Positions 1-64,000 of a stretch of DNA of 64,000 nt are shown here, one piece after another; position 1 is the first letter of the stretch, and each line of letters opens with the position of its first letter. The stretch spans positions 25,111 to 89,110 of the forward strand of contig JAXMOL010000031.1 in assembly GCA_034669905.1 (NCBI GenBank), in the 5' to 3' direction. Source of the DNA: Candidatus Hydrogenedentota bacterium (GTDB lineage: Bacteria > Hydrogenedentota > Hydrogenedentia > Hydrogenedentales > JAEUWI01). The notes beneath the pieces were generated by a model. It worked only from the letters and a program-made list of their open reading frames with translations, had not been told where the DNA came from and searched no databases. The position numbers and the translations under genes are program-made.

Positions 1-187
1 CGGGGTAGTGATCGATGACCACACCGGGCGGCGGAATCGGCAACTCAAGATCATCGGCGCAAATCGGCCACGAAAGCAGCGACAGACCACAAACGGAAAT
101 TATCGCTCCTAACAACGCCCTAACGAAAAGAGTTTGAATGAGGCCGCCGGAACTCTTGGGCGGATTTCTAGCGAAACAATGCTGCAT
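1..187 (-). CDS. 5' part of a secreted protein, possibly BNR/sialidase-like; runs off the window edge
   Basis: Manual translation from ATG at 187: MQHCFARNPPKSSGGLIQTLFVRALLGAIISVCGLSLLSWPICADDLELPIPPPGVVIDHYP. Signal-peptide-like, open to position 1, starts 1 nt after the AIPR stop. Family guess rests only on PPGVVIDH. Confidence 0.5.
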   Translation of the reverse strand, partial: MQHCFARNPPKSSGGLIQTLFVRALLGAIISVCGLSLLSWPICADDLELPIPPPGVVIDHYP

Positions 188-188
188 T

Positions 189-1844
189 CTAGGATTTTCG
201 ATTCACGTGCGCAGAGATCTTGGTCTTGGTCCTTGCCTCTTTAAAAAAGCGATTGAATGAAAAGGTCTCGTCTCGTTCTTGCTCCGCTTGGACAACTTCA
301 GAAACAGATTTCACTGCCGCCTTGAGCAAAGTCTTCACACTGTCAAAGTCTTGGGCGTTCATTTTCTTCTTTACACATATTTCGCTGATAGCATATAGCA
401 CGTGATAGGCCCCATCTACTAGAAAGAAATTCTTTTTGTTGAAATTCTCCTGCCTCCGTATGGACGCACGCACCTTTAGCTTCTCTGCTTCAACAATTTC
501 CAAGAGCCTGTATGCGACGAGTAGTTGCTCCGCAGTGATATCGTCAGAGAACACTTGGTCGTAGAGATCGGAGAACACCCGTCCGCGATCTTTTTTAGCT
601 ACCTCTGGCATGCCCAAACCATAAGCCAAGAACGCTTGCCCTGCGACCAGCGCGTCTATTCTTTCAGATCGGGGAAAATCCCTGAATTGCTTTGACTTTC
701 GCTCGTAGTGGAAGCCCATACTCATAAACGATTCCGCGAGCTTTTTTTGAACATCATCGTTCGAACGTAGGTCACGAGATTTAATCGGGGTTTGACTATT
801 TGTAGATTCCGCAATTGAAATGCCTACGGGCTTGGACTTCGTTTCGATGATCCTAACTAGAACAAGAACATCCTCCAGCTTATCAGATTCCTGTTGATTG
901 GCTTCGAACAAAGCATGGGAGGTCTGTCCACCATTAACGATTTGAACGTTTTCAAGCTCCACCGTGGGGGCTCTTTTGCCCGCTGGGAATGAAAAAGAGT
1001 CACATGTGATCGTGATCCCGTTGTTCAAGTACCAGAAGAGCACGTTCTGATCAGATAGCGCTGTCTCCATGATACGCCTGTTTATTCGATTCGTCCGATT
1101 TAGATAGACTCTGACATTATCATTGAAGATCTCTTCTCGCACCCGAGTAACATCGTCTGGATCAGTAATCAGTTCCACAATCTTAGACGCCTCGACCGTG
1201 CATATTAGCCCTCGCACATGACCGTCGCTGCGCTCAAAGTAGTTTCTGTCTACCACTAGCAGGCGGCTATCTATTTTTGGGGTCTTTTTTTCGACAAACA
1301 ACCGGGCTATCGTATCAATAGAGTGATGGTGAACGTTAAAATAGTTAAATTTGCCCAGTGCATTTTCGGCACGCGTCTTCTGCTCATCACACATTCCAGC
1401 AAGATTTCCGCAAAAGTGTACTTCTATACTCGGCTTTGGTCTTTCTAAAGCATCCCAAATTTCTTTCACTTTGTTCCAAAGAAGCGGGTTACAGTTGTCT
1501 TCCAGCGTCTTATCTTCATCCAAAACATCGGTAAAAAATGAAACCAATTTGTCAATCTCGTTGCTTGGAAAGTTCTTCTTTGTACCTAAAAATGTATTTA
1601 CATATTTGAACTGAAATACATGGATTGAATTGCTTCCATCTCTGTCATCGACAAATACCGCGTCTACCCCCCGATCATTGCCTCCATCTGTTATCGCGTC
1701 TTGTGCTTCCTCTTCACTCACATCTAAAATTGTCGCAACCATAAGCACCGAGAACGCCTTCTGAGGGGTATCTAGCCCCAAGTCGCGATCGACATAGCCC
1801 TTTACCTTCAAATGAAGAACATTCCAATCCAACTTATTAGCCAT
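189..1844 (-). CDS. AIPR family (abortive infection phage resistance) protein
   Basis: N-terminal DGGNDRGVDA and FQFKY motifs; AIPR core motifs NVRVYL, FWYLNNGITI, QIVNGGQT, TNSQTPI, DLRSND, YERK. ATG at 1844 has a GAGGTG RBS. Visibly AT-richer than its neighbours. Confidence 0.9.
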   Translation of the reverse strand: MANKLDWNVLHLKVKGYVDRDLGLDTPQKAFSVLMVATILDVSEEEAQDAITDGGNDRGVDAVFVDDRDGSNSIHVFQFKYVNTFLGTKKNFPSNEIDKLVSFFTDVLDEDKTLEDNCNPLLWNKVKEIWDALERPKPSIEVHFCGNLAGMCDEQKTRAENALGKFNYFNVHHHSIDTIARLFVEKKTPKIDSRLLVVDRNYFERSDGHVRGLICTVEASKIVELITDPDDVTRVREEIFNDNVRVYLNRTNRINRRIMETALSDQNVLFWYLNNGITITCDSFSFPAGKRAPTVELENVQIVNGGQTSHALFEANQQESDKLEDVLVLVRIIETKSKPVGISIAESTNSQTPIKSRDLRSNDDVQKKLAESFMSMGFHYERKSKQFRDFPRSERIDALVAGQAFLAYGLGMPEVAKKDRGRVFSDLYDQVFSDDITAEQLLVAYRLLEIVEAEKLKVRASIRRQENFNKKNFFLVDGAYHVLYAISEICVKKKMNAQDFDSVKTLLKAAVKSVSEVVQAEQERDETFSFNRFFKEARTKTKISAHVNRKS

Positions 1845-1922
1845 TCTTGCCACCTCAAAATTGTCTATTTTCTATTGAAAATTGTTCGCCTGTGAAAGCC
1901 CTAGCCAAAAGGCGGATCCAGG

Positions 1923-3143
1923 TCAGAATCCCAATTGCTCTTTCATCCAGCCCCGCACCGCCATCTGCGCCGCATCTACACTGCCGCCGCCCGCTTCAAT
2001 GAGCACGAAGTCCTGGGCGCGGATGAGGCGCTTCTGCCATTCGTCCCGGGTCGCGTCTTCCCCTTCGAGGGAAGCGGCGAGGGAGGGCGGCACGGCGACC
2101 ACATCCCATTCCTGAAAGCCGAAGCTGAGGGAATAACTCAGTATCCAGCCGAATTCGTGAAGGAAGGCTTCGGGGCTCTCGGAGGTGGCGCTCGCGGGCA
2201 CGGCGATGAAGACCAGGTTGTATTTCTTGTCGCGGACACCTTTGGCGGCCGTCTCAATTTCCGCGATGCTTTGGCCTTCCACAATCCACGGCACCATGGT
2301 CACCGGAGAATCAGGCGCCAAATCGGTGAGCAGCTCGTTGATAATGGTGTCGTAGGGCGGCATGGCGAGTATCTTGAGGGGTTGCTTGGTGGCGATGCGG
2401 TCTCGGGTGTGAAACAAGGCCTGCCGGGGCGCAGGCACGTAAGCAAGCTCAATATCCTTGCCCGTCGCCGTCGTGACGATAGTCTCCGCGATTTGTTTGT
2501 GGCCCCCCATGTTGGGGTGAATTTCATCGCTCATGAGCATGGCCCATTCAAAGGAACTCTCGGCGCGTACCGCCTCGAAGGCCCCGTAACAATCGGCCAG
2601 GGGGGCCTTCATCTCGGCGGCTACCTCGCGCACGACGGCGACATAGGTCAACAAGGTCTCGGTCGGACGGCTCGGCGTATCGGTGACGTTGTTGGGCGTA
2701 CACAACATGACCTCGGCCCCGACAGCCCGGCACTTTTCGACAATCGTCTTGAGGTTGGCGCGGTAGTCGTCCAACGGTACGCGCGTCATGTCGTTGAGGC
2801 CAAACATGACCGTTACCAGGTCGGGCCTCCGGGCAATCACATCCTTATCGATTCGGGCCAGGGCATTCACCGTGGTGTGGCCGCTGATACCCGCATTCAT
2901 GGCAGTGATGTCCGACTCGGGCCAGGCCATCTCAAGGCCGATTTCGACCATGTCGGTGTAGGCCCGCTGACCACCCGTGTGGTAATAGACGCCCGTGACG
3001 CTGTCGCCGAAGCAAACGACATTGACGGGCTCGTTGGCCGCTATCTTCGCCGCAAGTTTGGGAAAGGCCGCCTCGGCGTGGGCGAAGGTGGTGAATGATA
3101 GGACATAAAGGACGGAAAGGACATATGGGACGTATTTTTTCAT
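1923..3143 (-). CDS. Secreted SGNH/GDSL hydrolase with C-terminal extension
   Basis: FGDSVT, NAGISG, FGLND and DEIHPN blocks; signal peptide MKKYVPYVLSVLYVLSFTTFAHA. Confidence 0.85.
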   Translation of the reverse strand: MKKYVPYVLSVLYVLSFTTFAHAEAAFPKLAAKIAANEPVNVVCFGDSVTGVYYHTGGQRAYTDMVEIGLEMAWPESDITAMNAGISGHTTVNALARIDKDVIARRPDLVTVMFGLNDMTRVPLDDYRANLKTIVEKCRAVGAEVMLCTPNNVTDTPSRPTETLLTYVAVVREVAAEMKAPLADCYGAFEAVRAESSFEWAMLMSDEIHPNMGGHKQIAETIVTTATGKDIELAYVPAPRQALFHTRDRIATKQPLKILAMPPYDTIINELLTDLAPDSPVTMVPWIVEGQSIAEIETAAKGVRDKKYNLVFIAVPASATSESPEAFLHEFGWILSYSLSFGFQEWDVVAVPPSLAASLEGEDATRDEWQKRLIRAQDFVLIEAGGGSVDAAQMAVRGWMKEQLGF

Positions 3144-3202
3144 GTCGTGCTGATCTTTCTGTATATCGCTTGGACACCGCCTCAGCGGCATCCGGTGATG
3201 TC

Positions 3203-3377
3203 GGGTGCCACCCTCAAACGGAGGAGCGCAGCGGGGGAAGTTTGTGGGTGCGCTGGCTTCACGCCTGAAACCGTGCTACGTTGTTTTTATGTTGTGGTCG
3301 AGAGGTGTCTCCGTTCCCGTACAGTCTTATCACCCACAAGCGGGCCGGCTTAGCCGCCCCGCTTGAGGGTGGCACCC
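3203..3377. repeat. REP doublet (REPIN-like), GGGTGCCACCCTCAA...TTGAGGGTGGCACCC family
   Basis: Inverted termini GGGTGCCACCCTCAA (3203) and TTGAGGGTGGCACCC (ends 3377); each arm is itself a hairpin; sister copy at 55357-55503. Confidence 0.75.
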
Positions 3378-3433
3378 ATGGTTTCGCTTTTTGGCCAAGT
3401 CGCCATTGAGCAAGCGCCATTCGGACAGGCCCT

Positions 3434-6265
3434 CTACTCGGCCGTCCCGGGATACCACATGGACATGGGGTCGGGACCGTCGCCTGTGTCGATGATGTCC
3501 ACCACTTCCAGGGTCTCCGTATCCACCACATGCAGTCCATCGAGATTCTCGCAACCCACGTAGGCGAATTTCTCATCGGGACTCAGCTCGACACCAATCG
3601 CCAGGGCTCCCACCTTCACCCGCTTAATCTCTTTGCGGTTGGGCACGTCGAGGACAATCAACACGCCCTCCTGCGTCCAGCTGGGAATGTAGGCGCGTTG
3701 TCCATCTTTGGTGAACTTTATGCGGACCGGCATGCCGGGCAGGTCGAAGCGTTCCACCACCGTGTGGGTGGCGAGGTCGATGATGGACATGGATTCGCCG
3801 GACTGATTGGCAACCCAGAGCTGCTTCCCATCAGGAGTAAAGGCCATGCCCTCGGCACCCTCTTCGCAGGGAATCTGGGTAATCAGCTCGCCCGACTTGC
3901 GGTCGATGACGGACACATTCTCACTCGTGATATTGGCCGTATAGAGCCGTTTGTTGTCGTTGGACACCAACACCATGTGGCTAATCTTCCCGTGGGTGGG
4001 AATGGCCCGGGTCATTTCGTGGGTCGCCGTATCGACTTCCACCACCCAGCCCGTCTGCCCCGCCGTGAAATAGGCGTTCTTCCCGTCGGGTGCCATGGTG
4101 GCCCCGTGGATGCGGGTGTGCTCACCCGTCATAATCTGCTTGATGTGTTTCCGCGCGACCAGGTCCACCACCGAAATGGAGTTGCCCGGCGCCGCATAGT
4201 TGGAGAGGTACATGAAGCGCTGGTCGGGCGTGATGGTCAGTTCATGGGGATTGTGGCCCACGGTGATGGTCTGCTCCACCTCCAGGGTCTTCGGGTCAAT
4301 ATAGCTGACCGTGTCGCTGTGCTTGTTCGCCACGATGAGCATGGGCTTGGCCACGCGGGAGGCGGGACCACCCAGCTCGGGGAATAGGGAAAAGTCGGGC
4401 TCCACACCGCGCTCACGGGAGGTGAAGAAATTGAACATCATGATACCGTCGACACCGTCGGTCCAGAGCTTCTTCGCAATCTTGCGGTAGGCATCTGCTT
4501 CTTTCTCCACTTCGATGGAGGCGTACATAGGCAACGTATCCGGGAAAAGACCACGGTACTCGGCCACGGGCAGGTCAAAGTTGTTGTGGAGGTAGTGGGA
4601 AATGGTCACACTATCGAGCAGGCCGTCTTTCGCCCATTGGACGGGGTCCAGACCAATCCCCAGGTTCTCTTCCGGCCTGGCCATGACCCGCGCGGTCAGA
4701 TGAATGGGTGCGCCGCGCTTTTCCCCCACTTCCTTCGTCATGGCGCGCACTTCCGCCATCCAGGCATTCATGGTGGCGATGTTTTCTTTTTCCTTGCCAA
4801 AGGGGAAGTAAACCGGGAAGCGCTGAAAGTCGATATCAAGGCCATCGATGGGATAGCGCTCGCAGATTTCGCGCAACTGGGCCAGCTTCCGCGCCCGCAC
4901 TTCCGGCACGGCAAAATTCAGTCCACCCGGCAACCAGGCCGCCACCACGGGACTGGTCCGGGGTCCGAGGATGTCGAGGTAATTCTGGGGCACCTCATCC
5001 CCCATGGTGGCCACCCGCCACTCGGGGTGTTCCAGCCAGAACTCGGAGAGGAGCATGTTGGCGGGCTTCTCCACCCAGTGCACTTCATTCAACCGGAAGC
5101 TGACAAAAGCCTCCAGCCCTTTTTCTTTCGCCCGGTCAATCATGAGGCCGAGGGGATCGTGCCCCGCCTCAATGAGGCCCCGCAGATTGGCCACGGTCCG
5201 TTCCTGGGATTTCTCCGGCGTGTTCTCCCGGTCGGCGATGCGCTCCGCTTCTTCCGGGTTCGGGTGGCTGCCATAAAGGGCGCAGTGTTCACCCTGAAAG
5301 TTGAAGTCCATGCCGACGTGGGGCGACACGCTGAAGGTCGTTATGCCCGTGTCCGCCACTTCGTCCACATAGCTGTAGACATCTTCCGGCGTCATGGGGT
5401 AGCCCTTGTAGATGAGCCAGTTGTTGCCATCCGTGTTGTAAATGAAACGCTTTTCCCGCCCCGTGTCGACAGCCGCCTGTTTTTCTTCCAGCGACGTTAA
5501 CACCACCTTGCGGACGAAGAGCTCGGCCCCTTCCGATTGAATCTGGAGGCGTCCCTTCGTCGGCTTGCAGTCCAGGGCGCGATTGACCACCACGCCGTTG
5601 AGCAACACCGTAATCTTGCTGCCGTCGGCGATGACCTCAAGACGGTTCCACTCGCCCAGGGGCTTTTCGACATCCTGGGCACCACGGAAGTCTTTGACGT
5701 CGGCCCAGTCAGGGTCACGGCCCCACCAGTTGATACGGCCACTGTTCATGGTGAAGGGCTCGCCGTCCGGACTGAATACCGGCGTTTTCCCGTGCCTCTC
5801 TTCCGCGACCGGCGCGGTGATTTCGTAGGTGGGCGACTTGTCCCCCACCACGAGAAGGTCACCGGTGCCGCCTTCAATCATCTGCACCTCGAGGCAATAC
5901 ATCCACGTATCGTTATAGCCGCCATCCTCGCCAAAGGAGTGAATCAAGAGGCCCGAATCCCGCGCGCGATCGGCACGGGAACCGTAGGTGATCTCACCCC
6001 ACTTGAACTCCATCAGCAGGTGGTAATCAGCGTATTCTTCCTTCGACGTGACACAGCCCCACTCTTCGCCCGAGATGCGGAGCACGCCCTCGTCCATGGT
6101 GAACACGTTCTTCGGATCGACATCTCTGCCCCGGCCCTGAAGCCACGTGTACCAATGGTCGAGACTCCCGTTCTCCAGGAGGTCGACGGTGGCGGGCGCG
6201 CTCATGGCGGGCAAGGCACCGAGCAGGAGTAGGGCAGAAAGCATGGATAGCAGCAACTTTTTCAT
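3434..6265 (-). CDS. Secreted three-domain protein: DUF1080 (3-keto-disaccharide hydrolase-like) + GHL10-like TIM-barrel glycoside hydrolase + YVTN/YncE beta-propeller
   Basis: Signal peptide MKKLLLS; DUF1080 motifs DSGLLIH, EVQMIEG, GEWN, IQSEGAE; central FIYNTDG, SFRLNE, LNFAVPEVR, DGLDIDFQR; C-terminal repeats with P-DG-x-x-Y-V-x-N character. Confidence 0.75.
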   Translation of the reverse strand: MKKLLLSMLSALLLLGALPAMSAPATVDLLENGSLDHWYTWLQGRGRDVDPKNVFTMDEGVLRISGEEWGCVTSKEEYADYHLLMEFKWGEITYGSRADRARDSGLLIHSFGEDGGYNDTWMYCLEVQMIEGGTGDLLVVGDKSPTYEITAPVAEERHGKTPVFSPDGEPFTMNSGRINWWGRDPDWADVKDFRGAQDVEKPLGEWNRLEVIADGSKITVLLNGVVVNRALDCKPTKGRLQIQSEGAELFVRKVVLTSLEEKQAAVDTGREKRFIYNTDGNNWLIYKGYPMTPEDVYSYVDEVADTGITTFSVSPHVGMDFNFQGEHCALYGSHPNPEEAERIADRENTPEKSQERTVANLRGLIEAGHDPLGLMIDRAKEKGLEAFVSFRLNEVHWVEKPANMLLSEFWLEHPEWRVATMGDEVPQNYLDILGPRTSPVVAAWLPGGLNFAVPEVRARKLAQLREICERYPIDGLDIDFQRFPVYFPFGKEKENIATMNAWMAEVRAMTKEVGEKRGAPIHLTARVMARPEENLGIGLDPVQWAKDGLLDSVTISHYLHNNFDLPVAEYRGLFPDTLPMYASIEVEKEADAYRKIAKKLWTDGVDGIMMFNFFTSRERGVEPDFSLFPELGGPASRVAKPMLIVANKHSDTVSYIDPKTLEVEQTITVGHNPHELTITPDQRFMYLSNYAAPGNSISVVDLVARKHIKQIMTGEHTRIHGATMAPDGKNAYFTAGQTGWVVEVDTATHEMTRAIPTHGKISHMVLVSNDNKRLYTANITSENVSVIDRKSGELITQIPCEEGAEGMAFTPDGKQLWVANQSGESMSIIDLATHTVVERFDLPGMPVRIKFTKDGQRAYIPSWTQEGVLIVLDVPNRKEIKRVKVGALAIGVELSPDEKFAYVGCENLDGLHVVDTETLEVVDIIDTGDGPDPMSMWYPGTAE

Positions 6266-6317
6266 CGTCATAGTACCGATCTGGTTAAATTGCAATGATG
6301 TCCCAATGTCGCCGCGT

Positions 6318-7115
6318 CTATTTCTTCTGCGACGCGGACAAGGGGCTGAGTTTCACGGTGCGCACGAAGAGCTCGGCCCCTTCCGACTGAATCTGGAGCC
6401 GGCCCTTGGTGGGTTTACAATCCAGGGCTGCGTTCACGACCACACCATTCAAGAGCACGGTAATTTTTCCCCCATCGGCGATGACTTCCAGCAGGTTCCA
6501 TTCACCCACGGGCTTTTCGACGTCCTGGGCACCGCGAAAATCCTTGGTGTCCGTCCAGGCAGCGTCACGGCCCCACCAGTTGATACGGCCACTGTTCATC
6601 GTGATGGGCTCACCATCGGCCTGGTACACCGGGGAATTCCCCTGTTTCTCTTTGGCCACAGGCGCCGTAATTTCGTAGGTAGGGGATTTGTCGCCCACGA
6701 CCAACAGGTCGCCGGTGCCGCCCTCAATCATCTGTACTTCCAGGCAATACATCCACGTGCCGCTATAGCCACCGTCTTCGCCAAAGGAATGAATGAGCAG
6801 GCCCGAATCCCGCGCGCGGTCTTTCCGGCTACCGTGGGTAATTTCGCCCCACTTGAATTCCATGGTCAGGTGATAATCGGAATATTCTTCCTGCGACGTA
6901 ACACAACCCCACTCCTCACCAGAAATACGGAGGATGCCGTCTTCCATGGTGAAGACGTTCTTGGGGTCGATGTCTTTGCCCCGCCCCTTCACCCAGGTAT
7001 ACCAGTGGTCGAGTTTCCCCCCTTCCAGCAGGTCAATGGGTTCGGTGACCGTCTGCGCTGGGGCAGTAAAGCAAAGGGGGGTTAAGAGCATGGACAATGC
7101 AAGCAAGGTTCTCAT
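6318..7115 (-). CDS. Secreted DUF1080 protein, paralog of the N-terminal domain of the downstream gene
   Basis: Signal peptide MRTLLALSMLL; about 85% identical (manual count, about 34 differences over about 227 aa) to the first domain of 3434-6265. Confidence 0.85.
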   Translation of the reverse strand: MRTLLALSMLLTPLCFTAPAQTVTEPIDLLEGGKLDHWYTWVKGRGKDIDPKNVFTMEDGILRISGEEWGCVTSQEEYSDYHLTMEFKWGEITHGSRKDRARDSGLLIHSFGEDGGYSGTWMYCLEVQMIEGGTGDLLVVGDKSPTYEITAPVAKEKQGNSPVYQADGEPITMNSGRINWWGRDAAWTDTKDFRGAQDVEKPVGEWNLLEVIADGGKITVLLNGVVVNAALDCKPTKGRLQIQSEGAELFVRTVKLSPLSASQKK

Positions 7116-7172
7116 AATAGCTACCTGTTGGTTGAATCTGTGAAAAGTAAAACGCACCAATGCGTTGAAGAC

Positions 7173-8489
7173 TTACCCTAAGGGACCGTATTGGGATTCG
7201 GCAAATTCAAGCAGCCCACAGGCCGCCAGTTTTTCAAGAGGAACGAGGCAAGTCACTTGGACCACCCCCGGGTGACGTCCGATTTCGATACCGCCGTTGA
7301 TGGTCGCGCGGTTTTTCACTTCCGCCACCGACATATCGAGCAGTGCGGCCGCCCGTTCAAGTCCGTTGTCCGTAGCGGCGTTCAGGTCCGCGCCAGTGCC
7401 GACCACGGAAATAGGTGCCGTCTCTTCGATGGCATCAAGTCCATAGCTCTTGGCCAGTGCCAACGCCTTTGCACGTTCCCGGGCGGTGAAGGGCTTGGCG
7501 AGAAAGGGCAAATCTTCGGCGACCGGGAAGAGCACGGGGCCATCAATCCCCAGGCCTTTCAGCACATGAACCTGGAGAGTCACCGTGCCCGACACGTCGC
7601 AGGTATGGCCCGCAATTTCGCCGTCACCCTGAAGGGCGTGCATATCCCCCATATAGATGCCACCGCCCGGCACTTTCACCGGACAAATCAGGATAGCGCC
7701 CGCACGAACGGCGTCGATATCCATGTGCCCATCCGTGCGGTGAACAAGTTGTTCTTCCGTAATGGCCAGGTCGTGGGGCGCGCCAATGAGAAACTGGCCG
7801 AAGTCCCCGGCGTTATGGCTGTCGGGAAAGGGAATGGAGGGCGTCGTGCCGAGTTGCCCCATGAAAGGACGGAGCCGTGCCATCATCCCCACCAGGTCGT
7901 GTTGGGCCAGGGTGAGCACCGAGTTCTGCACGGAATTCACCGGCATGGCTGCGTAGCGTTTGGCATCCCGCGCAATCTTCTCGGCAGCATCTTCCGTCAG
8001 GGTCACGCCCACTTCGTGGTTTTCATCAAAGGCGATGGTGTAGCCGTTGCCGATGGTGAAGGGCGTTGTTTCCGCGCCGCAGTGGGCGCATTGAATCGCG
8101 CCACAGCCCGTGCCCACCAGTTTCGTTTCGGGGTTGAGGGTGCCACATTCGGGACAGCGGGGTGCCACGAAGGGGTCGCCGTCAAAGCGGCCCGCCATGG
8201 CCACATCGGTGCCGGAAGCGGTCGCCATGGACGTGACGGTGATGTCCCGGATAACAATCGCGATGGCATCCCCCACTTCGGCCCCTTCGACCGCCACGGG
8301 AATGGTCACTTCGTGACCGCCACGGAGGCAGGGCGTCAGCATGGGCCCCCAGCATCCCGGTGCCGTGTTGGCCACAATATGGCCTCCATCCCGCACCGGC
8401 CCCAACATGGGTTTCGCCGGGTCCAGGACGCCGTCGGTGTATTGATCGACGAGCACGGTTTCGCGGGCAGTCTCAGGAGGTGTGGTCAT
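7173..8489 (-). CDS. Acetamidase/formamidase family protein
   Basis: GGHEVTIPVAVEGAEVGD, DGHMD and GDMHALQGDGEI motifs; inserted CPEC/CAHC zinc-ribbon-like pair. Confidence 0.85.
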   Translation of the reverse strand: MTTPPETARETVLVDQYTDGVLDPAKPMLGPVRDGGHIVANTAPGCWGPMLTPCLRGGHEVTIPVAVEGAEVGDAIAIVIRDITVTSMATASGTDVAMAGRFDGDPFVAPRCPECGTLNPETKLVGTGCGAIQCAHCGAETTPFTIGNGYTIAFDENHEVGVTLTEDAAEKIARDAKRYAAMPVNSVQNSVLTLAQHDLVGMMARLRPFMGQLGTTPSIPFPDSHNAGDFGQFLIGAPHDLAITEEQLVHRTDGHMDIDAVRAGAILICPVKVPGGGIYMGDMHALQGDGEIAGHTCDVSGTVTLQVHVLKGLGIDGPVLFPVAEDLPFLAKPFTARERAKALALAKSYGLDAIEETAPISVVGTGADLNAATDNGLERAAALLDMSVAEVKNRATINGGIEIGRHPGVVQVTCLVPLEKLAACGLLEFAESQYGPLG

Positions 8490-8610
8490 GATAATGCGCC
8501 TTTATCTGGTTAACACCCAAGTTGTTATAACCAATTATAGGAGCCAGGTAGCCGGAAATCAACGGATTAGAATCGAAGCACAAAGTCGGGCCAGCGTGTG
8601 GAGGATCTAT

Positions 8611-8935
8611 TTAACCTCAAAGAACGCAGAAAGCACAAAAAAGTGCAGGCCTCACGACAAGATGAAATTATCGGGGACAAGAACTGTTGAACCACGAATA
8701 GACACGAATTTACACGAATTGAACGAAGACCTTGAGCCTCAACGCAGGCAAGGAGTGCCAACCGCTGTCGCTACCACACATAGTTAGACGGACTACCGAA
8801 GTCGCCGCCGTCACCCACGGCATGGGCAAGGTGCTCGCGTACAGTCATCCTTTGTGCTCTTTGCGTTCTTTGTGGTTAGAAAATTCTTTCCAACGATATT
8901 CGTTCGTGTTAATTCGTGTCCATTCGTGGTTCAAA
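8611..8935. repeat. Two interleaved pairs of 9-bp-periodic inverted repeats (type usually seen flanking GxxExxY genes)
   Basis: A (8611, TTAACCTCAAAGAACGCAGAAAGCACAAA) pairs with A' (8851-8879); B (8687, TTGAACCACGAATAGACACGAATTTACACGAA) pairs with B' (8898-8934). Confidence 0.75.
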
Positions 8936-8937
8936 TC

Positions 8938-11937
8938 CTAGTCCGACACCACGTCCTTCGCCAACAGCCCCGGGGAGCGGGTCACGATCGTTAATTCGTG
9001 CTGCCCGGTAAGGCCACTGAGGTCGATGATACCCGTTGCTGAATTAAAGGGCACGTCTACCCCGGCCGCCGTCACGGACACCATCTGAAAGGGTTCCGGC
9101 AGGCGAATCTTGAGCTTCGTTTCCTCCATGACGTCCCGCGTGGGCAAGTCCACCGAAACATCCACACGCTGCTCGGCCAGCCGGGAAGCGATGCGGTAGC
9201 TCACAGGACCAAAGCAGGTCGGCGCGGCATCCACCACGATTTCCTTGCCGTGCTCCAACCATTCCCGCGGGGTCGCGTGGGCCAGGTAAAGACTCTCGGG
9301 CAAACCGGTTTCGTGATTGAAAGAATCGCGGACCAGCATGAGGCGCAGATTCAAAAGCAACGCACAGTTGTTGGCACTCGTCGGGCCCCCATAGGTGGAG
9401 CGATAATATTCACCGGGACGCTCGCCCAGCGTACTCCCTTCGCCCGTAACGAAGGTATTGCGTGTCATGCCGTGGGCCAGCTTGCCGTAGAAGGTCAAGA
9501 CCTGCCGCTCGGCCATGTCCTGGGCCGCAATCATCCGCAGGTAAGCCGGCAGATACACATTGTCCACCCCCGTGGTGTAATAGCCCGGCAGGCCATCGCG
9601 CCGAAAGGAGCCAATGGGCGTCGGGTAATAATTGAAGCGCAACATTCCCAGGAAGGTCGCACCGTGGCCGTGCATGTAGTCGGCGATCCGGCCCAACTCT
9701 GGGCCGTCCATGGGCCAATAGCCCGTGGCAAAGGCATAGGGAATAACCAGGTTCCAGTAGCTTCCGATGCGGGTTTCGGTAATCGACGTGTAGGGCAACT
9801 CGCCGGTGTAGAGGGCACGGGGCACGAAGAGGGACCCATCTTTCATCTCAGTGACGGCCTCGGTCATCCCTTTGTCGATGGCGGCCTTGAGCTGGTCCGC
9901 GAGGGGACGATACCGGTCATACAGGTCCGTGCGGCCAATCGCTTTCCACACTTCCGCCATATCACGGATGCCCTGCCACCCGACGGTCTGGTGGAAAATG
10001 TAGTGGGCCACTTCCGGGATGTCGCCACACTGGCGCTGCTTTGTGAGGAGGCCGTATTCATCTTCGGCCATCTGCTGCTTGAAGATTTCGCAAATCTCGA
10101 CGAAGGCCTCGGTGTGCTTCGCAATGAAATCGGCGTCACGGGTGAGGAAATAGTAGTGCGCGCCGTGGGTGAGCTTTTCGCCCCGCTCCCAATTAATGTA
10201 GTAGCCTTCGCCCTTGGTCATGTCGAGCAGGGCACCCAGCCCATCGCGATAGGCCTGGGGATGACCAAACTCGCCGAGGGTTTGCACCGCGTCACTGCTC
10301 TCCGGTTGGTAGAAGCTGTCGTGATAGACCACGGAGCCCAGGCTATAGCGCCAGCGCAGGATGAGGTTCTGCATGAGCAGGTTCCGCTGCACATCCATGA
10401 CGTGGGCTTCGGGCACCTGGAAACGCATCACGGGGGCCAATTCTTTTGTCCAGTAAGCCACCATGGATTCCCGGGCCGATTCATAGCCTGCTGCGGAAAC
10501 TTGAATCCCGTCATTGAGCGGCGCTTCCGGCGACCAACACACATAGAGCGTGTGGGTGCCCGGCGCTACGGTCCAGGCAATGCCGTCCTCCGATTTATCG
10601 ACGCGCTGAAAGCCGTCGGACACGTCAACACGGCAGCGACTCCCGGCGTCATCCCCGAAATCGAGATACAATTCGGCGGTATCATTCTCTTCGAGTACCG
10701 AAACTTCCATGCGCACAAAGGCCAATACGCCCTCGTGGCCCGGAACTTCGGCGGCGAAACTGGTCTGCTGATAGCGATTTCCGCTGCGATCCGTGTAGCC
10801 CGTTTCCAATATGGGCAGGTAGTTCTCCGCGAGGTAAGGGCCGTTCAAGCGCTCCAGCACACTCCCGTAAACCTCTTTGTTTGATCCCACACGCCACGCA
10901 AGGAAATCTTCACTCTGATAGACATTCGCCGCAATACGGCTGCCATCGGCCAGGGGCACCAGGTAAGGCGGCTCACCCCCACTCTTGCCGAAGAGGAGAT
11001 TGTGCACCCCCATTTCCGTATAGGCGTGTCCCGTGGAAAAAAAGAGGGGGTGGAGTATGTCCTTCATGTTTTCATAGGTGGCACCCCCCTGGGCAATAAG
11101 GGCCTCGCCCCAGACATCCCGATTTGATTCCAGGGCTTCATTGAGCCGTGTCGCATAGGGGGTCAGCCCACCAGCTTCCCCGCCCTGGGGGTAGGCCGAC
11201 ACCTCAGCCTCAAACGACGCGGCAAGCGTGGCGACATCCAGGGCCGCGTCGTAGAGCCGTACTTCGCTGATGTAGCCTTCATAGCAATAGGCTTCCGTCT
11301 TGGGGAGATTCCCATAGGCTCCCAGAAGCAGGGGCGTGTCGTAGGCATCAATGGCCCCCGTAGCAGGAACCGCCTCCCCCGCCGGACCGCCGTTGCAATA
11401 GAGACGCAGGGCCGCGCCATCATAGGTCGCTGTCGCGCGGTTCCACCCTGATTCCAACGCAACATCCTTTACTACCAGGGAGACGAGCTTTCCGCCCAGA
11501 CTCACGTAAAAGGCCAGGGTTCTGGGATACTCCACGTCATCGGAAAGAAAAAGTCCATACTGATACATGGCTCCCTCGTGGGACGGAGCCGATTTCACAA
11601 CGAGGGGTTTCTGATTGAAGACCTGGCCGTCGGGCAACTTAAACCAAACCGTCAGGGACAGGTGCTCAGGGTTCAGCACCGGCGCGTTGGGGACTTCTAC
11701 ATAGCTGTCTTTTCCCCCAAACCACGCACTGGGATGGTCGATGAGATCTTCCACCCGCCAGAGGATATCCACACCATGAAGGCCCCCGGCCAACTCGGGT
11801 GTCACCTTGTTGGGCAGTCTGTCCCCTACTTCCGCCGTCGCCGCCCAATGGGCCACGGGGTCCGTCGCCAGCGCCCCCACCGCAAACATCATTGCCCCGA
11901 TAAATACCAGGCCCTTGAAACACGTCACCAAATACAC
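8938..11937 (-). CDS. Secreted LamG/ConA-like domain + putative (alpha/alpha)6 glycoside hydrolase
   Basis: LamG motifs WNRATATYDG, LRLYCNG, ISEVRLYD; helical catalytic region; C-terminal ATPREWL...DAAPTCFGPVSY beta-sandwich. GTG at 11937 has a GAGGGAG RBS. Confidence 0.7.
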   Translation of the reverse strand: MYLVTCFKGLVFIGAMMFAVGALATDPVAHWAATAEVGDRLPNKVTPELAGGLHGVDILWRVEDLIDHPSAWFGGKDSYVEVPNAPVLNPEHLSLTVWFKLPDGQVFNQKPLVVKSAPSHEGAMYQYGLFLSDDVEYPRTLAFYVSLGGKLVSLVVKDVALESGWNRATATYDGAALRLYCNGGPAGEAVPATGAIDAYDTPLLLGAYGNLPKTEAYCYEGYISEVRLYDAALDVATLAASFEAEVSAYPQGGEAGGLTPYATRLNEALESNRDVWGEALIAQGGATYENMKDILHPLFFSTGHAYTEMGVHNLLFGKSGGEPPYLVPLADGSRIAANVYQSEDFLAWRVGSNKEVYGSVLERLNGPYLAENYLPILETGYTDRSGNRYQQTSFAAEVPGHEGVLAFVRMEVSVLEENDTAELYLDFGDDAGSRCRVDVSDGFQRVDKSEDGIAWTVAPGTHTLYVCWSPEAPLNDGIQVSAAGYESARESMVAYWTKELAPVMRFQVPEAHVMDVQRNLLMQNLILRWRYSLGSVVYHDSFYQPESSDAVQTLGEFGHPQAYRDGLGALLDMTKGEGYYINWERGEKLTHGAHYYFLTRDADFIAKHTEAFVEICEIFKQQMAEDEYGLLTKQRQCGDIPEVAHYIFHQTVGWQGIRDMAEVWKAIGRTDLYDRYRPLADQLKAAIDKGMTEAVTEMKDGSLFVPRALYTGELPYTSITETRIGSYWNLVIPYAFATGYWPMDGPELGRIADYMHGHGATFLGMLRFNYYPTPIGSFRRDGLPGYYTTGVDNVYLPAYLRMIAAQDMAERQVLTFYGKLAHGMTRNTFVTGEGSTLGERPGEYYRSTYGGPTSANNCALLLNLRLMLVRDSFNHETGLPESLYLAHATPREWLEHGKEIVVDAAPTCFGPVSYRIASRLAEQRVDVSVDLPTRDVMEETKLKIRLPEPFQMVSVTAAGVDVPFNSATGIIDLSGLTGQHELTIVTRSPGLLAKDVVSD

Positions 11938-11959
11938 GTCACACACTCCCTCGATAGCA

Positions 11960-12742
11960 CTACGAGCAGGGGCGAAGCAACAACACATCATCCGCCTCAT
12001 CTGCCCTGATGTATTCACTGTAGTCGAGCAGGGGCAAGGATTCCAATTCTACGTCGCCCAGTGTAACGCGTTCGCCCGTTTTCAAGGCGCTGCCCTGTCG
12101 CAAGTGGGTCAACACCTGAAAGAGGAGGGACGTCATCTGTGCTTCCGGGCGGTCTGCCCCATCCACCAGCGCCACATTTTGACTGCCGAGTTCCCGCGCC
12201 CCCCGAGACACATAATAGGTCACGTCGTGGATATGCAGGGGACAAACGTTGATAAGGCGCTCGTGGCAGGCCTCAGGCGACCCGTCCACTACTTCACGTA
12301 ACACTTCCGATAAGGACGTGGTGTCAAAACACTGCTGTGCATTGCCATGGACGACGCCCAAGAGCCCCAGCGGCGCAAACATCTCGGCAAGACGAAACAT
12401 GTCCAAGGTGGCCGCCACCCCATCCCCCCGATACGTGTCATACCAGCAGCTGAGGTGAAAGGTATGGGCCTGAAGCGATTCCAGCGTCCGATCGGGGCGT
12501 CGGGTGGTATGAATATACCGGTCCAGGCGGCCCAATGGGCTATTCATTCCCACGGCCTTGATACTACCGTTGGGCAGGCCGACCTTCATCACGACGCCAT
12601 CATCCAGGGTCATCTCGTGCAAGGGGCCGTCGGGCCAGCCACTGATGGAGACCCCATTGGTTTCCATCACCGACGTACTGCGGCAGGAATCCCGAAAGGC
12701 GTCATAGGCGGAAAACAACATGGTGATCTGCGGATACTTCAT
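11960..12742 (-). CDS. Hypothetical protein
   Basis: 260-aa ORF co-oriented with its neighbours, GGAGA RBS before MKYPQ; no family recognised with confidence. Confidence 0.6.
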   Translation of the reverse strand: MKYPQITMLFSAYDAFRDSCRSTSVMETNGVSISGWPDGPLHEMTLDDGVVMKVGLPNGSIKAVGMNSPLGRLDRYIHTTRRPDRTLESLQAHTFHLSCWYDTYRGDGVAATLDMFRLAEMFAPLGLLGVVHGNAQQCFDTTSLSEVLREVVDGSPEACHERLINVCPLHIHDVTYYVSRGARELGSQNVALVDGADRPEAQMTSLLFQVLTHLRQGSALKTGERVTLGDVELESLPLLDYSEYIRADEADDVLLLRPCS

Positions 12743-12875
12743 CCCAATCTCCCCGGTCACGCGATTCACGGGTTTCGGTGGCCTGGTCCGCATCGCGGCT
12801 CTCTCCAGTCCTCACAATCACTTTTTACACTATTCGCTCCCCGTTTGCAACACCAGCGCCCCGGTCACCTCCAAC

Positions 12876-14198
12876 CTACCCGGAGACGGCGGGTGAATCC
12901 AGCACCCGATGAAAATCTCGTGTCCCCTCAGCCTGCAACCGGGCATCTTGCTGACGGGCTGCCGGGGGAAGCTTTTCCCGCGCCGCCCCCATCTTCTGTA
13001 TGGCCAGGTGGGCGTCGAAAAGGTGGGTTCGGGGGGGCCGTTCACCCAGCGATTTCATGATGGTACTCAAGGGAAACACCAAGTCGTCCTGGAGCTCCAT
13101 TAACAGGCGAACGTGTTCCACATAGGGACCAATGACCGGGCCAACTCCCGAGCGCACCTGGGCCGTCGCCATGATGTAGAGGTGCTTGTAATCGGGGACC
13201 AGCGCCCCACCATACAGCTGGGCCACGGGCCCCTTGGTCTCGAAGAGTCCCTCCGCCAGAAAGGGCACGCTTACATGGTAGCCGGTGGCACACACGACCA
13301 CATCAAATCTATCGGAGGTGCCGTCCGTAAAATGGACCATCCGCCCATCAAAACGGGCAATGTCAGGACGGGCCTTCAGGGCTCCCCGCCGCAAATGCCG
13401 CAACACTTCGCTGCTGATAGTCGGGTGGCGCTCAAACAGATCATGGTCGGGCGTGGCAAGCCCATAGCGCTGATAGTTACCCACGCGCAAGCGCAGGAGC
13501 GCCTTGAGCACACGCCGTTGCCAGGGAATCGAAAGCCAGGGTGCGATGTATTCGACGGTGGGAATGCCGAAGATTTTTTTGGGCATGATCCAATAGCCCC
13601 GTCGCATACTCAAGTGGGCACGACGTCCTACCCGGGCTGCATTACACGCGAGGTCGCACGCGGAATTACCACCACCAATCACCAATACCCGTTTGCCCGC
13701 AAACTGGGTGGGAGACGTAAAACCGCTGGCATGGAGAAAGTCCCCCGTGAATTCACCGGGGTAGGTCGGCCACCTCGGATCCCAGTGGTGCCCGTTACAG
13801 ACAAAGACCCCCTTATAAATAACAGGATGTCCCGCTTCAAACTTGACGGTCCAACGTTCCCCTTCGGCAGGCGCCACATGTACCACACGCCGGAGAAACT
13901 GAATCTCATCTGCCAGCCCGAAGTGTTCGGCATAGGCGCGCAGGTAGTCCCGCATGTCGTCTCGTGTCGGAAAGACGCCGACCTTGCGCGACATGGGAAA
14001 CTCCGCAAACGCGGTCGTCTTGCGGGAGGTGACGAGTTCAATGCCCCGGTGGGCACCGTGCGACCACACGCCCCCAATTGCATCGGTGGCCTCAACATGG
14101 TCGTAGGGTACGCTGGCCTCTTTCAGTTGTCTGGCCATGGCGAGTCCAGTCGGCCCCGCCCCAATAATAAGCATGCGGTCTTCAGAAGGTACTACCAT
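12876..14198 (-). CDS. Flavin-containing monooxygenase (FMO family)
   Basis: GAGPTG FAD motif, CNGHH, FTGDFLHA FMO fingerprint, GGGNSA NADPH motif, CATGY. Confidence 0.9.
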   Translation of the reverse strand: MVVPSEDRMLIIGAGPTGLAMARQLKEASVPYDHVEATDAIGGVWSHGAHRGIELVTSRKTTAFAEFPMSRKVGVFPTRDDMRDYLRAYAEHFGLADEIQFLRRVVHVAPAEGERWTVKFEAGHPVIYKGVFVCNGHHWDPRWPTYPGEFTGDFLHASGFTSPTQFAGKRVLVIGGGNSACDLACNAARVGRRAHLSMRRGYWIMPKKIFGIPTVEYIAPWLSIPWQRRVLKALLRLRVGNYQRYGLATPDHDLFERHPTISSEVLRHLRRGALKARPDIARFDGRMVHFTDGTSDRFDVVVCATGYHVSVPFLAEGLFETKGPVAQLYGGALVPDYKHLYIMATAQVRSGVGPVIGPYVEHVRLLMELQDDLVFPLSTIMKSLGERPPRTHLFDAHLAIQKMGAAREKLPPAARQQDARLQAEGTRDFHRVLDSPAVSG

Positions 14199-14325
14199 TA
14201 AAATTCAGTCAATTCTGTGGGAAGTTGGAGTGACATAGAAAGGGGAATCTCGTGAGTATACCTGTTTAATGTGGGCCCTGTTAAGGGCAAGGCCCCTGCG
14301 TCGGCTCCGTCTGCCCATCGCATTC

Positions 14326-14354
14326 TTGCGAAGCCCGTGCACTTCGCCTATGAT
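14326..14354 (+). promoter_or_regulatory. Putative sigma70 promoter of gdh-cinA
   Basis: TTGCGA-17 nt-TATGAT about 40 nt upstream of the gdh ATG. Confidence 0.5.
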
Positions 14355-14393
14355 GGGGCTGCGTAGAGAGCGCGCCGCAGTCTAACCAGGAGT

Positions 14394-15806
14394 ATGGATG
14401 TGAGTGAATTAAGCTTCCTCGAAGGAGTCAACCGTTACTATGATATGGCCGAGCAGAGCCTCGATTTGCCGCCCGGCCTGGGGGCTAAAATCAAAGCCTG
14501 CAACTCCGTCTATATGGTGCGCTTCCCCATCGGTTTTCGCGATGGATACAAGGTCTTCACCGGGTGGCGCGTGGTCCACAGCGAGCACTTCCTCCCCGTT
14601 AAGGGGGGCATCCGCTATTCGGAAGTCGTCGATCAGGAGGAAGTCGAAGCCCTCGCGGCCCTCATGTCCTACAAATGCGCCATCGTCGATGTCCCCTTCG
14701 GCGGGGCCAAAGGCGCGCTCAAGATAAATCCCGCCGACTACGACGACTCCTCCATGGAGCGTATAACGCGGCGCTTCGCCCGGGAATTGGCCAATAAGGG
14801 CTACATCAGCCCCAGCCTCAACGTACCGGCCCCCGACATGGGGACGGGAGAACGGGAAATGGCCTGGATGGCCGATGAATACCGTCGTATGGCGCCCACA
14901 GATATCAACGCCATGGCCTGTGTCACCGGAAAACCCGTCAATCAAGGGGGCATACTCGGCCGCAGCGAAGCAACCGGACGGGGCGTCCAACTCGGACTTC
15001 GGGAGTTCTTCCGCCACAGTGAAGACGTCAACCGGGCGGGCCTGGACAATGGTCTGGCCGGTAAGCGCATCATCATCCAGGGCCTGGGTAAGGTGGGCTA
15101 CCCAGCGGCCAAGTTTCTCCACGAAGAGGACGACGCCCGAATAATCGCCATCCTGGAATACAACGGCGCCCTCCTCAACCCCGATGGTATCGACGTGGAA
15201 GCTGCCAAACAGTGGCAATTGGAACATCGAACCTTTGAAGGCTTCGGCGGCGGTACCTTTGTGCCAGATAGCACGCCCCTGCTCGAAGAAGATTGTGACA
15301 TCCTGATTCCGGCGGCCATGGAAGGGCAAATCACGACGGCAAACGCGCCCCGTATCAAGGCCAACCTGATTGCAGAAGCCGCCAACGGCCCCGTGACCTA
15401 TGGTGCCCATCAAATCCTGCGGGAACGCGGGATTGTCATCATCCCCGACATTTATCTCAATGCCGGTGGTGTGGTCGTATCCTATTTCGAGTGGATCAAG
15501 AATCTCTCTCACATCCGCCTGGGACGACTCGGACGCCGGGCCGACGAGGCCCGGGGCGATCATATCGTAAATGCCCTGGAGACCATGTCGGGCAAATCCG
15601 TCCCCAACGAATTGGCGAATCGCATTCGCCATGGCGCGGGTGAGCTTGACCTCGTGCGTTCCGGACTCGATGATACGATGCGGGAAGCCTATCAGCAGAT
15701 GCGGGAAGTGTATTTGAGCCGGAAGGATATTCCTGATTTGCGCACCGCCGGCTTCGCCATTGCCATCGAAAAAATATCGCGGGCCAATATCATGATGGGA
15801 GTCTGA
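14394..15806 (+). CDS. gdhA: Glutamate dehydrogenase (Glu/Leu/Phe/Val dehydrogenase family)
   Basis: KGGIRY, VPFGGAKG, VPAPDMGT, GRSEATGRGV, QGLGKVG, EAANGP, NAGGVVVSYFEW; AGGAG RBS. Confidence 0.95.
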   Translation: MDVSELSFLEGVNRYYDMAEQSLDLPPGLGAKIKACNSVYMVRFPIGFRDGYKVFTGWRVVHSEHFLPVKGGIRYSEVVDQEEVEALAALMSYKCAIVDVPFGGAKGALKINPADYDDSSMERITRRFARELANKGYISPSLNVPAPDMGTGEREMAWMADEYRRMAPTDINAMACVTGKPVNQGGILGRSEATGRGVQLGLREFFRHSEDVNRAGLDNGLAGKRIIIQGLGKVGYPAAKFLHEEDDARIIAILEYNGALLNPDGIDVEAAKQWQLEHRTFEGFGGGTFVPDSTPLLEEDCDILIPAAMEGQITTANAPRIKANLIAEAANGPVTYGAHQILRERGIVIIPDIYLNAGGVVVSYFEWIKNLSHIRLGRLGRRADEARGDHIVNALETMSGKSVPNELANRIRHGAGELDLVRSGLDDTMREAYQQMREVYLSRKDIPDLRTAGFAIAIEKISRANIMMGV

Positions 15807-15891
15807 GTTTCCCCCATCGCGCGCACCATCCCCTCATTTGTTCGTGGTACCATAGGGTCCTTATACCACGACTTTCGGAGAATACCTCGTC

Positions 15892-17055
15892 ATGAATGCC
15901 GAACTACTGATGATCGGCAGCGAACTGCTGCTGGGTCAGATACACGACACCAATTCCACCTACATTTCACAGGTCCTGGCTGAGCACGGCATCGGGTGCT
16001 ACCAGAAGACCACCATTGGCGACAATAAAGCCCGTATTATGGCCTCTTTGGACGCCGGACTCGATCGAAGCGATGTTATCCTCTGCAGTGGTGGCCTCGG
16101 CCCGACAGAAGACGATATAACACGAGAGTCGATTGCGGAGCTCCTCGGACTTCCCATGGAGTTTCGGGAATCGCTGTATGAAACCATATTGACGCGTTAC
16201 TCAAACGCCCGCCGCACCATCACCGAGAACAATAAGAAGCAGGCAACGTTGCCCAAAGGGGCTATCGCCATTGAAAACCCCAACGGCACGGCGCCCGGGG
16301 TCATCGTCGAGAGCGAGCGAGGCGTCATCATCTGCATGCCTGGCGTGCCCCACGAACTCAAGGCCATGCTGCACGACAGTGTGCTCCCCTATCTGAAGAA
16401 GAAATTCAAGATCTCCGGCACGGTCGTTTCTCATGTGTTGAAAGTGTGTGGCATGGGTGAGTCGGCCGTCGACGATCTCATCGGCGATCTAATGATTGAC
16501 GCCATCAACCCGACCGTTGGCCTGCTGGCCTCGCCCGAGTTTGTGCGGATTCGCATCACGGCGAAAGCCGACGACGAAGCCCACGCGCGCACCCTCATTG
16601 AGCCCGTGGCTGCCGAAGTGGCGAGACGCCTCGATGGTCGGATTATGGGTGAAGAGCAGGATGTACTCGAAGGCAAAGTCGCCGCACTGCTCAGGGCGCG
16701 CGATTGGCGTCTCGGTATCGCGGAGTCCCTCACTGGTGGCCTGATCGCCCAACGGTTACTACAGGCCGATCACGAAGTCATCGCGGAAGGGCGTATTGTG
16801 CCCCCCGGACGGGCGCACCGCGACGGCGACATCGCACTTGACGAAGCCATCGAGAAACTGCTACACTCTGGGGCTAACTGCACGCTCGTCTGCCATCTTT
16901 CATCGGATGACGGCGTGGCAATGGTAATTTTTGACACGCCCGAAAGACGCTATACTTGGGATATACCGGTCTTGGGCAGTGGAAACCGAGCACAAGTTCG
17001 ATTAGCGGTGGGCGTTTTAGAGTCCATCAGACGTGAGCTTACAAAGAGCAGTTAA
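15892..17055 (+). CDS. cinA: CinA-like protein (MoCF/ADP-ribose pyrophosphatase domain + degenerate PncC domain)
   Basis: IGSELLLG, DTNS, GGLGPTEDD, NPNGTAPG, PGVPHE; AESLTGG followed by a short divergent tail. Confidence 0.85.
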   Translation: MNAELLMIGSELLLGQIHDTNSTYISQVLAEHGIGCYQKTTIGDNKARIMASLDAGLDRSDVILCSGGLGPTEDDITRESIAELLGLPMEFRESLYETILTRYSNARRTITENNKKQATLPKGAIAIENPNGTAPGVIVESERGVIICMPGVPHELKAMLHDSVLPYLKKKFKISGTVVSHVLKVCGMGESAVDDLIGDLMIDAINPTVGLLASPEFVRIRITAKADDEAHARTLIEPVAAEVARRLDGRIMGEEQDVLEGKVAALLRARDWRLGIAESLTGGLIAQRLLQADHEVIAEGRIVPPGRAHRDGDIALDEAIEKLLHSGANCTLVCHLSSDDGVAMVIFDTPERRYTWDIPVLGSGNRAQVRLAVGVLESIRRELTKSS

Positions 17056-17249
17056 TCTATCTCTTCTATAAGACGACTGGGCGACGCTGTCCAGCAGGTT
17101 GATAATCCTGTGACAGCCCGGTGCGTGTACCCCCTCCACGCACCGCTGCAACCCTTTTGCAATGCGCCCCCTGATTCAGCCGATGTTTCGATTATCCTGT
17201 TGTGTGTGTGAGATACAGGATTTTCGGCCACACGGAGTGACCAGTATCC

Positions 17250-17612
17250 ATGTTTGAATTGATTGCCCTCATGATCCTGTCGCAGCAACCGCTGCAGCCG
17301 GTCGCCGAGGGGGTTGCCTCCTACTATACCGTAGCGAGCAGCAGCGCCCTTACCGCCTCTGGAGAGCCCCTCCGGGACGACCTCCTTACCTGTGCCATGC
17401 TGGACGGCGAATTCGGCCACTACTACCTCGTTTTGGCGGAAAACGGCAAATCGGTCATCTGCAAACTGAACGACCGTGGCCCCTATGTAAAAGATCGGGT
17501 CATTGACCTCTCCTTTGCCGCCATGCGCCGCCTCGATAGCGAAGCGGGCCTGATGAAAGTGCAGATTTATCACTTGGGCCCCAACCCCCCGCCCTTTGAA
17601 ACACTCAACTAA
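17250..17612 (+). CDS. RlpA-like double-psi beta-barrel protein (septal ring lytic transglycosylase family, catalytic domain only)
   Basis: GVASYY, TASGE, NGKSV, NDRGPY, RVIDLSFAA. Confidence 0.85.
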   Translation: MFELIALMILSQQPLQPVAEGVASYYTVASSSALTASGEPLRDDLLTCAMLDGEFGHYYLVLAENGKSVICKLNDRGPYVKDRVIDLSFAAMRRLDSEAGLMKVQIYHLGPNPPPFETLN

Positions 17613-17625
17613 GATACCGCCTGCT

Positions 17626-17654
17626 GAAATCCCCTCTTCGGAGGGGATTTTTTT
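17626..17654 (+). terminator. Rho-independent terminator
   Basis: AAATCCCCTC-TTCG-GAGGGGATTT followed by a T tract. Confidence 0.85.
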
Positions 17655-17699
17655 GTGTCGCCCTAGCAGGTCGGCGGTGCTCCACGAGACACCGGCGCC

Positions 17700-17728
17700 T
17701 TGCGCCCATGCCCCGTCTTCGCTACACT
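17700..17728 (+). promoter_or_regulatory. Putative sigma70 promoter
   Basis: TTGCGC-17 nt-TACACT upstream of the gene at 17783. Confidence 0.45.
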
Positions 17729-17782
17729 GAGCGTCTGTATATTGTTGACCCCTGACCTGTACTCAACCAGAGGAATTTACCC

Positions 17783-18460
17783 GTGCGTATCCCCTTCCAC
17801 GTAGCACTGCTTTTCTTGACCACAATTACCCCCGTTGCCCTGGCCAACGACGCCAAAGAAACCACACCAACGTTGCCCTTGCTCTTCGAAACCGACTTTT
17901 CCGGGGACCTCGCTGCCTGGACCATGACCGATCCCAAGGCCTGGAAAATTGCGGAAGACGAAGGCGATAAGCGCCTCTCCCTATTCGGAAAAAGCGACTA
18001 TGAAGCCCCGGTCCGCTCTCCCCACAATATTGCGCGGGTTAAAGATGTAGACGTGACGGATTTCGTGCTCGACGTGGACGCCCGTCAGACCGGGCGCGAG
18101 TATGGGCACCGTGATCTCTGCTTCTTTTTCGGTTATCAGGATCCCTCTCACTTCTACTATGTGCACCTGGCCACCAAGGCCGATGACCACGCCAACTCGA
18201 TCTTTCTCGTGAATGGCGCGCCCCGGGTGAGCATCGCGCAGAAGCGCACCGACGGCACCGATTGGAAAGAGGGATACCACCACATTCGCATCGCCCGGGA
18301 CACCAAGGCCGGCACGATCAAGGTCTACTTCAACAACATGGATGAGCCCGTGATGGAAACGGTCGACAAGACGTTCCTCAATGGCACGGTTGGTGTGGGG
18401 TCCTTCGACGATACGGGCAATTTCGACAACTTCAAAATCCACGGCGTCGCCACCAAGTAG
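17783..18460 (+). CDS. Secreted ConA/jelly-roll fold protein (DUF1080-like)
   Basis: GTG start with AGAGGA RBS, signal peptide, C-terminal GTVGVGSFDDTGNFDNF. Confidence 0.75.
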   Translation: MRIPFHVALLFLTTITPVALANDAKETTPTLPLLFETDFSGDLAAWTMTDPKAWKIAEDEGDKRLSLFGKSDYEAPVRSPHNIARVKDVDVTDFVLDVDARQTGREYGHRDLCFFFGYQDPSHFYYVHLATKADDHANSIFLVNGAPRVSIAQKRTDGTDWKEGYHHIRIARDTKAGTIKVYFNNMDEPVMETVDKTFLNGTVGVGSFDDTGNFDNFKIHGVATK

Positions 18461-18547
18461 TACGTCTTACGGTGGTCAACACACCGCCGCCACGACAAGA
18501 CGAACAGACCCCGTGCAACGGTCGCTACCCGACCCCATCCCCCTTAC

Positions 18548-18590
18548 GGTTCGAGGTCCTGATAGACTCAGGCCTCGAACCTTTTTTTAT
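18548..18590 (+). terminator. Rho-independent terminator
   Basis: GGTTCGAGG...CCTCGAACC hairpin followed by T7. Confidence 0.75.
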
Positions 18591-18644
18591 TCATGGGCCA
18601 ACGATGGGGGCGTATCGCTGTTTCTCAAGCTAATTGAGACCGGA

Positions 18645-18794
18645 CGTGCCGCGCGATCCCGAGGCACGAGGGTTCGTGCGCTTGGGGTAGCCGCGATGGG
18701 GAATGCCTGGGCCCCTGGTAGATCCAGCACGACGACATACGCACGAACCCGTCAGGACTCGTTGATACTCGCCTTTTGGGGATCGCGCGGCACG
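18645..18794. repeat. Long imperfect hairpin, copy 1 of the CGTGCCRCGCGAT family
   Basis: 16-bp terminal stem CGTGCCGCGCGATCCC/GGGATCGCGCGGCACG and inner GGGTTCGTGCG/CGCACGAACCC; related copies at 37339 and 53687. Confidence 0.75.
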
Positions 18795-18919
18795 CTTGTT
18801 ACCCAAAGCCACTTTTCCCAGATGACATTCCCCACTATGTGCCCCGGAACCTTGTTGCCGCCTGATAGCGCAGTACCGCGCTGAGTGCGATCTCTCAGGG
18901 GGCCATCTGGGTGTAGCAA

Positions 18920-19888
18920 CTATCGTGTGGGACGGGCATCAAGAAAAGCACGGACACTATCCGGAAAGTCGGTGAAGACGCCATCGACACCGTAGGTGTT
19001 ATAAAACGCGGCCAGCTCGTCTTCTGTGTTCTCGTATGCTTCCGGCACATCGTCTTTACGAATCGTATAGGGATGTACCGCCAGCCCCGCTTCGTGGGCC
19101 CATCCGACAAAGGCAGGATTCTTCTCAATGATAGACTTGCTGGGGCCAACGCCATCCACCACCTTCGACACCGTGGCCAACCCCTCTTTGGTCCGCTGCC
19201 CCGCCTGCCGTTTGTCGTTAGATATCAGCAGGATAAGCGGGACCTCCGTCTTCAGTTTCCGCAAGCGTTCCAGCGCATCAAATTCAAAGCACTGGATAAA
19301 TACACGGGCATCGGCACCGGTATAGCCATAGCGTGTCAATACGTCCAGCACCTTTGCCTCCGGATCGAATCCAGCCTTACGGTGAAAGGCCACCCCCTTC
19401 AGCTCGGGATAGATTCCCACATTTCGTCCCAAGGTCGTATTGAGACCTTGAATCAACTCAATGGCCTCTTCAAAGGTCGGCACTTCAAAATGGGCCTTGC
19501 CAACCGGAAATCGATTTCCCAACCGCTCATGAACAGAGAGGGTCTTTATCTCTGCCAGGGTAAAATCGGCCGCATACCAACGCCCGTCCTCCCGCTTTCG
19601 GTCGGGGAACACGGACTCCACGTCGGTCGTTCCTTCCAGGTGAATGTCGTGCAGCGCCACAAAGTGGCCGTCTTTGGTAAGCACCAGATCCTGCTCAATG
19701 TAATCCGCGCCCATTCCATAGGCCAGCGAATAGGCTTCGAGGGTGTGTTCTGGCAGATAACCACTGGCGCCGCGGTGGGCGATCACGATAGGGTCCGCTA
19801 CACCTGCCCCCCCTCCGACGAGAACGGCGCAAAGGAGCAGCAAGCGAGAAACAAGAGTGAGGTGCATCATGAGGGAAAAATTCTCCAT
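18920..19888 (-). CDS. glpQ: Glycerophosphodiester phosphodiesterase
   Basis: IAHRGASGYLPEHT, ADYIEQDLVLTKDG, IYPELK, HPYT, DGVFTDFP; signal peptide. Confidence 0.9.
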   Translation of the reverse strand: MENFSLMMHLTLVSRLLLLCAVLVGGGAGVADPIVIAHRGASGYLPEHTLEAYSLAYGMGADYIEQDLVLTKDGHFVALHDIHLEGTTDVESVFPDRKREDGRWYAADFTLAEIKTLSVHERLGNRFPVGKAHFEVPTFEEAIELIQGLNTTLGRNVGIYPELKGVAFHRKAGFDPEAKVLDVLTRYGYTGADARVFIQCFEFDALERLRKLKTEVPLILLISNDKRQAGQRTKEGLATVSKVVDGVGPSKSIIEKNPAFVGWAHEAGLAVHPYTIRKDDVPEAYENTEDELAAFYNTYGVDGVFTDFPDSVRAFLDARPTR

Positions 19889-19949
19889 AAGACGGCCCGC
19901 CTGTCGGCAGGCAAATCAACGTATAGGGTAGTTGGGGGTGCGGAAAAAA

Positions 19950-22900
19950 TTATTTTACGGAGGTCAGCATCCAGCCATAGTCGTAGCCCGTGCCTTCCGC
20001 CGCCTCCTCCAGCGTGTCAGCGGCATCCCGTGCCAATACCAGCCGCTCCCAGTCCAGGGCATCATCGGCCAACTGCCGCACGAACAACGACCGTATCACC
20101 CCATCCAACATCATGGTGAGGCGCTCGGGATTCAACCATTCACGACCCTGCCAGGTATTGACCCCGAGGAAAAACTCGACATCGGAATCGCGGAAGATCG
20201 TGTGAATCAAGGGCCCCCAAATCTCGTTCTCCAAGGCCTCTATATGGTGGGCATGGGTCACGCAAATGCGCACCAGACTGGCATCGAGCGCCGCAGCTTC
20301 CCCATCGGCACCCAACTCCTGAAAGGCCTGCGCGATATGCTTGCGCAAAAACCATTCCCGTATCCAGGCGCCACTGGTCGCGGCAATCTTGTGGGCAGGA
20401 ACACCGTGCTCTCCCCCGTCGCCCGGCAATACACTCCCCAGATGTCGCACCATCGCCCAGGCCAGAAGAACCCGATAGGCCGCCAGGTCTTCCTGATCTT
20501 CCAGGGGGAACTGGGCGGACAGCGCCTTCCGAAACGCGGGGTACGCCTTGGCCTTTTTAAGCACCGCGGCACCTGCGTAAATGGCATCCAGATCCGATTG
20601 AATATGAGAGACGAAGACCGCTTGATCCACGTCAACCGCCAGCCGTTTGCTGAGGGCCGCCACAAATTGCGTGGTCTTCTCCTCAAACTCGGGCACCTTG
20701 CTCAGCGCACCGCGCTGGGTATGAATCGCGCGAAGGAGCGCGGCATCCATCCACTCCCCAAAGGGTCCCAGGAGGGGTGCGAGATGCAGTTCCTGGTAGG
20801 CATCGTCCATGGACGGCACGCCCTGGCCCGCAAGATTCGCGTGGAGTTTTCCCCAGCTCAGATCCATGTCGTACACGGCCCGCCAATCGAGGAGGGCCAC
20901 ATACTGATAGGGTCCCAGCGAAAGATACAGTCCCTCACGATTTATCCGGGCACCATGCTCCAGATACTCGAGCCCCGTCCGACTATCGCGGTAGATGTAG
21001 TAGCAATTATCGTCGAAACGCAGGTCCAATGCCTCGCCCAGCGAAATCTGACGCAAGGATACGTCATCCACGGTCCCCACATTCCGCGCCGTAGACCAGT
21101 TCACCCGTCCCGACGTTTGTCCATGGGCGTTCTGGTATACCACCAGCGCGCGGGCGTCACCGACCCGATTGCTGTAAGCGAATACGTTTTCATCCACATA
21201 GCCATCGGACGTGACAAAATCGAAAAAGGCAAAGTCCGTAGACCCACTAAAGAGGTGGCGTTTCCGCATGAGGGGAAATATTTCTCGCTCATGGCGTTGA
21301 ATCAGTCCCTCATCGGGCGATTCGTCATAGTAGGCCCGCCGGTATTCCATACCGTATTTTTCGGTATAGCCTTCCACCTGACCATGACCGATCATCGGCA
21401 GCCCCGGCATGGTGACCATCAACACCGCCACCCCGAAATACTTGTCGTCTTTGCCGAACTGCGCCTCCGCCGTATCTTCATCGGGATTATTCATAAAGTT
21501 AACGAAGCGCTGCAGGATTTCCGGACTGAATTCCAGCACATTCTTAATGGTCTGGCGGTACCCCTGGTTGTCCTCCATTTTCAACATGTTCATGAAGGCA
21601 CTATTGTACACCCGGTGCATGCCGAGCGTACGGACAAAATAGCCCTCCATTAACCAGAACGCCTCGGCCAGCAAGAGGGTGTCGGGCACCTCCTCCGCTA
21701 CCCGGTCCACCACTTCACGCCAGAATTCGACGGGAAAGACGGCATCAAATTCAGGCCGGGACATGCCATGCTCGGCGCGAGAGGGGATCGCTCCCGCATC
21801 GGCCGGCATTGGAAACCACAGTCGCTGGTAGTGCTTCTTCGCCAGGGTCATGGCCGCATCGAATCGGATGATGGGGAACATACGGGCCACGTGAAGTATC
21901 GTCTGAATGACCGCCTCCCGCACTTCGGGAATCAGGTAATTCAACTGGGCCGTGTCATTCCACGGCATGCTCGTGCCATCGTTGCCGTGATAAATGTAAC
22001 GGGTATAGCCACTCCAGTTGTCAACACGCTTGAAGACGACGGCGGCATCCCGGTGCTCCCAATAGCCGTCTTCGATAAATATGCTCACCCGATCATCCGG
22101 CGACAGGTTCGCGCCGGTAAAGGTATAGCCGGGAAAGGGCGACTCGTGACTTTGAATAAACCAATCGGGATGCTCCACCACCCAGCGGGAGTAGATGCCC
22201 ACGTGATTGGGCACCATGTCGCTGGCAAGCCGGATACCCCGATCCCAGGCGCGACGGGCCAGGTTCTCATAGGCGGGGACGCCACCGAGATCGCCCGCAA
22301 TCACATAGTCAAAAAGCGAATAGGCCGAGGCCGCTGCTTCCGCGTTGCCCATCATCTGCTTAATGGTGCGAGAGGATTCTGAACGCTCCCAGATCCCAAT
22401 GAGCCACAGGCCGCTGACGCCCCACTGTGCCAACTTGTCCAGTTCTTCATCCGGCACGGCATCCAGGGTATGGATGGGCTGCCCGTATTGACGCGACAAT
22501 TGATCCAGCCACACATAGACCGTTTTCGCAAGCAACACCACATTGGGCATCCAGAACTTGTCCACCGAAAACGCCTCGGGCTCGTCCTGTCCGTGGAGGA
22601 CCTCACCGTCCCCTCCGGCGCCCCTGCCAAAACGCAGTACCCGCGCAGGGCCAGGGCCCATCCCGCGAAACTGGTGCTCCTCTTTCAATACACCGGTCGC
22701 CACCACCAACTGTCGCAGCAGGAATGCGGGCAGGAACGGTGCCCAGACTTCCCGGATGTGCGCCAACTGCCCTTCGAGCGAGTCGGGCGAGGCCACGATG
22801 GGCGCATAAAGAAACGTAACGAGATCGCGGCCCGTTCCCGGGAAGGGAGGCTGCTCCTTTAAGTAGGTATGAAAACTTTCAACCTGGGTGAGATAGGAAC

Positions 22901-23459
22901 TGTGCGTACGAATCTCCCGATCGTCGAATAGCGGCTGGAGGGCCTTCATCGCGGGATTACTCATACTCAGGCGCAGCAGAAGCACCTCACAGATACTTCC
23001 GTCCCGTCGCGGCCACAGGGGAGATGCGCGGTCCAGATAGCCGTCGGAGCTTTCCTGCCCGGTGCAAACGGTATCCGCGGGATAGAGCGCCAGAAACTGC
23101 TGGAGGGGATGTTCGGCCACATCCGGCCCATACTGCTCCAGACTCCAGTATTGGGCATCCCGCAACACGCGGGCATTGACCTCCTCCGTGTATCGGTGAA
23201 TAAGGTATCGCATGGCGGAAAGCAACAACGATGCGCCCATCAGGGTACCCGGTTGCACCGCCAGGGTATCGGGGGCTTCAAAATCCAGATGCTGATTCAC
23301 CTGGTCGGCCACATCACGAAACCCGCGCACGGCCCCTTCCGTTTCCAACCGGGCGGCCAGATCTACAGGCAGCGAAAAACGTTCGCGCGCTTCCGCAGAG
23401 AGGGGAATTCCCAATCCGAAATATTCATTCACCTCATGGGCGCTCAGTATTTCTTCCAT
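19950..23459 (-). CDS. Large alpha-amylase family (GH13) protein
   Basis: DMVPNH, WNDTAQLNY, RFDAAM (nucleophile), LLAEAFW (acid/base), NNPDE; long N- and C-terminal helical extensions. Confidence 0.85.
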   Translation of the reverse strand: MEEILSAHEVNEYFGLGIPLSAEARERFSLPVDLAARLETEGAVRGFRDVADQVNQHLDFEAPDTLAVQPGTLMGASLLLSAMRYLIHRYTEEVNARVLRDAQYWSLEQYGPDVAEHPLQQFLALYPADTVCTGQESSDGYLDRASPLWPRRDGSICEVLLLRLSMSNPAMKALQPLFDDREIRTHSSYLTQVESFHTYLKEQPPFPGTGRDLVTFLYAPIVASPDSLEGQLAHIREVWAPFLPAFLLRQLVVATGVLKEEHQFRGMGPGPARVLRFGRGAGGDGEVLHGQDEPEAFSVDKFWMPNVVLLAKTVYVWLDQLSRQYGQPIHTLDAVPDEELDKLAQWGVSGLWLIGIWERSESSRTIKQMMGNAEAAASAYSLFDYVIAGDLGGVPAYENLARRAWDRGIRLASDMVPNHVGIYSRWVVEHPDWFIQSHESPFPGYTFTGANLSPDDRVSIFIEDGYWEHRDAAVVFKRVDNWSGYTRYIYHGNDGTSMPWNDTAQLNYLIPEVREAVIQTILHVARMFPIIRFDAAMTLAKKHYQRLWFPMPADAGAIPSRAEHGMSRPEFDAVFPVEFWREVVDRVAEEVPDTLLLAEAFWLMEGYFVRTLGMHRVYNSAFMNMLKMEDNQGYRQTIKNVLEFSPEILQRFVNFMNNPDEDTAEAQFGKDDKYFGVAVLMVTMPGLPMIGHGQVEGYTEKYGMEYRRAYYDESPDEGLIQRHEREIFPLMRKRHLFSGSTDFAFFDFVTSDGYVDENVFAYSNRVGDARALVVYQNAHGQTSGRVNWSTARNVGTVDDVSLRQISLGEALDLRFDDNCYYIYRDSRTGLEYLEHGARINREGLYLSLGPYQYVALLDWRAVYDMDLSWGKLHANLAGQGVPSMDDAYQELHLAPLLGPFGEWMDAALLRAIHTQRGALSKVPEFEEKTTQFVAALSKRLAVDVDQAVFVSHIQSDLDAIYAGAAVLKKAKAYPAFRKALSAQFPLEDQEDLAAYRVLLAWAMVRHLGSVLPGDGGEHGVPAHKIAATSGAWIREWFLRKHIAQAFQELGADGEAAALDASLVRICVTHAHHIEALENEIWGPLIHTIFRDSDVEFFLGVNTWQGREWLNPERLTMMLDGVIRSLFVRQLADDALDWERLVLARDAADTLEEAAEGTGYDYGWMLTSVK

Positions 23460-23684
23460 GCAGTCTCTTTCGTTATTTACGTTGCATCCCCCGAAGCTGC
23501 CATCCGCTGAATAGTAACCGATTCCGGACGATGGGCGCTATTTTGTTCACTCTTCCCGAACAGGCTATACTTAGGCACACCACGGGCCGAATGGCACCTC
23601 AAAACGGCTGCTGCCAGCGTTCGCCCCCTGAAATTACCCGATTTGCTTATGTTCGTATTATTCCGTTTGGGAGTTCAAGTTTAC

Positions 23685-24269
23685 ATGTCTGCCGCCGAAT
23701 CCACCAATGCTCCAATCACCGTCGTATCTGGCCTCCCCCGCTCCGGGACGTCTATGATGATGAAAATGCTCGCGGCGGGCGGCATGGACGTGCTCACCGA
23801 CCAGATTCGCACGGCCGACGAAGACAACCCCAAGGGCTACTTCGAATTTGAGCGGGTCAAACAGATCACCACGGACCAGGCCTGGCTACCCGATGCCCAG
23901 GGAAAGGTCGTCAAGATCATTTCCTTCCTGCTGCTGAAGGCCCCCCTGACCTACCACTACAAAGTAATTTTCATGAAGCGGGCCCTGCCCGAAGTCCTGG
24001 CCTCCCAGCAACAAATGCTCCTCCGCCGCGGCGATCACACCCCCCAGGATGACGTGCGCATGGCGGAGCTCTATCAAAAACACCTCGAGGGCGCCTGCCG
24101 CTGGCTCGACGCGCAGCCCCAGATCGACGTCCTCTACGTCGACCACCGCGAGACCGTCGAGTCGCCCTTGACCGTCGCAGAAAAGGTCGCCGCGTTCCTC
24201 GACAACAACATGGATCCCGCCGTGATGGCCGCCGTGGTCGATCGCGGACTCCATCGTCAACGGGCCTGA
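23685..24269 (+). CDS. Sulfotransferase family protein
   Basis: VSGLPRSGTSMMM PAPS-binding loop, DNPKGYFE; GGGAG RBS before ATG 23685. Confidence 0.85.
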   Translation: MSAAESTNAPITVVSGLPRSGTSMMMKMLAAGGMDVLTDQIRTADEDNPKGYFEFERVKQITTDQAWLPDAQGKVVKIISFLLLKAPLTYHYKVIFMKRALPEVLASQQQMLLRRGDHTPQDDVRMAELYQKHLEGACRWLDAQPQIDVLYVDHRETVESPLTVAEKVAAFLDNNMDPAVMAAVVDRGLHRQRA

Positions 24270-24955
24270 TTCAAGCCGCACATCCCTCCCTCACACGCTC
24301 GCCGTAGCGTCTCTCACCAAAGCATCACCACGCCATAACCCCCCTCTAACATCACCGCGCTAGACTTTGGCGCGTAAGGGATTGTTCCCCTACGCAGACA
24401 CGTGGATCGTGCAAAAACCGTTGAAGGCCACGCGCCCGGCGGGTGCACGATTACGACAGCATTTCGCCAAAGGGGCGACTCCATCACGTTCCCTTTCCAA
24501 CAACCCGAGGCCTCAGACCCGTCCGGGCTCCCCCGAAAGAACCGCGAAATAGCGGGTACCTACGGGAAACGGATGGCGTCTAACACGCGCAAAAGGCCTT
24601 CGCTACCGTGTCAATTGCAGACAAGAACGTCAATTCCTGCCATTGGCAGACTTCACACATTGAAGTAAGCTGATAAGCAATATCGTGGGCACCCGCATGA
24701 TGAAACGGCTTCGGTTCATAGCCCTTCAAGGTGCAGGCCCGTCCCCAGAGCTTAGGAAAAGACACCTGAACAATGGAGGAACGCCTATGCCGTGAACACG
24801 ACCAGTCACATGGGCATTTCGTGCCCATCCATGACGGTGAACTACAAAATTGCTCCCATGCAGGGGAGTCTACGGCGCGGGCTACGTGCAGCCTGTGCCT
24901 TCAGTACCATCCCGTTACGATTCCGTAACCTACACTGAACAGAGGGATTTTTACC

Positions 24956-25987
24956 ATGACCACAACTAAAGTAATTTATAGTCGCAAGGGCTTTACACTG
25001 ATAGAGCTCCTGGTTGTTATCGCTATCATCGGCATTCTTGCCGCCATCCTCCTCCCCGCACTGGCGCGCGCACGCGAAGCCGCCCGTCGTGCGAGTTGCC
25101 AGAATAACCTCAAGCAGTGGGGGCTGGTCGTCAAGATGTACGCCAACGAGAGCAGCGGCGAGCGCCTTCCCCGCATGCTGAATCAGGAGTACATTCGTGA
25201 TGACTCCTGCCAGACCCGTCCCGGCCGTCTGCGCGGTGGTATCTGGATGCCCCACGTATACCCTGAGTACATGTCGGACCTCCAACTCATTGTGTGCCCT
25301 TCCGCCGTTAATGCCAGCGAGCTCCCGGACAAGTGGAATTGCCCCGATGGTGCGTACTGCAACCCGTGCGCCACGCACCCCAACTTCGGCGGGCTGGAAG
25401 TGGGTGCAATTGGTAATGCCGAACAGCAAAGCTATATGTACTACGGCTACCTCATCGATGACGACAGCACCTGGGCGGCCTACCGCAATACCATCGCGAC
25501 CTATGTGGCAGACAACACGGCCAACGGAAGCAGCAAAGTGGTCTACACAGACCCCAGCATCCAGGCCGATGCGGAGATCGTGGACGGAATCCTCAACAGT
25601 GATTATGACTACACCGACTCCAGCATCGGGGGTCAGGCTGCAGTACAGGCCATCGTGGACGGCGGCATCGCTGCCAGTGGTGTGAGCACGAGTGTCGTTG
25701 TTTCGGGCTCCGCAGGCGGTGACACCATCCTTCGCCTTCGAGAAGGCATCGAGCGCTTCCTCATCACCGACATCAACAACGCGGCAGCGAGCGCCGAAGG
25801 ACAGAGCACCATCCCGATCATGTGGGACCGCTTCGTCATCAGCGATCAGTCCAAGTACACGGAGCGCTTCAATCACATCCCGGGTGGCGCCAATGTCCTC
25901 TACCTGGACGGGCACGTCAGCTTTCTCAAGTGGCCCCAGGAAGAATTCCCCCTGACTCCCGTGCACGGAATCTTCGGACGTCTCTAA
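24956..25987 (+). CDS. DUF1559 prepilin-type N-terminal cleavage/methylation protein with H-X9-DG motif
   Basis: [44 protein letters not shown]-terminal [33 protein letters not shown] segment. Confidence 0.92.
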
Positions 25988-26003
25988 TCCCATAACGCGT
26001 AAA

Positions 26004-26044
26004 ACGCGTCGGCCGGAACATACGCCGGCCGGCGCGTATTTTTT
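26004..26044 (+). terminator. Rho-independent terminator
   Basis: ACGCGTCGGCCGG...CCGGCCGGCGCGT followed by a T tract. Confidence 0.7.
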
Positions 26045-26209
26045 GGGGGAGGGACGTCACAATAACATCCCGGTTGGGGCCAGAGGCCCCGGCATCTTAA
26101 CTCTCCGAACGAAACAGACAAAGGGAGACCGGGCACGAATCCGCCTCGTTGACTGGGGGCAGCCCTCGCAAGCGCCCACGAAAGCGGCGGTCGAACCAGA
26201 CCGTCCGTC

Positions 26210-26560
26210 TCACCCCGTCGCTTCCGCCTCTTCTTCCACCGGGGCCAGGGTTACCAGAATCTTTGCCCGGTGATGGTGCCCGTCACGACAGCACCCCCGC
26301 GACTTTTCGTGGCTGCAGTGGCAACGGACCTGGGCGATAAAGCCGAAACTGCTTTCCCCGTGGTAATACACCGTGGCCATGGGAAATTGCTTGCAGAAAT
26401 CCTCGATGACGTGGCCGGCATCGTTCGCGGTGCAGATCCGTTCCGTCTGCCGGTCCCGATAGTGCTGTTGCACTACCAACTTCTGGTTAGGGAAATCGGT
26501 GTGGAGTCCGCTCGCAATGTAGGCGGCCGCCTTCCACGATTCACGAAATTTTTCATGCAT
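26210..26560 (-). CDS. Small hypothetical protein with a Cys/His cluster
   Basis: 116 aa from MHEKF with GAGAGGA RBS; contains CHCSHEKSRGCCRDGHHH. Confidence 0.6.
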   Translation of the reverse strand: MHEKFRESWKAAAYIASGLHTDFPNQKLVVQQHYRDRQTERICTANDAGHVIEDFCKQFPMATVYYHGESSFGFIAQVRCHCSHEKSRGCCRDGHHHRAKILVTLAPVEEEAEATG

Positions 26561-26769
26561 GGATCCTCTCCCGCATTCGTTTCGCCCGAACCCGTCATCC
26601 CAAGCCTTGTTTGTTTCTATGATCACCATTGTGACACGAATGTTCCCCCTTTGGCGGCAAAAAACGCCCGAATCACTGCCTTCGTGGCAACATGGAACAC
26701 TGCCGCCGATTCGGGACTGGTTTACTCTTTACGAAGCGCCGGAAAAGGGCCAAAATCGACACGAAAACC

Positions 26770-26799
26770 TTGCACCGCCACGGCCCGCTGGGCTATAGT
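26770..26799 (+). promoter_or_regulatory. Putative promoter of tRNA-Leu
   Basis: TTGCAC-18 nt-TATAGT upstream of the tRNA. Confidence 0.45.
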
Positions 26800-26877
26800 C
26801 TCACGACCTGCTGCCACACAGTCGGCGGACACCACAACGACCGTGACGTCCCCCGCTGAGGCGCGATGGATGCCAAC

Positions 26878-26964
26878 GGGCGAGTGGTGGAATTGGCAGA
26901 CACGACGGACTTAAAATCCGTTTCTCGCAAGAGAGTGCGGGTTCGATTCCCGCCTCGCCCACCA
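26878..26964 (+). tRNA. tRNA-Leu (anticodon TAA)
   Basis: Acceptor stem GGGCGAG/CTCGCCC followed by ACCA, D-loop AATTGGCAGA, anticodon arm ACGGA-CT-TAA-AA-TCCGT, long variable arm, GGTTCGATTCC T-arm. Confidence 0.97.
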
Positions 26965-26972
26965 TACTAAAC

Positions 26973-27008
26973 AAAGGCGATTCTGAGAATACGAGGATCG
27001 CCTTTTTT
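26973..27008 (+). terminator. Terminator after tRNA-Leu
   Basis: AAAGGCGATTCT...AGGATCGCCTTT followed by TTT. Confidence 0.7.
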
Positions 27009-27148
27009 GTTCCATGACCCAACTTAAGCACGCATTAAGCACGGGTGACTCTGATTTCGGTCAGCTCCAAGAGAATTGAAGCGTCGAAAGGCGTGGGGCA
27101 ATCCTTGCAAAAAACAGAATACTGTTTAGTTACGCGCCGAGATACTAT

Positions 27149-27404
27149 GGGAAAACCAAGGGACGGACTACGCATTTTCACCCTTCACCCCCATCGTTTC
27201 TTGGTCTACCTGGCTTCTTCGGACGCATCATCAGGCCCAGTAGTGCTTCAAGCTGGCCACGGAATTATTCCTCGTTCCCATGCTCTGCGGAATATGGTGC
27301 CGAAAGCCCGGCACCACGACTCTGGCCAGTCGGCTCATGGATTCAGCCTATACTGGATGGCAGGATTTCGCACGCTATTCCGTAGTCTGTCCCTTAGTTC
27401 TCCC
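27149..27404 (-). mobile_element. Miniature internally deleted RAYT (REP-associated tyrosine transposase) element, copy 1
   Basis: Terminal inverted repeats GGGAAAACCAAGGGACGGACTACG / CGTAGTCTGTCCCTTAGTTCTCCC. The minus strand encodes a RAYT-like N-terminus (MSRLARVVVPGFRHHIPQ, ATG 27338) and, in another frame, a RAYT-like C-terminus (FRGQLEALLGLMMRPKKPGRPRNDGGEG*). Confidence 0.75.
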
Positions 27405-27452
27405 AAATTAACGATTGAAAGAAGTAACGCTGCACTCGATGCTCTAAACTTC

Positions 27453-27836
27453 CTAAGGTCTCTCGTCCTGACGCCGAAGTCTTCCTGTCGGAGAAAACCC
27501 CATTCGGACTCGCAGTTCACGTTTTAAGATTACTAGTCCTTCACGATTAACTCCGAGTCCATGTTCTATCCGGGCGCGATTTTTCTCAGAGAATGGATAA
27601 CCAATGAGAACACACCCCAATAGTGATATATATTTAATAACAAGGCTGTCAGGCAATTCAATCTGATCTCTCGCATCCTCAACTAAGAATTCACCTAAGG
27701 CTAAACTGAGTTCCTCGGGCCAAACCCCCATAATAGCGTGAAACTCATCTCGAATCATGAGACGTTCGCTCTCTACAAACAGGGCTAACGCGTCCTGGTA
27801 GAGCCTCCATTCTTTTTCGCTGAGTTTCGTCGTCAA
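27453..27836 (-). CDS. Putative immunity protein
   Basis: 127-aa low-GC acidic ORF whose start overlaps the stop of the toxin fragment immediately upstream. Confidence 0.6.
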   Translation of the reverse strand: MTTKLSEKEWRLYQDALALFVESERLMIRDEFHAIMGVWPEELSLALGEFLVEDARDQIELPDSLVIKYISLLGCVLIGYPFSEKNRARIEHGLGVNREGLVILKRELRVRMGFSPTGRLRRQDERP

Positions 27837-28099
27837 AACAGTTCCTCTAGGTACTCTTCGCCAATACTTGGCCTAAACATCGTCCCCATGTCTTGGTGGT
27901 TTGGATCAAAGAGCACGAGAGTGTTGTCATGTCTTCGATAGAAAAACCTTCTACCTTGATCTAAATCTCCAGCGATGTCGTGACCACCGTCTTCCATAAC
28001 GCCTCTCACGTGCTCCATAAAATTTTCACGATTCCCCCAACACGTTTAGAAAAATCCTTTCGATGCTCATTGAATGCATGACCTTTTCCGATACTCTCT
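27833..28099 (-). pseudogene. Orphan polymorphic toxin C-terminal fragment (BECR-like RNase), frameshifted
   Basis: ESIGKGHAFNEHRKDF, then a frameshift near the G5 run (about 28034-28038), then GNRENFMEHV...GRRFFY...TLVLFDP...DMGTMFRP..GEEY. No start codon; begins exactly at the mini-RAYT end. Confidence 0.6.
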
Positions 28100-28235
28100 G
28101 AAAACCAAGGGACGGACTACGCATTTTCACCCTTCACCCCCATCGTTTCCTGGTCTACCTGGCTTCTTCGGACGCATCACCAGGCCCAGTAGTGCTTCAA
28201 GCTGGCCACGGAGAACTCAGGGACAGACTACGAAT
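28100..28235 (-). mobile_element. Partial mini-RAYT, copy 2 (3' half), plus an inverted left-end repeat
   Basis: 28100-28212 is near-identical to 27151-27263, followed by GAGAACTCAGGGACAGACTACG (28211-28232). Confidence 0.75.
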
Positions 28236-28254
28236 AAAAGTTGGCGCACACCTT

Positions 28255-28508
28255 GAAAACCAAGGGACGGACTACGCATTTTCACCCTTCACCCCCATCG
28301 TTTCCTGGTCTACCTGGCTTCTTCGGACGCATCACTAGGCCCAGTAGTGTTTGAAGTTGGCCACGGAATTTTACCTCGTTCCCATGCTCTGCGTAATACG
28401 GTGCGGAAAGCCCGGCACCACGACTCTGGCCAGTCGGCTCATGGATTCAGCCTATACTGGATGGCAGGATTTCGCAAGCTATTCCGTAGTCTGTCCCTTA
28501 GTTCTCCC
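28255..28508 (-). mobile_element. Miniature internally deleted RAYT element, copy 3
   Basis: Near-identical direct repeat of 27151-27404; encodes MSRLARVVVPGFPHRITQ from ATG 28442. Confidence 0.78.
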
Positions 28509-28595
28509 GGAAAGCAACTCCGAAGCAATCAAATCGTCATCTCGCTCTGTAGCATAAAAACTGAATTGTATAGTCATTCGTAGTACCTATATCTA

Positions 28596-29075
28596 TCAGG
28601 ATGGACAGGCTTCATCATCGAATTCCGAAGCTATGTCAGACACTGTTTGAGGATCAGACAGGTCTCTGTGCCACCAGTATCTCGTCGGGTCCGAACATCG
28701 CCCCCGCTGCCTTCTGTTGCCGATACAGAAGAGGCCAAGAAGCAGAAGGTATGATTTCCTTCTTTCGCTTACTGGCAATCCCAGAACATGACGAATTTGC
28801 GCCCTTAACACAGAACTCCCTTTAGGCTCCTTAACAGCGGCCTTAAGCAAGAGCACGCACGGCGTAAATGTTGGTCGCAGCTCGGACCAAGCTATCGCGT
28901 CTTCAACGTCGCAACCCACTACCCCAGACTGGGCGGTTAGATATGCTAGCTCCTGAATTATTGCAGTCTGAGTTTCGTCGTGCTGAGAATCAAACCAATC
29001 AATTGCCTCCGCTTTAGACAGGACACATTGCGCGACTTGATTCAAAGTAATATCTATCATGAGAGTCTTCATCAT
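28596..29075 (-). CDS. DUF5958-like protein, probable orphan immunity protein
   Basis: LNQVAQ, SELRPTFTPCVLL, LP..ERRKS..LL.LF and C-terminal RC...YWWH pattern; low GC; bounded on both sides by RAYT-end repeats. Confidence 0.7.
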   Translation of the reverse strand: MMKTLMIDITLNQVAQCVLSKAEAIDWFDSQHDETQTAIIQELAYLTAQSGVVGCDVEDAIAWSELRPTFTPCVLLLKAAVKEPKGSSVLRAQIRHVLGLPVSERRKSYLLLLGLFCIGNRRQRGRCSDPTRYWWHRDLSDPQTVSDIASEFDDEACPS

Positions 29076-29084
29076 ATCCCTACA

Positions 29085-29106
29085 TGGTCTGTCTCTTTGT
29101 TCTCCC
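29085..29106 (-). repeat. Solo degenerate RAYT left-end repeat
   Basis: Minus strand GGGAGAACAAAGAGACAGACCA versus GGGAGAACTAAGGGACAGACTA of copies 1 and 3; abuts the stop codon of 29107-29487. Confidence 0.7.
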
Positions 29107-29487
29107 TTAATTAACTTCCTTCACAATTCGATACGAATTGGCGCAGATTGTAAGGCTACTATTTGTTGAGTTGGTGCGAATACGGAACTCGTGCAATTGG
29201 TCAAGCGATTCTAACAAATGCTTCCAGACTCCCCGGACCCTTAACAGATGTTCTGAATCCGTCAGACACTCAGCAGCTAATACACTCTCAGGCGCTACAA
29301 TTCCGAAATTCATTCTCGTTTCTAAAAAATAGCAATTCTCGAATACCACGTGATTCTCGCTCCCGTCGGGCCATTCGATGAGCAGTGCTACAGTATCATT
29401 CTTTCCGGGTGAGGACCGGTCAACTTTCAGAGCAAGCAATATTGCATCGTGCCACGGAAGCGCATTGAACGATTCTTTACATTTCAT
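29107..29487 (-). CDS. Putative cognate immunity protein of the Rhs toxin
   Basis: 126 aa, TAATG overlap with the Rhs stop, N-terminal LPWHDA motif, low GC. Confidence 0.7.
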   Translation of the reverse strand: MKCKESFNALPWHDAILLALKVDRSSPGKNDTVALLIEWPDGSENHVVFENCYFLETRMNFGIVAPESVLAAECLTDSEHLLRVRGVWKHLLESLDQLHEFRIRTNSTNSSLTICANSYRIVKEVN

Positions 29488-30803
29488 TATCTGAATCCTG
29501 GGTCTGAATCACTTCGTTTAGGGCTAAAGTGTTCTCTACCTCCGTTCAAGTGATAGTGTGAATACTCTGGTCCACTCTTCCCGGTCGGCGTAGCCGGGTC
29601 TATTCTCAATCTCTCAGCAAACTTTCCATCTACAACTTCCCCGTAGCTACCGGGGCGATACGGATTATCAACATAGCTTTCAGGAATACTATACTTAGCG
29701 TCTGGAAGTAGCGCCACACCTTGAGGTGTAACGTGTATTACATCTGGAACATCTGGCCCCTGCCCGGACCTTGGCGTTCCCGGTCCAGTGCCCGCGCTGC
29801 GACCGCTCGGAAGTATATCGCCAGCTTCGTATGTTCTTCCAGTACCGACGCTCTCGGTCGGCGCTTTGGCAATCACGGGAACTTCGTCAGCGTGCGTCGT
29901 CGCATTGGTGACATTTTCCACCACATCATCACCAATCCGTATGGAATCCGAAATTTCGTCGCCATTCTTCAATGCGGTCCGGCCCGCTTTGGCCACAAAG
30001 TCTCCACCTCGAACAAACTGGCCGGCCCCCGGAATTGCAGAGCCGCCATCGATTAGAGCACCAGTAAAATCTAGCCTCACAACGCTGATCGCGAAGGAGA
30101 GCATGTCCGGAACGATTCCCACGCCTGGCAGCAAACCCGCAGAACCAAGACCCAACTGAAGCCCATCAAGCCAAGCAGCCCAAGATTGATTACCACCACA
30201 AAGCCCAAACGGGTCGACCACACTCCAGGGGTTACTCGCGGCATAGGTGTAGCCATTGCCCAAGTTCGCCGCATCGCCCCAGAGGCCGATGGGGTCGCGG
30301 CTTACGAATCGGCCGAGGGCCGGGTCCATGAAGCGGTTGCGGAAGTAGTAGTAGCCCGATTCCGGATCCCAGCGGCGACCGGTGAAGAGGTAGGGATTTC
30401 CGAATGGGGATTCGGACACCTCCAGCAGGGCACCGGTGGCTTGCCCTGGGTTCGCCGGAGGCGAATAGAACTCGGGCTGGCCGTAGTCGCCGTAATCGTA
30501 GGCCTCCACGACGGTACCCGTGTTGTCGGTGAGCTTGACGACGTTGTGTTGGTCGTCGCCGTGATAATAGTAATCCGACGTGCCCCGGCGCATGGTGAGG
30601 ACTTCGTCGATATAGTTGCCGTAGACATAGCTCGCGGACAGACTGGCACCCCCGCTGCTGGAGATTTCCCATTCCTCCGCCACGCGAGAACCGTCATAGA
30701 CAAAACGCGTGGCCGTGCCATCGGCATGCCGCTTTTCGATACGGCGGCCCAGGGCGTCGTAGGCGTATTCCGTCGTGAAATGGCCGATGTTAACATCGTC
30801 CAC
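29487..30803 (-). CDS. 5'-truncated Rhs protein (core end + pre-toxin + C-terminal toxin with HxH motif)
   Basis: YAYDALGRR, YLFTGRRWDPESGYYYFRNRFMDPALGRFVSRDPIG, YAASNPWSVVDPFGL (core ends at about 30201); GC drops after it; toxin tip RIDPATP...SHYHLNGG..H. Confidence 0.88.
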   Translation of the reverse strand: MDDVNIGHFTTEYAYDALGRRIEKRHADGTATRFVYDGSRVAEEWEISSSGGASLSASYVYGNYIDEVLTMRRGTSDYYYHGDDQHNVVKLTDNTGTVVEAYDYGDYGQPEFYSPPANPGQATGALLEVSESPFGNPYLFTGRRWDPESGYYYFRNRFMDPALGRFVSRDPIGLWGDAANLGNGYTYAASNPWSVVDPFGLCGGNQSWAAWLDGLQLGLGSAGLLPGVGIVPDMLSFAISVVRLDFTGALIDGGSAIPGAGQFVRGGDFVAKAGRTALKNGDEISDSIRIGDDVVENVTNATTHADEVPVIAKAPTESVGTGRTYEAGDILPSGRSAGTGPGTPRSGQGPDVPDVIHVTPQGVALLPDAKYSIPESYVDNPYRPGSYGEVVDGKFAERLRIDPATPTGKSGPEYSHYHLNGGREHFSPKRSDSDPGFR

Positions 30804-31380
30804 ATAACAGTCGCCCGTGGTCTCAAGGATGAGGGGCCAAGGGAGAGCGTCGGTGTCTCCGCATGGTTGGGGTTGCTAAGCCTACGGCCGCCGGGACAGG
30901 AACGCGCGTTGGCGAGCGTTCCCACAGGGACTGCCTTCGCGCTGAAGGGTGCGTCGGGTAGCGAGTGGCCGGGGATGTAACGGCCCGTTCAACGGATGAA
31001 TGGCAATCGTAGATGCGCGAGGCTGTCCCGGCAGTATGGGGAGACGGGATGTTGGGTAGGCTCTCCCCCTTTCTTGGGTCCGGTGCGGTTGTTTTCTCCC
31101 GTGCCCTTTGCCTCGGACAGGTTGAAAACGCGCCGTGGCGGCAGTGTCCAAGCTCCTTGTTCAGGGAGACGCCGGGGAATCGAAGTCATTTTGCCCATCC
31201 CTACCATTATCGCAGACAGGAATGTTTGCGCCCCTGAAGGGTGTCTACTTCTGAGTGCACGTACACGCTGCGGCACGCCGTCGTGTCCACGACCCGGGCC
31301 GAAATCAACAGCAGTTCCCTCCCCCCTATCCCCCATCCGTGAGCTCCGTTCAATCCGTGGTCACCCCTCCGCCCTCCTGC

Positions 31381-31410
31381 TTGACAGGGCGCACGGTCAT
31401 TCTCTAGCAT
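31381..31410 (+). promoter_or_regulatory. Putative sigma70 promoter of the 31541-37088 operon
   Basis: TTGACA-18 nt-TAGCAT. Confidence 0.55.
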
Positions 31411-31540
31411 AGCACAATCGTTTGTGCACTTCGTGTGTAGAAGACCATAGACGTATTGGCAGGATGGGCAGGGCGGCAGGCAGTGTCGTCTCAATCGCCC
31501 CGTTGGGCGCGCGGCCCGTTGCAATGAGGAATCCCATTTC

Positions 31541-32917
31541 ATGAGCTTCTCCCGTTTCTTTTCTTCGGCGTATCGCGGTCTTTTCCCGGTGCTGGTCGCT
31601 GTCGTGGGGACGACGTCCATTTTCCCCGTGGCGAACGCATCCCCGTCAGCCGCCGAGCAGCGCACCAAGCCCCGGGTTATCGTCACCACGGACGGAGAGA
31701 CAGACGACCGGTGTTCCATGAACCGCTTCCTCCTCTACACCAATGAGGTGGAGGTCCTGGGCCTTATCCACTCCAGTTCCAAGCACCATTGGAAGGGAGA
31801 CCGCGAACACGCCCCCAAGAAATGGGAACCGGTGGTCTGGCTGGATGAAATGCTGGACAACTACGCGGCCGTCTACCCCAACCTGCGCCTCCACGAGGAT
31901 GACTACCCCACCCCCGACTACTTGCGCGAACAGGTCTTCGTGGGCAACATCGCCTATGAAGGGGAAATGACCCTGGAAACCCCCGGCTCCAATCGCATTG
32001 TGGAGGTCCTACTCGACGAAAACCCGGCCCCCGTGTGGCTCCAGGCCTGGGGCGGTCCGAACACCATCGCCCGCGCCTTGAAGACCATCGAAGCAAAGCA
32101 TCCGGAAAAAATGGCGGCCGTCGCGAAGAAGGCGCGCATCTTTCTCATCTCCGAGCAGGACAAAACCTACAAATCCTACATTCGCGGTGCGTGGCCCACG
32201 ATTCAAGTGATACGCAGTGGCTATGAATCCTACGGGATCATCGCCTACCGGTGGGACCAACAACAGTCGGCCGAGGTCCAGCCCTATTTCGAGACGGAAT
32301 GGATGGGCACCCACATCACCTCCGGGCATGGTCCCCTCTGCGCGGCCTATGAGACCAGGAAAGGCCGCTTTCGTTCTGAGGGGGACTCCCCCGCCTTTCT
32401 CCATGTCCTTCACACCGGCCTGCGCAGCGAGGAAGATCCGCGTTATGGGGGCTGGGGCGGCCGTTTCGCCTTCAGCAACGGCATGTGGCGCTCGGTGGAC
32501 GAAGCCAACTCGGACCCCCACAGCATTGGCCGCTGGGCCATCGAATTTCAGAATGACTGGGCCGCCCGGGCCGACTGGTGCGTAGCGCCCGTCGAAGAAG
32601 CCAATCACCATCCCGTCATCGCCCTGTCCGGCCCCCTGGACCGGAGCGTCAAGGCGGGTGACGCCATCACGCTCGATGCCCACGGCACGACGGACCCGGA
32701 TGGCAATGGGCTGACCTTCCAATGGTGGCACTACGCGGAAGCCTCGACCTACACCCAAGCCGTTTCCCTGAATACGCCCACGTCGGCCACGACAACCGTC
32801 ACCATACCCGACGACGCCGTCCCGGGCGACACCATCCATATCGTTTGCACCGTGCGCGACGACGGCACGCCTCCCCTTGCCCGTCACGCCCGCCACCTGT
32901 TCACCGTATCCAAGTAA
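31541..32917 (+). CDS. DUF1593 nucleoside-hydrolase-like protein with C-terminal Ig/PKD-like domain
   Basis: RVIVTTDGETDD, RFLLYTNE, AWGGPNT, SEGDSPAF, GGWGGRF, FQNDWAARADW, ANHHP, TDPDGN; signal peptide. Confidence 0.88.
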   Translation: MSFSRFFSSAYRGLFPVLVAVVGTTSIFPVANASPSAAEQRTKPRVIVTTDGETDDRCSMNRFLLYTNEVEVLGLIHSSSKHHWKGDREHAPKKWEPVVWLDEMLDNYAAVYPNLRLHEDDYPTPDYLREQVFVGNIAYEGEMTLETPGSNRIVEVLLDENPAPVWLQAWGGPNTIARALKTIEAKHPEKMAAVAKKARIFLISEQDKTYKSYIRGAWPTIQVIRSGYESYGIIAYRWDQQQSAEVQPYFETEWMGTHITSGHGPLCAAYETRKGRFRSEGDSPAFLHVLHTGLRSEEDPRYGGWGGRFAFSNGMWRSVDEANSDPHSIGRWAIEFQNDWAARADWCVAPVEEANHHPVIALSGPLDRSVKAGDAITLDAHGTTDPDGNGLTFQWWHYAEASTYTQAVSLNTPTSATTTVTIPDDAVPGDTIHIVCTVRDDGTPPLARHARHLFTVSK

Positions 32918-32937
32918 GACCAACCTGAGGAACCCCC

Positions 32938-33960
32938 ATGCTGTCCCTACTTATCGCTGGAATCGCCGGACTGGGCGTCATTGAAAACGCCCCGGAACCC
33001 ATCCCGCCCCTTCCCATCATCTACGACACCGACATGGGCAATGACGTGGACGACGGGTATGCCCTGGGCATGATCCACGCCCTCGCCTCCCGGGGCGAAT
33101 GTGAACTGCTGGCCGTCACCGTCACCAAAGACCACGAGCTGGCCGGACCCTTTGTGGATGTGCTGAACACCTTCTATGGCCACGGCGACATCCCCATCGG
33201 CGTGGTGCGTAACGGTCCCGAACCCCACGAAGGCAAGTTTCTGGGCCTGGCCGCCGAAAAGCAGGGGGACGCCTATCGCTATCCCCACGACCTCCTTTCC
33301 GGTAAGGACGCGCCCGACGCCACCACCCTCCTGCGCAAGACGCTGGCGTCCCAGGCAGACGGCTCCGTGGTCATCGTGCAGGTAGGCTTCTCCACCAATC
33401 TCGCCCGTCTCCTGGATAGCCCGGCAGACGACATCTCTCCCCTCACCGGTCGGGAGCTGGCCGAAAAGAAGGTCAAGGTCATCTCGGTCATGGCCGGTGC
33501 CTTCGAGCCCCACAACGACAAGCCCCATCGAGAATACAATGTGGCCCTCGACGTGCCCGCAGCCCAGCGCCTCACTACCGACTGGCCCACACCCATTATC
33601 TACAGTGGCTTTGAAGTGGGCCTCAAGACCCGCCTGCCCAAGGAGGCCATCATGCACGACTTCGACTACGTGCCCGACCACCCCATGGCCGCAGCCAACC
33701 GCTTGTACAACAACAAATACAATAGCCAGCCCTCCTGGGACCTGACCAGCGTCTTGTGGGCCGTGCGCCCCGACCGGGGATATTTTGGTCTCTCCGAGAA
33801 GGGGCGTGTATCCTACGATGCGCAAGGCTTTACGACCTGGACGCCCGACCCCGAAGGCACCCACCAGTATCTCACGGTGGATGCCCTGCAGGCGGAGCGG
33901 GTGAAAGAAAACATGACGACACTGGCCAGTGAAGCGCCCCACTGCGCAACACAACGATAG
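32938..33960 (+). CDS. Inosine/uridine-preferring nucleoside hydrolase family protein
   Basis: IIYDTDMGNDVDD, VGFSTNLA, MAG, EYNV, SGFEVG, SWDL. Confidence 0.88.
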   Translation: MLSLLIAGIAGLGVIENAPEPIPPLPIIYDTDMGNDVDDGYALGMIHALASRGECELLAVTVTKDHELAGPFVDVLNTFYGHGDIPIGVVRNGPEPHEGKFLGLAAEKQGDAYRYPHDLLSGKDAPDATTLLRKTLASQADGSVVIVQVGFSTNLARLLDSPADDISPLTGRELAEKKVKVISVMAGAFEPHNDKPHREYNVALDVPAAQRLTTDWPTPIIYSGFEVGLKTRLPKEAIMHDFDYVPDHPMAAANRLYNNKYNSQPSWDLTSVLWAVRPDRGYFGLSEKGRVSYDAQGFTTWTPDPEGTHQYLTVDALQAERVKENMTTLASEAPHCATQR

Positions 33961-33971
33961 AGGGAGTCCCC

Positions 33972-36900
33972 ATGAAACGCATTGTATCGATAGCCCCCCT
34001 GCTGGTGCTCGCACTGGCCCCCTTCGCCCAGGGCGAATCCGTCACCCTGCTCGACGATGACTTCAGCAGCTACCCTGCGGGATTATTTTCCTCCACGGTG
34101 GGTGCCCACACGGAATACCACTACCTCCCCGAAGCGGCGGCCAAGGGCAACTGGTCCGTAACCACCTTTCGCTCCAGCATCCCCTCCCAACGGGCCTGGC
34201 GCATTGTGGAGTCCGACGGTGAAGCCGCCATGGGCCAGTTCTACAAGAACAAGTACACCTTCTACCACCCCATGCTCATGTCCGGCGACCGGGCCTGGCA
34301 GGATTACACCGCCACCGTCACCATGACGCCCCAAAGCGACGAGGGGCAACGGGGCCTGGTCTTCCGCTACCGCAACGACCGGTGTTATTACTTTCTTGGG
34401 GTCGACGGGCAGCGCGCGGTGCTGAAACTCGTGCAGCATGCCACCGACTTTCACAAGCCCTACGAAAAAATCCTGGCGGAAGCCCCGCTGGATTGGGCCG
34501 TCGACAAGGCCCTCGAGATTTCCGTGATCGTAACGGGAAATCGCCTCCAGGGCCAGGTAGGCGGTGTCTCCCTCCAGGCAGAAGACGACGTCTTCCCCGA
34601 TGGGCAGATTGCCATTACGGCGGACCAGGCCACCCTCTTTCACGACGTGACGGTGACCTGCGCCCCCGAAGAAGCCCAACGCATCCAGTCGGTTATCGCC
34701 GCACGGGAAGCGGAAGAAGCAGCCCTCCAGGCCAATAACCCCACCATGAAGCGGTGGAAGCGCCTCGACCTGAAAGACTTTGGCGTAGGGCGGAACGCCC
34801 GCTTCGGCGACCTGAATGGTGACGGGCAAATCGATGTGCTCCTCACGCAGGTCTTACACCATGGCCCTAAGGACCGGAACAGCGAAGTGGCCTGCATGAC
34901 GGCCATGACCTTCGACGGTGAAATGCTCTGGCAACTCGGCGAGCCCGACCCCTGGAAAAACCACCTGACCAACGATGTGGCGGTCCAAATCCACGACCTC
35001 GATGGCGATGGGAAGAACGAAGTCATCTACTGCAAAGACATGGTGATCACCGTGGCTGACGGCGCGACGGGCGAAACGAAGTTTTCCGCGCCCACCCCCG
35101 AGATGCCGGCAAACACCAAGGTGCCCTATGACAAGTTCCCCCGCATCCTCGGCGACAGCCTCTTCTTCTGCGACCTCCGGGGCACGGGACGCGATGCCGA
35201 TATCATCATCAAAGACCGCTACCTCAGTGTCTGGGCCCTCAACGACAAACTGGAAGTGATGTGGCATGCCCAGTGCAACACGGGCCACTACCCCTATGCC
35301 TACGACGTCGATGGCGACGGCAAAGACGAAGTCATGATGGGCTACACCCTCTTCGACGATGACGGCACCAAGCTCTGGACCAATGAAGACAAAGTGAAAG
35401 ACCACGCAGACGGCGTCGCCATTGTGCCCTACAAGGTGGGCGAGGCCCCCCGCCTCCTCTGTGCCGCCAGTGACGAGGGTATGTTCTTCGCCGATATGGA
35501 CGGCAAAATCCTCAAGCATCATTACCTCGGCCACGTGCAGAACCCGGCCATCGCGGACTTTCGTCCCGACCTCCCCGGCCTGGAGTCGATCTCCATCAAC
35601 TTCTGGGGCAACCAGGGCATCGTCCATTTCTACGATGCCGAAGGCGATATCTACCACGACTTCGAGCCCGCCCAACACGGCAGCATGTGTCTTCCCGTCA
35701 ACTGGACCGGAAAGCCCGGCGAGTTCTGGATCCTTTCCGCCAACGTCGACGAAGGCGGCGTCTTCGACGGTTGGGGGCGGCGTGTAGTCAGGTTCCCCGC
35801 TGATGGGCATCCCGACATGGCCAACGCCGTGATGGACATCACCGGCGATGCGCGGGAAGAAATCGTGGTGTGGGATGCCTCCGAGATGTGGGTCTACACC
35901 CAGTCCGACAGCCCCCTCCCCTCGGTGGAATTCGTCACCGAGAAGAACCCGCTCTACAACTACTCGAATTACCAGACGACCGTATCGATTCCCGTCTCGG
36001 GCGAAACCGCCCGCTACACGCCCATCAACACGAAACTGTTTCACGACAGTATCTCCCACTGGGAAAAGAAATATGGCCGCGACCGTAACGATGCCCGTTT
36101 CGCCCCCCACGAAATCGTCGCCATTGCCGACAACATCCTCCGCTATCAAAACGAAGACGGCGGATGGCCCAAGGATCTGGACTGGCTCGCAAACATCGAC
36201 GAGGCCACCGTGCGTCAGTTGCGGGGAGAATCGCTGAATCGCAGTACCCTCGATAACCACGGCACCTTTCCGCAGGTGGAATACCTCGCCAAGGCCCATC
36301 ATGCGACGGGGGAAGCCCGCTTCCGTGTGGGTGCCGAAAAAGGCCTGGACTACATCTTCGCCGAACAACGCCCCACCGGCGGCTGGCGCGGTGCCGATGT
36401 GGATGCCATCACTTTCAACGACGACGTCATGACGGGCGTCATGGAATTGCTGCTGGATATCCGGTCGGAGGCCACCCACTTCGCCTGGCTCGATGAGACC
36501 CGACGTGCCCATGCGGCCAAATCCCTCGAAAAGGCCATCGAATGCACCCTGGCCTCTCAGATTGTCGTGGACGGGAAAAAGACCGCGTGGTGCCAACAGC
36601 ACGACCACGAGACCTTCGCCCCCGTAGATGCGCGCAACTATGAGCTGGCTTCTATCAGCTCCCGGGAGAGCGCTGATGTGGTGCGATTCCTCATGTCCCT
36701 GCCGGAACCCGACGCCCGGGTGGAAGAAGCCATCACGGCCGCGGTGGCCTGGTTGGAAGCGTCCCAACTCGCTGGTCTTCGGATTAAGAACGTGCCCATT
36801 GAGCCGGTGCGTTTTGAAAACCATACCACCCGCATCGACCGCGTGCTGGTAACCGACCCGGAAGCCCCACCACTCTGGGCCCGCTTTTACGACATCGACA

Positions 36901-37088
36901 GCAACGAACCCCTCTTCTGTCGGCGAGACGGCACCCGTGTCGCTACCTACGACGAAGTGGAACTGGAACGGCGCACCGGCTACGCCTGGTATGGCGACTG
37001 GCCCGACGACCTGCTCAACCGCGACTTCCCCGCATGGCAGGCCCGGCACGCCCACAAAGGGGCATCGGAACATTTCGCGTCCCGCTGA
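33972..37088 (+). CDS. Secreted fusion: ConA-like domain + FG-GAP/rhamnogalacturonan lyase (PL11-like) propeller + pectate lyase PL10 (PelA)
   Basis: GDLNGDG, DLDGDGKNE, DVDGDGKDE repeats, TGHYP, DHADG, GHVQ; C-terminal Q-EDGGWPK, STLDN, AITFND, WCQQHD, RNYE, WARFY, ERRTGYAWYG. Confidence 0.82.
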   Translation: MKRIVSIAPLLVLALAPFAQGESVTLLDDDFSSYPAGLFSSTVGAHTEYHYLPEAAAKGNWSVTTFRSSIPSQRAWRIVESDGEAAMGQFYKNKYTFYHPMLMSGDRAWQDYTATVTMTPQSDEGQRGLVFRYRNDRCYYFLGVDGQRAVLKLVQHATDFHKPYEKILAEAPLDWAVDKALEISVIVTGNRLQGQVGGVSLQAEDDVFPDGQIAITADQATLFHDVTVTCAPEEAQRIQSVIAAREAEEAALQANNPTMKRWKRLDLKDFGVGRNARFGDLNGDGQIDVLLTQVLHHGPKDRNSEVACMTAMTFDGEMLWQLGEPDPWKNHLTNDVAVQIHDLDGDGKNEVIYCKDMVITVADGATGETKFSAPTPEMPANTKVPYDKFPRILGDSLFFCDLRGTGRDADIIIKDRYLSVWALNDKLEVMWHAQCNTGHYPYAYDVDGDGKDEVMMGYTLFDDDGTKLWTNEDKVKDHADGVAIVPYKVGEAPRLLCAASDEGMFFADMDGKILKHHYLGHVQNPAIADFRPDLPGLESISINFWGNQGIVHFYDAEGDIYHDFEPAQHGSMCLPVNWTGKPGEFWILSANVDEGGVFDGWGRRVVRFPADGHPDMANAVMDITGDAREEIVVWDASEMWVYTQSDSPLPSVEFVTEKNPLYNYSNYQTTVSIPVSGETARYTPINTKLFHDSISHWEKKYGRDRNDARFAPHEIVAIADNILRYQNEDGGWPKDLDWLANIDEATVRQLRGESLNRSTLDNHGTFPQVEYLAKAHHATGEARFRVGAEKGLDYIFAEQRPTGGWRGADVDAITFNDDVMTGVMELLLDIRSEATHFAWLDETRRAHAAKSLEKAIECTLASQIVVDGKKTAWCQQHDHETFAPVDARNYELASISSRESADVVRFLMSLPEPDARVEEAITAAVAWLEASQLAGLRIKNVPIEPVRFENHTTRIDRVLVTDPEAPPLWARFYDIDSNEPLFCRRDGTRVATYDEVELERRTGYAWYGDWPDDLLNRDFPAWQARHAHKGASEHFASR

Positions 37089-37123
37089 GGCGGACGCGGC
37101 ATAGAAAACAGTTTCAAATAGGA

Positions 37124-37167
37124 AGGGCGACCCCGGTCCACACGGACCCGGGTCGCCCCTATTTTTT
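37124..37167 (+). terminator. Rho-independent terminator
   Basis: GGGCGACCC-CGGTCC...GGACC-CGGGTCGCCC hairpin followed by ATTTTTT. Confidence 0.75.
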
Positions 37168-37338
37168 GGGCGCGCGGACAATTAAAGGGGGAAGGCGAGT
37201 CACGGCGGGTATATCGTGCCACCCGATCCCACGCGACCGCTGGTCGTGTCGTAGATTCGCCGCAGGAGAATTCGGGTGCCTTGAGCCTTATCGAACACGT
37301 ATTTCGTGGATGACGATACCGTGGCCTTTTAAGGTCAT

Positions 37339-37536
37339 CGTGCCACGCGATGGCGAGCCCTGCGAGCTTTCGTGTGCATGGAGTACGATTGACGAAGAGC
37401 CAGACTGGAAAACGCTATTCGGGCGTCCGCCTATCCCCCTGGAACGAGACGCCCTCGCTCAACGTGTGTGTTAAGGATAAGTTCACTTCTCCTCCACGCA
37501 CACGAAACCTCGTTTTACTCGGCATCGCGTGGCACG
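37339..37536. repeat. Long imperfect hairpin, copy 2 of the CGTGCCRCGCGAT family
   Basis: CGTGCCACGCGATG/CATCGCGTGGCACG termini; inner TTTCGTGTGCATGGAG/CTCCACGCACACGAAA. Confidence 0.75.
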
Positions 37537-37602
37537 GGATCAGATCCCACTGATCGAAACAGACGTTACAATCCATAGTGGGCTTCAGCGCCCCCACTCC
37601 CG

Positions 37603-38640
37603 CTACATATACACTTCCACCCCGGTGCGACTCGACTCATAGGCGGCCTGCGCGATGGCCACGGCCTGGCGCCCATCCCATCCAGTGCCCTCCATGTCTC
37701 CCCCATGAACCCCATCCACCAGGCGTTGCAACGCCGTCGCATAGGTCTTCAGCCGGACGGGATCCAGAAAGCCCTTCCCGGCCCAGTCGATTTTCTCCTG
37801 CTCCGCCAGGACCTCCCACGCGCCCCCCGCTTTCGCGACACGGAGTTCTCCGTACCAATCGGAATCGATGAGCCCCTTCTCCAGCGTTACCTGGGTCGAA
37901 CCGCCCGTGCGTGGGATCCCGGGGCTCGGCACTTCAAAGGAACAAAAGATGGTGCAGACGGTGCCGTCTTCCAGCGTTACTATAAGGTCGGCGGTAGAAT
38001 CGACGTCGTAATCAGGGTCAAAAGAGCGGACCTTCGCGAACACTTTCGTAACTTCCTGGCCGGTAAGCCAACGGAGTTGGTCGATATTGTGAATACCATG
38101 ACCAATCAGGATGCCCACATTCTCCTTCTCTAACTGCCAGGCGGGCGTGCTCTTCATGCCATCGGGCACGACCTGGGTATTGTGAATGTGACGCACTTTT
38201 CCAAGCGTCCCCCCGTCTATCAGGCGCTTCATCTCTGTATTGCAGATACGGTCTCGCTGGGTGTAGGTAATGTCGCAACGTAACCGTCCCGCCTTGCAGG
38301 CCTTGAGGATGGCATCACATTCGGCGACGGTGCAGGCCATGGGCTTGTCAATAAGCAGGTGCTTGCCCGCATTGGCGGCGGCCAAGGCCTGAAAGCCATG
38401 GAGAGAGTGGGGCGTCGCAATGCAGATGATATCCACGTCTTCGCGGGACAGGAGCGCCTCCTCCGATTCTTCAAAGGCCACGTCGTATTCTTCGGCAAGG
38501 CCCTGGGCACGGCTTCCCACCGCCACGGCCTTCAGCGTCGCCCCGGTGACCTGCGTGGCAATGGTACGGGCATAGGTCTGCCCCATGAATCCCGCGCCGA
38601 TAATTCCGATTCCAAGTGTCTTCCCGTCCTGTGCTACCAT
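37603..38640 (-). CDS. Gfo/Idh/MocA family oxidoreductase
   Basis: IGIIGAGFMG, IATPHSLH, GKHLLIDKPMA, HGIHNIDQLRW. Confidence 0.92.
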   Translation of the reverse strand: MVAQDGKTLGIGIIGAGFMGQTYARTIATQVTGATLKAVAVGSRAQGLAEEYDVAFEESEEALLSREDVDIICIATPHSLHGFQALAAANAGKHLLIDKPMACTVAECDAILKACKAGRLRCDITYTQRDRICNTEMKRLIDGGTLGKVRHIHNTQVVPDGMKSTPAWQLEKENVGILIGHGIHNIDQLRWLTGQEVTKVFAKVRSFDPDYDVDSTADLIVTLEDGTVCTIFCSFEVPSPGIPRTGGSTQVTLEKGLIDSDWYGELRVAKAGGAWEVLAEQEKIDWAGKGFLDPVRLKTYATALQRLVDGVHGGDMEGTGWDGRQAVAIAQAAYESSRTGVEVYM

Positions 38641-38733
38641 GCTGATTCCCTTTTAAATGCGGCTTGTTGGTCGAAGGCGTATACTAGCCCAGACGGCCAC
38701 CCCACGCAAAACCGGACGCCCAAGGAACCTCTT

Positions 38734-39894
38734 ATGTCACGCCTTGCCATCGCCCTCGTTATCGTAGTAACGGGACTCGCCACCGCCCTTCCCGCCTCGG
38801 CCTGGCCAGGCTTCACCTGGGAAATCTGGCAGTCTACCACCCACGTGGAAGCACCGGGCATCGTGCGCCCCCAGGCCGGAAGAAGCGACCTCGTGCCCTT
38901 ACTGGAAGGCGCGAAGGGCCCCATCGACAACACCGATGCCTGGGAAGCGAAACAGGCGGAGATCAAAGCCGCACTCGCCACCCTCTTCGGCGAACCGGAC
39001 CCCTTAATTCGCGATGAAGGCCCCGTCGAAATCCTCGGCGAGGAAGCCCTCCCGGAATACCGACGCATTCACCTGCGGGTACCCGGCGAGCAAGGCGACC
39101 CCATTCCCGCCTACCTGCTGCTGCCCAATACGCCCATCGCGTCGCCCACGCCCGCCATGGTCGTCTTGCATCAGACCCAGGCCCCAGGCAAACAGGAAGC
39201 CGTCGGCCTCGTAGGCAATCCCGATATGGCCTTCGCCGATGAACTCGCCAAACGGGGCTTCATCTGCATCGCACCCGACGCCATCGGCTTTGGCGAGCGC
39301 ATTCCCGACGGCACCCAGCCCTACCACGACGCCATGGAACTCTACGACCGCCACCCCCAGTGGTCCTTCTTCGGCAAGATGAACTATGACCTTTCCCGGG
39401 TGGTGGACTATCTGGAATCCCGGTCCGAGGTGGACAAAACGCGCATCGGCGTGATTGGCCACTCCCATGGGGCCTACGGTTCCATTATGGGCACCATCTT
39501 CGAACCCCGCCTCGCACTAACCGTCGCGAGCTGTGGATTCAACACACTTCGCACGGACAACCGCCCCGATCGGTGGAGCCATCTCACCGCCCTCATGCCC
39601 CGCATGGGCTTCTATGTAGAAGATATCAAAGAGGCGCCCCTCGACTGGCACGAAATCATCGCCTGCATCGCGCCCCGTCCCTATTTCAACTGGGCCACCC
39701 TGGAAGACACCATTTTCCCCAATACCGAAAACCTGGCGGATATCTACGGACAGATGAAGCAGGTCTACGGCCTCTATGGCCAGAAAGAACAATTCCACGG
39801 CGAACTCGTCCCCGGAAAGCACCGCTTCCCCCGGGAAGGTCGGGAGATGGCCTATGGGTGGATTGACCAGGTCTTTGCGATCGAACGACCGTAA
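38734..39894 (+). CDS. Secreted alpha/beta hydrolase (dienelactone hydrolase/acetyl xylan esterase-like)
   Basis: IPAYLLLP, IGVIGHSHGA nucleophile elbow, IAPRP, GKHRF; AAGGA RBS before MSRLA. Confidence 0.85.
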   Translation: MSRLAIALVIVVTGLATALPASAWPGFTWEIWQSTTHVEAPGIVRPQAGRSDLVPLLEGAKGPIDNTDAWEAKQAEIKAALATLFGEPDPLIRDEGPVEILGEEALPEYRRIHLRVPGEQGDPIPAYLLLPNTPIASPTPAMVVLHQTQAPGKQEAVGLVGNPDMAFADELAKRGFICIAPDAIGFGERIPDGTQPYHDAMELYDRHPQWSFFGKMNYDLSRVVDYLESRSEVDKTRIGVIGHSHGAYGSIMGTIFEPRLALTVASCGFNTLRTDNRPDRWSHLTALMPRMGFYVEDIKEAPLDWHEIIACIAPRPYFNWATLEDTIFPNTENLADIYGQMKQVYGLYGQKEQFHGELVPGKHRFPREGREMAYGWIDQVFAIERP

Positions 39895-40033
39895 CCCGCG
39901 CCCCTTCCGCCCTCACTGCCTTTCCCGCCTAATGAAAACGTCCCAGATTGGCAAACACCGGCAGAGCCGGGGGTATGTGGAAAAACCCTGAAAAGGGGCC
40001 GAATCATCAAACTCGTGTACGGCGCCAAAGCAG

Positions 40034-40268
40034 TTAGTCCCGTAGGGACGACATAGCGTAGCCCAGCGGTGAAGCGAGGTACGAGCGTAACCCTGGGTAG
40101 ACCGGACCACAAAGGGCTGAACTCCGAAGGAGTGGCATAGGAAAATCCGGGCATATTCCCAACAGCTCTATGCCACCCCTTCGGGGTTAAACACTTCTTG
40201 CATTCGAGCGATCCCAGGGTTCGCTTCGCTCACGCCTGGGCTACGCTATGTCGTCCCTACGGGACTAA
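40034..40268. repeat. 235-bp palindromic non-autonomous element (IS200/RAYT-associated REPIN type)
   Basis: Perfect 33-bp terminal inverted repeat TTAGTCCCGTAGGGACGACATAGCGTAGCCCAG, with inner pairs AACCCTGGG/CCCAGGGTT and AACTCCGAAGGAGTGGCATAG/CTATGCCACCCCTTCGGGGTT. Confidence 0.85.
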
Positions 40269-40380
40269 AAAAGTACTTGGCACACAGCGCCCAGTGTATG
40301 AGCGCCAACAACTAACCCAGGAACGGCATAGCCGCATGAATTCTACCCGGCAAGGCCGCTTATTCCGCCCAAAATAGTCC

Positions 40381-40476
40381 TTGACCTCACTGACATCTTG
40401 TGGCATTATCATGAACTATAAGAATAGTTTTTGTGGCGCCCGTGTAATAGACTTCACGCACAGCGGCGCGTATGAT
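40381..40476 (+). promoter_or_regulatory. Tandem putative sigma70 promoters of the MoxR operon
   Basis: TTGACC-17-CATTAT (40381-40409) and TAGACT-17-TATGAT (40448-40476). Confidence 0.45.
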
Positions 40477-40623
40477 GAATTTATCGGCGCACGGGGTGTA
40501 CTACCTCTGTCGTGTCACACTACGTGTCAACACCTAACGCCTCAAACGCGTTATGCTCGGTGTGGGCGGCACGGCCCAATGTGGGTTCACTCTCAACACA
40601 AGACGGCAGAGGAGGTAGGGACT

Positions 40624-41655
40624 ATGGCGGGACAGGGCGTTCAACAGCCAGTGGGCTTAAACGGGGGCGATGCCACCGAGTTACTCAATCGTTTCCATCG
40701 GGGCTATCACGCCCTGTTGAAGGAACTGCATCGGGCAATCGTCGGGCAAGACCAGGTCATTGAATCCGTCTTGTGCGCCATGCTGGCCGGCGGTCACTGC
40801 CTCGTGCAAGGTGTACCGGGCCTCGCCAAGACCCTGTTAATAAGCTCCCTGGCCGACACCCTTGATCTCAACTTCAACCGTATTCAGTTCACCCCCGACC
40901 TTATGCCGGGCGACATCACCGGTGCCGAAATCATCCAGGAAGATCCCGACAGCCATCAGCGCCGTTTCGAGTTCATCAAAGGCCCTGTCTTTGCGAACAT
41001 TGTCCTCGCCGATGAGATTAACCGCACACCGCCCAAGACGCAGGCAGCCCTCTTACAGGCCATGCAGGAACGGGAAGTGACGATTGCGGGCCATACCCAT
41101 GACCTCCCCGCGCCCTTCTTTATCCTGGCGACCCAGAATCCCATCGAACAGGAAGGCACCTATCCCCTGCCCGAGGCGGCCCTCGATCGCTTCATGTTCA
41201 TGGTCTATATGGATTACCCGACGGCGCTCGAAGAGCACGAAGTCATCAAACGCACCACCACCGGGAAGGCCACACAGCTCCGTCCCGTATTGAGCCGTGA
41301 AGATCTGGTCCAGTTCCAGGACTTGGTCCGGAGCGCACCCGTGAGTGACGCCGTCATCGAATATGCCGTGCAACTCACCCGTGCCAGCCGTCCCACCGAC
41401 CCCCTCGCCAGTGAAATGGCGAAGCGCTACCTCAAGTTTGGCGCGGGGCCCCGCTCGGGCCAATTCATGACCCTGGCCTCCAAAGCACTCGCCCTGATGA
41501 ATGGACGGGTCACGCCGAGCTATGAAGACATCCGTTACGTAGCCCCCATGGTGCTGCGTCACCGGGTAGTCACCAATTTCGATGCGGAAGCCGACGGTGT
41601 ATCCGTGGAGGAAGTCATCGCCGACATCATTAAGCAGGTGGCCCCACCCGCTTAA
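40624..41655 (+). CDS. moxR: MoxR family AAA+ ATPase
   Basis: GVPGLAKT, RIQFTPDLMPGDITG, LADEINRTPPKTQAALL, ATQNPIEQEGTYPLPEA, GAGPR; GAGGAGG RBS. Confidence 0.95.
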   Translation: MAGQGVQQPVGLNGGDATELLNRFHRGYHALLKELHRAIVGQDQVIESVLCAMLAGGHCLVQGVPGLAKTLLISSLADTLDLNFNRIQFTPDLMPGDITGAEIIQEDPDSHQRRFEFIKGPVFANIVLADEINRTPPKTQAALLQAMQEREVTIAGHTHDLPAPFFILATQNPIEQEGTYPLPEAALDRFMFMVYMDYPTALEEHEVIKRTTTGKATQLRPVLSREDLVQFQDLVRSAPVSDAVIEYAVQLTRASRPTDPLASEMAKRYLKFGAGPRSGQFMTLASKALALMNGRVTPSYEDIRYVAPMVLRHRVVTNFDAEADGVSVEEVIADIIKQVAPPA

Positions 41656-41712
41656 ACGACCAGGAGTGATTGCAGCAAATTCCATCTCTTCAAGGCAGGC
41701 AGGACGGGTTAA

Positions 41713-42618
41713 ATGGCGGCAACAACCAAACAGAACTACCTCGATCCCCAGGTCTTAAACCGGCTGGGCAATATGAGCCTGGTGGCGCGCTGCTGCGTGC
41801 AGGGCTTTTTCTCCGGGCTCCATCCCAGTCCCTTTCACGGATTCAGCGTGGAATACAGTGACCATCGCCAATACGAGCGCGGTGATGATCTCCGTTTTCT
41901 CGACTGGAAAGCCTATGCCCGGAGTGACAAGCTCTATATCAAGCGCTTCCTCCAGGAAACGAACGTCCCGGTTCACATTCTGCTGGACGCCAGTAACAGC
42001 ATGACCTTCTCCGGCGATTCGGATTACAGCAAACTATCCTATGGCTGCTTCCTAAGTGCGGCCCTGGCCTTCCTCATGTTGGGCCAGGGGGATAGCGTGG
42101 GCCTCACAATTTTTAACGACAAAATCCGCACCAAGATCCCCCCACGGTCCCGCCGCACCCATCTCCACGCCATTCTCAAGGCCCTCCAGCACTGTAAGGG
42201 CACGGGCCAGACCGACCTGGGAAGCGTGCTCCATACCTTCGCAGAAACGACTTCCCGCCGGGGTATCGTCATTCTTATCAGTGACCTGCTCGACGACAAA
42301 GAAGAAATTCAACGGGCCCTCGCCCACCTGAAATTCCTGCAACACGACATTCTTCTCTTTCACACCCTCGACCATATGGAACTGGCCCTGCCCTATGATG
42401 GCCTGGTGCAATTCGAGGATATGGAGTCCGACAATCGGGTCCAGGTCTATCCCAAGGCGATACGGGAGGCCTACATGGAAAAAGTAGCGGCCTATCTCGA
42501 GTCCATCGAAAAAGAAACCGGGCGCTCTCAGATCGACTACTGCCGACTGGACACGTCGAAACCACTGGACCGGGCCTTCTTCGCCTATCTGGGCAAACGA
42601 AAGCGGATGCGGAAATGA
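41713..42618 (+). CDS. DUF58 domain (vWA-like) protein
   Basis: GFSVEYSDHRQY..GDDLRFLDWK, LDASNSM MIDAS motif, LISDLL. Confidence 0.93.
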   Translation: MAATTKQNYLDPQVLNRLGNMSLVARCCVQGFFSGLHPSPFHGFSVEYSDHRQYERGDDLRFLDWKAYARSDKLYIKRFLQETNVPVHILLDASNSMTFSGDSDYSKLSYGCFLSAALAFLMLGQGDSVGLTIFNDKIRTKIPPRSRRTHLHAILKALQHCKGTGQTDLGSVLHTFAETTSRRGIVILISDLLDDKEEIQRALAHLKFLQHDILLFHTLDHMELALPYDGLVQFEDMESDNRVQVYPKAIREAYMEKVAAYLESIEKETGRSQIDYCRLDTSKPLDRAFFAYLGKRKRMRK

Positions 42619-44633
42619 GCTTTCTTAACATACTCTTTCTGGTCGGCGCGGTAGGCATCGCGGGGCCCATCCTCGCCCACTTGCTGGCCCGTCCCCGCTT
42701 CAAACGCATCCCCTTTACCATGATGCAGTTTCTGGAAGCCGGCGAAATGGAAAGCCAACGTCGGCGACGCTTCCGCAACATCCTCATCCTCCTGCTCCGC
42801 TGCGCCATCATTCTCTGCATCGTCCTCGGCTTTGCCGGCCCGGTCTTCGAAGAAAAAGTAGCCGCCACGGAAGACCAGGCCACGGTAATTGTCGGTGTAG
42901 ACGACTCCCTGTCCCTCGCCTATGAGAACCGATTCGAGGAAAGCCGCAACGCCATCGAACAGCGACTCGCTGCCCTGCCCGCAGACGCCCGCATCACTAT
43001 CGTTGGATTGGCTTCTGGGCAGCGGCTCCAGGAAGCGGATGTACCCACTGCCGTCGCCTTTCTGAAACAACTGGAGCCCGTCCCCGCAACCGCTGTCCTG
43101 AGTAATCTCTTGAACAGCCTGCCCCCGTCCGGCGAACACGCCGGCAACCTATCCGTCTATCTGGCGAGCGACTTTACGCCCCACATGTTAGGTCAGATTT
43201 CCGGCCACGGCGAGCCCGCGACGGTCTCCAACTATGAGGCACTCTTTCCCACCGACCCAACGCCCCCCACAAACGGAAGAATCATTTCGGTACGTCCCTC
43301 CGCACCCACCGCAGAGGTCCTCCAACTTGCCGTCGTGCTCGAGCATCAAGGAGCGGAAGTCGCCCACCTGGAGATCCAAGCCCATATCGGCGATTCGGAA
43401 ACAGTAGTCGCTCCGGTCACCCTACACCCCGGCCGCAGAGGCTCTGTCACCCTGCGCCTCCCCAATGAGGACACCTCAGGTGAGAGTATTCCGGTAACCG
43501 TATCCGTGCGAACGAACGACGGGCTGGCGGCAGACAATCACCACTATCTGGGTGTCGCCTTCCCCGAGCGCAGCGAAACCTATGTGCTCATTCTCTGCAC
43601 CAATCGGCGAGAGGCCTTTCTCGTGCAGACCGCACTCGACGCATTGGGCAATTCCTTGCCCCACTTCCAGTTTACCACCCAGGTCATGCCCTATGGCCTC
43701 CTCGATCCTTCCTCTCTTCAGGTGGCCGATACCGTCATCGTAACGGCTGCCGACCCTGCCCTGGAACGTGTATCGGACGCCCTGGAGACCTTCGTTAAAG
43801 ACGGGGGACAGCTCATCACCTTCCTCGGACGCGAACAGGATGAAAGCACCCTCAAGACCCTCTACACCCGGGGCCTCTTACCTGCCCACCCGCTCGAACT
43901 AAAAGAAAACGCCATCACCTTGACGGCCGCCGTGGCCCCGACCCGCTCTTCGAAGGCTTCGGGGGCCTTGCGCGCGCTGCAAAACTATGACCTGGGAGGC
44001 TATGTTTTCGATGCCTGGTACGCCTGTGAAATGGCCCCTGACAGCGAAGCCCAGTGGTTCCTGGAAAGTGGTGATGCCCTGCTCTATCGGCGGGAGTCCG
44101 GCGCAGGCGAGACCATACTGCTCAACACCAGCGCCGATGACAGCCTTTCGGGACTCTCCAAGTCGCCGGCGGTCCTGCCACTCTACAGCTATCTGTTGGG
44201 CACCGAAGGCACCCTGCTCGTCGCCTCTTTCGATGCGGATGCGCCCATACGTTTTACCTGTGCCCCGTCCTCTGCGTCAGAGAATCGCTCCGTCATTATC
44301 ACTACCCCCGCAGGCCAGCGACGGGACGGCGAATTCGCACAGGGCAGCCTTCGGGCACCGCCGCTTAACGAACTTGGAATCGCCACATCCACGACACCGG
44401 GCGCCCCGGTATACCTGGGCCTCAACGTGCCGCCAGGAGAAACCGACCTGACCCCCGCCACGGAAGCACAAATCCAGGGGGCCATGGCCCGACTCTTTCG
44501 CAAGGCGTCTGCAGAAACCGCACAGGAAGGTAACCACACAACCGCCCGAACCCATTTCAGCGCCTGGGCCTTGGCCGCCGCACTGGGCCTCTTACTACTG
44601 GAAACCTTCGTCGCCAACCGGATGGTACGTTAG
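42615..44633 (+). CDS. BatA N-terminal domain + vWA membrane protein
   Basis: MSFLN...PILAHLL...PF.MMQFL...LLLLR BatA double-TM signature, VDDSLS MIDAS motif, DGLAADN, C-terminal TM with LLLET. Confidence 0.85.
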   Translation: MSFLNILFLVGAVGIAGPILAHLLARPRFKRIPFTMMQFLEAGEMESQRRRRFRNILILLLRCAIILCIVLGFAGPVFEEKVAATEDQATVIVGVDDSLSLAYENRFEESRNAIEQRLAALPADARITIVGLASGQRLQEADVPTAVAFLKQLEPVPATAVLSNLLNSLPPSGEHAGNLSVYLASDFTPHMLGQISGHGEPATVSNYEALFPTDPTPPTNGRIISVRPSAPTAEVLQLAVVLEHQGAEVAHLEIQAHIGDSETVVAPVTLHPGRRGSVTLRLPNEDTSGESIPVTVSVRTNDGLAADNHHYLGVAFPERSETYVLILCTNRREAFLVQTALDALGNSLPHFQFTTQVMPYGLLDPSSLQVADTVIVTAADPALERVSDALETFVKDGGQLITFLGREQDESTLKTLYTRGLLPAHPLELKENAITLTAAVAPTRSSKASGALRALQNYDLGGYVFDAWYACEMAPDSEAQWFLESGDALLYRRESGAGETILLNTSADDSLSGLSKSPAVLPLYSYLLGTEGTLLVASFDADAPIRFTCAPSSASENRSVIITTPAGQRRDGEFAQGSLRAPPLNELGIATSTTPGAPVYLGLNVPPGETDLTPATEAQIQGAMARLFRKASAETAQEGNHTTARTHFSAWALAAALGLLLLETFVANRMVR

Positions 44634-44635
44634 CC

Positions 44636-47600
44636 ATGTCTGATATCGCCCTGGACCCCGCCCTGCAACGCATTGTCGACCGTGTCGACCTGGTGCGTAG
44701 ACGGCTGGCCTTGACCAGTTTGCTTCGCTGGATCGCCTCCTTCCTTGGAGCCATCCTGCTCTACATTGTGCTCTATGCCTGGTTGGACCATCACCTGCAC
44801 TTCGGTGCCCTGGCCCGCACTTTCGCGCTCGCCCTGCTGGCAACCGGTATGGCCATCGCCCTCTACCGCTTCGCCATGGCGGTGCGCAGCCACATCGCAC
44901 TGGAACATGCCGCACGCTATATCGAGCACCGCAGTTCGTGCCACCAGCAACTGGTCGCCACCGTCGAGTATTTTGCCAACCGCGATGACTACGCCTATTC
45001 CGAGTCCCTCGCCCATTTTATGATTCGGCAGGTCGACCAGCACACGGCCCAAATCGACTGGGGACAACTGGTACCCCGATGGCCACGCCTCCTTTCCCTC
45101 GCGGTGATCGTCCTGGGCACGCTGGCCACGGTGTGGATGGCATGGAATAATGGCAGTTACTTCGCCCATTACATCGCCCGCCTGATCCAACCCACCGCCA
45201 CGATCGCCCCCCTGCCTGCCACCACGCTCACCCTGGCGGACTCCGACCTGGTCGTGGCCGAACGTAACAACTTCGAAATGGCCGCCACCATCAGCGGCAA
45301 GCTCCCGGAGGAAGGCCATCTCCTGCTGACTCCCCAGTCCAACACCGGGGAAACCCCCGCAACCAAACGTATCCGCCTCCGCCCCTTGAAGGACGACGCC
45401 GGTGCCGATCGCTTTGCCCTGCTGACCCAACTGCCCCTCGGCGAATACACCTTCCAATTTTCAACGGCAGATATCCAGTCCAAGACCGGAACAGTTCGCG
45501 TACGGCCCCGGCCGGAACTTGCATCGCTCACCGCCCACGTGACCCCGCCGTCCGCCCTTGGCCTGGCGCCCTACGACAAAGCCATCGAAGAAGGACGACT
45601 TGAAGTTATGGAAGGCGCAGAGGTGCTATTGAGCCTTAATGGCACCGTGCCCATCGCCTCGGCCACGGTACAGGCAGGCGAAGCGGAATCCACCTCCCAT
45701 TTGGCAGACGAGGACGGGACGATTACGTATCCCTTCGCAGCGAAAGCGCCCCTTTCACTGGCCTTCACCCTGACCAGTGCGGAGGGCCTCGTGAATGACG
45801 CGTTACCCCCCCTGGACGTCACCCTTCTTAAGGACGAGGCCCCCCACTTCGATTATGTTTCCCCCGGCTCCGACTATCTGGCGACCAACGTGGCCAGTAT
45901 TCCCCTCGAATTCACGGTTGAAGACGATTTCGGGCTCGCCGAAGCGGCCCTGGTACTTGAAATCGACGGCCAGTCCCCTGTCCGCGTCCCCGCCACCATC
46001 GAAGGGGACGGCAAGTCGACCACCATCCGCCACCTGCTCGAACTGGAGGAGCACGATCTCAGCATCGGCGATACCATCCTCATCTATGCCACGGCCAGGG
46101 AAGTCGCTTCTGCCCTTAAGAAAAGCGACGGCATCGCACAGAGCGAAGTGAGCTTCGTTGAAATCCGTGCGTACAACCAAATCGTGCATCAGGCTTCGGA
46201 ATCCATGGGCGGAAACTTCAGTCCCCCTCGCGGGCAGGGCGGGGAACGCCTTCCGACCCTTCTTCAGGTGCTCGAGTACACCCGGGCCATCATGAAGAAA
46301 ACCTGGTCCCTCCAGAACGCGGCCCCACTGGATGAAGAAGAGCAGCGCAAAGCCGGCGGCATCGCCACCGATGCAGCGTTCATCGCCGACAAGGTGGCCA
46401 AAATAAAATCCGCCTCCCAGAGCCGCATGACACCGGAGCAGTCCCGTGAAATGGGACAACTTGCCACGGAACTCTTTGCCACGGGCGACGCCATGCGGGA
46501 GGAACGGGTCGAAGATGCCCTCGAGCCCACCAAGGTCGCCTATCGCATCGCCCGAAAGCTGGTAGACGAATTGGAGAAAGGAGAGACGCCTCCCGGAGGG
46601 GGCAGCCAGCGCGACCTACTGGACAGCATCAAGCTGGAGGAGCAGGTGCACCTGACCCGCTTCGAAGATGAACAGGTCCAATGGGAGCTGAAGAAACTGG
46701 CGGAAGAACTGGACACCCTCCGTGAAAAACAGAAAGCCCTGGCCAAGCGCTTCGAGCGCTTCCTGTTGAAGCAACCGCAGCAGGAAGGACACACCCAGAA
46801 AATCACGGACGAAACCTCCGAGGTGCAGCAAAGTAATGCCCCACAAGACGATTCGGCCTCTTCCGAGTCCGCCGGTGGAAGTGGCACTGCTTCCCGCATG
46901 GCCAAAGACGGCTCGCTTCTTCCTCAAACCGGCAACCCCAAGAGCGGAAAAAGCGGTTCCACGGCCTCACCGGAAGAGATTCTGGCGATGTTTCAGGCCG
47001 CGCAAAAGACCTTGGAATCCGAGGTGGCAAAGCTCGAATCGGAATTGCGTAGCATGGCCGCGCAAGGAGAATCTGCGGCGTCAGGCAGTGGAAGTCTGGG
47101 GGCCCCGACACTGGCAAACTCTCCCAACAGCAGGCGTCCCGGAGAGCGGAGCGAGGACGAGGCAAAACGTGGCGACGTGAAGGATGCCGCCGATGCGCTG
47201 GCACGCGCGCGGGATGCCATGGGAGAATTACAGCAACAAGCCGCCGCACGTTATTTTGACACGGATGACGGGGAAAAGGCCGAAAAGGAAACCCGTGATG
47301 CCCTGAAGAAGATTGACGATGCAATGGAAGAAGGAATGGCGCTGGTGGAGGGCATCATCAACCGCGACAGCCGTGCGCGAACCGCCGACCTGCTGGCCGC
47401 GCAGGCCGAAAAGGCGGCAGAGATTGCCCGGGCTTTCGAAGAGAATCTGGACCCCATTGAAGAGGAGCGGCTCCAATCGGAGTTGATGGAGTTGACCGAA
47501 ACGGGCCATACGGGCGGCAGCAACTACGTGCAGCATTTCCGGGGAGCTGGCGCGCCGCCTCGCTATATCGCCCTGGTAGACTCCATCGTCCCCCCGACCG

Positions 47601-47806
47601 ACAAATCCAATATGCCCGCCTTTATCGATACGGAACCCCGCCGGGCCGCCCGTTATCTGGCCGAAAAATTCTGGACCCTGGCCATCCAGGCCGATAAGGA
47701 GCGGGGTTCGCTTCGGGACGATGAGGTCGCGGACGCCGAATACCGCGTTCCCGAGCGTTCGTTCTACGAATCGGCGGCCCGCTTCAACGGGGAGACCATA
47801 CGATGA
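44636..47806 (+). CDS. Large membrane-anchored protein with Ig-like and coiled-coil regions (DUF4175-like)
   Basis: Three N-terminal TMs, DEAP...VEDDFGL module, long Q/E/K-rich helical C-terminus; tightly packed in the operon. Confidence 0.75.
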   Translation: MSDIALDPALQRIVDRVDLVRRRLALTSLLRWIASFLGAILLYIVLYAWLDHHLHFGALARTFALALLATGMAIALYRFAMAVRSHIALEHAARYIEHRSSCHQQLVATVEYFANRDDYAYSESLAHFMIRQVDQHTAQIDWGQLVPRWPRLLSLAVIVLGTLATVWMAWNNGSYFAHYIARLIQPTATIAPLPATTLTLADSDLVVAERNNFEMAATISGKLPEEGHLLLTPQSNTGETPATKRIRLRPLKDDAGADRFALLTQLPLGEYTFQFSTADIQSKTGTVRVRPRPELASLTAHVTPPSALGLAPYDKAIEEGRLEVMEGAEVLLSLNGTVPIASATVQAGEAESTSHLADEDGTITYPFAAKAPLSLAFTLTSAEGLVNDALPPLDVTLLKDEAPHFDYVSPGSDYLATNVASIPLEFTVEDDFGLAEAALVLEIDGQSPVRVPATIEGDGKSTTIRHLLELEEHDLSIGDTILIYATAREVASALKKSDGIAQSEVSFVEIRAYNQIVHQASESMGGNFSPPRGQGGERLPTLLQVLEYTRAIMKKTWSLQNAAPLDEEEQRKAGGIATDAAFIADKVAKIKSASQSRMTPEQSREMGQLATELFATGDAMREERVEDALEPTKVAYRIARKLVDELEKGETPPGGGSQRDLLDSIKLEEQVHLTRFEDEQVQWELKKLAEELDTLREKQKALAKRFERFLLKQPQQEGHTQKITDETSEVQQSNAPQDDSASSESAGGSGTASRMAKDGSLLPQTGNPKSGKSGSTASPEEILAMFQAAQKTLESEVAKLESELRSMAAQGESAASGSGSLGAPTLANSPNSRRPGERSEDEAKRGDVKDAADALARARDAMGELQQQAAARYFDTDDGEKAEKETRDALKKIDDAMEEGMALVEGIINRDSRARTADLLAAQAEKAAEIARAFEENLDPIEEERLQSELMELTETGHTGGSNYVQHFRGAGAPPRYIALVDSIVPPTDKSNMPAFIDTEPRRAARYLAEKFWTLAIQADKERGSLRDDEVADAEYRVPERSFYESAARFNGETIR

Positions 47807-49977
47807 CCTTCGCGAACTATCCCGGCACCTTCTTCGCCCTGTTCACGGTGCTCCTCATCGCCCTCATACTCCTATGGACACATCGGGGCGCCGAACTCAG
47901 GAAACGATGGGTTGCCACGATTGCCCTTTATGCCATCAACCTGGCCGTGGCCCTCATCCTCCTCGTATTGATATGGGACCCGTCGGCCTCACGCGATGGG
48001 GACACCACCATTCGCAACGAGGTCCTGGTCTATATTGATACCAGTGAAAGTATGTCGGTGCGCGATGGCGAAAACGATACCACGCGCCTGGATCGGGTGG
48101 CCGAACGTATCGCCCAGCTCTTCCCGGAAGAGAAGGGCAACCGCCCGGCCCTCCGTCTGATGGGCTTCGATAAGACCCCCTATCCGTGTCGTTCCCTGGA
48201 TGCCCTCTCCCGCTGGGGCACAGAAAGCAACCTCGTGTCTGCCGTGGCCACCGTGGCACGTGCGACGGAACCGGGAGCGACAAAGGCCCATAGCTCCTCG
48301 GTGGCCGGGGCGCTGCTCTTCACCGATGGACAGGCTGACCAGAAAGCGCTCACGGCCTATGCCCATCTGGCCGATCGTGACGTCCCCATCGCCGTCGTTG
48401 GGGTCGGTGCGTCAAATGAACAACATGATGTGCGAATTCAGCGCCTGGACGTGCCCCGCCGCACCATCGTCGACGCCCCCTACACAGTCCACGTAGCACT
48501 GGGCGGTGATCTCGAAGCGGTGGAGGGACCGATTACCCTGACCCTCCTTCAGAATGGCCGCCACGTTCGGGAACATACCTTCACGGAAGCAGAGCGGGTC
48601 TCGGATTCCCCCCTTGCCATCCCCCTCTTCGCCAACTCCGTGGGAACCGACCAAATCGAGGTCCAACTCAGCGGCATGGCGCAGGACGCCAATCAAAGCA
48701 ATAATCACCGCACCGCAACCGTCTCGGTGGTGGAAGAACCGCGCTTACGCACCCTCTTTTACACCCAATGGCTCGGGCCCGATATTGGACGGGTACGCTC
48801 TGCCCTGGCACGCACCCAGAAAGTGGAGTTGGAAATTCGTATCAACGCCCGCCGTGTCGACGTAAACGCCTTCCGTGCGGCCGCGCTGGCAGCGCCCGGC
48901 CAACCCCAATTTCCGGATACGGCGGAAGCCCTCCAGGACTACGACCTCATCATCCTCGGCCCCTGTGACCCCACGTCCTTTAGCCAGCCCCAGATCGACG
49001 CCCTCTATCACTTCGTCTCCCAACGGGGGGGCGGCCTCTTGCTCCTTCCCGGCGCGCCCGGTTACGACATAGCGGCCACCCGGGATGCTACCCTCCGCTC
49101 CCTTTATCCCGCTGAACTGACTCCTTATACCGGCGCCTCCACTTCCAACGGCCATCGCCCCCCCGCATTAACCACCGTGGGTGACCGTATGCGTCTTATT
49201 CCGACCGACCTCTTTGAGGATCTGAATGCCGAACTGATTCCCGCCTATCTGGCCCAGCCCAAGCCCGCCGCCACGACTATCGCGGTCACGGAAGAAGACC
49301 CGGCCGTATGTATCCAGCGAGTGGGTCGGGGCTACACCGCCCTCCTCAATCTCCGGGGCCTCTTTCAGCTGTATCGCGAAAACGAAAACGGAGGCCCCCT
49401 CCAGACCCTCCTTTCCGGCCTGGTCACCTACCTCGGTGCCGCGCCCGGCTCGGAATCCCGACTTGAGCTCTATGCTGAGCGGACGACCGAGACTCCGGGT
49501 GATGTGCGCTTTCGGGCCGTGGTGCTCGACGAGCATTACCGCCCGGCAAGCGATGCCACTGTCTTGTTGACCTTTGATGGTCAGGCCATTCGCATGGCCC
49601 CCCAGGGCGAAGGAAACTACGAAGCCATCGTGCCAATAGGCAGCCGCGAAACGGTGCTCAGCACGGTCGAAGCCGCGCAGCAAGGACACCATCTCGGAGA
49701 ACGCACCCTCGCACTCCGCCTCCCTGCGATGCGCGATGAGATGGATCAGACCGACGCCGACCACCGATTCCTGGAGCAACTCGCTACCCATGTGGGCGGT
49801 TCCTACTACGAACTCAATGGCTTGCCCCAATCCTGGGTAGACGAACTGCCCGCCACCACGACGGTGCCCGTAGCCGGAAAACCCCACAGCATCTGGCGCA
49901 GTTGGCTCTTGTTCAGCCTCGTCTGCGCCACCCTCAGCGCCAATTGGTTTGCACGCCGTATGTTGGGACTCTTATGA
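47803..49977 (+). CDS. vWA + class I glutamine amidotransferase-like membrane protein
   Basis: IDTSESM and FTDG MIDAS motifs, DANQSNN, YDLIILG...FVSQRGGGLL, GRGY; C-terminal TM ending WFARR.LGLL. Confidence 0.8.
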   Translation: MTFANYPGTFFALFTVLLIALILLWTHRGAELRKRWVATIALYAINLAVALILLVLIWDPSASRDGDTTIRNEVLVYIDTSESMSVRDGENDTTRLDRVAERIAQLFPEEKGNRPALRLMGFDKTPYPCRSLDALSRWGTESNLVSAVATVARATEPGATKAHSSSVAGALLFTDGQADQKALTAYAHLADRDVPIAVVGVGASNEQHDVRIQRLDVPRRTIVDAPYTVHVALGGDLEAVEGPITLTLLQNGRHVREHTFTEAERVSDSPLAIPLFANSVGTDQIEVQLSGMAQDANQSNNHRTATVSVVEEPRLRTLFYTQWLGPDIGRVRSALARTQKVELEIRINARRVDVNAFRAAALAAPGQPQFPDTAEALQDYDLIILGPCDPTSFSQPQIDALYHFVSQRGGGLLLLPGAPGYDIAATRDATLRSLYPAELTPYTGASTSNGHRPPALTTVGDRMRLIPTDLFEDLNAELIPAYLAQPKPAATTIAVTEEDPAVCIQRVGRGYTALLNLRGLFQLYRENENGGPLQTLLSGLVTYLGAAPGSESRLELYAERTTETPGDVRFRAVVLDEHYRPASDATVLLTFDGQAIRMAPQGEGNYEAIVPIGSRETVLSTVEAAQQGHHLGERTLALRLPAMRDEMDQTDADHRFLEQLATHVGGSYYELNGLPQSWVDELPATTTVPVAGKPHSIWRSWLLFSLVCATLSANWFARRMLGLL

Positions 49978-50915
49978 ATAAAAACTTCCACAAGAAAAAC
50001 CGATTCCTGCTAACTCTTCGTGGGATTTTCTTCCTCGTCCTTGGGGGCACCGCCCTGCTCCCCGATTTCGCCATGTCGGCCTCCGCGGCAGAATCCGGCC
50101 AATCCTATGTCCTGCTGGTTGGCGGCCTCAATGGAGACCCGGATCAATTGCGGGACAAGTCCCAGTCTCTATCACGGCTCCATCGATACTTCAGCGAAAC
50201 GGCCCGCGTGCCAACAACCAACCTGACGGTCCTGACGGGACCCGACTCCCTGGTACACCACCTCGGAGAAACGAGCACCCGGGAAGCCCTGCGTGGCCAC
50301 CTCAAGTCCCTCTCCAATCGCATTGGTCCCAAAGATGACCTGATATTCTATTTCGTGGGCCAGGCCAACATCGTCAAAGAAGAACTCCGGCTCAATCTCC
50401 CCGGCCCCGATCTCACCCATGTGGAATTGGCGGAAGCCCTGGCCCCCCTCCGCCCCGCCCGCATGCTCATCGTACTCGATTGCCCGGGTGCCGGACTGGC
50501 CACCAAGACGCTGACCGGACCCAATCGCATCTTCATTGCAGGCGCACGCAGCGACCAGCCCCACAGCACCCGTTTTTCCCAGTTTTTCAGTGTAGCCCTC
50601 AGTGCGCCGGGCTCCGATCTGAACGGCGATGGGCAGGTATCCCTCCTCGAAGCCTTCCAGATAGCCGCGCAGGATATCGATGCCATCTACCGCGACCAGC
50701 GGCTGATGAAAAATGAGACCCCCCTGCTGGAAGACGACAACGACGCCGAACCCAGTCAGGCACCCTGGCGATTCGCTAGCACCGGCAAAGATGGACGCCT
50801 CGCAGCGGCCTATTTCCCGGGAGGTTCCCCCACAACACGCCCAGACGCGCAAGAAGAAGCCCCGGCCGAGCGCCGGAACGACAATGGAGGCGAAACCCAT
50901 GAAGACTCCCCGTGA
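49974..50915 (+). CDS. Exported caspase/legumain (C13/C14)-fold protein
   Basis: ATGA overlap; DDLIFYFVGQA and LIVLDC strands, SDLNGDGQVSLLEAF, ETPLLEDDND. Confidence 0.65.
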   Translation: MNKNFHKKNRFLLTLRGIFFLVLGGTALLPDFAMSASAAESGQSYVLLVGGLNGDPDQLRDKSQSLSRLHRYFSETARVPTTNLTVLTGPDSLVHHLGETSTREALRGHLKSLSNRIGPKDDLIFYFVGQANIVKEELRLNLPGPDLTHVELAEALAPLRPARMLIVLDCPGAGLATKTLTGPNRIFIAGARSDQPHSTRFSQFFSVALSAPGSDLNGDGQVSLLEAFQIAAQDIDAIYRDQRLMKNETPLLEDDNDAEPSQAPWRFASTGKDGRLAAAYFPGGSPTTRPDAQEEAPAERRNDNGGETHEDSP

Positions 50916-51738
50916 ATCCATGAACCGACGGCAGTTCATCCAACGCACCGGTGCCGCGGCGGCCGCCCTGACCGCTACATCCTATATCGCGCCATCCATC
51001 ACCCAGGCGGAGGGCCTGACAGACGGGGGCTGGGTGCCCGATGACAAAGATGCCTATGATCTCTTGTTCCCCCGTATCTGCAACAACAATCCCGATTGGG
51101 ACTTCGGTCCCGGAGGCGACAAGAATCTCCTGGAGCAGTTCTCCAGCATCATGCGATGCAAGGTCAAATTACAAGACAACGTCCGAGATGAGTATCCGGA
51201 AAATGGGCTACCCGAACATTTCAACGGCGTGGTGGACCTGACCAACCTGGAAACCATGCGCAAATTCCCCTCCATGTTCATGATGGGCACCGGGAACTAT
51301 GACATTCGGATCCCCGAACGGCTCCAGAACCTGAAGGCCTACCTCGAAGAAGGCGGCTTCCTGCTGATGGATGAATGCGCCTCGCCCCGCCGCTCCGACC
51401 AGTTCTATCAGAGCGGGGTGCACCTCATGCAGAAACTCTTCGAGCCCGAGCAGATTCGCCGCATCCCGGAAGACCACGAGGTCTACCGCAACGTCTACGA
51501 CATCAGCGAGCCCAATTTCCGACGGTGGCGGCGAAACAGCAGTCAAAGCAGCCGGGCGGGTAGTGGCAGTCCGGGCAACACGGGCGTCTTCATCGGCGAT
51601 CGTATTGCCGTCATCATCTGCGATGCCGACATCCACTGTGGCTGGCTCGACCCCCGGGACTCCTGGGGGAAACGGGCCAACAACCACGAAAGCATCCAGA
51701 CCGGCATTAACTTTCTGACCTACTTCATGTCCCATTAG
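50899..51738 (+). CDS. DUF4159 domain protein with Tat signal
   Basis: NRRQFI twin-arginine motif; NLKAYLEEGGFLLMDEC, IPEDHEVY, DIHCGW, GINF. Confidence 0.85.
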   Translation: MKTPRESMNRRQFIQRTGAAAAALTATSYIAPSITQAEGLTDGGWVPDDKDAYDLLFPRICNNNPDWDFGPGGDKNLLEQFSSIMRCKVKLQDNVRDEYPENGLPEHFNGVVDLTNLETMRKFPSMFMMGTGNYDIRIPERLQNLKAYLEEGGFLLMDECASPRRSDQFYQSGVHLMQKLFEPEQIRRIPEDHEVYRNVYDISEPNFRRWRRNSSQSSRAGSGSPGNTGVFIGDRIAVIICDADIHCGWLDPRDSWGKRANNHESIQTGINFLTYFMSH

Positions 51739-51800
51739 GGGTGTGAATTAGACTTGTGGAGATTTAAGTTCGCTTGAACCGGTGAGGAAATTGGTAATGA

Positions 51801-51876
51801 ATTCCCCTCCTGGGAGGGGCTAGGGGTGGGTTGACTCTTCTTCCGGGCATTGACCCACCCCCGGGCCCTCCGGGAG
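51801..51876. repeat. REP-like palindrome (TTCCCCTCC..GGAGGGG.TAGGGGTGGGT type)
   Basis: CCCCTCC/GGAGGGG hairpin followed by the GGGGTGGGT/ACCCACCCC pair. Confidence 0.6.
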
Positions 51877-51931
51877 CCTCCAAATACAAGTTAAATCACA
51901 ACGTTAATCTAAGTGCAAAAAGAATCTGTCT

Positions 51932-52101
51932 GGGTGCCACTAGCAGGCCGACACGGGTTTGCCCGTGTGGAAACGAAAATCTAAATGATACCCTTCCAGT
52001 ATACAAGCCGAAGATGGAGGCATTATTACAGGGTCAATCCGATCTTTTTTAAGAGACCAAGACACCTCACGGGCAAGCTTGATCGCCTGCCCGTGGCACC
52101 C
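51932..52101. repeat. REP doublet of the GGGTGCCAC family (CACGGGCA subtype)
   Basis: GGGTGCCAC...TTGCCCGTG left arm and CACGGGCAA...GTGGCACCC right arm around an AT-rich spacer. Confidence 0.72.
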
Positions 52102-52221
52102 GAAGTCGTTGTCTTTCCATCCGGTCTGCTGATAGAGAACCTGTAGCTTATTTCACGTTACTTCAGGTTGTCGTACTAATGGCCCATAGGCTTGAATCGA
52201 ACCACCAGGGAGTGTCCACTC

Positions 52222-53631
52222 ATGTTCCGTCGGACCACGTGCTCTTTCAAATGCACCGTAGTAATGGGAGCCACCCTCCTTTTCGCGACCACTTGCGCTA
52301 TTGCAACCCCCATCACCGGCCAGGTCGTAAACGCGGTGCATACCCCCGTGCCCGGGGCCATTGTCTACGCGGGCTCCCCCACACAGCCCATCGTCATCAC
52401 GAACAATACCCTCCACCTCGGTGAACGCTATCCCCGGGCGCTCACCGACCAGGAGGGACGTTTCGCGTTGGAGGTACCCACGACAGCGGGACTCACCTTG
52501 CTCGCCCGCGACCTGGAAGACCGTAGCGGCTTTGCCGATTACCAAAGCGAAGCCGACAACACTATCGTGATCGCCGACCCCGCAGCCGTCGAAGCCGTGC
52601 TTCCCGCCGGAGCACTGAAGTTGGGCGAAGGCATCCACCTTACCGCCCAGACTTCTCCCGGACTCCGCTTCGCCTATCAGGCGACGTCCCGCATGCCCCC
52701 CCCTTATCTCTTCCGCAACCTCATCCCCGGTGACTACCGCCTCGAGACGACCCATCAGGTGCCTCAAGTCGGCTGTTGTTTCAAAGAGGTCACTACGCGC
52801 CAGGTCCATGCCGAATTGACGCCCGGACTTTCCAAAACCGTCCAGTTAGGTGGCCACGATTTGCCCTACGTGAAGGGCACCATCACGGACGAAAGCGGCG
52901 ATGGACTCCACGGCGTCTGGGTGCGACTCATTCCCGACAAGAACGTGCGCCCCCCCCTGCCCCTGTCTCCCAAGAACGCGGCTCCGACGCCTCGGGTTTG
53001 GTCCACCGTGACCGAAAAGGATGGCGCCTACCAAATCGATGATGTCCCCCCCGGAAGCTATACTCTGCGTGCCTTTCGTCGCCTCGCGATGAATACCGGC
53101 AGCCATACGCTGGAGGTACTCGACACGGTGACCATCCCCAAAGACAAAGCAACCCGTACCCCCATCCATCACGATCTGCAGGTTGATCTCAATGACTTTA
53201 CTCCCCTGCGTAAGGGCGATATGGCCCCACCGATCAACGCCACCACCCTCGCCGGAGAGCCCTTTGAACTCTCCGAACAGGAAGGCCAGGTCGTGGTGCT
53301 CCACTTCTACGCCGCGTGGTGCAGCCCCTGCGTAGAGACCATCGGCGACTTCAACGCCCTCGCGGATACCTACACCAACCAGGCCGTCACCGTGGTCGCC
53401 ATCAGCCTCGACGAATCGGAAGCCGAAGCACGCGCCTTCGCCGATGAACACGCCATCAATCACCCGATTGTGTATCAGGGCTCCTGGAGTAAGAATGCCA
53501 TTCGTGAAGCCTACCGCGTAAACGGAATTCCCTTCACCGTCCTCATCGGAAAAGATGGATCCATTCGCCACCAGAATCTTCACGGCGAACTGCTCCGAGA
53601 CCAGGTGGCGGAAGCGCTTTCCACGCCCTGA
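52222..53631 (+). CDS. Exported carboxypeptidase-regulatory-like (beta-sandwich) domains + TlpA/redoxin domain
   Basis: Signal peptide, ITGQVV/VKGTITD..G..G repeats, GDMAP, FYAAWCSPC, VAISLD, YRVNGIP. Confidence 0.82.
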   Translation: MFRRTTCSFKCTVVMGATLLFATTCAIATPITGQVVNAVHTPVPGAIVYAGSPTQPIVITNNTLHLGERYPRALTDQEGRFALEVPTTAGLTLLARDLEDRSGFADYQSEADNTIVIADPAAVEAVLPAGALKLGEGIHLTAQTSPGLRFAYQATSRMPPPYLFRNLIPGDYRLETTHQVPQVGCCFKEVTTRQVHAELTPGLSKTVQLGGHDLPYVKGTITDESGDGLHGVWVRLIPDKNVRPPLPLSPKNAAPTPRVWSTVTEKDGAYQIDDVPPGSYTLRAFRRLAMNTGSHTLEVLDTVTIPKDKATRTPIHHDLQVDLNDFTPLRKGDMAPPINATTLAGEPFELSEQEGQVVVLHFYAAWCSPCVETIGDFNALADTYTNQAVTVVAISLDESEAEARAFADEHAINHPIVYQGSWSKNAIREAYRVNGIPFTVLIGKDGSIRHQNLHGELLRDQVAEALSTP

Positions 53632-53686
53632 CAAACCGTCACCCGCAACACGTCTTGATTGCCATTTCCACATCCCGCATCACGAC

Positions 53687-53780
53687 CGCGCCGCGGGATC
53701 TTCACCATGCGAGTCTAAACGAGTTTGGTGAAGTTCGTGCGCGTGAAGCCTACGCATCGTTGAGACTGTACGCACCGAAG
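53687..53780 (+). repeat. Truncated copy 3 of the CGTGCCRCGCGAT family
   Basis: First 59 nt align without gaps to the reverse complement of the right arm of copy 1 (CGYGCCGCGSGATC-N8-GCGAGT-N4-ACGAGT-N8-GTTCGTGCG). Confidence 0.65.
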
Positions 53781-53900
53781 CTGAAACGCGCCCATTAGCC
53801 CCTCCAGACAGCCTCCGCCCCTTCAATCTAAACCCCTCCCCGGTGCTATACTGTTCCCATTATCGTCGATACCACGAACACCACCCCTAAAGGAACCGAC

Positions 53901-54857
53901 ATGCGCCGATACGTCCTTCTCTCCGCCCTCTTCCTCGTCGTGAGCCTTCACACCTCCGCCGCGCCCGTCACCACCACACAGGAAGACACCCGCCTCACCA
54001 TCCACCTCGGCGAACAAACCATCGCCACCTATGTGTGGCACGACGACGCCCTGCCCCGTCCCTACTTCGAAAACTTCTTCACCCCCGACGGCACCCTCGT
54101 CACCCGCACCCACCCCACGGATCCTGTGCGCGACAAAGGCAATGACGACCACCCTGATTTCCACCCGGGTGCCTGGCTGGCCTTCGGGGATATCAATGGC
54201 GCCGACTTCTGGCGGAACAAGGCCCGCGTACGCCACCTCCGCTTCGTGACGCCACCCACCGCCACCGACACGGGCGTGACCTTCACCGTGGTCAACGCCT
54301 ACGAAACGACCGCGGACACACCACAGACTCTCTGCGAAGAAACCTGCACCTACACCCTCACCCCCCAGGACACCGGCTACCTCCTCACCGCAAGGAGCAC
54401 CTTCCGCCCCACCAACGGGCCCATAAACTTTGGTGACCAGGAAGAGATGGGCTTCGGCGTCCGACTCGCCACACCCTTCAGCGTGCGCCACGGCGGCGGA
54501 TTCATCCGCAACAGCGCCGGTGGAAAACAAGAGGCGGGCACCTGGGGCAAGAACGCCGACTGGTGCGCCGGTTACGGAAAGCACGACGGCTCGTGGGTAG
54601 GCATCAACGTCATGGCCTCCCCCGACAACTTTCGGCCTGCCTGGTTTCACTCCCGGGATTACGGCCTCATCGTGGCCAACCCCTTCGGGAAAAAGGCCAT
54701 GACCGGACCCAAAGACGACGCCGTATCCCCCGATCAGACGCCCGTTGCGGCGGGAGAAGCACTGACCATCACCTTCGGCCTCTACATATTTCAAAGCGCC
54801 GAAGCCCAACCGGACTTCGACGCCATGTATCAACGCTTTCTAAGAGCCACCCGCTAG
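53901..54857 (+). CDS. PmoA-like/DUF6807 family secreted protein
   Basis: RPYF, DHPDFHPGAW, GFGVR, WGKNADW, RDYGLIVANPFG; AAGGA RBS; signal peptide. Confidence 0.8.
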   Translation: MRRYVLLSALFLVVSLHTSAAPVTTTQEDTRLTIHLGEQTIATYVWHDDALPRPYFENFFTPDGTLVTRTHPTDPVRDKGNDDHPDFHPGAWLAFGDINGADFWRNKARVRHLRFVTPPTATDTGVTFTVVNAYETTADTPQTLCEETCTYTLTPQDTGYLLTARSTFRPTNGPINFGDQEEMGFGVRLATPFSVRHGGGFIRNSAGGKQEAGTWGKNADWCAGYGKHDGSWVGINVMASPDNFRPAWFHSRDYGLIVANPFGKKAMTGPKDDAVSPDQTPVAAGEALTITFGLYIFQSAEAQPDFDAMYQRFLRATR

Positions 54858-54878
54858 GCGACGGGTCACGAGGCCAAA

Positions 54879-55208
54879 CTACAAGTAAGTGCACACATAT
54901 TCCGTGAGGCCCGCTTCAATGGTGATATCAAAAGAAGAATTCGCCGGCACGTTGAAATGACTCCCGGCTTCGTAGGTAGCGGGGCTATCTTCCCCCGGCA
55001 ACGTGACCTGGCAGCTCCCCGCAATAATCTCCATCAACTCCGCCGCCTCCGTGCCAAACGTGTAGCTACCCGGATAGAGCAAGCCAATGGACCGCTTCGT
55101 CCCATCCGGAAAGTCCAATGAATGGCTCACCACCCGCCCGTCATAATAGACATTGGCCTTACACGTAATCCGTACATTATCAAACTGCTGGGGAGTCGCT
55201 TCCGACAT
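54879..55208 (-). CDS. ppnP: Pyrimidine/purine nucleoside phosphorylase (DUF1255)
   Basis: KANVYYDGRVVS, PGSYTFGT..AELMEI, FNVPANSSF, YVCTY. Confidence 0.92.
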   Translation of the reverse strand: MSEATPQQFDNVRITCKANVYYDGRVVSHSLDFPDGTKRSIGLLYPGSYTFGTEAAELMEIIAGSCQVTLPGEDSPATYEAGSHFNVPANSSFDITIEAGLTEYVCTYL

Positions 55209-55294
55209 GCATACATCCTTTACGCCCAAGGCGTGGTTAGTTTCGAGAAGGGCGCAATTATAATCCCACCGCCCTCCGCCATGCCAACCACCCC

Positions 55295-55320
55295 GTCATT
55301 CCCACGAAGATGGGAATCCA
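55295..55320. repeat. Solo GTCATTCCC-N8-GGGAATCCA palindrome (dRS3-like)
   Basis: GTCATTCCCACGAAGATGGGAATCCA matches the ATTCCC-N8-GGGAAT pattern. Confidence 0.6.
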
Positions 55321-55356
55321 GAACAGCACCAAAAAAGGCAATCCCCATGCTCCTCA

Positions 55357-55503
55357 GGGTGCCACCCTCAAGCGTTGTGGCGAAGCCACAGAAGCTTGTG
55401 GGTGACGCTCAAAAGTCACACATCCACAAAGTCATCGCCCTGCCTTAACTAAGCCGCACCCACAAAAGCAGTCGCGAAGCTCCTGTCTTTGAGGATGGCA
55501 CCC
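55357..55503. repeat. REP doublet of the GGGTGCCACCCTCAA family
   Basis: Same arm architecture as 3203-3377 with a different spacer. Confidence 0.75.
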
Positions 55504-55527
55504 CATCGTCACTCAAAAGGACCAAGA

Positions 55528-55565
55528 GTGCCACGGGCAGGCCCGCCAGGGTTTGCCCGTGCTCC
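55528..55565 (+). repeat. 38-bp REP arm, identical direct copy at 57457-57494
   Basis: GTGCCACGGGCAGGCCCGCCAGGGTTTGCCCGTGCTCC. Confidence 0.85.
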
Positions 55566-55632
55566 AGTGCCTCCGCCACCCCAACGTGCGTTCCTCTACC
55601 GGAGGCAATAGACGCCCCCCCAATGCACCAGC

Positions 55633-57177
55633 TCATTCCCCATCCCCACCGGCCCCGAGACAACGATGGAGCCGCGACAAGGAAAAAATCGTAAGGCCAA
55701 GGAATAACGCATAGAGCACCCCGATTTTCGCGGGCCAGATAGACGCCGCACCCACGAAGCCTATGAACGTCATCAAATCGTACATACGCTCTGGGGACAG
55801 GGGGCTGTTTGGGGCAGAGGATGTGGACGCGCGCTTTAAGGCCCTGTGTATGGACCACAGGGTCACGGTGACCAACACAAACGCCACAGGAGCGAAGAGG
55901 ACAATGCGTCCGGCGGGCCAGGCGTACTGGTCAATAGCGGCGTCGTCGTGGATTCCGAGCACCACCACCGCGCGGGAGCTGACACCATGAAAAAGAAGGA
56001 AAACCAGCAGGAAAATACTGTAGCGCAGCGAAACAATTCTCACGCGCTCCCAATGACGACCGGACTCGAAGTCCCTGGAATCCCCCCAGGCCAGCCACCC
56101 CATCGCAAGGAAAAAGCCCGTGGCGAGGGCGAGCCCGGTCCAGAAGAAGTACTCGTAGCCCGCTGCAAAAATAAGTACAAAGCCCGCGATCCCCAGGCAC
56201 CATGTCGGACGAGTCGTAGCCGGTGTCCTGTCGTGCGGCCCGTCCTTCCCTTCGTCTGCCTTGTCGTGTCCCCGAAGGCACAGGTAAAGCATGAGGGCGT
56301 AGAGCAGACCGAGGTTGAATCCCGCGTGGAGCTCCCATAGCTTCCACCAGTCCACCGCGGCCGGCGCGTAGGCATAGCCATGACACCACGCTGCCGAGAT
56401 GGCGAATCCGGGACCAAAGCCTCCGCCTATCACCGCACCCGCCGTCAGCGTCCTGCGGTCGCGCCGGAAAGCGGCAGTAATCATTGCCGCGCCCCACCAC
56501 ACGAGTACGGCGAAATTCTGGGTGTTGGTATACACCGTACGGCCGAGGTGTCGGTCCAGGTCGCCTTGGTAAATGCCCAGGTCCGCCTTCGGAAATACCA
56601 GGCTTGGACACCAGCGGACAAAAAACGCGCCGAGCCATTCGACGAGGCCAGTGCCGAAGAGCGCGCTTCCAAGATTAAAAATGAGTGCGAGGAGCACCGC
56701 CATAAAGACCACACGCTCCACCCACCGACCAGTTGAAACCGGGCCGCCCAGTGCCCAACCAAGCACGATGCCGCCCGGGGCAGCCCAGCCAATACCGCAG
56801 ATAGTGAACCACAGGTACCCGACCCAGGGTGCAATGGGAATCGTCCCGTCCCCCAGCTCAAACCGTCCCTGAATCCAGTTAACATACTGCCCGTATCCCA
56901 ACTCACCGCCCAGCGCCAGGCCGAGACCCAGCCAAAGCACGATACTCCGGGCATCAATACCCCTCCGATAACACAGGTAATACCACAGCAGGCCCCAGGT
57001 CAGCCCCGGAACGACCGTACCATCGATACCACCCCAACCGGAAGTGCCGCGAATGGCCCAGGTAATCGCACCAACACTGCCGAATAGAAGAATAGTCAGA
57101 CACAGCTCATAAAACACGTGGGAACGCTTGTTGTCGCGGTATCGGATGTAGCGCCCACGATCGGTGACAACCAACAT
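55633..57177 (-). CDS. Hypothetical polytopic membrane protein
   Basis: 514 aa with many Gly/Trp-rich hydrophobic segments (WAIRG, GGELGYGQY, WWKLWE); start uncertain. Confidence 0.75.
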   Translation of the reverse strand: MLVVTDRGRYIRYRDNKRSHVFYELCLTILLFGSVGAITWAIRGTSGWGGIDGTVVPGLTWGLLWYYLCYRRGIDARSIVLWLGLGLALGGELGYGQYVNWIQGRFELGDGTIPIAPWVGYLWFTICGIGWAAPGGIVLGWALGGPVSTGRWVERVVFMAVLLALIFNLGSALFGTGLVEWLGAFFVRWCPSLVFPKADLGIYQGDLDRHLGRTVYTNTQNFAVLVWWGAAMITAAFRRDRRTLTAGAVIGGGFGPGFAISAAWCHGYAYAPAAVDWWKLWELHAGFNLGLLYALMLYLCLRGHDKADEGKDGPHDRTPATTRPTWCLGIAGFVLIFAAGYEYFFWTGLALATGFFLAMGWLAWGDSRDFESGRHWERVRIVSLRYSIFLLVFLLFHGVSSRAVVVLGIHDDAAIDQYAWPAGRIVLFAPVAFVLVTVTLWSIHRALKRASTSSAPNSPLSPERMYDLMTFIGFVGAASIWPAKIGVLYALFLGLTIFSLSRLHRCLGAGGDGE

Positions 57178-57456
57178 GCTTCTTTACTCCCACCCCCTAT
57201 GGCCTTTGCTATCGCGATACCGTCGTTCAATCGCCAGGAACGTCGCGCTTCCCCGGTTCCGTGCTTACTCACCCCCCGAAACGATAGCCCTCCCCATCGT
57301 CCCATCCCCATAGTAGCGCAAATGGGGTGCCATGACACGCCATTCTTTCATGGCACATCCTTACACCCAACGAATCCACCACGAAACTCGGTCGCCTCGC
57401 CGCCGCCACGCACCCGCCCAATCCCGGCACTCCATGTACCCAAACACGACGTCTGG

Positions 57457-57494
57457 GTGCCACGGGCAGGCCCGCCAGGGTTTGCCCGTGCTCC
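57457..57494 (+). repeat. 38-bp REP arm, second copy
   Basis: Identical to 55528-55565. Confidence 0.85.
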
Positions 57495-57497
57495 CAA

Positions 57498-57690
57498 CCC
57501 GGCCACTCACGGGACGGTATCGCGCCCGAACCCCCAGCACATCCCACAGCAACGCCGAGTCAAATCGCACACCCACCATCACCCGCGCCACCACAACGCG
57601 CGTTCCTGTCCCGGTGGCAGTAGCCTGGCTGACTCCATCCCCCAAAATATAACCGGTATGGAAGCCCCATCCCTCCCCTGAGTCCACCGC
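57498..57690. repeat. Bipartite direct repeat, copy 1
   Basis: GGGACGGTATCGCG (57511-57524) and the 28-bp AATATAACCGGTATGGAAGCCCCATCCC (57646-57673) recur at 58988-59001 and 59048-59075. Confidence 0.8.
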
Positions 57691-57741
57691 CCCCACCCGC
57701 CGGTGAGAACGGCACCCACCCACCATGGTTACCGCCACGTG

Positions 57742-58920
57742 TCATTCCTCGGTATTTCTGAATACTACGTTAGAAACCCCACCATCGACCTCCCCCACCC
57801 GTAGCGCTGGTGACACGGTCCCCGCGGATATATCTACGATGCTGACGTGACTCGGCCCACGAACACCATTGTCAAAGACCATTGCCGCGAAGCGCCCGTC
57901 CGGTGACATGTGCCCTGCCTGAAACCTTGGACTCCTGCCGCCATAGGTCCGAGCCCCGACCAACTTCTTGAACGCTTTTCCGGTATCATCATAAGCGACT
58001 TCAACCTCGCTTTCCGTCAGCAATTCAGTGAACACGACGGAAATCTTCTTGCCCAACGTTCCAGCCGCGTCGTACACGTGAATTGTCTCCGTACCGGGGT
58101 CAAAGGAGCACACTGGACTGTCCCGCTCACAGCCCGGCAGAAACATACCGCCCAATTCCCGGCGCACCTGGTCACCCGCTGTCAATTTTGTCAGGTCCGT
58201 AGATATCGGGACACCTTCTTCGTTACGATTCGTTCCTACAGCGAGCAGACTGCCGCCCTGCAAGTACAGACGCTCTGGTGCACCCGAAGAAACTTCAGCA
58301 AACGTGGTATCTTCCTCTGAAACCGTCCCAAAGCGCAAAGCTCCGCCCGTAGGCATGGGGTACCGCACGATCGAACTCCCCCTCGCCACACGCAAAGCGG
58401 ACTCATCCGGGGTAAAAGCCACGGCATAGACTGACCCGAGTTGACCTCGGTAAGGCAATTCCCCTACCACTTCAAGTGAATCTGAATTCAATACGAAGCC
58501 CGCTGTATTTTCCCCTCCCACCGAAAACACATACAAGCGTCGTCCTGTGGGAGAAAAGAAGGCCGGTGCTGCGAAATACGCTACGTCCCGCCCCGGAACC
58601 CGTCGTCTCTCCAACGTTTTCGTTTCCAGGTTGAAGCTCACTATCTGAGGCCCTATGAAGAGATAGCACACCGGCTTGTCGGGCCGCATCGCTATCATCG
58701 CTGTTTCGTAGGGACCGACCGCTCTCGAAAACTGCACACACGGCACCAAAGCAACATCGTCAGCCCCCGTAAAGGATATCTTGTAGAGCGTATGCACCCC
58801 GTCCGCGTCGGATCCAATATACGCCTCCATCGCGATGCTCAGTTGGCTGACAAAAAGCCCACAACAGAGCGCCAGCCTCACAATCATTACTTTTCTAATT
58901 CGCGCAGGCCCTTGTGGCAT
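57742..58920 (-). CDS. Hypothetical exported beta-propeller (YncE-like) protein
   Basis: SPTGRRLYV, FTPDESALRV, MSPDGRFA propeller-like turns; AGAAAGGGA RBS; lower GC than its flanks. Confidence 0.65.
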   Translation of the reverse strand: MPQGPARIRKVMIVRLALCCGLFVSQLSIAMEAYIGSDADGVHTLYKISFTGADDVALVPCVQFSRAVGPYETAMIAMRPDKPVCYLFIGPQIVSFNLETKTLERRRVPGRDVAYFAAPAFFSPTGRRLYVFSVGGENTAGFVLNSDSLEVVGELPYRGQLGSVYAVAFTPDESALRVARGSSIVRYPMPTGGALRFGTVSEEDTTFAEVSSGAPERLYLQGGSLLAVGTNRNEEGVPISTDLTKLTAGDQVRRELGGMFLPGCERDSPVCSFDPGTETIHVYDAAGTLGKKISVVFTELLTESEVEVAYDDTGKAFKKLVGARTYGGRSPRFQAGHMSPDGRFAAMVFDNGVRGPSHVSIVDISAGTVSPALRVGEVDGGVSNVVFRNTEE

Positions 58921-58971
58921 GACTTGTCCCTTTCTCGTTATTACCGACCTTCCGTGCCCCTTATCTGAGGA

Positions 58972-59092
58972 CCCGGCCCACACTAGTGGGACGGTATCGC
59001 GTCCATACACCCTACGTAATCCAAGTCCGCGTCCCGCCAGCCCCCACAATATAACCGGTATGGAAGCCCCATCCCCTCCTCAGAGCCCACCG
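58972..59092. repeat. Bipartite direct repeat, copy 2
   Basis: Same two blocks as 57498-57690 with a shorter spacer. Confidence 0.8.
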
Positions 59093-59219
59093 GGTCATGC
59101 TGCCGCGTTACCGCGATCTATGATACGGATGGTCGTATGGGATTGCCACTGGCGAACACTCCACCCAATCAACACCCAGCGGAAGAACGTCGCTTTCGCA
59201 CGAGTTGCCGCCCCCACCA

Positions 59220-60920
59220 TCACCCACCCAAACCCTGCGCGGTCTGCACCAAATCATAAAACTCGGCACGGTAACCCTGGCGGTCTTTATGCAGCCCCGG
59301 GCCTGCCCACGCCCGCACCCCGTCCCACGTCGTGCCGCCACGATGTGGGGATTGACGCAGGAGCATGCCATAGCCCGCGACGGCGCTCACAAAACGAAAG
59401 TCCGGCGTGCTCTCGACGAAGGGCCGCACGGGTCCTTCATAGGGAAACGAGAGGCGGGTACTCGTGTCGCTCTCCGGCTGCTTGTAGCGTAACTTCACGA
59501 AAAAGAGTTCGTCGGCGAAGTCGCTTTGGGGCGGCTCGATGGTGATACCTTCCGGTTGATAGCGCAGGGTATCCACCTCATGGACGCCCACGGGGACCAG
59601 CTCATAGAGGGCGGTCACGGTGTGCCCTGCACCAATTTCCCCGGCATCGATGCGGTCGTTGTTGAAATCTTCCGGGGCCAGGCGCCGGTTTTCATAGCCC
59701 ACCAGGCGGTAGGAGGCAATCTTCGCAGGATTAAACTCCACCTGAATCTTTACATCCTTCGCGATGGTCTGGAGTGTGCCTGAGAGTTGTTCCACCAACA
59801 CCTTGCGGCCCTCCCGCAGACTGTCGATATAGGCATAGGCCCCATTGCCCTTGTCGGCCAGCATCTCCAGGGTGCTGTCGTTGAGATTGCCCCGGCCAAA
59901 TCCCATGACCGTGAGGAAGACCCCGGCGTCTCGCTTGCTTTCGATCAGGTTAAGCAAGTCGCCCTGATCGGTGACGCCCACGTTAAAGTCCCCATCGGTC
60001 GCCAGCAAGACCCGGTTGATGCCCCCTTCGATGAAGCCTTCCTGGGCAAGTTGATAGGCCCGTTGAATGCCCGCGCCCCCATTGGTCGAGCCCCCACTCC
60101 GCAGTTGATCCAGGGCCGCCCGAATCCGCACCTTCCGGTCGCCCCGGGTCGTAGACAAAGCCACTCCGGTCGCCCCGGCATAGACCACCATGGCGATACG
60201 GTCCTTCGGGCCCAGCTGTTCCGCCAGCAGCCGCAGGGATTGCTGCACGAGGGGCAACTTATCCGGGGCATTCATAGAGCCCGATACGTCAATCAGAAAA
60301 ACGAGGTTGGCGGGGGGACGGTCCCCCAGGCGCACCTCTTTGCCCTTGATGCCAATGCGCGCGAGGTAGTGCTCCGTTTTCCAGGGACAGGTGGCCACTT
60401 CCAGGTGGGTGGCAAAGGGGGTGTCATCCGTCGGTCCGGGATAGTCATAGTTGAAGTAATTAATCAACTCCTCCACCCGCACGGCATCCTGGGGTGGCCG
60501 CTGTCCATCCCGCAGAAAGCGGCGCACGTTGGCGTAAGACGCCGTATCCACGTCGATGGAAAAGGTGGAGAGGGGCGCTTCGGTGACCGCGTTGAAGCCA
60601 TTCTCCACAATGGCAGAGTAACGCTCGCGGTTTTCGGCAGGCACCACGACGCGCACCCGACTGGGTGTAGGCATAGGCGCAGGTGCCGGGGAAACAACCA
60701 TCGGCATGGGCGGCGCCTCGGGCACGGCGCGATCCGCAGCGGGCGCGGGATTCGGACTTGATTCGCAGCCGACTATCATCACCGGCGAAGACCTGGACGG
60801 CTCCTCCCGTGCCAACGGCTTCTGCCGACTCGTATTGCAGCCCCATAGGGCGGTGCTCAGCAAGAGGAGAGTGGCGCAACAGCGCCCATACGAATAGACA
60901 CACGGGTGGCGTTTGGACAT
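59220..60920 (-). CDS. YfbK-family vWA lipoprotein (vWF_A N-term + VWA + DUF3520)
   Basis: Lipobox LWGC, PLSTFSIDVDTASYANVRRFL, LIDVSGSM, LATDGDFNVG, IAKDVKIQVEFNP, DAGEIGAGHTVTALYE. Confidence 0.92.
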   Translation of the reverse strand: MSKRHPCVYSYGRCCATLLLLSTALWGCNTSRQKPLAREEPSRSSPVMIVGCESSPNPAPAADRAVPEAPPMPMVVSPAPAPMPTPSRVRVVVPAENRERYSAIVENGFNAVTEAPLSTFSIDVDTASYANVRRFLRDGQRPPQDAVRVEELINYFNYDYPGPTDDTPFATHLEVATCPWKTEHYLARIGIKGKEVRLGDRPPANLVFLIDVSGSMNAPDKLPLVQQSLRLLAEQLGPKDRIAMVVYAGATGVALSTTRGDRKVRIRAALDQLRSGGSTNGGAGIQRAYQLAQEGFIEGGINRVLLATDGDFNVGVTDQGDLLNLIESKRDAGVFLTVMGFGRGNLNDSTLEMLADKGNGAYAYIDSLREGRKVLVEQLSGTLQTIAKDVKIQVEFNPAKIASYRLVGYENRRLAPEDFNNDRIDAGEIGAGHTVTALYELVPVGVHEVDTLRYQPEGITIEPPQSDFADELFFVKLRYKQPESDTSTRLSFPYEGPVRPFVESTPDFRFVSAVAGYGMLLRQSPHRGGTTWDGVRAWAGPGLHKDRQGYRAEFYDLVQTAQGLGG

Positions 60921-61214
60921 AAGATTACCCCAGTTTGGTTGAAGATTCGAAGCCTGCGAAAAGACCAGCACACGCCCGAATCCGCCAACTCCACACGACG
61001 CCGGGCGCCTCTGTTTAGTGTATGCAAGCGCAGGTAGAAAAGTTCCATCCGGGTCGTGGGCAGTGAATATTTCCTGCCGCCGAATGGTATATAGACCGGG
61101 CGTTCTTCGGGCATTCGCCTGTTGGGTTCCGGTTAGGGAATGACTGCCGGACATGCTACACTAGACGCGCAACTTTGGACGGGCCCAAGGGCCCTCGCAG
61201 GAGGATTAGAGCAT

Positions 61215-62048
61215 ATGTTACGGGCATTCGGACGTTGGATGAAATCAATCGGCTACTTCTTCTCGGGCAATATGGACGCCTCCCGACGCAATCTCGACAG
61301 CAACCCCCATGTCATGGCCGCGCGCTATGATGATATCGTGCGCGATAAGACCCGTCGCTTCCATGAATACAAGCAGGCGGTTGCCGGCCTCATCGCCCAG
61401 CAGGAACTGAAAATCCAGAAGGCAAAGACCCTCACCGAGGAAGTCCGTCGTCTCGAGTCCCTCAAGGCGGGTGCCCTGGCCAAAGCCAAGAAAAAAGTCG
61501 AAGAACTCAAGGGACAGAACGTCCCCCAGGACCAGATTCGCAATAACGACGAGTACATGAAATGTCTCTCGGCTTACAACGATTTCACCTCCACCCTCAC
61601 CGAGAAGACCGAGCACCTCGACGAGTTGGATGGCGACATCACGGAATACGGCGACCGCATCGAAGAGCACAAGGTGCAGATGCGCGGCCTCATGCGGGAG
61701 ATTGACAAGCTCCGCGAAGAATCCAAAGAAGCCGTGGCCGATGTTATCTCCGCCAAAGAAGAGAAAGAAATTGCGGACGCCTTGGCGGGGCTCTCCCAGG
61801 ATGGCAGCGACTCCGAACTTCAGGAACTCCGCAAGATGCGCACCGAGATGAAGGCCGAAGCCCGCATCTCCAAGGAACTCTCGGGCACCAACACCAAGGT
61901 GCAGGAGGAAGAATTCCTCGCCTATGCCCGCCAATCAGAACACAGCGACGAGTTCGACGCCCTCATCGGTCTGGCCGAGTCCGCCGAAAGCAGCGCACCG
62001 GTCGCCGAAAACCAAGAAGCCGAGCGGCTCCCCGGTCTGCCGGAGTAG
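61215..62048 (+). CDS. PspA/IM30 (ESCRT-III superfamily)-like coiled-coil protein
   Basis: N-terminal amphipathic helix MLRAFGRWMKSIGYFFSG, NP turn, long heptad helices (KQAVAGLIAQ...), A-A-ARI..EL segment, acidic C-terminal helix EFDALIGL; GGAGG RBS. Family is inferred from the architecture. Confidence 0.65.
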   Translation: MLRAFGRWMKSIGYFFSGNMDASRRNLDSNPHVMAARYDDIVRDKTRRFHEYKQAVAGLIAQQELKIQKAKTLTEEVRRLESLKAGALAKAKKKVEELKGQNVPQDQIRNNDEYMKCLSAYNDFTSTLTEKTEHLDELDGDITEYGDRIEEHKVQMRGLMREIDKLREESKEAVADVISAKEEKEIADALAGLSQDGSDSELQELRKMRTEMKAEARISKELSGTNTKVQEEEFLAYARQSEHSDEFDALIGLAESAESSAPVAENQEAERLPGLPE

Positions 62049-62063
62049 GCCCCGGCCGTGACT

Positions 62064-63878
62064 ATGGACGCACCGTCGTACGAATTCCTGCGCCACGCGG
62101 GACGGCTCCTCAATTCGGGCCAGTCCCGCTCGATTACCCTCACCGGTAATATCGACGACTTATTTCACGGCGGCGAACGCAACGATACCTATATGCCCCT
62201 GGTGGATTTCCTCTTGGGGCATTGGTCTATCCCCCATCATATCGTGCTGGTCTATGAACTGAACGGGCCCTTGCGCTTCCTCCACGAAGCCGACCGAGAT
62301 AAACTCCGGACCGCCTGGCAGACCTGGCGCACGGGGGTCGACCCCGATGACCGTGCCATCAAGCGCATGCTTTCGCCCAAGGCCCTCGACGCGCAGGAGG
62401 CCCTCTACCACCGCGACTTTGATCACCAACTGCAGCAATCCATTGGCCAACCCACGGTGGCACTGGAGTTTTTGCGCCAGTTGTGCCTCTGTTCCCGCAG
62501 CACACTGAATGGCGCCCCCATACTGAAAGAAAACCTGATTATCCTCGTCGAGGCGGCCGATCTTATCGTGCCCCCCGGCGAAGTGACCCAACTCTCCGAT
62601 CGGGACCGCCACCGCCTCAACATCTGTTACGATTGGTTTTCCGATCCCGGCTTTGTAAATGGCAACGATTCGGTCGTCCTCATCGCCGAATCGCGCAGCC
62701 AGCTGAATCCCCGCATTGCCCGCCTCCCCCACTTGCTCGACGTACCCGTGTCTGCGCCCGACGAAGCACGACGGTTTCACTTTATCCAGTGGTACCGTGC
62801 CCAGCTCAACGCGGAACAGGCCCTCGCCGTATGGGATACGGACGAACGCCTGGCCCAGGCCACCGCTGGCCTGAGCATTCACGCCCTCATGCAGTTGCTC
62901 AAGGGTGCCGTCCATCAGCAGCGCCCCCTCACCCAGTCCATGGTGCTGGAGAAGGTGGCGGAGCACATCGCCAGCCAACTCGGCGAAGACATGGTGGAAT
63001 TCAAGCGCCCCGAGCACACCCTGGACGACGTGGTGGGCTTCACCCACCTGAAAGAATTTCTCCGCACCGAATTCATGCCCCGCGTGGCCGCCGAAGGGGA
63101 TGATGCCCTGCCCGGTGCTGCCGTGGGTGGAGCCATCGGCAGCGGCAAGACCTTTGTCTTCGAAGCCGTCGCCGCCGAACTCGACATGGTGGTCCTCGTG
63201 CTGAAGAATATCCGCAGCCAATGGTATGGCCAGACCGATGTCCTCTTCGAGCGACTCCGCCGTGTTCTGGAGGCCCTCTCCAAGGTGCTCATCTTCGTCG
63301 ATGAAGCGGACACCCAGTTTGGCGGTGTCGGTGCCGATGAACACGCCACCGAGCGACGGCTTACGGGCAAAATTCAGGCCATGATGTCCGACACCCGCCT
63401 CCGCGGACAGGTCACGTGGCTCCTCATGACGGCCCGTATCCACCTCCTCTCTCCCGACATCCGAAGACCAGGACGCGTCGGCGATCTCATCATCCCCGTA
63501 CTCGATCCCGAAGGGGAAGACCGCGAGGCTTTCGTGCGCTGGATGGTCGCCCCCGTACTCGGCGACGACGTCTCCGAAGAGAACCTCACCGCCCTCATGA
63601 CCGCCACCGAAGGATTCTCCGCCGCCAACTTCGCCTCGCTCCGAAGCGAACTCAAGGCCAAACACCGCCTCTCCGGCCCCTTGGATCACGCCCAGGTAAC
63701 GGCGGTCATGCATGATCACCTCCCCCCACCCATCCAGGATACCCGCCGCTACCAGACCCTCCAGGCCCTGGTGAACTGCACCCGACGGAGCCTCCTCCCC
63801 GATCCCAACGCCACCGAAGAGGAACGGGCCGCCTGGACCCAGGAAATCCGCGCCCTCGAAGCCCGCGGCATCCGCTGA
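62064..63878 (+). CDS. Classical-clade AAA+ ATPase with a degenerate N-terminal AAA domain
   Basis: Walker A GAIGSGKT, pore loop SQWYGQT, Walker B IFVDEAD, SRH DIRRPGR; N-terminal LTGNIDD and ILVEAAD relics. Alternative GTG start at 62058. Confidence 0.88.
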   Translation: MDAPSYEFLRHAGRLLNSGQSRSITLTGNIDDLFHGGERNDTYMPLVDFLLGHWSIPHHIVLVYELNGPLRFLHEADRDKLRTAWQTWRTGVDPDDRAIKRMLSPKALDAQEALYHRDFDHQLQQSIGQPTVALEFLRQLCLCSRSTLNGAPILKENLIILVEAADLIVPPGEVTQLSDRDRHRLNICYDWFSDPGFVNGNDSVVLIAESRSQLNPRIARLPHLLDVPVSAPDEARRFHFIQWYRAQLNAEQALAVWDTDERLAQATAGLSIHALMQLLKGAVHQQRPLTQSMVLEKVAEHIASQLGEDMVEFKRPEHTLDDVVGFTHLKEFLRTEFMPRVAAEGDDALPGAAVGGAIGSGKTFVFEAVAAELDMVVLVLKNIRSQWYGQTDVLFERLRRVLEALSKVLIFVDEADTQFGGVGADEHATERRLTGKIQAMMSDTRLRGQVTWLLMTARIHLLSPDIRRPGRVGDLIIPVLDPEGEDREAFVRWMVAPVLGDDVSEENLTALMTATEGFSAANFASLRSELKAKHRLSGPLDHAQVTAVMHDHLPPPIQDTRRYQTLQALVNCTRRSLLPDPNATEEERAAWTQEIRALEARGIR

Positions 63879-64000
63879 TAGCGTCCCCCTCTCCTTCACC
63901 CTTGCCGCGCGACAACCACCGGGGACTGCACCGACGCCATCATACCCATCCAACCACACCACCCGTGGGCGAAAAAAGTCCACACCCTATTACCCACACG

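Follow-up and report, generated by a model that had tools for sequence, protein, structure and literature searches.

Terminal inverted repeats of a TIRYT transposase as probable joining points in an orphan Rhs toxin and immunity array

The array of truncated toxin genes and predicted immunity genes at 27149–30835 of the window (the whole stretch of 64,000 nucleotides analysed here) is punctuated by terminal inverted repeats (TIRs) that belong to a TIRYT/TIRtron, an element of a Y1-HUH transposase class that has no REP hairpins. The 254-bp minis within it are internally deleted copies of the TIRYT element, and the cargo comprises an Rhs remnant, a polymorphic-toxin tip verified by homology and predicted immunity genes. 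But how did transposase ends come to border fragments of toxin genes? Judged from sequence comparison, the TIRYT enzyme probably nicks one strand 7–8 bases outside the AGGGACAGAC core and joins this end to other DNA ends, remodelling the neighbouring toxin and immunity genes. New here are a fixed junction with differing cargo in a congener, stutters on the outer side and an Rhs association on separate TIRYT branches. The features are as follows.

26878..26964, plus strand: tRNA-Leu(TAA), given for context, with the array about 190 bp further downstream
27151..27404, minus strand: mini-TIRtron 1, left TIR core at 27394 and right TIR core at 27159
27453..27836, minus strand: 127-aa predicted immunity gene, role by position only
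27833..28101, minus strand: polymorphic-toxin C-terminal domain, 5'-truncated at a TIR outer end and frameshifted
28100..28212, minus strand: right half of a mini, right TIR core at 28108, other side joined to the outer end of the solo TIR
28211..28254, plus strand: solo left-type TIR, inverted, core at 28219, inner side cut by the outer end of mini 2
28255..28508, minus strand: mini-TIRtron 2, cores at 28498 and 28263
28596..29075, minus strand: DUF5958 gene, 159 aa (Pfam PF19383, E 9.6e-27)
29085..29104, minus strand: degenerate solo TIR, core at 29096, outer end 3–4 nt after the stop of the upstream gene
29107..29487, minus strand: 126-aa gene that follows immediately on the stop codon of the toxin, predicted to encode the cognate immunity protein of the Rhs tip
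29487..30835, minus strand: 5'-truncated Rhs remnant with the end of the core, a DPxGL motif and a toxin tip (TIGR03696, E 6e-17)
30834..31060, no strand assigned: dispersed repeat of a family other than the TIR, abutting the Rhs truncation point

A preliminary description of this DNA had counted seven copies of GGGAC(A/G)GAC. Six are exact (27160, 28109, 28220 and 28264 on the plus strand, 27385 and 28489 on the minus strand), and the seventh, at 29085–29103 with its core at 29096, is degenerate. This 9-mer is not distinctive by itself, with 142 matches in the genome; the 13-mer AGGGACRGACTAC is, with 13 matches against none for a reversed control. The two full minis, the half mini at about 28100–28212 and the inverted end (sequence match 28210–28232) are all where the description had placed them. 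Minis 1 and 2, of 254 bp each, are 95% identical (12 differences), lie in unlike flanks and both retain Y1 transposase codons, those for the N terminus and those for the C terminus. Mini 1 reads left TIR, first TIRYT codons, a hairpin-repeat remnant, last codons and right TIR, so that the catalytic core is replaced by the remnant of another hairpin repeat; its TIRs pair into a terminal stem (z −3.1). A TTG-N17-TATAGG-like sequence was seen, by eye only, ahead of the remnant gene. The mini is present at three chromosomal sites in two species, which implies movement without an enzyme of its own. Action in trans, as proposed earlier, is supported to this extent; a dedicated integron-like system is not, given the arbitrary cargo ends and the two orientations.

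Which enzyme acts on these ends? In the window only the ends of the TIRYT gene remain, and the cognate gene is broken in the window's 95.7%-complete assembly. The full-length gene with these ends that the preliminary description had called for exists in the congener G005, where an intact gene of 229 aa (protein P0001; Pfam Y1_Tnp PF01797, E 8.4e-13; HIH and YVEMNP motifs) lies between the same TIRs. The HuH and YxxxNP motifs are kept in 131 of 140 relatives. TIRs flank the gene on both sides at G005:C23, G005:C429 and G000:C11, and a GGGGWSAS-like motif was found on both sides at 69 of the 122 loci with enough flank, on one side at 34 and on neither at 19. The TIR core here, AGGGACAG, has one mismatch to the GGGGWSAS consensus; exact GGGGACAG is present in L097, L184 and L191, TIR dimers occur in G118 and G104, and the 13-mer is found in 60 of 135 genomes of the phylum, in up to 34 copies. 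The earlier label of RAYT thus held for Y1/HUH element ends and not for the enzyme, which is a TIRYT and not REP-cutting. A REP-type RAYT is ruled out, the ends being long-range TIRs and not GTAG/GTGG-footed REP hairpins. Two pieces of the broken C11 copy, scored as pieces only, reach 34 and 24.5 bits with the RAYT model NF047646, whose cut-off is 80. The enzyme probably belongs to TnpA-Y1 subclass 2.1, on the basis of the TIR association and of the statement on TIRYTs by Quentin et al. 2018 (PMC6006769).

Where do the ends join? Genome G000 and its congener G007 share three loci with four anchored TIRs (C3/C647 twice, C29/C2 and C2/C8), each near-identical inside and losing similarity 7–8 nt outside the core, with different cargo beyond; the differences between these congeners thus break at the repeats, as had been predicted, and do so to the base. 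At C3/C647 the cargo measures 5.5 kb against 0.8 kb, shares no DNA and reads in opposite directions. As the comparison is limited to these two congeners, two of the three loci might also reflect deletion from an ancestral array that was larger. Left and right TIRs (37 pairs) are complementary at 0.57–0.84 for 8 nt outside the core and at 0.16–0.32 after that. Tandem stutters at the outer junction position accompany 26 of 104 TIRs, with none on the inner side and two displaced, and a stutter is seen at 27 of 108 sites against 0.76 for the swapped control. Among 17 flanks with a TIR-free homolog, homology begins at positions 7–9 in seven and at position 20, after an 11-nt stutter, in two more; in 8/17 the start lies elsewhere or is accounted for by a stutter or another repeat. 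The cargo breaks off at arbitrary positions within genes. Some cargo joins the inner side of a solo TIR (the DUF5958 gene here, L209 and L274), and other repeat families also lie at toxin truncation points (window 30834, C24:98535 and G007:C635), which means that TIRs are not the sole junction makers; the control with other repeats missed one toxin-truncation end of that kind.

The cargo has the layout of an orphan Rhs array, with a truncated core and DPxG motif, a tip, a small gene downstream and further tips. All cargo ORFs lie on the minus strand, as first described, at a GC content of 0.45–0.54 against 0.59 for the genome. The domain matches agree with the genes named at the outset, a truncated Rhs (TIGR03696) and DUF5958 (Pfam E about 1e-26), and the second toxin fragment does begin at a repeat end, at about 28101. 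The claim that every module is bounded by the same repeat fails twice: the Rhs remnant begins, at 30834, against the non-TIR dispersed repeat, and the DUF5958 gene lies inward of the seventh repeat. The two parts of that dispersed repeat form 16 and 13 clusters in the genome, and its G007 copies stop at the same base. Three paralogous Rhs remnants on contig C24 begin near the same point as the remnant in the window; the tyrosine integrase beside the C24 array belongs to an integrative element. The Rhs tip resembles toxin C-termini in an atlas, a lead only. The 126-aa gene after it stops 3–4 nt from the seventh repeat, the abutment noted earlier, and has 39 homologs of 120–139 aa, hypothetical wherever named. 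In the fragment at 27833..28101 both the Rhs core and HINT are gone from the front, together with part of the toxin domain itself. A word search gave no longer homologs of this tip; HMMER did, with 41 matches that include the C-termini of Rhs-HINT, TPS/CdiA-type and portal-fusion proteins. The 127-aa gene has no Pfam or NCBIfam match and no homolog besides itself; weak look-alikes appear in the atlas. Immunity roles are assigned by position, with a named family for one of three genes, and DUF5958 is a putative orphan immunity gene from its context. On the tRNA side, similarity to the tRNA-Leu site in G007 and G004 ends at 27014–27045; only that side is common, and the window's array was not found at the corresponding site of either genome. 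As an attachment site for an integrase island the tRNA-Leu was rejected, as a search of the genome found no duplicated tRNA 3' end.

Under the favoured explanation, the TIRYT would act by one-ended strand transfer, so that toxin and immunity genes beside its ends are trimmed, duplicated and at times replaced, with the immunity genes retained. On the strand that enters the element, the enzyme would presumably form a 5'-phosphotyrosine. A stutter would result when the flank's 3'-OH is extended a little before the ends are joined again, and joining to a more distant or incoming 3'-OH would produce an adjacent deletion, a duplication or a capture; the other end of the captured or rearranged DNA would be closed by a second TIR or through Rhs-core homology. 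A nick, extend and rejoin amplification model has been proposed for TnpA-REP (PMC3333891), and it fits the stutters. A TIRYT that was then intact, and is broken in the window's assembly, would have mobilised the minis or copied them in trans. Selection may then retain immunity genes while toxin genes are cut down, leaving a polyimmunity-like array. TIRYT activity would be general, with toxin arrays a favoured and not the sole substrate.

Do the modules instead form a domesticated cassette system, maintained to collect toxin tips and immunity genes, in which the DNA between the outer ends of two TIRs leaves as a circle and enters again at a different TIR? This we consider unlikely, although several observations speak for it. 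Cargo is swapped at fixed anchors, once in opposite orientation, and six full or near-full minis (two in the window and three in G007 among them) and a half copy all lie in toxin/immunity arrays. At G005:C23 and C429 an intact element is followed by a fragment, an immunity-like gene and a solo TIR; in G118, by inspection, toxin-antitoxin-like modules are bracketed by TIR doublets. In one run contig the alleles of mini 2 continue into the flank of mini 1, which a circle, a duplication or a chimera could each explain. However, no two sites were found to share an identical two-ended cassette, cargo begins inside genes, with the tip in the window short of part of its domain, the promoter scan gave no consensus promoter in the minis (4 matches in the region against 2.9 expected), and the run contigs, from one study, show no joints at TIRs. 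How specific is the link to toxin loci? The enrichment that the preliminary description foresaw appears in the window's genome, where 2 of the 5 other TIR clusters lie at Rhs loci but 1 of 104 clusters of other repeats does (P 0.005), and in 15 other genomes, where TIRs accompany 4 of the 38 Rhs loci and no more than 0.76 would be expected (P 0.007). Outside the genus, TIR clusters lie at Rhs loci in 4 of 133 cases and elsewhere in 129. The neighbours of close-relative elements are mostly housekeeping or other accessory genes (83 proteins were scanned). An Rhs core is contained in 9 of 158 TIRYT loci, on separate branches of what is a quick tree, and in 4 of those 9 the core fragment begins at a TIR outer end.

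The broad spread of neighbours agrees with a plainer reading, in which selfish TIRtrons and their MITE-like derivatives insert in low-constraint islands, homologous or homology-facilitated recombination accounts for the Rhs array, and later ordinary deletion has eroded the insertion points that now form the junctions. Elements do adjoin rpoB, mnmG and other core genes. Six congeners without the exact 13-mer hold 37 of the 45 Rhs cores of the genus, many of them orphan fragments, at whose 5' boundaries no shared repeat was found in a weak comparison limited to G000 repeats; an InlB-repeat fragment array on G000:C18 is TIR-free, and orphan modules disrupted by IS are known (PMC3150448). Yet plain insertion should leave the other half of the target gene beyond the element, and it is absent at L090, L160, L176, L229 and C3. 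Random deletion would not repeatedly end 7–8 nt outside the core or yield stutters on the outer side only, and the genome's other repeat families lie far less often at Rhs loci. This reading is quite improbable. That the assembly of this metagenome-derived genome produced the repetition as an artefact is hardly credible: the assembly is from short reads and no listed contig of four runs covers the entire array, but the two minis disagree at 12 of 254 positions, each with flanks of its own, contigs of the four runs (one study, possibly the source) bridge 27404, 28212 and 29096 and extend about 30 letters into the repeats at the other junctions, and the same mini and layout recur in G007 at 79–86% identity.

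The literature found shows no function or substrate for TIRYTs, and the searches returned neither TIRYT biochemistry nor a link between TIRYT/RAYT and toxin arrays. The locus predicts the cut site to the base and includes a natural non-autonomous substrate, and a congener supplies an intact enzyme gene together with its cognate ends. Should the enzyme prove able to attach its end to any DNA, gene capture would have a new chemistry; were its activity confined to insertion and deletion, it would still explain the recurrent conversion of a toxin locus into an immunity store. A wider proposal, which we would sooner doubt than believe, sees TIRYTs as a widespread group of end-joining HUH enzymes. 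By ligating a fixed 5' end of the TIR to foreign DNA ends they would assemble integron-like arrays with no integrase involved, and in several bacterial phyla they would provide the non-homologous step that is missing from accounts of Rhs tip displacement and of how orphan immunity genes are gathered.

How does the locus compare with known systems? The TIRtron/TIRYT of Di Nocera et al. 2013 (PMC3733652) has the same plan, a YxxxNP Y1-HUH gene between GGGGWSAS-like TIRs, with solo, dimeric and clustered TIRs elsewhere. Most TIRYTs fall in subclass 2.1 of TnpA-Y1 (PMC6006769), which includes RAYT group 1 (Bertels et al. 2017, PMC5581495), is the second largest, is present in 14.9% of strains and is reported without REP hairpins, as here. 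The core here differs in usually beginning with AGGG, not GGGG. The available text of these papers contains no cargo, toxin or Rhs link, junction position or stutter (no occurrence of 'toxin' or 'rhs' in PMC3733652 or of 'rhs' in PMC6006769). The REPtron/TnpA-REP of E. coli (Ton-Hoang et al. 2012, PMC3333891) is of the same catalytic class and acts by 5'-phosphotyrosine cleavage and strand transfer, on GTAG-footed hairpins, and is reported to be immobile as a unit. Here, in contrast, the inverted ends are long-range, whole elements occupy several loci of one genome and flanking genes are rearranged.

Integrons consist of IntI, attI and attC cassettes. They share with the present locus repeat-punctuated accessory modules and cargo turnover at fixed sites, but IntI, attC hairpins, uniform orientation and whole-gene cassettes are missing here. 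By inspection, no integrase ORF lies among the ORFs of 20000–40000, the associated enzyme being HUH, and no attC-like circular cassette was seen, with repeats in both orientations and cargo starting inside genes. This is not a dedicated integron. The rAID-1 (bioRxiv 10.1101/471110) and XerC/D-linked polyimmunity loci (PMC3482391) likewise combine low-GC co-oriented immunity genes, a repeated intergenic motif and an adjoining recombinase gene. Theirs is a XerD-family tyrosine recombinase with whole immunity genes, whereas here the enzyme is an HUH nuclease, the inverted ends occur in both orientations, gene fragments are included and the window locus has no XerD-like gene. Closest in cargo are the orphan Rhs/CDI arrays and T6SS displacement arrays (PMC3150448, PMC5361080), with co-oriented truncated tips and downstream immunity genes, which are put down to homologous or homology-facilitated illegitimate recombination; for their non-homologous junctions a rare form of the latter is invoked, with the remark that no integrase has been demonstrated (PMC5361080). 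In the array described here, by contrast, tips begin at a fixed transposase-end position, and one of them does so without any core homology.

The array extends from a tRNA-Leu gene to position 30835 of the window, which is C31:25111-89110 in a 7.44-Mb source assembly (G000; 59% GC, 95.7% complete). Between these points lie two 254-bp direct repeats that are 95% identical (mini 1, 27151-27404; mini 2, 28255-28508), a half copy (~28100-28212) and an inverted solo end starting at 28211. The features are as follows.

Features of the array (coordinates where given, strand, description)
26878-26964, tRNA-Leu(TAA)
minus strand, Rhs remnant with a TIGR03696 match
minus strand, 126-aa gene with 39 homologs, hypothetical where named
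minus strand, DUF5958 gene among the array cargo
from ~28101, minus strand, frameshifted toxin tip
minus strand, 127-aa gene for which no homologs were found

The preliminary description counted seven GGGAC(A/G)GAC cores; six are exact, but the seventh, at 29096, is degenerate. This 9-mer occurs 142 times in the genome, and the longer 13-mer AGGGACRGACTAC 13 times vs 0 for its reversed control. The toxin tip has 41 matches, among them C-termini of Rhs-HINT, TPS-type and portal-fusion proteins; its first residues, HINT and core are all missing. The sequence following the tRNA gene (26965-27060) resembles (~74%) the one that follows tRNA-Leu(CAA) on contig C53, terminator-like hairpin included.

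What are the repeats? Both minis retain the initial and final codons of a Y1 transposase gene, between which the end of a different hairpin repeat stands in place of the middle. A parent gene with the same ends is located at G000:C11:135612-136453, where an inserted hairpin breaks it, with a stop after 119 codons; four other full-length Y1 paralogs in the assembly are 45-54% identical and have different flanking repeats. The intact enzyme sought by the preliminary description was found in a congener, G005, which has two copies between the same repeats, 91-93% identical to the C11 piece, and whose 229-aa protein matches Pfam Y1_Tnp and contains HIH and YVEMNP. Y1 genes flanked by terminal inverted repeats (TIRs) with a GGGGWSAS motif are called TIRtrons or TIRYTs in the accessible text of PMC3733652, and most TIRYTs fall in subclass 2.1, without REP hairpins, according to the portion available of PMC6006769; our literature search met the term 'TIRYT' in these two papers only. 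The feature in the window is real and is a TIRtron derivative. In the phylum, 60 of 135 genomes contain the 13-mer. Since the same internally deleted mini recurs at two further loci in the congener G007 (79-86% identity), it has been moved or copied with no enzyme of its own. Hairpin repeats containing the TIR core are inserted mid-gene in TIRYTs of several lineages (L001:9990-10070, which is G000:C11; L040, L096, L098, L099), breaking the gene in G000 and in the congener G004. Another genome, G021, has a second mini-TIRtron family (L041, L043; core GGGACAGTCACC, ~230-260 bp) dispersed next to ordinary and PIN-domain genes, not toxins.

Where does the element end? Across 37 pairs, left/right TIR complementarity persists 8 nt outside the core and then drops to background. 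At the three TIR-bearing loci common to G000 and G007 (C3/C647 at both ends, C29/C2 and C2/C8), the sequences match almost perfectly within the TIR and part 7-8 nt beyond its core, so species differences do break at the repeats, to the base, as had been proposed; two more pairs (C3 right TIR, C29 solo) show greater divergence or are not clearly orthologous. Seventeen of 151 distinct TIR sites have an outer flank homologous to TIR-free DNA; the homology starts at positions 7-9 in seven, at position 20 after an 11-nt stutter (a tandem re-duplication of the TIR outer end) in two and elsewhere in eight, in several cases owing to other repeats. Stutters occur in 27 of 108 sites vs a swapped-control mean of 0.76, and in a stricter set 26 of 104 sites have them at the outer end, none at the inner end and two displaced, sites of related genomes not being independent; the extra units of the stricter set extend into the core by 0-11 nt. 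At L009, L089, L175, L176 and L094, as many as about six stuttered outer ends follow one another in telomere-like runs. At L072:1-171 and 2410-2580 (G007:C8), the DNA beyond a TIR repeats part of a nearby valS-like gene in inverted orientation (98% identity), beginning 9 nt from the core; the TIR may have mediated a duplication here, or the assembly may have made a join.

How closely are these ends tied to toxins? In G000, three of four Rhs loci have a TIR no more than 3 kb away, one being the window itself, and two of five TIR clusters sit at Rhs loci, vs 1 of 104 for six other repeat families taken together (P 0.005; self-query clusters removed, the repeat control having missed one repeat end seen at C24). 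The remaining three strict TIR clusters (C11, C29, C91) are flanked by gene fragments, then secreted or HEAT-repeat proteins, and are toxin/immunity-like by layout only. Among 67 hand-chosen TIR neighbours in G005 and G007 are SMI1/KNR4, WHH nuclease, PT-HINT, Tox-URI2 and InlB-repeat fragments, and also HicA, Fic, a glycosyltransferase and a transporter. An Rhs core is present in 9 of 158 TIRYT loci from public genomes and metagenomes (8 of 114 clusters; 8 changes on a quick tree), and four of the nine (L090, L160, L176, L229) have a core fragment that begins at the outer end. Rhs density at TIRYT loci is ~7 per Mb; the figure for nine congeners, which as other taxa provide only a rough background, is 0.7 per Mb. 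Several findings speak against specificity. In 15 TIR-rich genomes outside the genus, selected for high TIR counts, a TIR lies near 4 of 38 Rhs loci (P 0.007; expectation no higher than 0.76), yet of 133 TIR clusters just 4 sit at an Rhs locus. Within the close clade, the majority of named neighbours (83 neighbours scanned) are housekeeping or other accessory genes. Of the 45 Rhs cores in the genus, 37 belong to six congeners that lack an exact 13-mer; one of these congeners, G004, has a variant TIR next to a core fragment. Cargo is joined on the inner side of a solo TIR in some loci (L209, L274). At L284:3900-6170 (G118:C367, another genome of the phylum), head-to-head TIR doublets flank a toxin-antitoxin-like pair and a HigA-like plus Mrr-like module (named by inspection), a clean, cassette-like layout with defence-type cargo.

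Other repeats also meet toxin genes. Three other dispersed hairpin/repeat families end exactly at toxin truncation points (window 30834-31060; G000:C24:98535; L073:6824 in G007:C635), and two of them also flank other Y1 paralogs. In G007, one other-family repeat adjoins a Tox-URI2 tip at the HINT cleavage site; G000:C19 has the fusion intact. All Rhs remnants of the window's family start at nearly the same core point (window 30823; G000:C24:98535, 100655 and 103739; L069:2620; protein P0002) with differing upstream DNA, and no full-length parent of this family was found in the G000 assembly. The Rhs orphan array at G000:C24:97700-106883 (L003), with Imm42 and SUKH immunity genes, directly adjoins a tyrosine integrase, an AlpA-like gene and a primase-polymerase, and the locus resembles a satellite-type integrative element. 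The congener G003 has 16 Rhs cores, mostly short frames, at about eleven separate loci on several contigs, with no exact TIR of the window family.

What process could have left these marks? Probably, the TIRYT nicks at -7/-8 and attaches its TIR end to other 3'-OH ends; the products would be stutters, deletions next to the TIR, duplications of local DNA and, now and then, captured DNA. In toxin islands, selection would retain the immunity genes. Re-joining of a 5'-phosphotyrosine TIR end to an extended 3'-OH would yield a stutter with a fixed start and a variable end; an amplification model with the same kind of re-joining exists for TnpA-REP (PMC3333891, accessible part). On this reading, the window records several joining events of this kind: at 28101 the tip was truncated, the half mini became fused to the solo TIR, and mini 2 cut into that TIR. 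The cognate TIRYT gene is now broken in the G000 assembly. A dedicated two-ended cassette system is, in our view, an unlikely alternative. As to the first description itself, all cargo modules are indeed co-oriented on the minus strand and the toxin fragment does begin (~28101) at the outer end of a repeat, as it stated; against its claim that the same repeat bounds every module, the Rhs remnant's 5' end adjoins a different repeat family, and DUF5958 sits on the inner side of the seventh repeat. Passive insertion into arrays that recombination built appears quite unlikely. The available text of PMC5361080 explains orphan arrays by recombination, either homologous or illegitimate and facilitated by homology, and shows no integrase. 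The C3/C647 cargo between two anchors (5.5 kb vs 0.8 kb) has no DNA in common and opposite reading directions, which is hard to derive by deletion from one ancestral array. An assembly artefact is highly improbable, junctions 27404, 28212 and 29096 being spanned by contigs from four sequencing runs, which are not independent as their single study is possibly the source of the assembly. No joint at a repeat was found in the assembled contigs of these runs; one run contig has mini-2 alleles running into the flank of mini 1 (agreement at nine listed differences) and could come from a circle, a duplication or a chimeric assembly.

How does this compare with known systems? From the parts of these papers available, IS-disrupted orphans are reported (PMC3150448), XerC/D lies next to polyimmunity loci with no HUH mention found (PMC3482391), and RAYT group 1 is among the most IS-like RAYT groups with no toxin link found (PMC5581495). 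A search of main texts, covering few subscription journals, found no literature linking TIRYT/RAYT ends to toxin-immunity arrays. The proposed likeness to integrons holds in part: the array works partly like one but lacks features of integron membership, and the same is true for rAID-1 as presented in the accessible portion of bioRxiv 10.1101/471110. The TIRYT element is known but unstudied, and the behaviour seen here is new and testable.

Follow-up and report, generated by a model that had tools for sequence, protein, structure and literature searches.

A divergent PspA/Vipp1-like protein encoded next to a Cdc48-like tandem AAA ATPase in Hydrogenedentota: a candidate ATP-driven membrane-polymer module

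The gene pair and its surroundings

The window, i.e. the whole stretch of 64,000 nucleotides of contig JAXMOL010000031.1 that was analysed, ends with two genes on the forward strand. Gene 1 (61215 to 62048, + strand) starts with an ATG at 61215 and stops with a TAG at 62046-62048. Translation of its ORF and profile comparison identify the product as a divergent PspA/Vipp1-like protein of 277 amino acids, and its initial methionine is common to all 34 aligned homologues. A Shine-Dalgarno-like AGGAGG, read from the sequence, lies at 61199 to 61204 (+), 10 nt upstream of this ATG. Gene 2 (62064 to 63878, + strand) encodes a tandem classical AAA ATPase of 604 amino acids, as judged from ORF, Pfam, Foldseek and profile analysis. 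Its reading frame opens already with a GTG at 62058; we place the start at the ATG at 62064 because homologues have 602-605 amino acids and a 97%-identical protein has 604, and the spacing between the two genes is therefore 15 nt. The two-gene unit with this gap, described in a first-pass annotation of the DNA, is thus borne out by the reading frames and by the homologue-placed start of gene 2. The same annotation had named an extended -10 element at about 61154. The sequence TGCTACACT is present at 61154 to 61162 (+), but a sigma-70 scan called no promoter at 61154, and we list the element as putative. A terminator scan found none on the + strand 3' of gene 2, where the contig ends (89110 in contig numbering) 122 bases past the gene.

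Upstream, and divergently transcribed as annotated before, lies a gene for a YfbK-type vWA protein according to Pfam (59220 to 61154, - strand). Only 2 of the 80 related loci share this vWA gene. Pfam returned no match for the next two ORFs upstream of the vWA gene, so that none of the upstream ORFs is a PspB/C or PspF match, in agreement with the earlier statement that pspBC and pspF are not adjacent. RNA-library contigs span the junction of gene 1 and gene 2 in three runs of two studies; being 90-97% alike, these contigs come from relatives. They are a weak hint of co-transcription of the two genes; contigs cannot prove a single transcript, and DNA carry-over is possible.

Features and family assignment of the two proteins

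The gene 1 product begins with an amphipathic helix (residues 1-17, 61215 to 61265, +) that was recognized by its hydrophobic moment and its conservation. The moment of 0.69 compares with a shuffle mean of 0.28 and was reached by none of 2000 shuffles, and the residues R7 and W8 do not vary among 34 sequences. The helix is likely the membrane anchor, corresponding to alpha0. It is followed by a long helical hairpin (residues 31-196, 61305 to 61802, +), which the AF2 model resolves into helices 31-100 and 112-196 with pLDDT values mostly above 90, and further helices follow the hairpin. The tail contains an acidic helix, EEEFLAY...EFDALIGL (residues 231-253, 61905 to 61973, +), conserved in 34 sequences with E231, F234, E246, F247, L250, G252 and L253 being invariant. 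All three elements had been proposed from the letters of the DNA beforehand and were recovered here. In addition, conservation at the C-terminus points to the terminal tripeptide L-P-E (62037 to 62045, +). LPE forms the C-terminal end in 34 of 34 close homologues, and [LIVM]PE, in part with one added residue, ends 36 of 75 diverse family representatives, among which the tripeptide occurs elsewhere 5 times. The terminal LPE is a candidate docking motif. To our knowledge, the consensus of the recognized MIMs does not cover the tail motif EFDALIGL ... LPE.

Assignment of gene 1 to a family needs sensitive comparison. The protein misses the gathering score of the Pfam model PspA_IM30 (PF04012) with 16.9 bits versus a cut-off of 33.9. 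Sub-threshold matches to this model are found at E <= 0.01 in 21 of the 34 close homologues, the best at 4e-6, and at E <= 1e-3 in 12 of the 75 diverse representatives. These 75 representatives, 27-59% identical to gene 1, were combined in a profile (A3) that was searched against 177,635 PDB sequences. The top eight matches are all Vipp1 or PspA (E 1.9e-7 to 5e-7), a 100-fold better E than that of the best unrelated coiled coil in the PDB; a coiled-coil chimera reaches E 2.8e-5 with this profile. The best matches run collinearly over two stretches, query 44-94 and 129-249, which take in the GLG...ELAG region. A narrow profile of 34 sequences (A1) found no PspA in the PDB and returned only short coiled-coil matches. 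Other genomes of the phylum carry a paralogous operon with the architecture printed for OGG56892.1 in the part of Ravi et al. (mSystems 2024, PMC11237479) devoted to such operons. Its PspA, which like gene 1 stands first in the operon, passes the Pfam cut-off with 49.1 bits, and A3 gives these Pfam-positive proteins 12.8-24.2 bits, compared to at most 2.6 for shuffled and at most -1.0 for reversed sequences. On the canonical PspA proteins of the phylum A3 finds nothing above the shuffled and reversed controls (at most 6.5 bits versus 11.3 shuffled). When hhalign compared A1 with canonical PspAs of the phylum (30 sequences) and with six PspAs from the paralogous operon, probabilities did not exceed 4%; the alignments are too shallow (Neff 1.5-2.4).

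Structural comparison gave a divided answer. Foldseek ranks Vipp1 (6zvr) as the top match of the gene 1 model with E 2.2e-3, but VIA-align against 48,161 chains places generic coiled coils, among them Smc and the dynein stalk, on top (Z 13.0), with Vipp1, Snf7 and PspA at Z 10.6-10.8 (Vipp1 10.8). Since helical hairpins from numerous unrelated families receive similar scores, VIA-align does not discriminate here. The clusters nearest to gene 1 in the ESM Atlas are named PspA/IM30. A separate canonical PspA (149.9 bits) is encoded on another contig of the same genome. Membership of gene 1 in the PspA/Vipp1 (ESCRT-III) superfamily, proposed in the first-pass annotation, is supported by the profile comparison with A3.

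Gene 2 consists of two AAA modules, for which residue numbers are counted from the GTG at 62058. The N-terminal module, D1 (62082 to 63047, +), was identified by Foldseek and motif scan as AAA-like without a Walker A motif. The C-terminal module, D2 (63090 to 63677, +), is an intact classical AAA module matched by Pfam AAA PF00004 over residues 358-475 with E 1.5e-13. Motif analysis of D2 located the Walker A sequence GAIGSGKT (residues 358-365, 63129-63152, +), the pore loop SQWYGQ (387-392, 63216-63233, +), the Walker B sequence FVDEAD (413-418, 63294-63311, +), TAR (458-460, 63429-63437, +) and RRPGR (469-473, 63462-63476, +). GAIGSGKT, FVDEAD, SQWYGQ and RRPGR are invariant in the alignment of gene 2 homologues (A2), and at TAR the classical sensor-1 Asn is not kept. 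All 35 aligned homologues have a single Walker A, located in D2, and the pattern G....GK[ST] is absent before residue 353 from 35 of 35 sequences. The AF2 model aligns to tandem p97, Cdc48, Rix7, NVL and Pex1-6 structures over 517-690 columns (Foldseek E about 1e-16), which gives the N-terminal half an AAA-like fold. As read from its motifs, D1 is nucleotide-dead. The dead N-terminal domain, the aromatic pore loop QWYG, the RRPGR finger and the altered sensor 1 had thus all been read correctly from the translation, as had the lack of a MIT domain: Pfam detects neither MIT nor Vps4_C in gene 2 at E <= 0.1.

The lineage requires a correction. The earlier description as a classical AAA protein holds by the motifs, but the Vps4 likeness does not extend to family membership. 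The gene 2 profile matches VAT, Cdc48 and p97 with E 1e-26 to 1e-22, and gene 2 is a Cdc48-like tandem (type II) AAA and not a member of the Vps4 group. Tandem AAAs of the Cdc48 kind are general unfoldases. Vps4 membership is ruled out by the missing MIT domain, the tandem D1-D2 arrangement and the score with the NCBIfam CdvC model NF041006, 36.4 bits and far under the cut-off of 650. The NCBIfam CDC48 model TIGR01243 also stays below its cut-off (51.6 bits versus 802.65). D1 begins at about residue 9, which leaves no room for an N domain. The ATPase of the paralogous operon, matched by way of the printed architecture, is 24-27% identical to gene 2 (E 2.7e-23 to 3.9e-8); the match begins at residue 20 and therefore includes D1.

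Conservation of the pair and the forms of its operon

Of 121 Hydrogenedentota genomes, 26 carry gene 1, 26 carry gene 2 and 25 carry the two together, so that 25 of the 27 genomes with either gene possess both. Among 80 related loci, 58 have gene 1 upstream of the ATPase and on its strand, and 15 of the remaining 22 loci, in which gene 1 is not visible, are cut by the end of the contig or locus. Gene 1 was not found within 6 kb in 7 of the 65 loci that have enough flank. In genomes with unlinked genes a gene 1 homologue occurs elsewhere in five of five tested (E <= 1e-108). By these counts the pairing is far above chance; neighbourhood conservation, a check suggested in the first-pass annotation, bears the pair out. 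In one planctomycete the unlinked gene 1 follows smc and precedes an unknown gene of 716 aa, a neighbourhood that offers no lead. Seven genomes of the genus contain both genes whole, with 74-97% identity for gene 1, 73-97% for gene 2 and no stops. In an eighth (G062), gene 1 is split over two contig ends. Between phyla the proteins are 55-64% identical. A second copy of either gene was not found in the genome itself, and a phage collection contained nothing matching gene 2 at E <= 1e-20. Four distant gene 2 matches (24-25% identity) are located on plasmids of Paenibacillus and Brevibacillus, and in the one plasmid region that was inspected, on P. polymyxa pSC2, no PspA is annotated next to the ATPase relative.

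In most loci the pair brackets a transporter. The long form is a five-gene operon with a 360-aa protein, a BPD_transp_1 permease and an ABC ATPase encoded between gene 1 and gene 2. Of the 58 related loci in which gene 1 is visible, 45 have this form; the ABC genes between the pair are absent from the other 13. Since the pair usually flanks an ABC importer elsewhere, in other phyla, the window holds a reduced two-gene form. The conserved 360-aa middle protein has no Pfam match. The genome studied here lacks orthologues of the permease and of the downstream Kdo-like genes. The 360-aa protein is matched there only once, weakly and in part (25-28% identity, E 1e-7), and the ABC ATPase matches are generic, with at most 40% identity. 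On a FastTree phylogeny of the ATPase, the compact form requires at least 5 changes. Gene 1 and gene 2 are the core of a wider system, because the ABC genes are missing in 13 of 58 loci, at least 5 changes are needed and the genome itself is without the permease.

The idea of such a pairing is not new in itself and was printed in 2024 as a comparative-genomics prediction. The sections of Ravi et al. (2024, PMC11237479) on this class place PspA beside an "inactive AAA + AAA" protein, draw the comparison with Snf7 and Vps4, propose a part in the ATP-dependent remodelling of membranes and suggest a link with solute transport; the class there includes a long form that adds genes for an ABC ATPase, a permease and a binding protein. 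Our literature search found no bench test of the pairing.

Possible mode of action and relation to known systems

We propose, with about an even chance of being right, that the tandem AAA with a dead D1 grips the conserved C-terminal tail of the divergent PspA/Vipp1-like coat protein and pulls subunits from the membrane polymer by means of ATP. Gene 1 would attach to the cytoplasmic membrane at its inner face via its amphipathic N-terminal helix and would polymerize as PspA and Vipp1 do. In a hexamer of gene 2 the D2 pore loops SQW[YF]G would thread the gene 1 tail, made up of the EFDALIGL helix, a variable acidic linker and the terminal LPE, while the dead D1 ring might serve as docking platform and substitute for a MIT domain. 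As a result the polymer would be taken apart or remodelled with the energy of ATP, in a manner comparable to the action of Vps4 on ESCRT-III but by a Cdc48-like tandem AAA. We infer such disassembly of a PspA-like polymer by gene 2 from the features described above. A more far-reaching joint reading, which we regard as doubtful, is that the pair forms a minimal and self-sufficient bacterial counterpart of ESCRT-III/Vps4. It would combine a Vipp1-like polymer, whose terminal LPE handle stands in for a MIM, with a Cdc48-derived motor, whose dead D1 ring substitutes for a MIT domain, would serve ATP-driven membrane repair or scission, and would have recruited its motor independently of archaeal Vps4.

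It is rather unlikely that the PspA-like protein is instead a regulator or adaptor, which controls the ATPase or recruits it to stressed membrane so that other clients, e.g. damaged membrane proteins, are unfolded or extracted. Such a role would suit the closest solved relatives of gene 2, the Cdc48-like general unfoldases, the unlinked position of gene 1 in 7 of 65 loci and the distant ATPase relatives on Paenibacillus and Brevibacillus plasmids, with no annotated PspA in the one region inspected. A precedent is the relation of PspA and PspF, stated in a 2025 review; it shows that a PspA can act as regulator of an AAA+ protein and not as its substrate. However, the near-obligate co-occurrence in 25 of 27 genomes of the phylum and in all five unlinked cases tested, a conserved flexible tail whose fixed end tripeptide resembles a threading handle, and a two-gene form that retains no other conserved partner speak against it.

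We consider it improbable that the pair serves the ABC importer as an accessory that would assemble or gate it, and that the two-gene form is a remnant with reduced or changed function. The presence of the 360-aa protein, permease and ABC ATPase between the pair in 45 of 58 loci and the solute-transport link proposed in the corresponding section of Ravi et al. (PMC11237479) favor this reading, but a remnant fits poorly with at least 5 changes on the ATPase tree, with genes that are intact and without stops at 74-97% and 73-97% identity in seven genomes of the genus, and with a genome that lacks an orthologous permease and matches the 360-aa protein only once, weakly and in part. Finally, gene 1 might be a generic coiled coil unrelated to PspA, its likeness being compositional, and the AAA protein would then simply have an unrelated helical partner. 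The score under the Pfam threshold, the rank of Smc and the dynein stalk above Vipp1 in VIA-align, the chimera at E 2.8e-5 and the blindness of A3 for the canonical PspAs of the phylum would all fit. Yet this is very improbable given eight Vipp1/PspA proteins at the top of the PDB search, 100-fold ahead of any unrelated coiled coil, collinear and including GLG...ELAG, and given that A3 separates the PspA of the paralogous operon from shuffled and reversed sequences by the scores given above, a protein occupying the same first operon position as gene 1.

According to the 2025 review, an ATPase of the Vps4 type "appears absent in bacteria", and PspA polymers must be regulated in another way. Should gene 2 take its PspA-like partner apart, bacteria too would have a nucleotide-driven way of recycling ESCRT-III-type polymers, built from an AAA lineage other than that of Vps4. 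The form found in the window is the simplest to reconstitute, because it has no transporter genes and its proteins are 55-64% identical across phyla, and the conserved LPE tail of gene 1 is a concrete target for mutation.

The pair shares traits with several known systems. As in ESCRT-III with Vps4/CdvC of archaea and eukaryotes, a helical-hairpin polymer protein that binds membranes is combined with an AAA of the classical clade, here by prediction; a conserved tail at the C-terminus of the polymer protein and the aromatic pore loop W-[YF]-G of the ATPase are shared as well. Unlike Vps4 and CdvC, gene 2 has no MIT domain and a tandem instead of a single AAA cassette. The D1-D2 tandem is shared with the type II unfoldases Cdc48, p97 and VAT, the best structural and sequence matches of gene 2, from which it differs in having no N-terminal substrate-recognition domain, no Walker A in D1 and a low score with the CDC48 model. 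Gene 1 resembles Vipp1/IM30 and PspA (PF04012) in the collinear profile match, the amphipathic helix and the modelled hairpin and later helices, whereas its hairpin tip is about 25 residues longer than that of Vipp1 (query 94-129 versus Vipp1 84-94) and its long tail ends in LPE. The proteobacterial phage-shock system likewise ties a PspA-family protein functionally to an AAA+ protein, as predicted here. Ravi et al. (2024, PMC11237479) describe PspF of that system as an enhancer-binding protein of the NtrC type that has a DNA-binding domain, whereas gene 2 is a tandem AAA of the classical clade without such a domain, and pspBC are absent. The pair also matches the class outlined by Ravi et al.: a PspA-superfamily gene and a protein with two AAA copies, the N-terminal one inactive, form one operon, and a long form with ABC genes occurs, in 45 of 58 loci here and neither in the window nor in its genome. 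The differences from the class as printed there are that the gene 1 subfamily stays under the Pfam PspA cut-off, that the long form has here a middle gene, for the 360-aa protein, without a Pfam match, and that the order is PspA before AAA, genes for GntR, membrane 'Snf7' and PBPB-OmpA being absent.

A two-gene unit at the end of the window

The window ends with two plus-strand open reading frames. Gene 1 (ATG 61215 to stop 62046-62048, +) encodes a candidate PspA/Vipp1-like protein of 277 aa and is preceded by an AGGAGG at 61199-61204 (+). The reading frame of gene 2 (+) opens at GTG 62058, and its start is placed at ATG 62064 since its homologues (602-605 aa, among them a 97%-identical one of 604 aa) start at this residue, leaving the 15-nt gap between the genes that the first-pass annotation had given. 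The locus stops at position 89110 of contig C31 (window G000:C31:25111-89110), which puts the contig end 122 bases past gene 2. Two close relatives have longer contigs, and there the next long open reading frames beyond the ATPase are on the other strand. The reference genomes that match best are MAGs of Candidatus Hydrogenedentota (97% identity at one locus, L002), and a single-contig genome from the window's genus likewise has the two genes side by side (3421851-3422678 and 3422694-3424502). Contigs from RNA libraries (three runs, two studies) bridge the gene 1/gene 2 junction at 61582-62199, 61383-62183 and 61921-62169. They are 90-97% identical and hence derive from relatives, and they give a weak hint of expression as one transcript, weak because contigs cannot prove a single transcript and RNA libraries may contain DNA.

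Transcribed divergently from the pair, as had been described, is a YfbK-type vWA protein (vWF_A, VWA and YfbK_C domains; 59220-61154, -). It likely has an LWGC lipobox behind an internal Met, which places its true start probably near 60920. Among the 80 related loci, just two (L002 and L006) have the vWA protein beside the pair. Two further minus-strand open reading frames upstream, of 435 aa (57742-59049) and 514 aa (55633-57177), have no Pfam match at E <= 0.1, and neither was found in the related loci; the 514-aa product looks like a multi-pass membrane protein.

Gene 1 and the PspA/Vipp1 superfamily

Judged by sequence, gene 1 belongs to a large and strongly conserved family, with 828 proteins at E <= 1e-3 in a word-indexed search, 53-98% identity across phyla among the 120 matches listed of these 828, and 555 representatives at 50% clustering, 216 of them with E <= 1e-30. 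The AF2 model (mean pLDDT 74) consists of a short N-terminal helix, a long hairpin formed by helices 31-100 and 112-196 (pLDDT above 90) and, after more helices, a disordered tail. Over the N-terminal 16 residues the hydrophobic moment is 0.69, a value reached by none of 2000 shuffles. An alignment of 34 sequences shows R7 and W8 to be invariant in the N-terminal helix, and E246, F247, L250, G252 and L253 to be conserved in the C-terminal one.

The evidence on PspA identity is mixed and points both for and against. In favor is a profile, A3, built from 75 diverse family representatives (27-59% identity to gene 1) and searched against all PDB sequences. Its top eight matches are Vipp1/PspA sequences (E 1.9e-7 to 5e-7), ahead of the best unrelated coiled coil at E 2.8e-5, and the best of them run over two collinear stretches (query 44-94 and 129-249) that take in the region aligned to the Vipp1 GLG...ELAG segment. 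The Pfam model PspA_IM30 matches 21 of 34 close homologues at E <= 0.01 and 12 of the 75 diverse representatives at E <= 1e-3; the top Foldseek match is Vipp1 (6zvr, E 2.2e-3), amid Smc5/6 and PI3K coiled coils. Some sources name gene 1 homologues "phage shock protein A" or "PspA/IM30 family protein", names that the nearest ESM Atlas clusters also carry. On the other side, PspA_IM30 falls below threshold on gene 1 itself (E 0.005; 16.9 bits, with the cut-off at 33.9), a narrow 34-sequence profile found nothing relevant in the PDB, hhalign with shallow family alignments gave a probability of at most 4%, A3 gives the canonical PspAs of the phylum itself scores no higher than those of shuffled sequences, and in VIA-align Vipp1, Snf7 and PspA (Z 10.6-10.8) come after Smc and dynein hairpins (Z up to 13.0). 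Very probably, gene 1 is a diverged PspA/Vipp1 superfamily protein that lies closer to Vipp1-like sequences; the PspA-like identity assigned at first pass is upheld by the A3 ranking. A canonical PspA is also encoded in the same genome (G000:C2:70435-71082, L082; PF04012, 149.9 bits), which makes gene 1 a second, divergent paralogue and not the cell's only PspA. Canonical PspA is present in 41 of 61 sampled genomes of the phylum.

Gene 2, a tandem AAA ATPase

Pfam recognizes one AAA domain in gene 2 (PF00004, E 1.5e-13, residues 358-475; residues in motifs are counted from GTG 62058). The AF2 model (pLDDT 86, pTM 0.80) aligns over 517-690 columns to p97/VCP, Cdc48, Rix7, NVL and Pex1/6 (E about 1e-16), from which the N-terminal half can be identified as an AAA-like module, D1. 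This module lacks a Walker A motif, the sole G....GK[ST] lying in the second module, D2, in 35 of 35 aligned homologues, and the dead N-terminal AAA domain suspected at first pass is thereby confirmed. Invariant in D2 are GxxGxGKT, FVDEAD, SQW[YF]GQ and RRPGR, and the sensor-1 position reads TAR, so that the alignment also bears out the aromatic pore loop, RRPGR and the TAR reading. A MIT domain, noted as missing, was indeed not found by Pfam search, and in the model D1 is preceded by no room for any N-domain. The PDB sequences nearest to a gene 2 profile are VAT, Cdc48, p97 and AFG2 (E 1e-26 to 1e-17), and gene 2 is predicted to work like a classical-clade unfoldase. The NCBIfam models for CDC48, CdvC and PAN score far below their cut-offs. 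Membership in the Vps4 family is rejected on the CdvC score and the lack of a MIT domain, and canonical Cdc48 on the CDC48 score, the missing N-domain and the lack of Walker A in D1.

Past the AAA lid, gene 2 has a C-terminal extension (residues 553-606, window 63714-63875; TRRYQTLQALVNCTRRSLLP ... W593 ... E601 G604) that hardly varies between phyla. The Paenibacillus polymyxa plasmid pSC2 (L118, NC_014628.2 168091-179356) carries a distant relative of the ATPase, with 23.9% identity over residues 161-581, among small hypothetical genes and with no PspA annotated nearby in that region; other Paenibacillus and Brevibacillus plasmids have three like matches.

Co-inheritance, operon forms and relation to known systems

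A scan of genome contigs gave 444 stretches encoding a gene 2 relative, and the best 80 of these 444 loci were examined. A gene 1 homologue lies upstream on the same strand in 58 of the 80, directly adjacent in 13 (gap 10-219 nt) and 1.3-3.7 kb upstream in 45. None was seen in 15 loci with less than 4.5 kb of upstream sequence, and in seven loci with the full 6 kb gene 1 was not found even by the family HMM. Five of these seven were searched genome-wide, and all five have a strong gene 1 homologue elsewhere (E 1e-108 to 1e-115). Among 121 genomes of the phylum, gene 1 occurs in 26, gene 2 in 26, both in 25 and neither in 94; these are plain counts over related genomes, which are not independent. 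The two exceptions are G112, a fragmented, 84% complete genome in which gene 1 is split at contig ends, and G004, where gene 2 sits 2.1 kb from a contig end. By both counts the pairing holds. Two loci carry labels that misfit the ATPase tree, L029 (Bathyarchaeia archaeon) and L018 (Bifidobacteriaceae); their ATPases group with loci labelled Nitrospiraceae and Verrucomicrobiota, possibly through binning error or gene transfer.

The 45 longer loci usually have three genes between gene 1 and gene 2, encoding a conserved 360-aa protein without Pfam match, a BPD_transp_1 permease and an ABC ATPase. In the window's genome an orthologue of the permease was not found, the 360-aa protein is matched just once, weakly and in part (25-28% identity, E 1e-7), and matches to the ABC ATPase are generic. 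In a FastTree phylogeny of 78 ATPases (the window and 77 loci, three partial matches being left out) the compact two-gene form requires at least five changes, and the window's ATPase falls within a fully compact clade of six (100% support). The pair is kept with or without the transporter, an argument for its being the core of the system. Directly 3' of the ATPase, one long-form locus (L034) has two Kdo/WaaP-like kinase-fold genes (7828-8835 and 8930-9814) and another (L061, 7807-8847) a 346-aa protein without Pfam match that recurs there in 8 of 80 loci; the window's genome has no counterpart of either.

Other Hydrogenedentota carry a paralogous six-gene operon (L112-L117; G046:C4, G056:C17, G005:C44, G028:C101, G040:C404 and G044:C18). 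Its PspA, 263 aa long, passes the Pfam cut-off at 49.1 bits; the operon also encodes an NMT1-type binding protein of 597 aa that carries an OmpA domain, a permease, an ABC ATPase, a coiled-coil protein of 297 aa and a tandem AAA that shares 24-27% identity with gene 2 from residue 20. The tandem AAA match is present in three of the six loci, and the sequence examined in the other three may stop short. G056 holds both systems.

The first-pass reading as an ESCRT-III/Vps4-like module is borne out in part, for its protein identities and its pairing, with parts, motifs and co-inheritance all in evidence. Mechanistically, gene 1 would bind the membrane via its helix alpha0 and polymerize like PspA/Vipp1, and the ATPase would hexamerize, recognize the gene 1 tail, thread it through the D2 pore and extract subunits. 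The tail offers the most concrete lead here: a variable acidic linker connects a conserved helix to a fixed end, which is LPE in 34 of 34 close homologues. [LIVM]PE, or this plus one residue, ends 36 of the 75 diverse representatives, and the tripeptide occurs only five times elsewhere in these proteins; in the paralogous operon the PspAs, here only six sequences that are closely related, share another terminal motif. The main rival to subunit extraction is that gene 1 may instead regulate or localize the ATPase, as PspA does with PspF.

In the literature searched as full text, no bench test of a tandem AAA dedicated to a bacterial PspA was found. A 2025 review states that a Vps4-like ATPase "appears" absent in bacteria (PMC7619361). 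In Makarova et al. (2024; PMC10936438), ESCRT systems that include vps4 are limited to archaea and eukaryotes, and a Vps4-like ATPase of archaea, which has a VAT-like N domain, is reported beside a weak PspA homologue. Ravi et al. (mSystems 2024; PMC11237479) describe PspA beside an "inactive AAA + AAA" protein, a unit that may belong to longer operons with ABC ATPase, permease and PBPB-OmpA, and read this as a sign that membranes may be remodelled in an ATP-dependent way comparable with Snf7 and VPS4. The architecture of the paralogous operon is that printed in their Table S3 for OGG56892.1. The gene pair belongs to a kind already predicted in print (Ravi et al., PMC11237479), and the window's pair is of value as the minimal form, two genes and a defined tail motif, suited to reconstitution.
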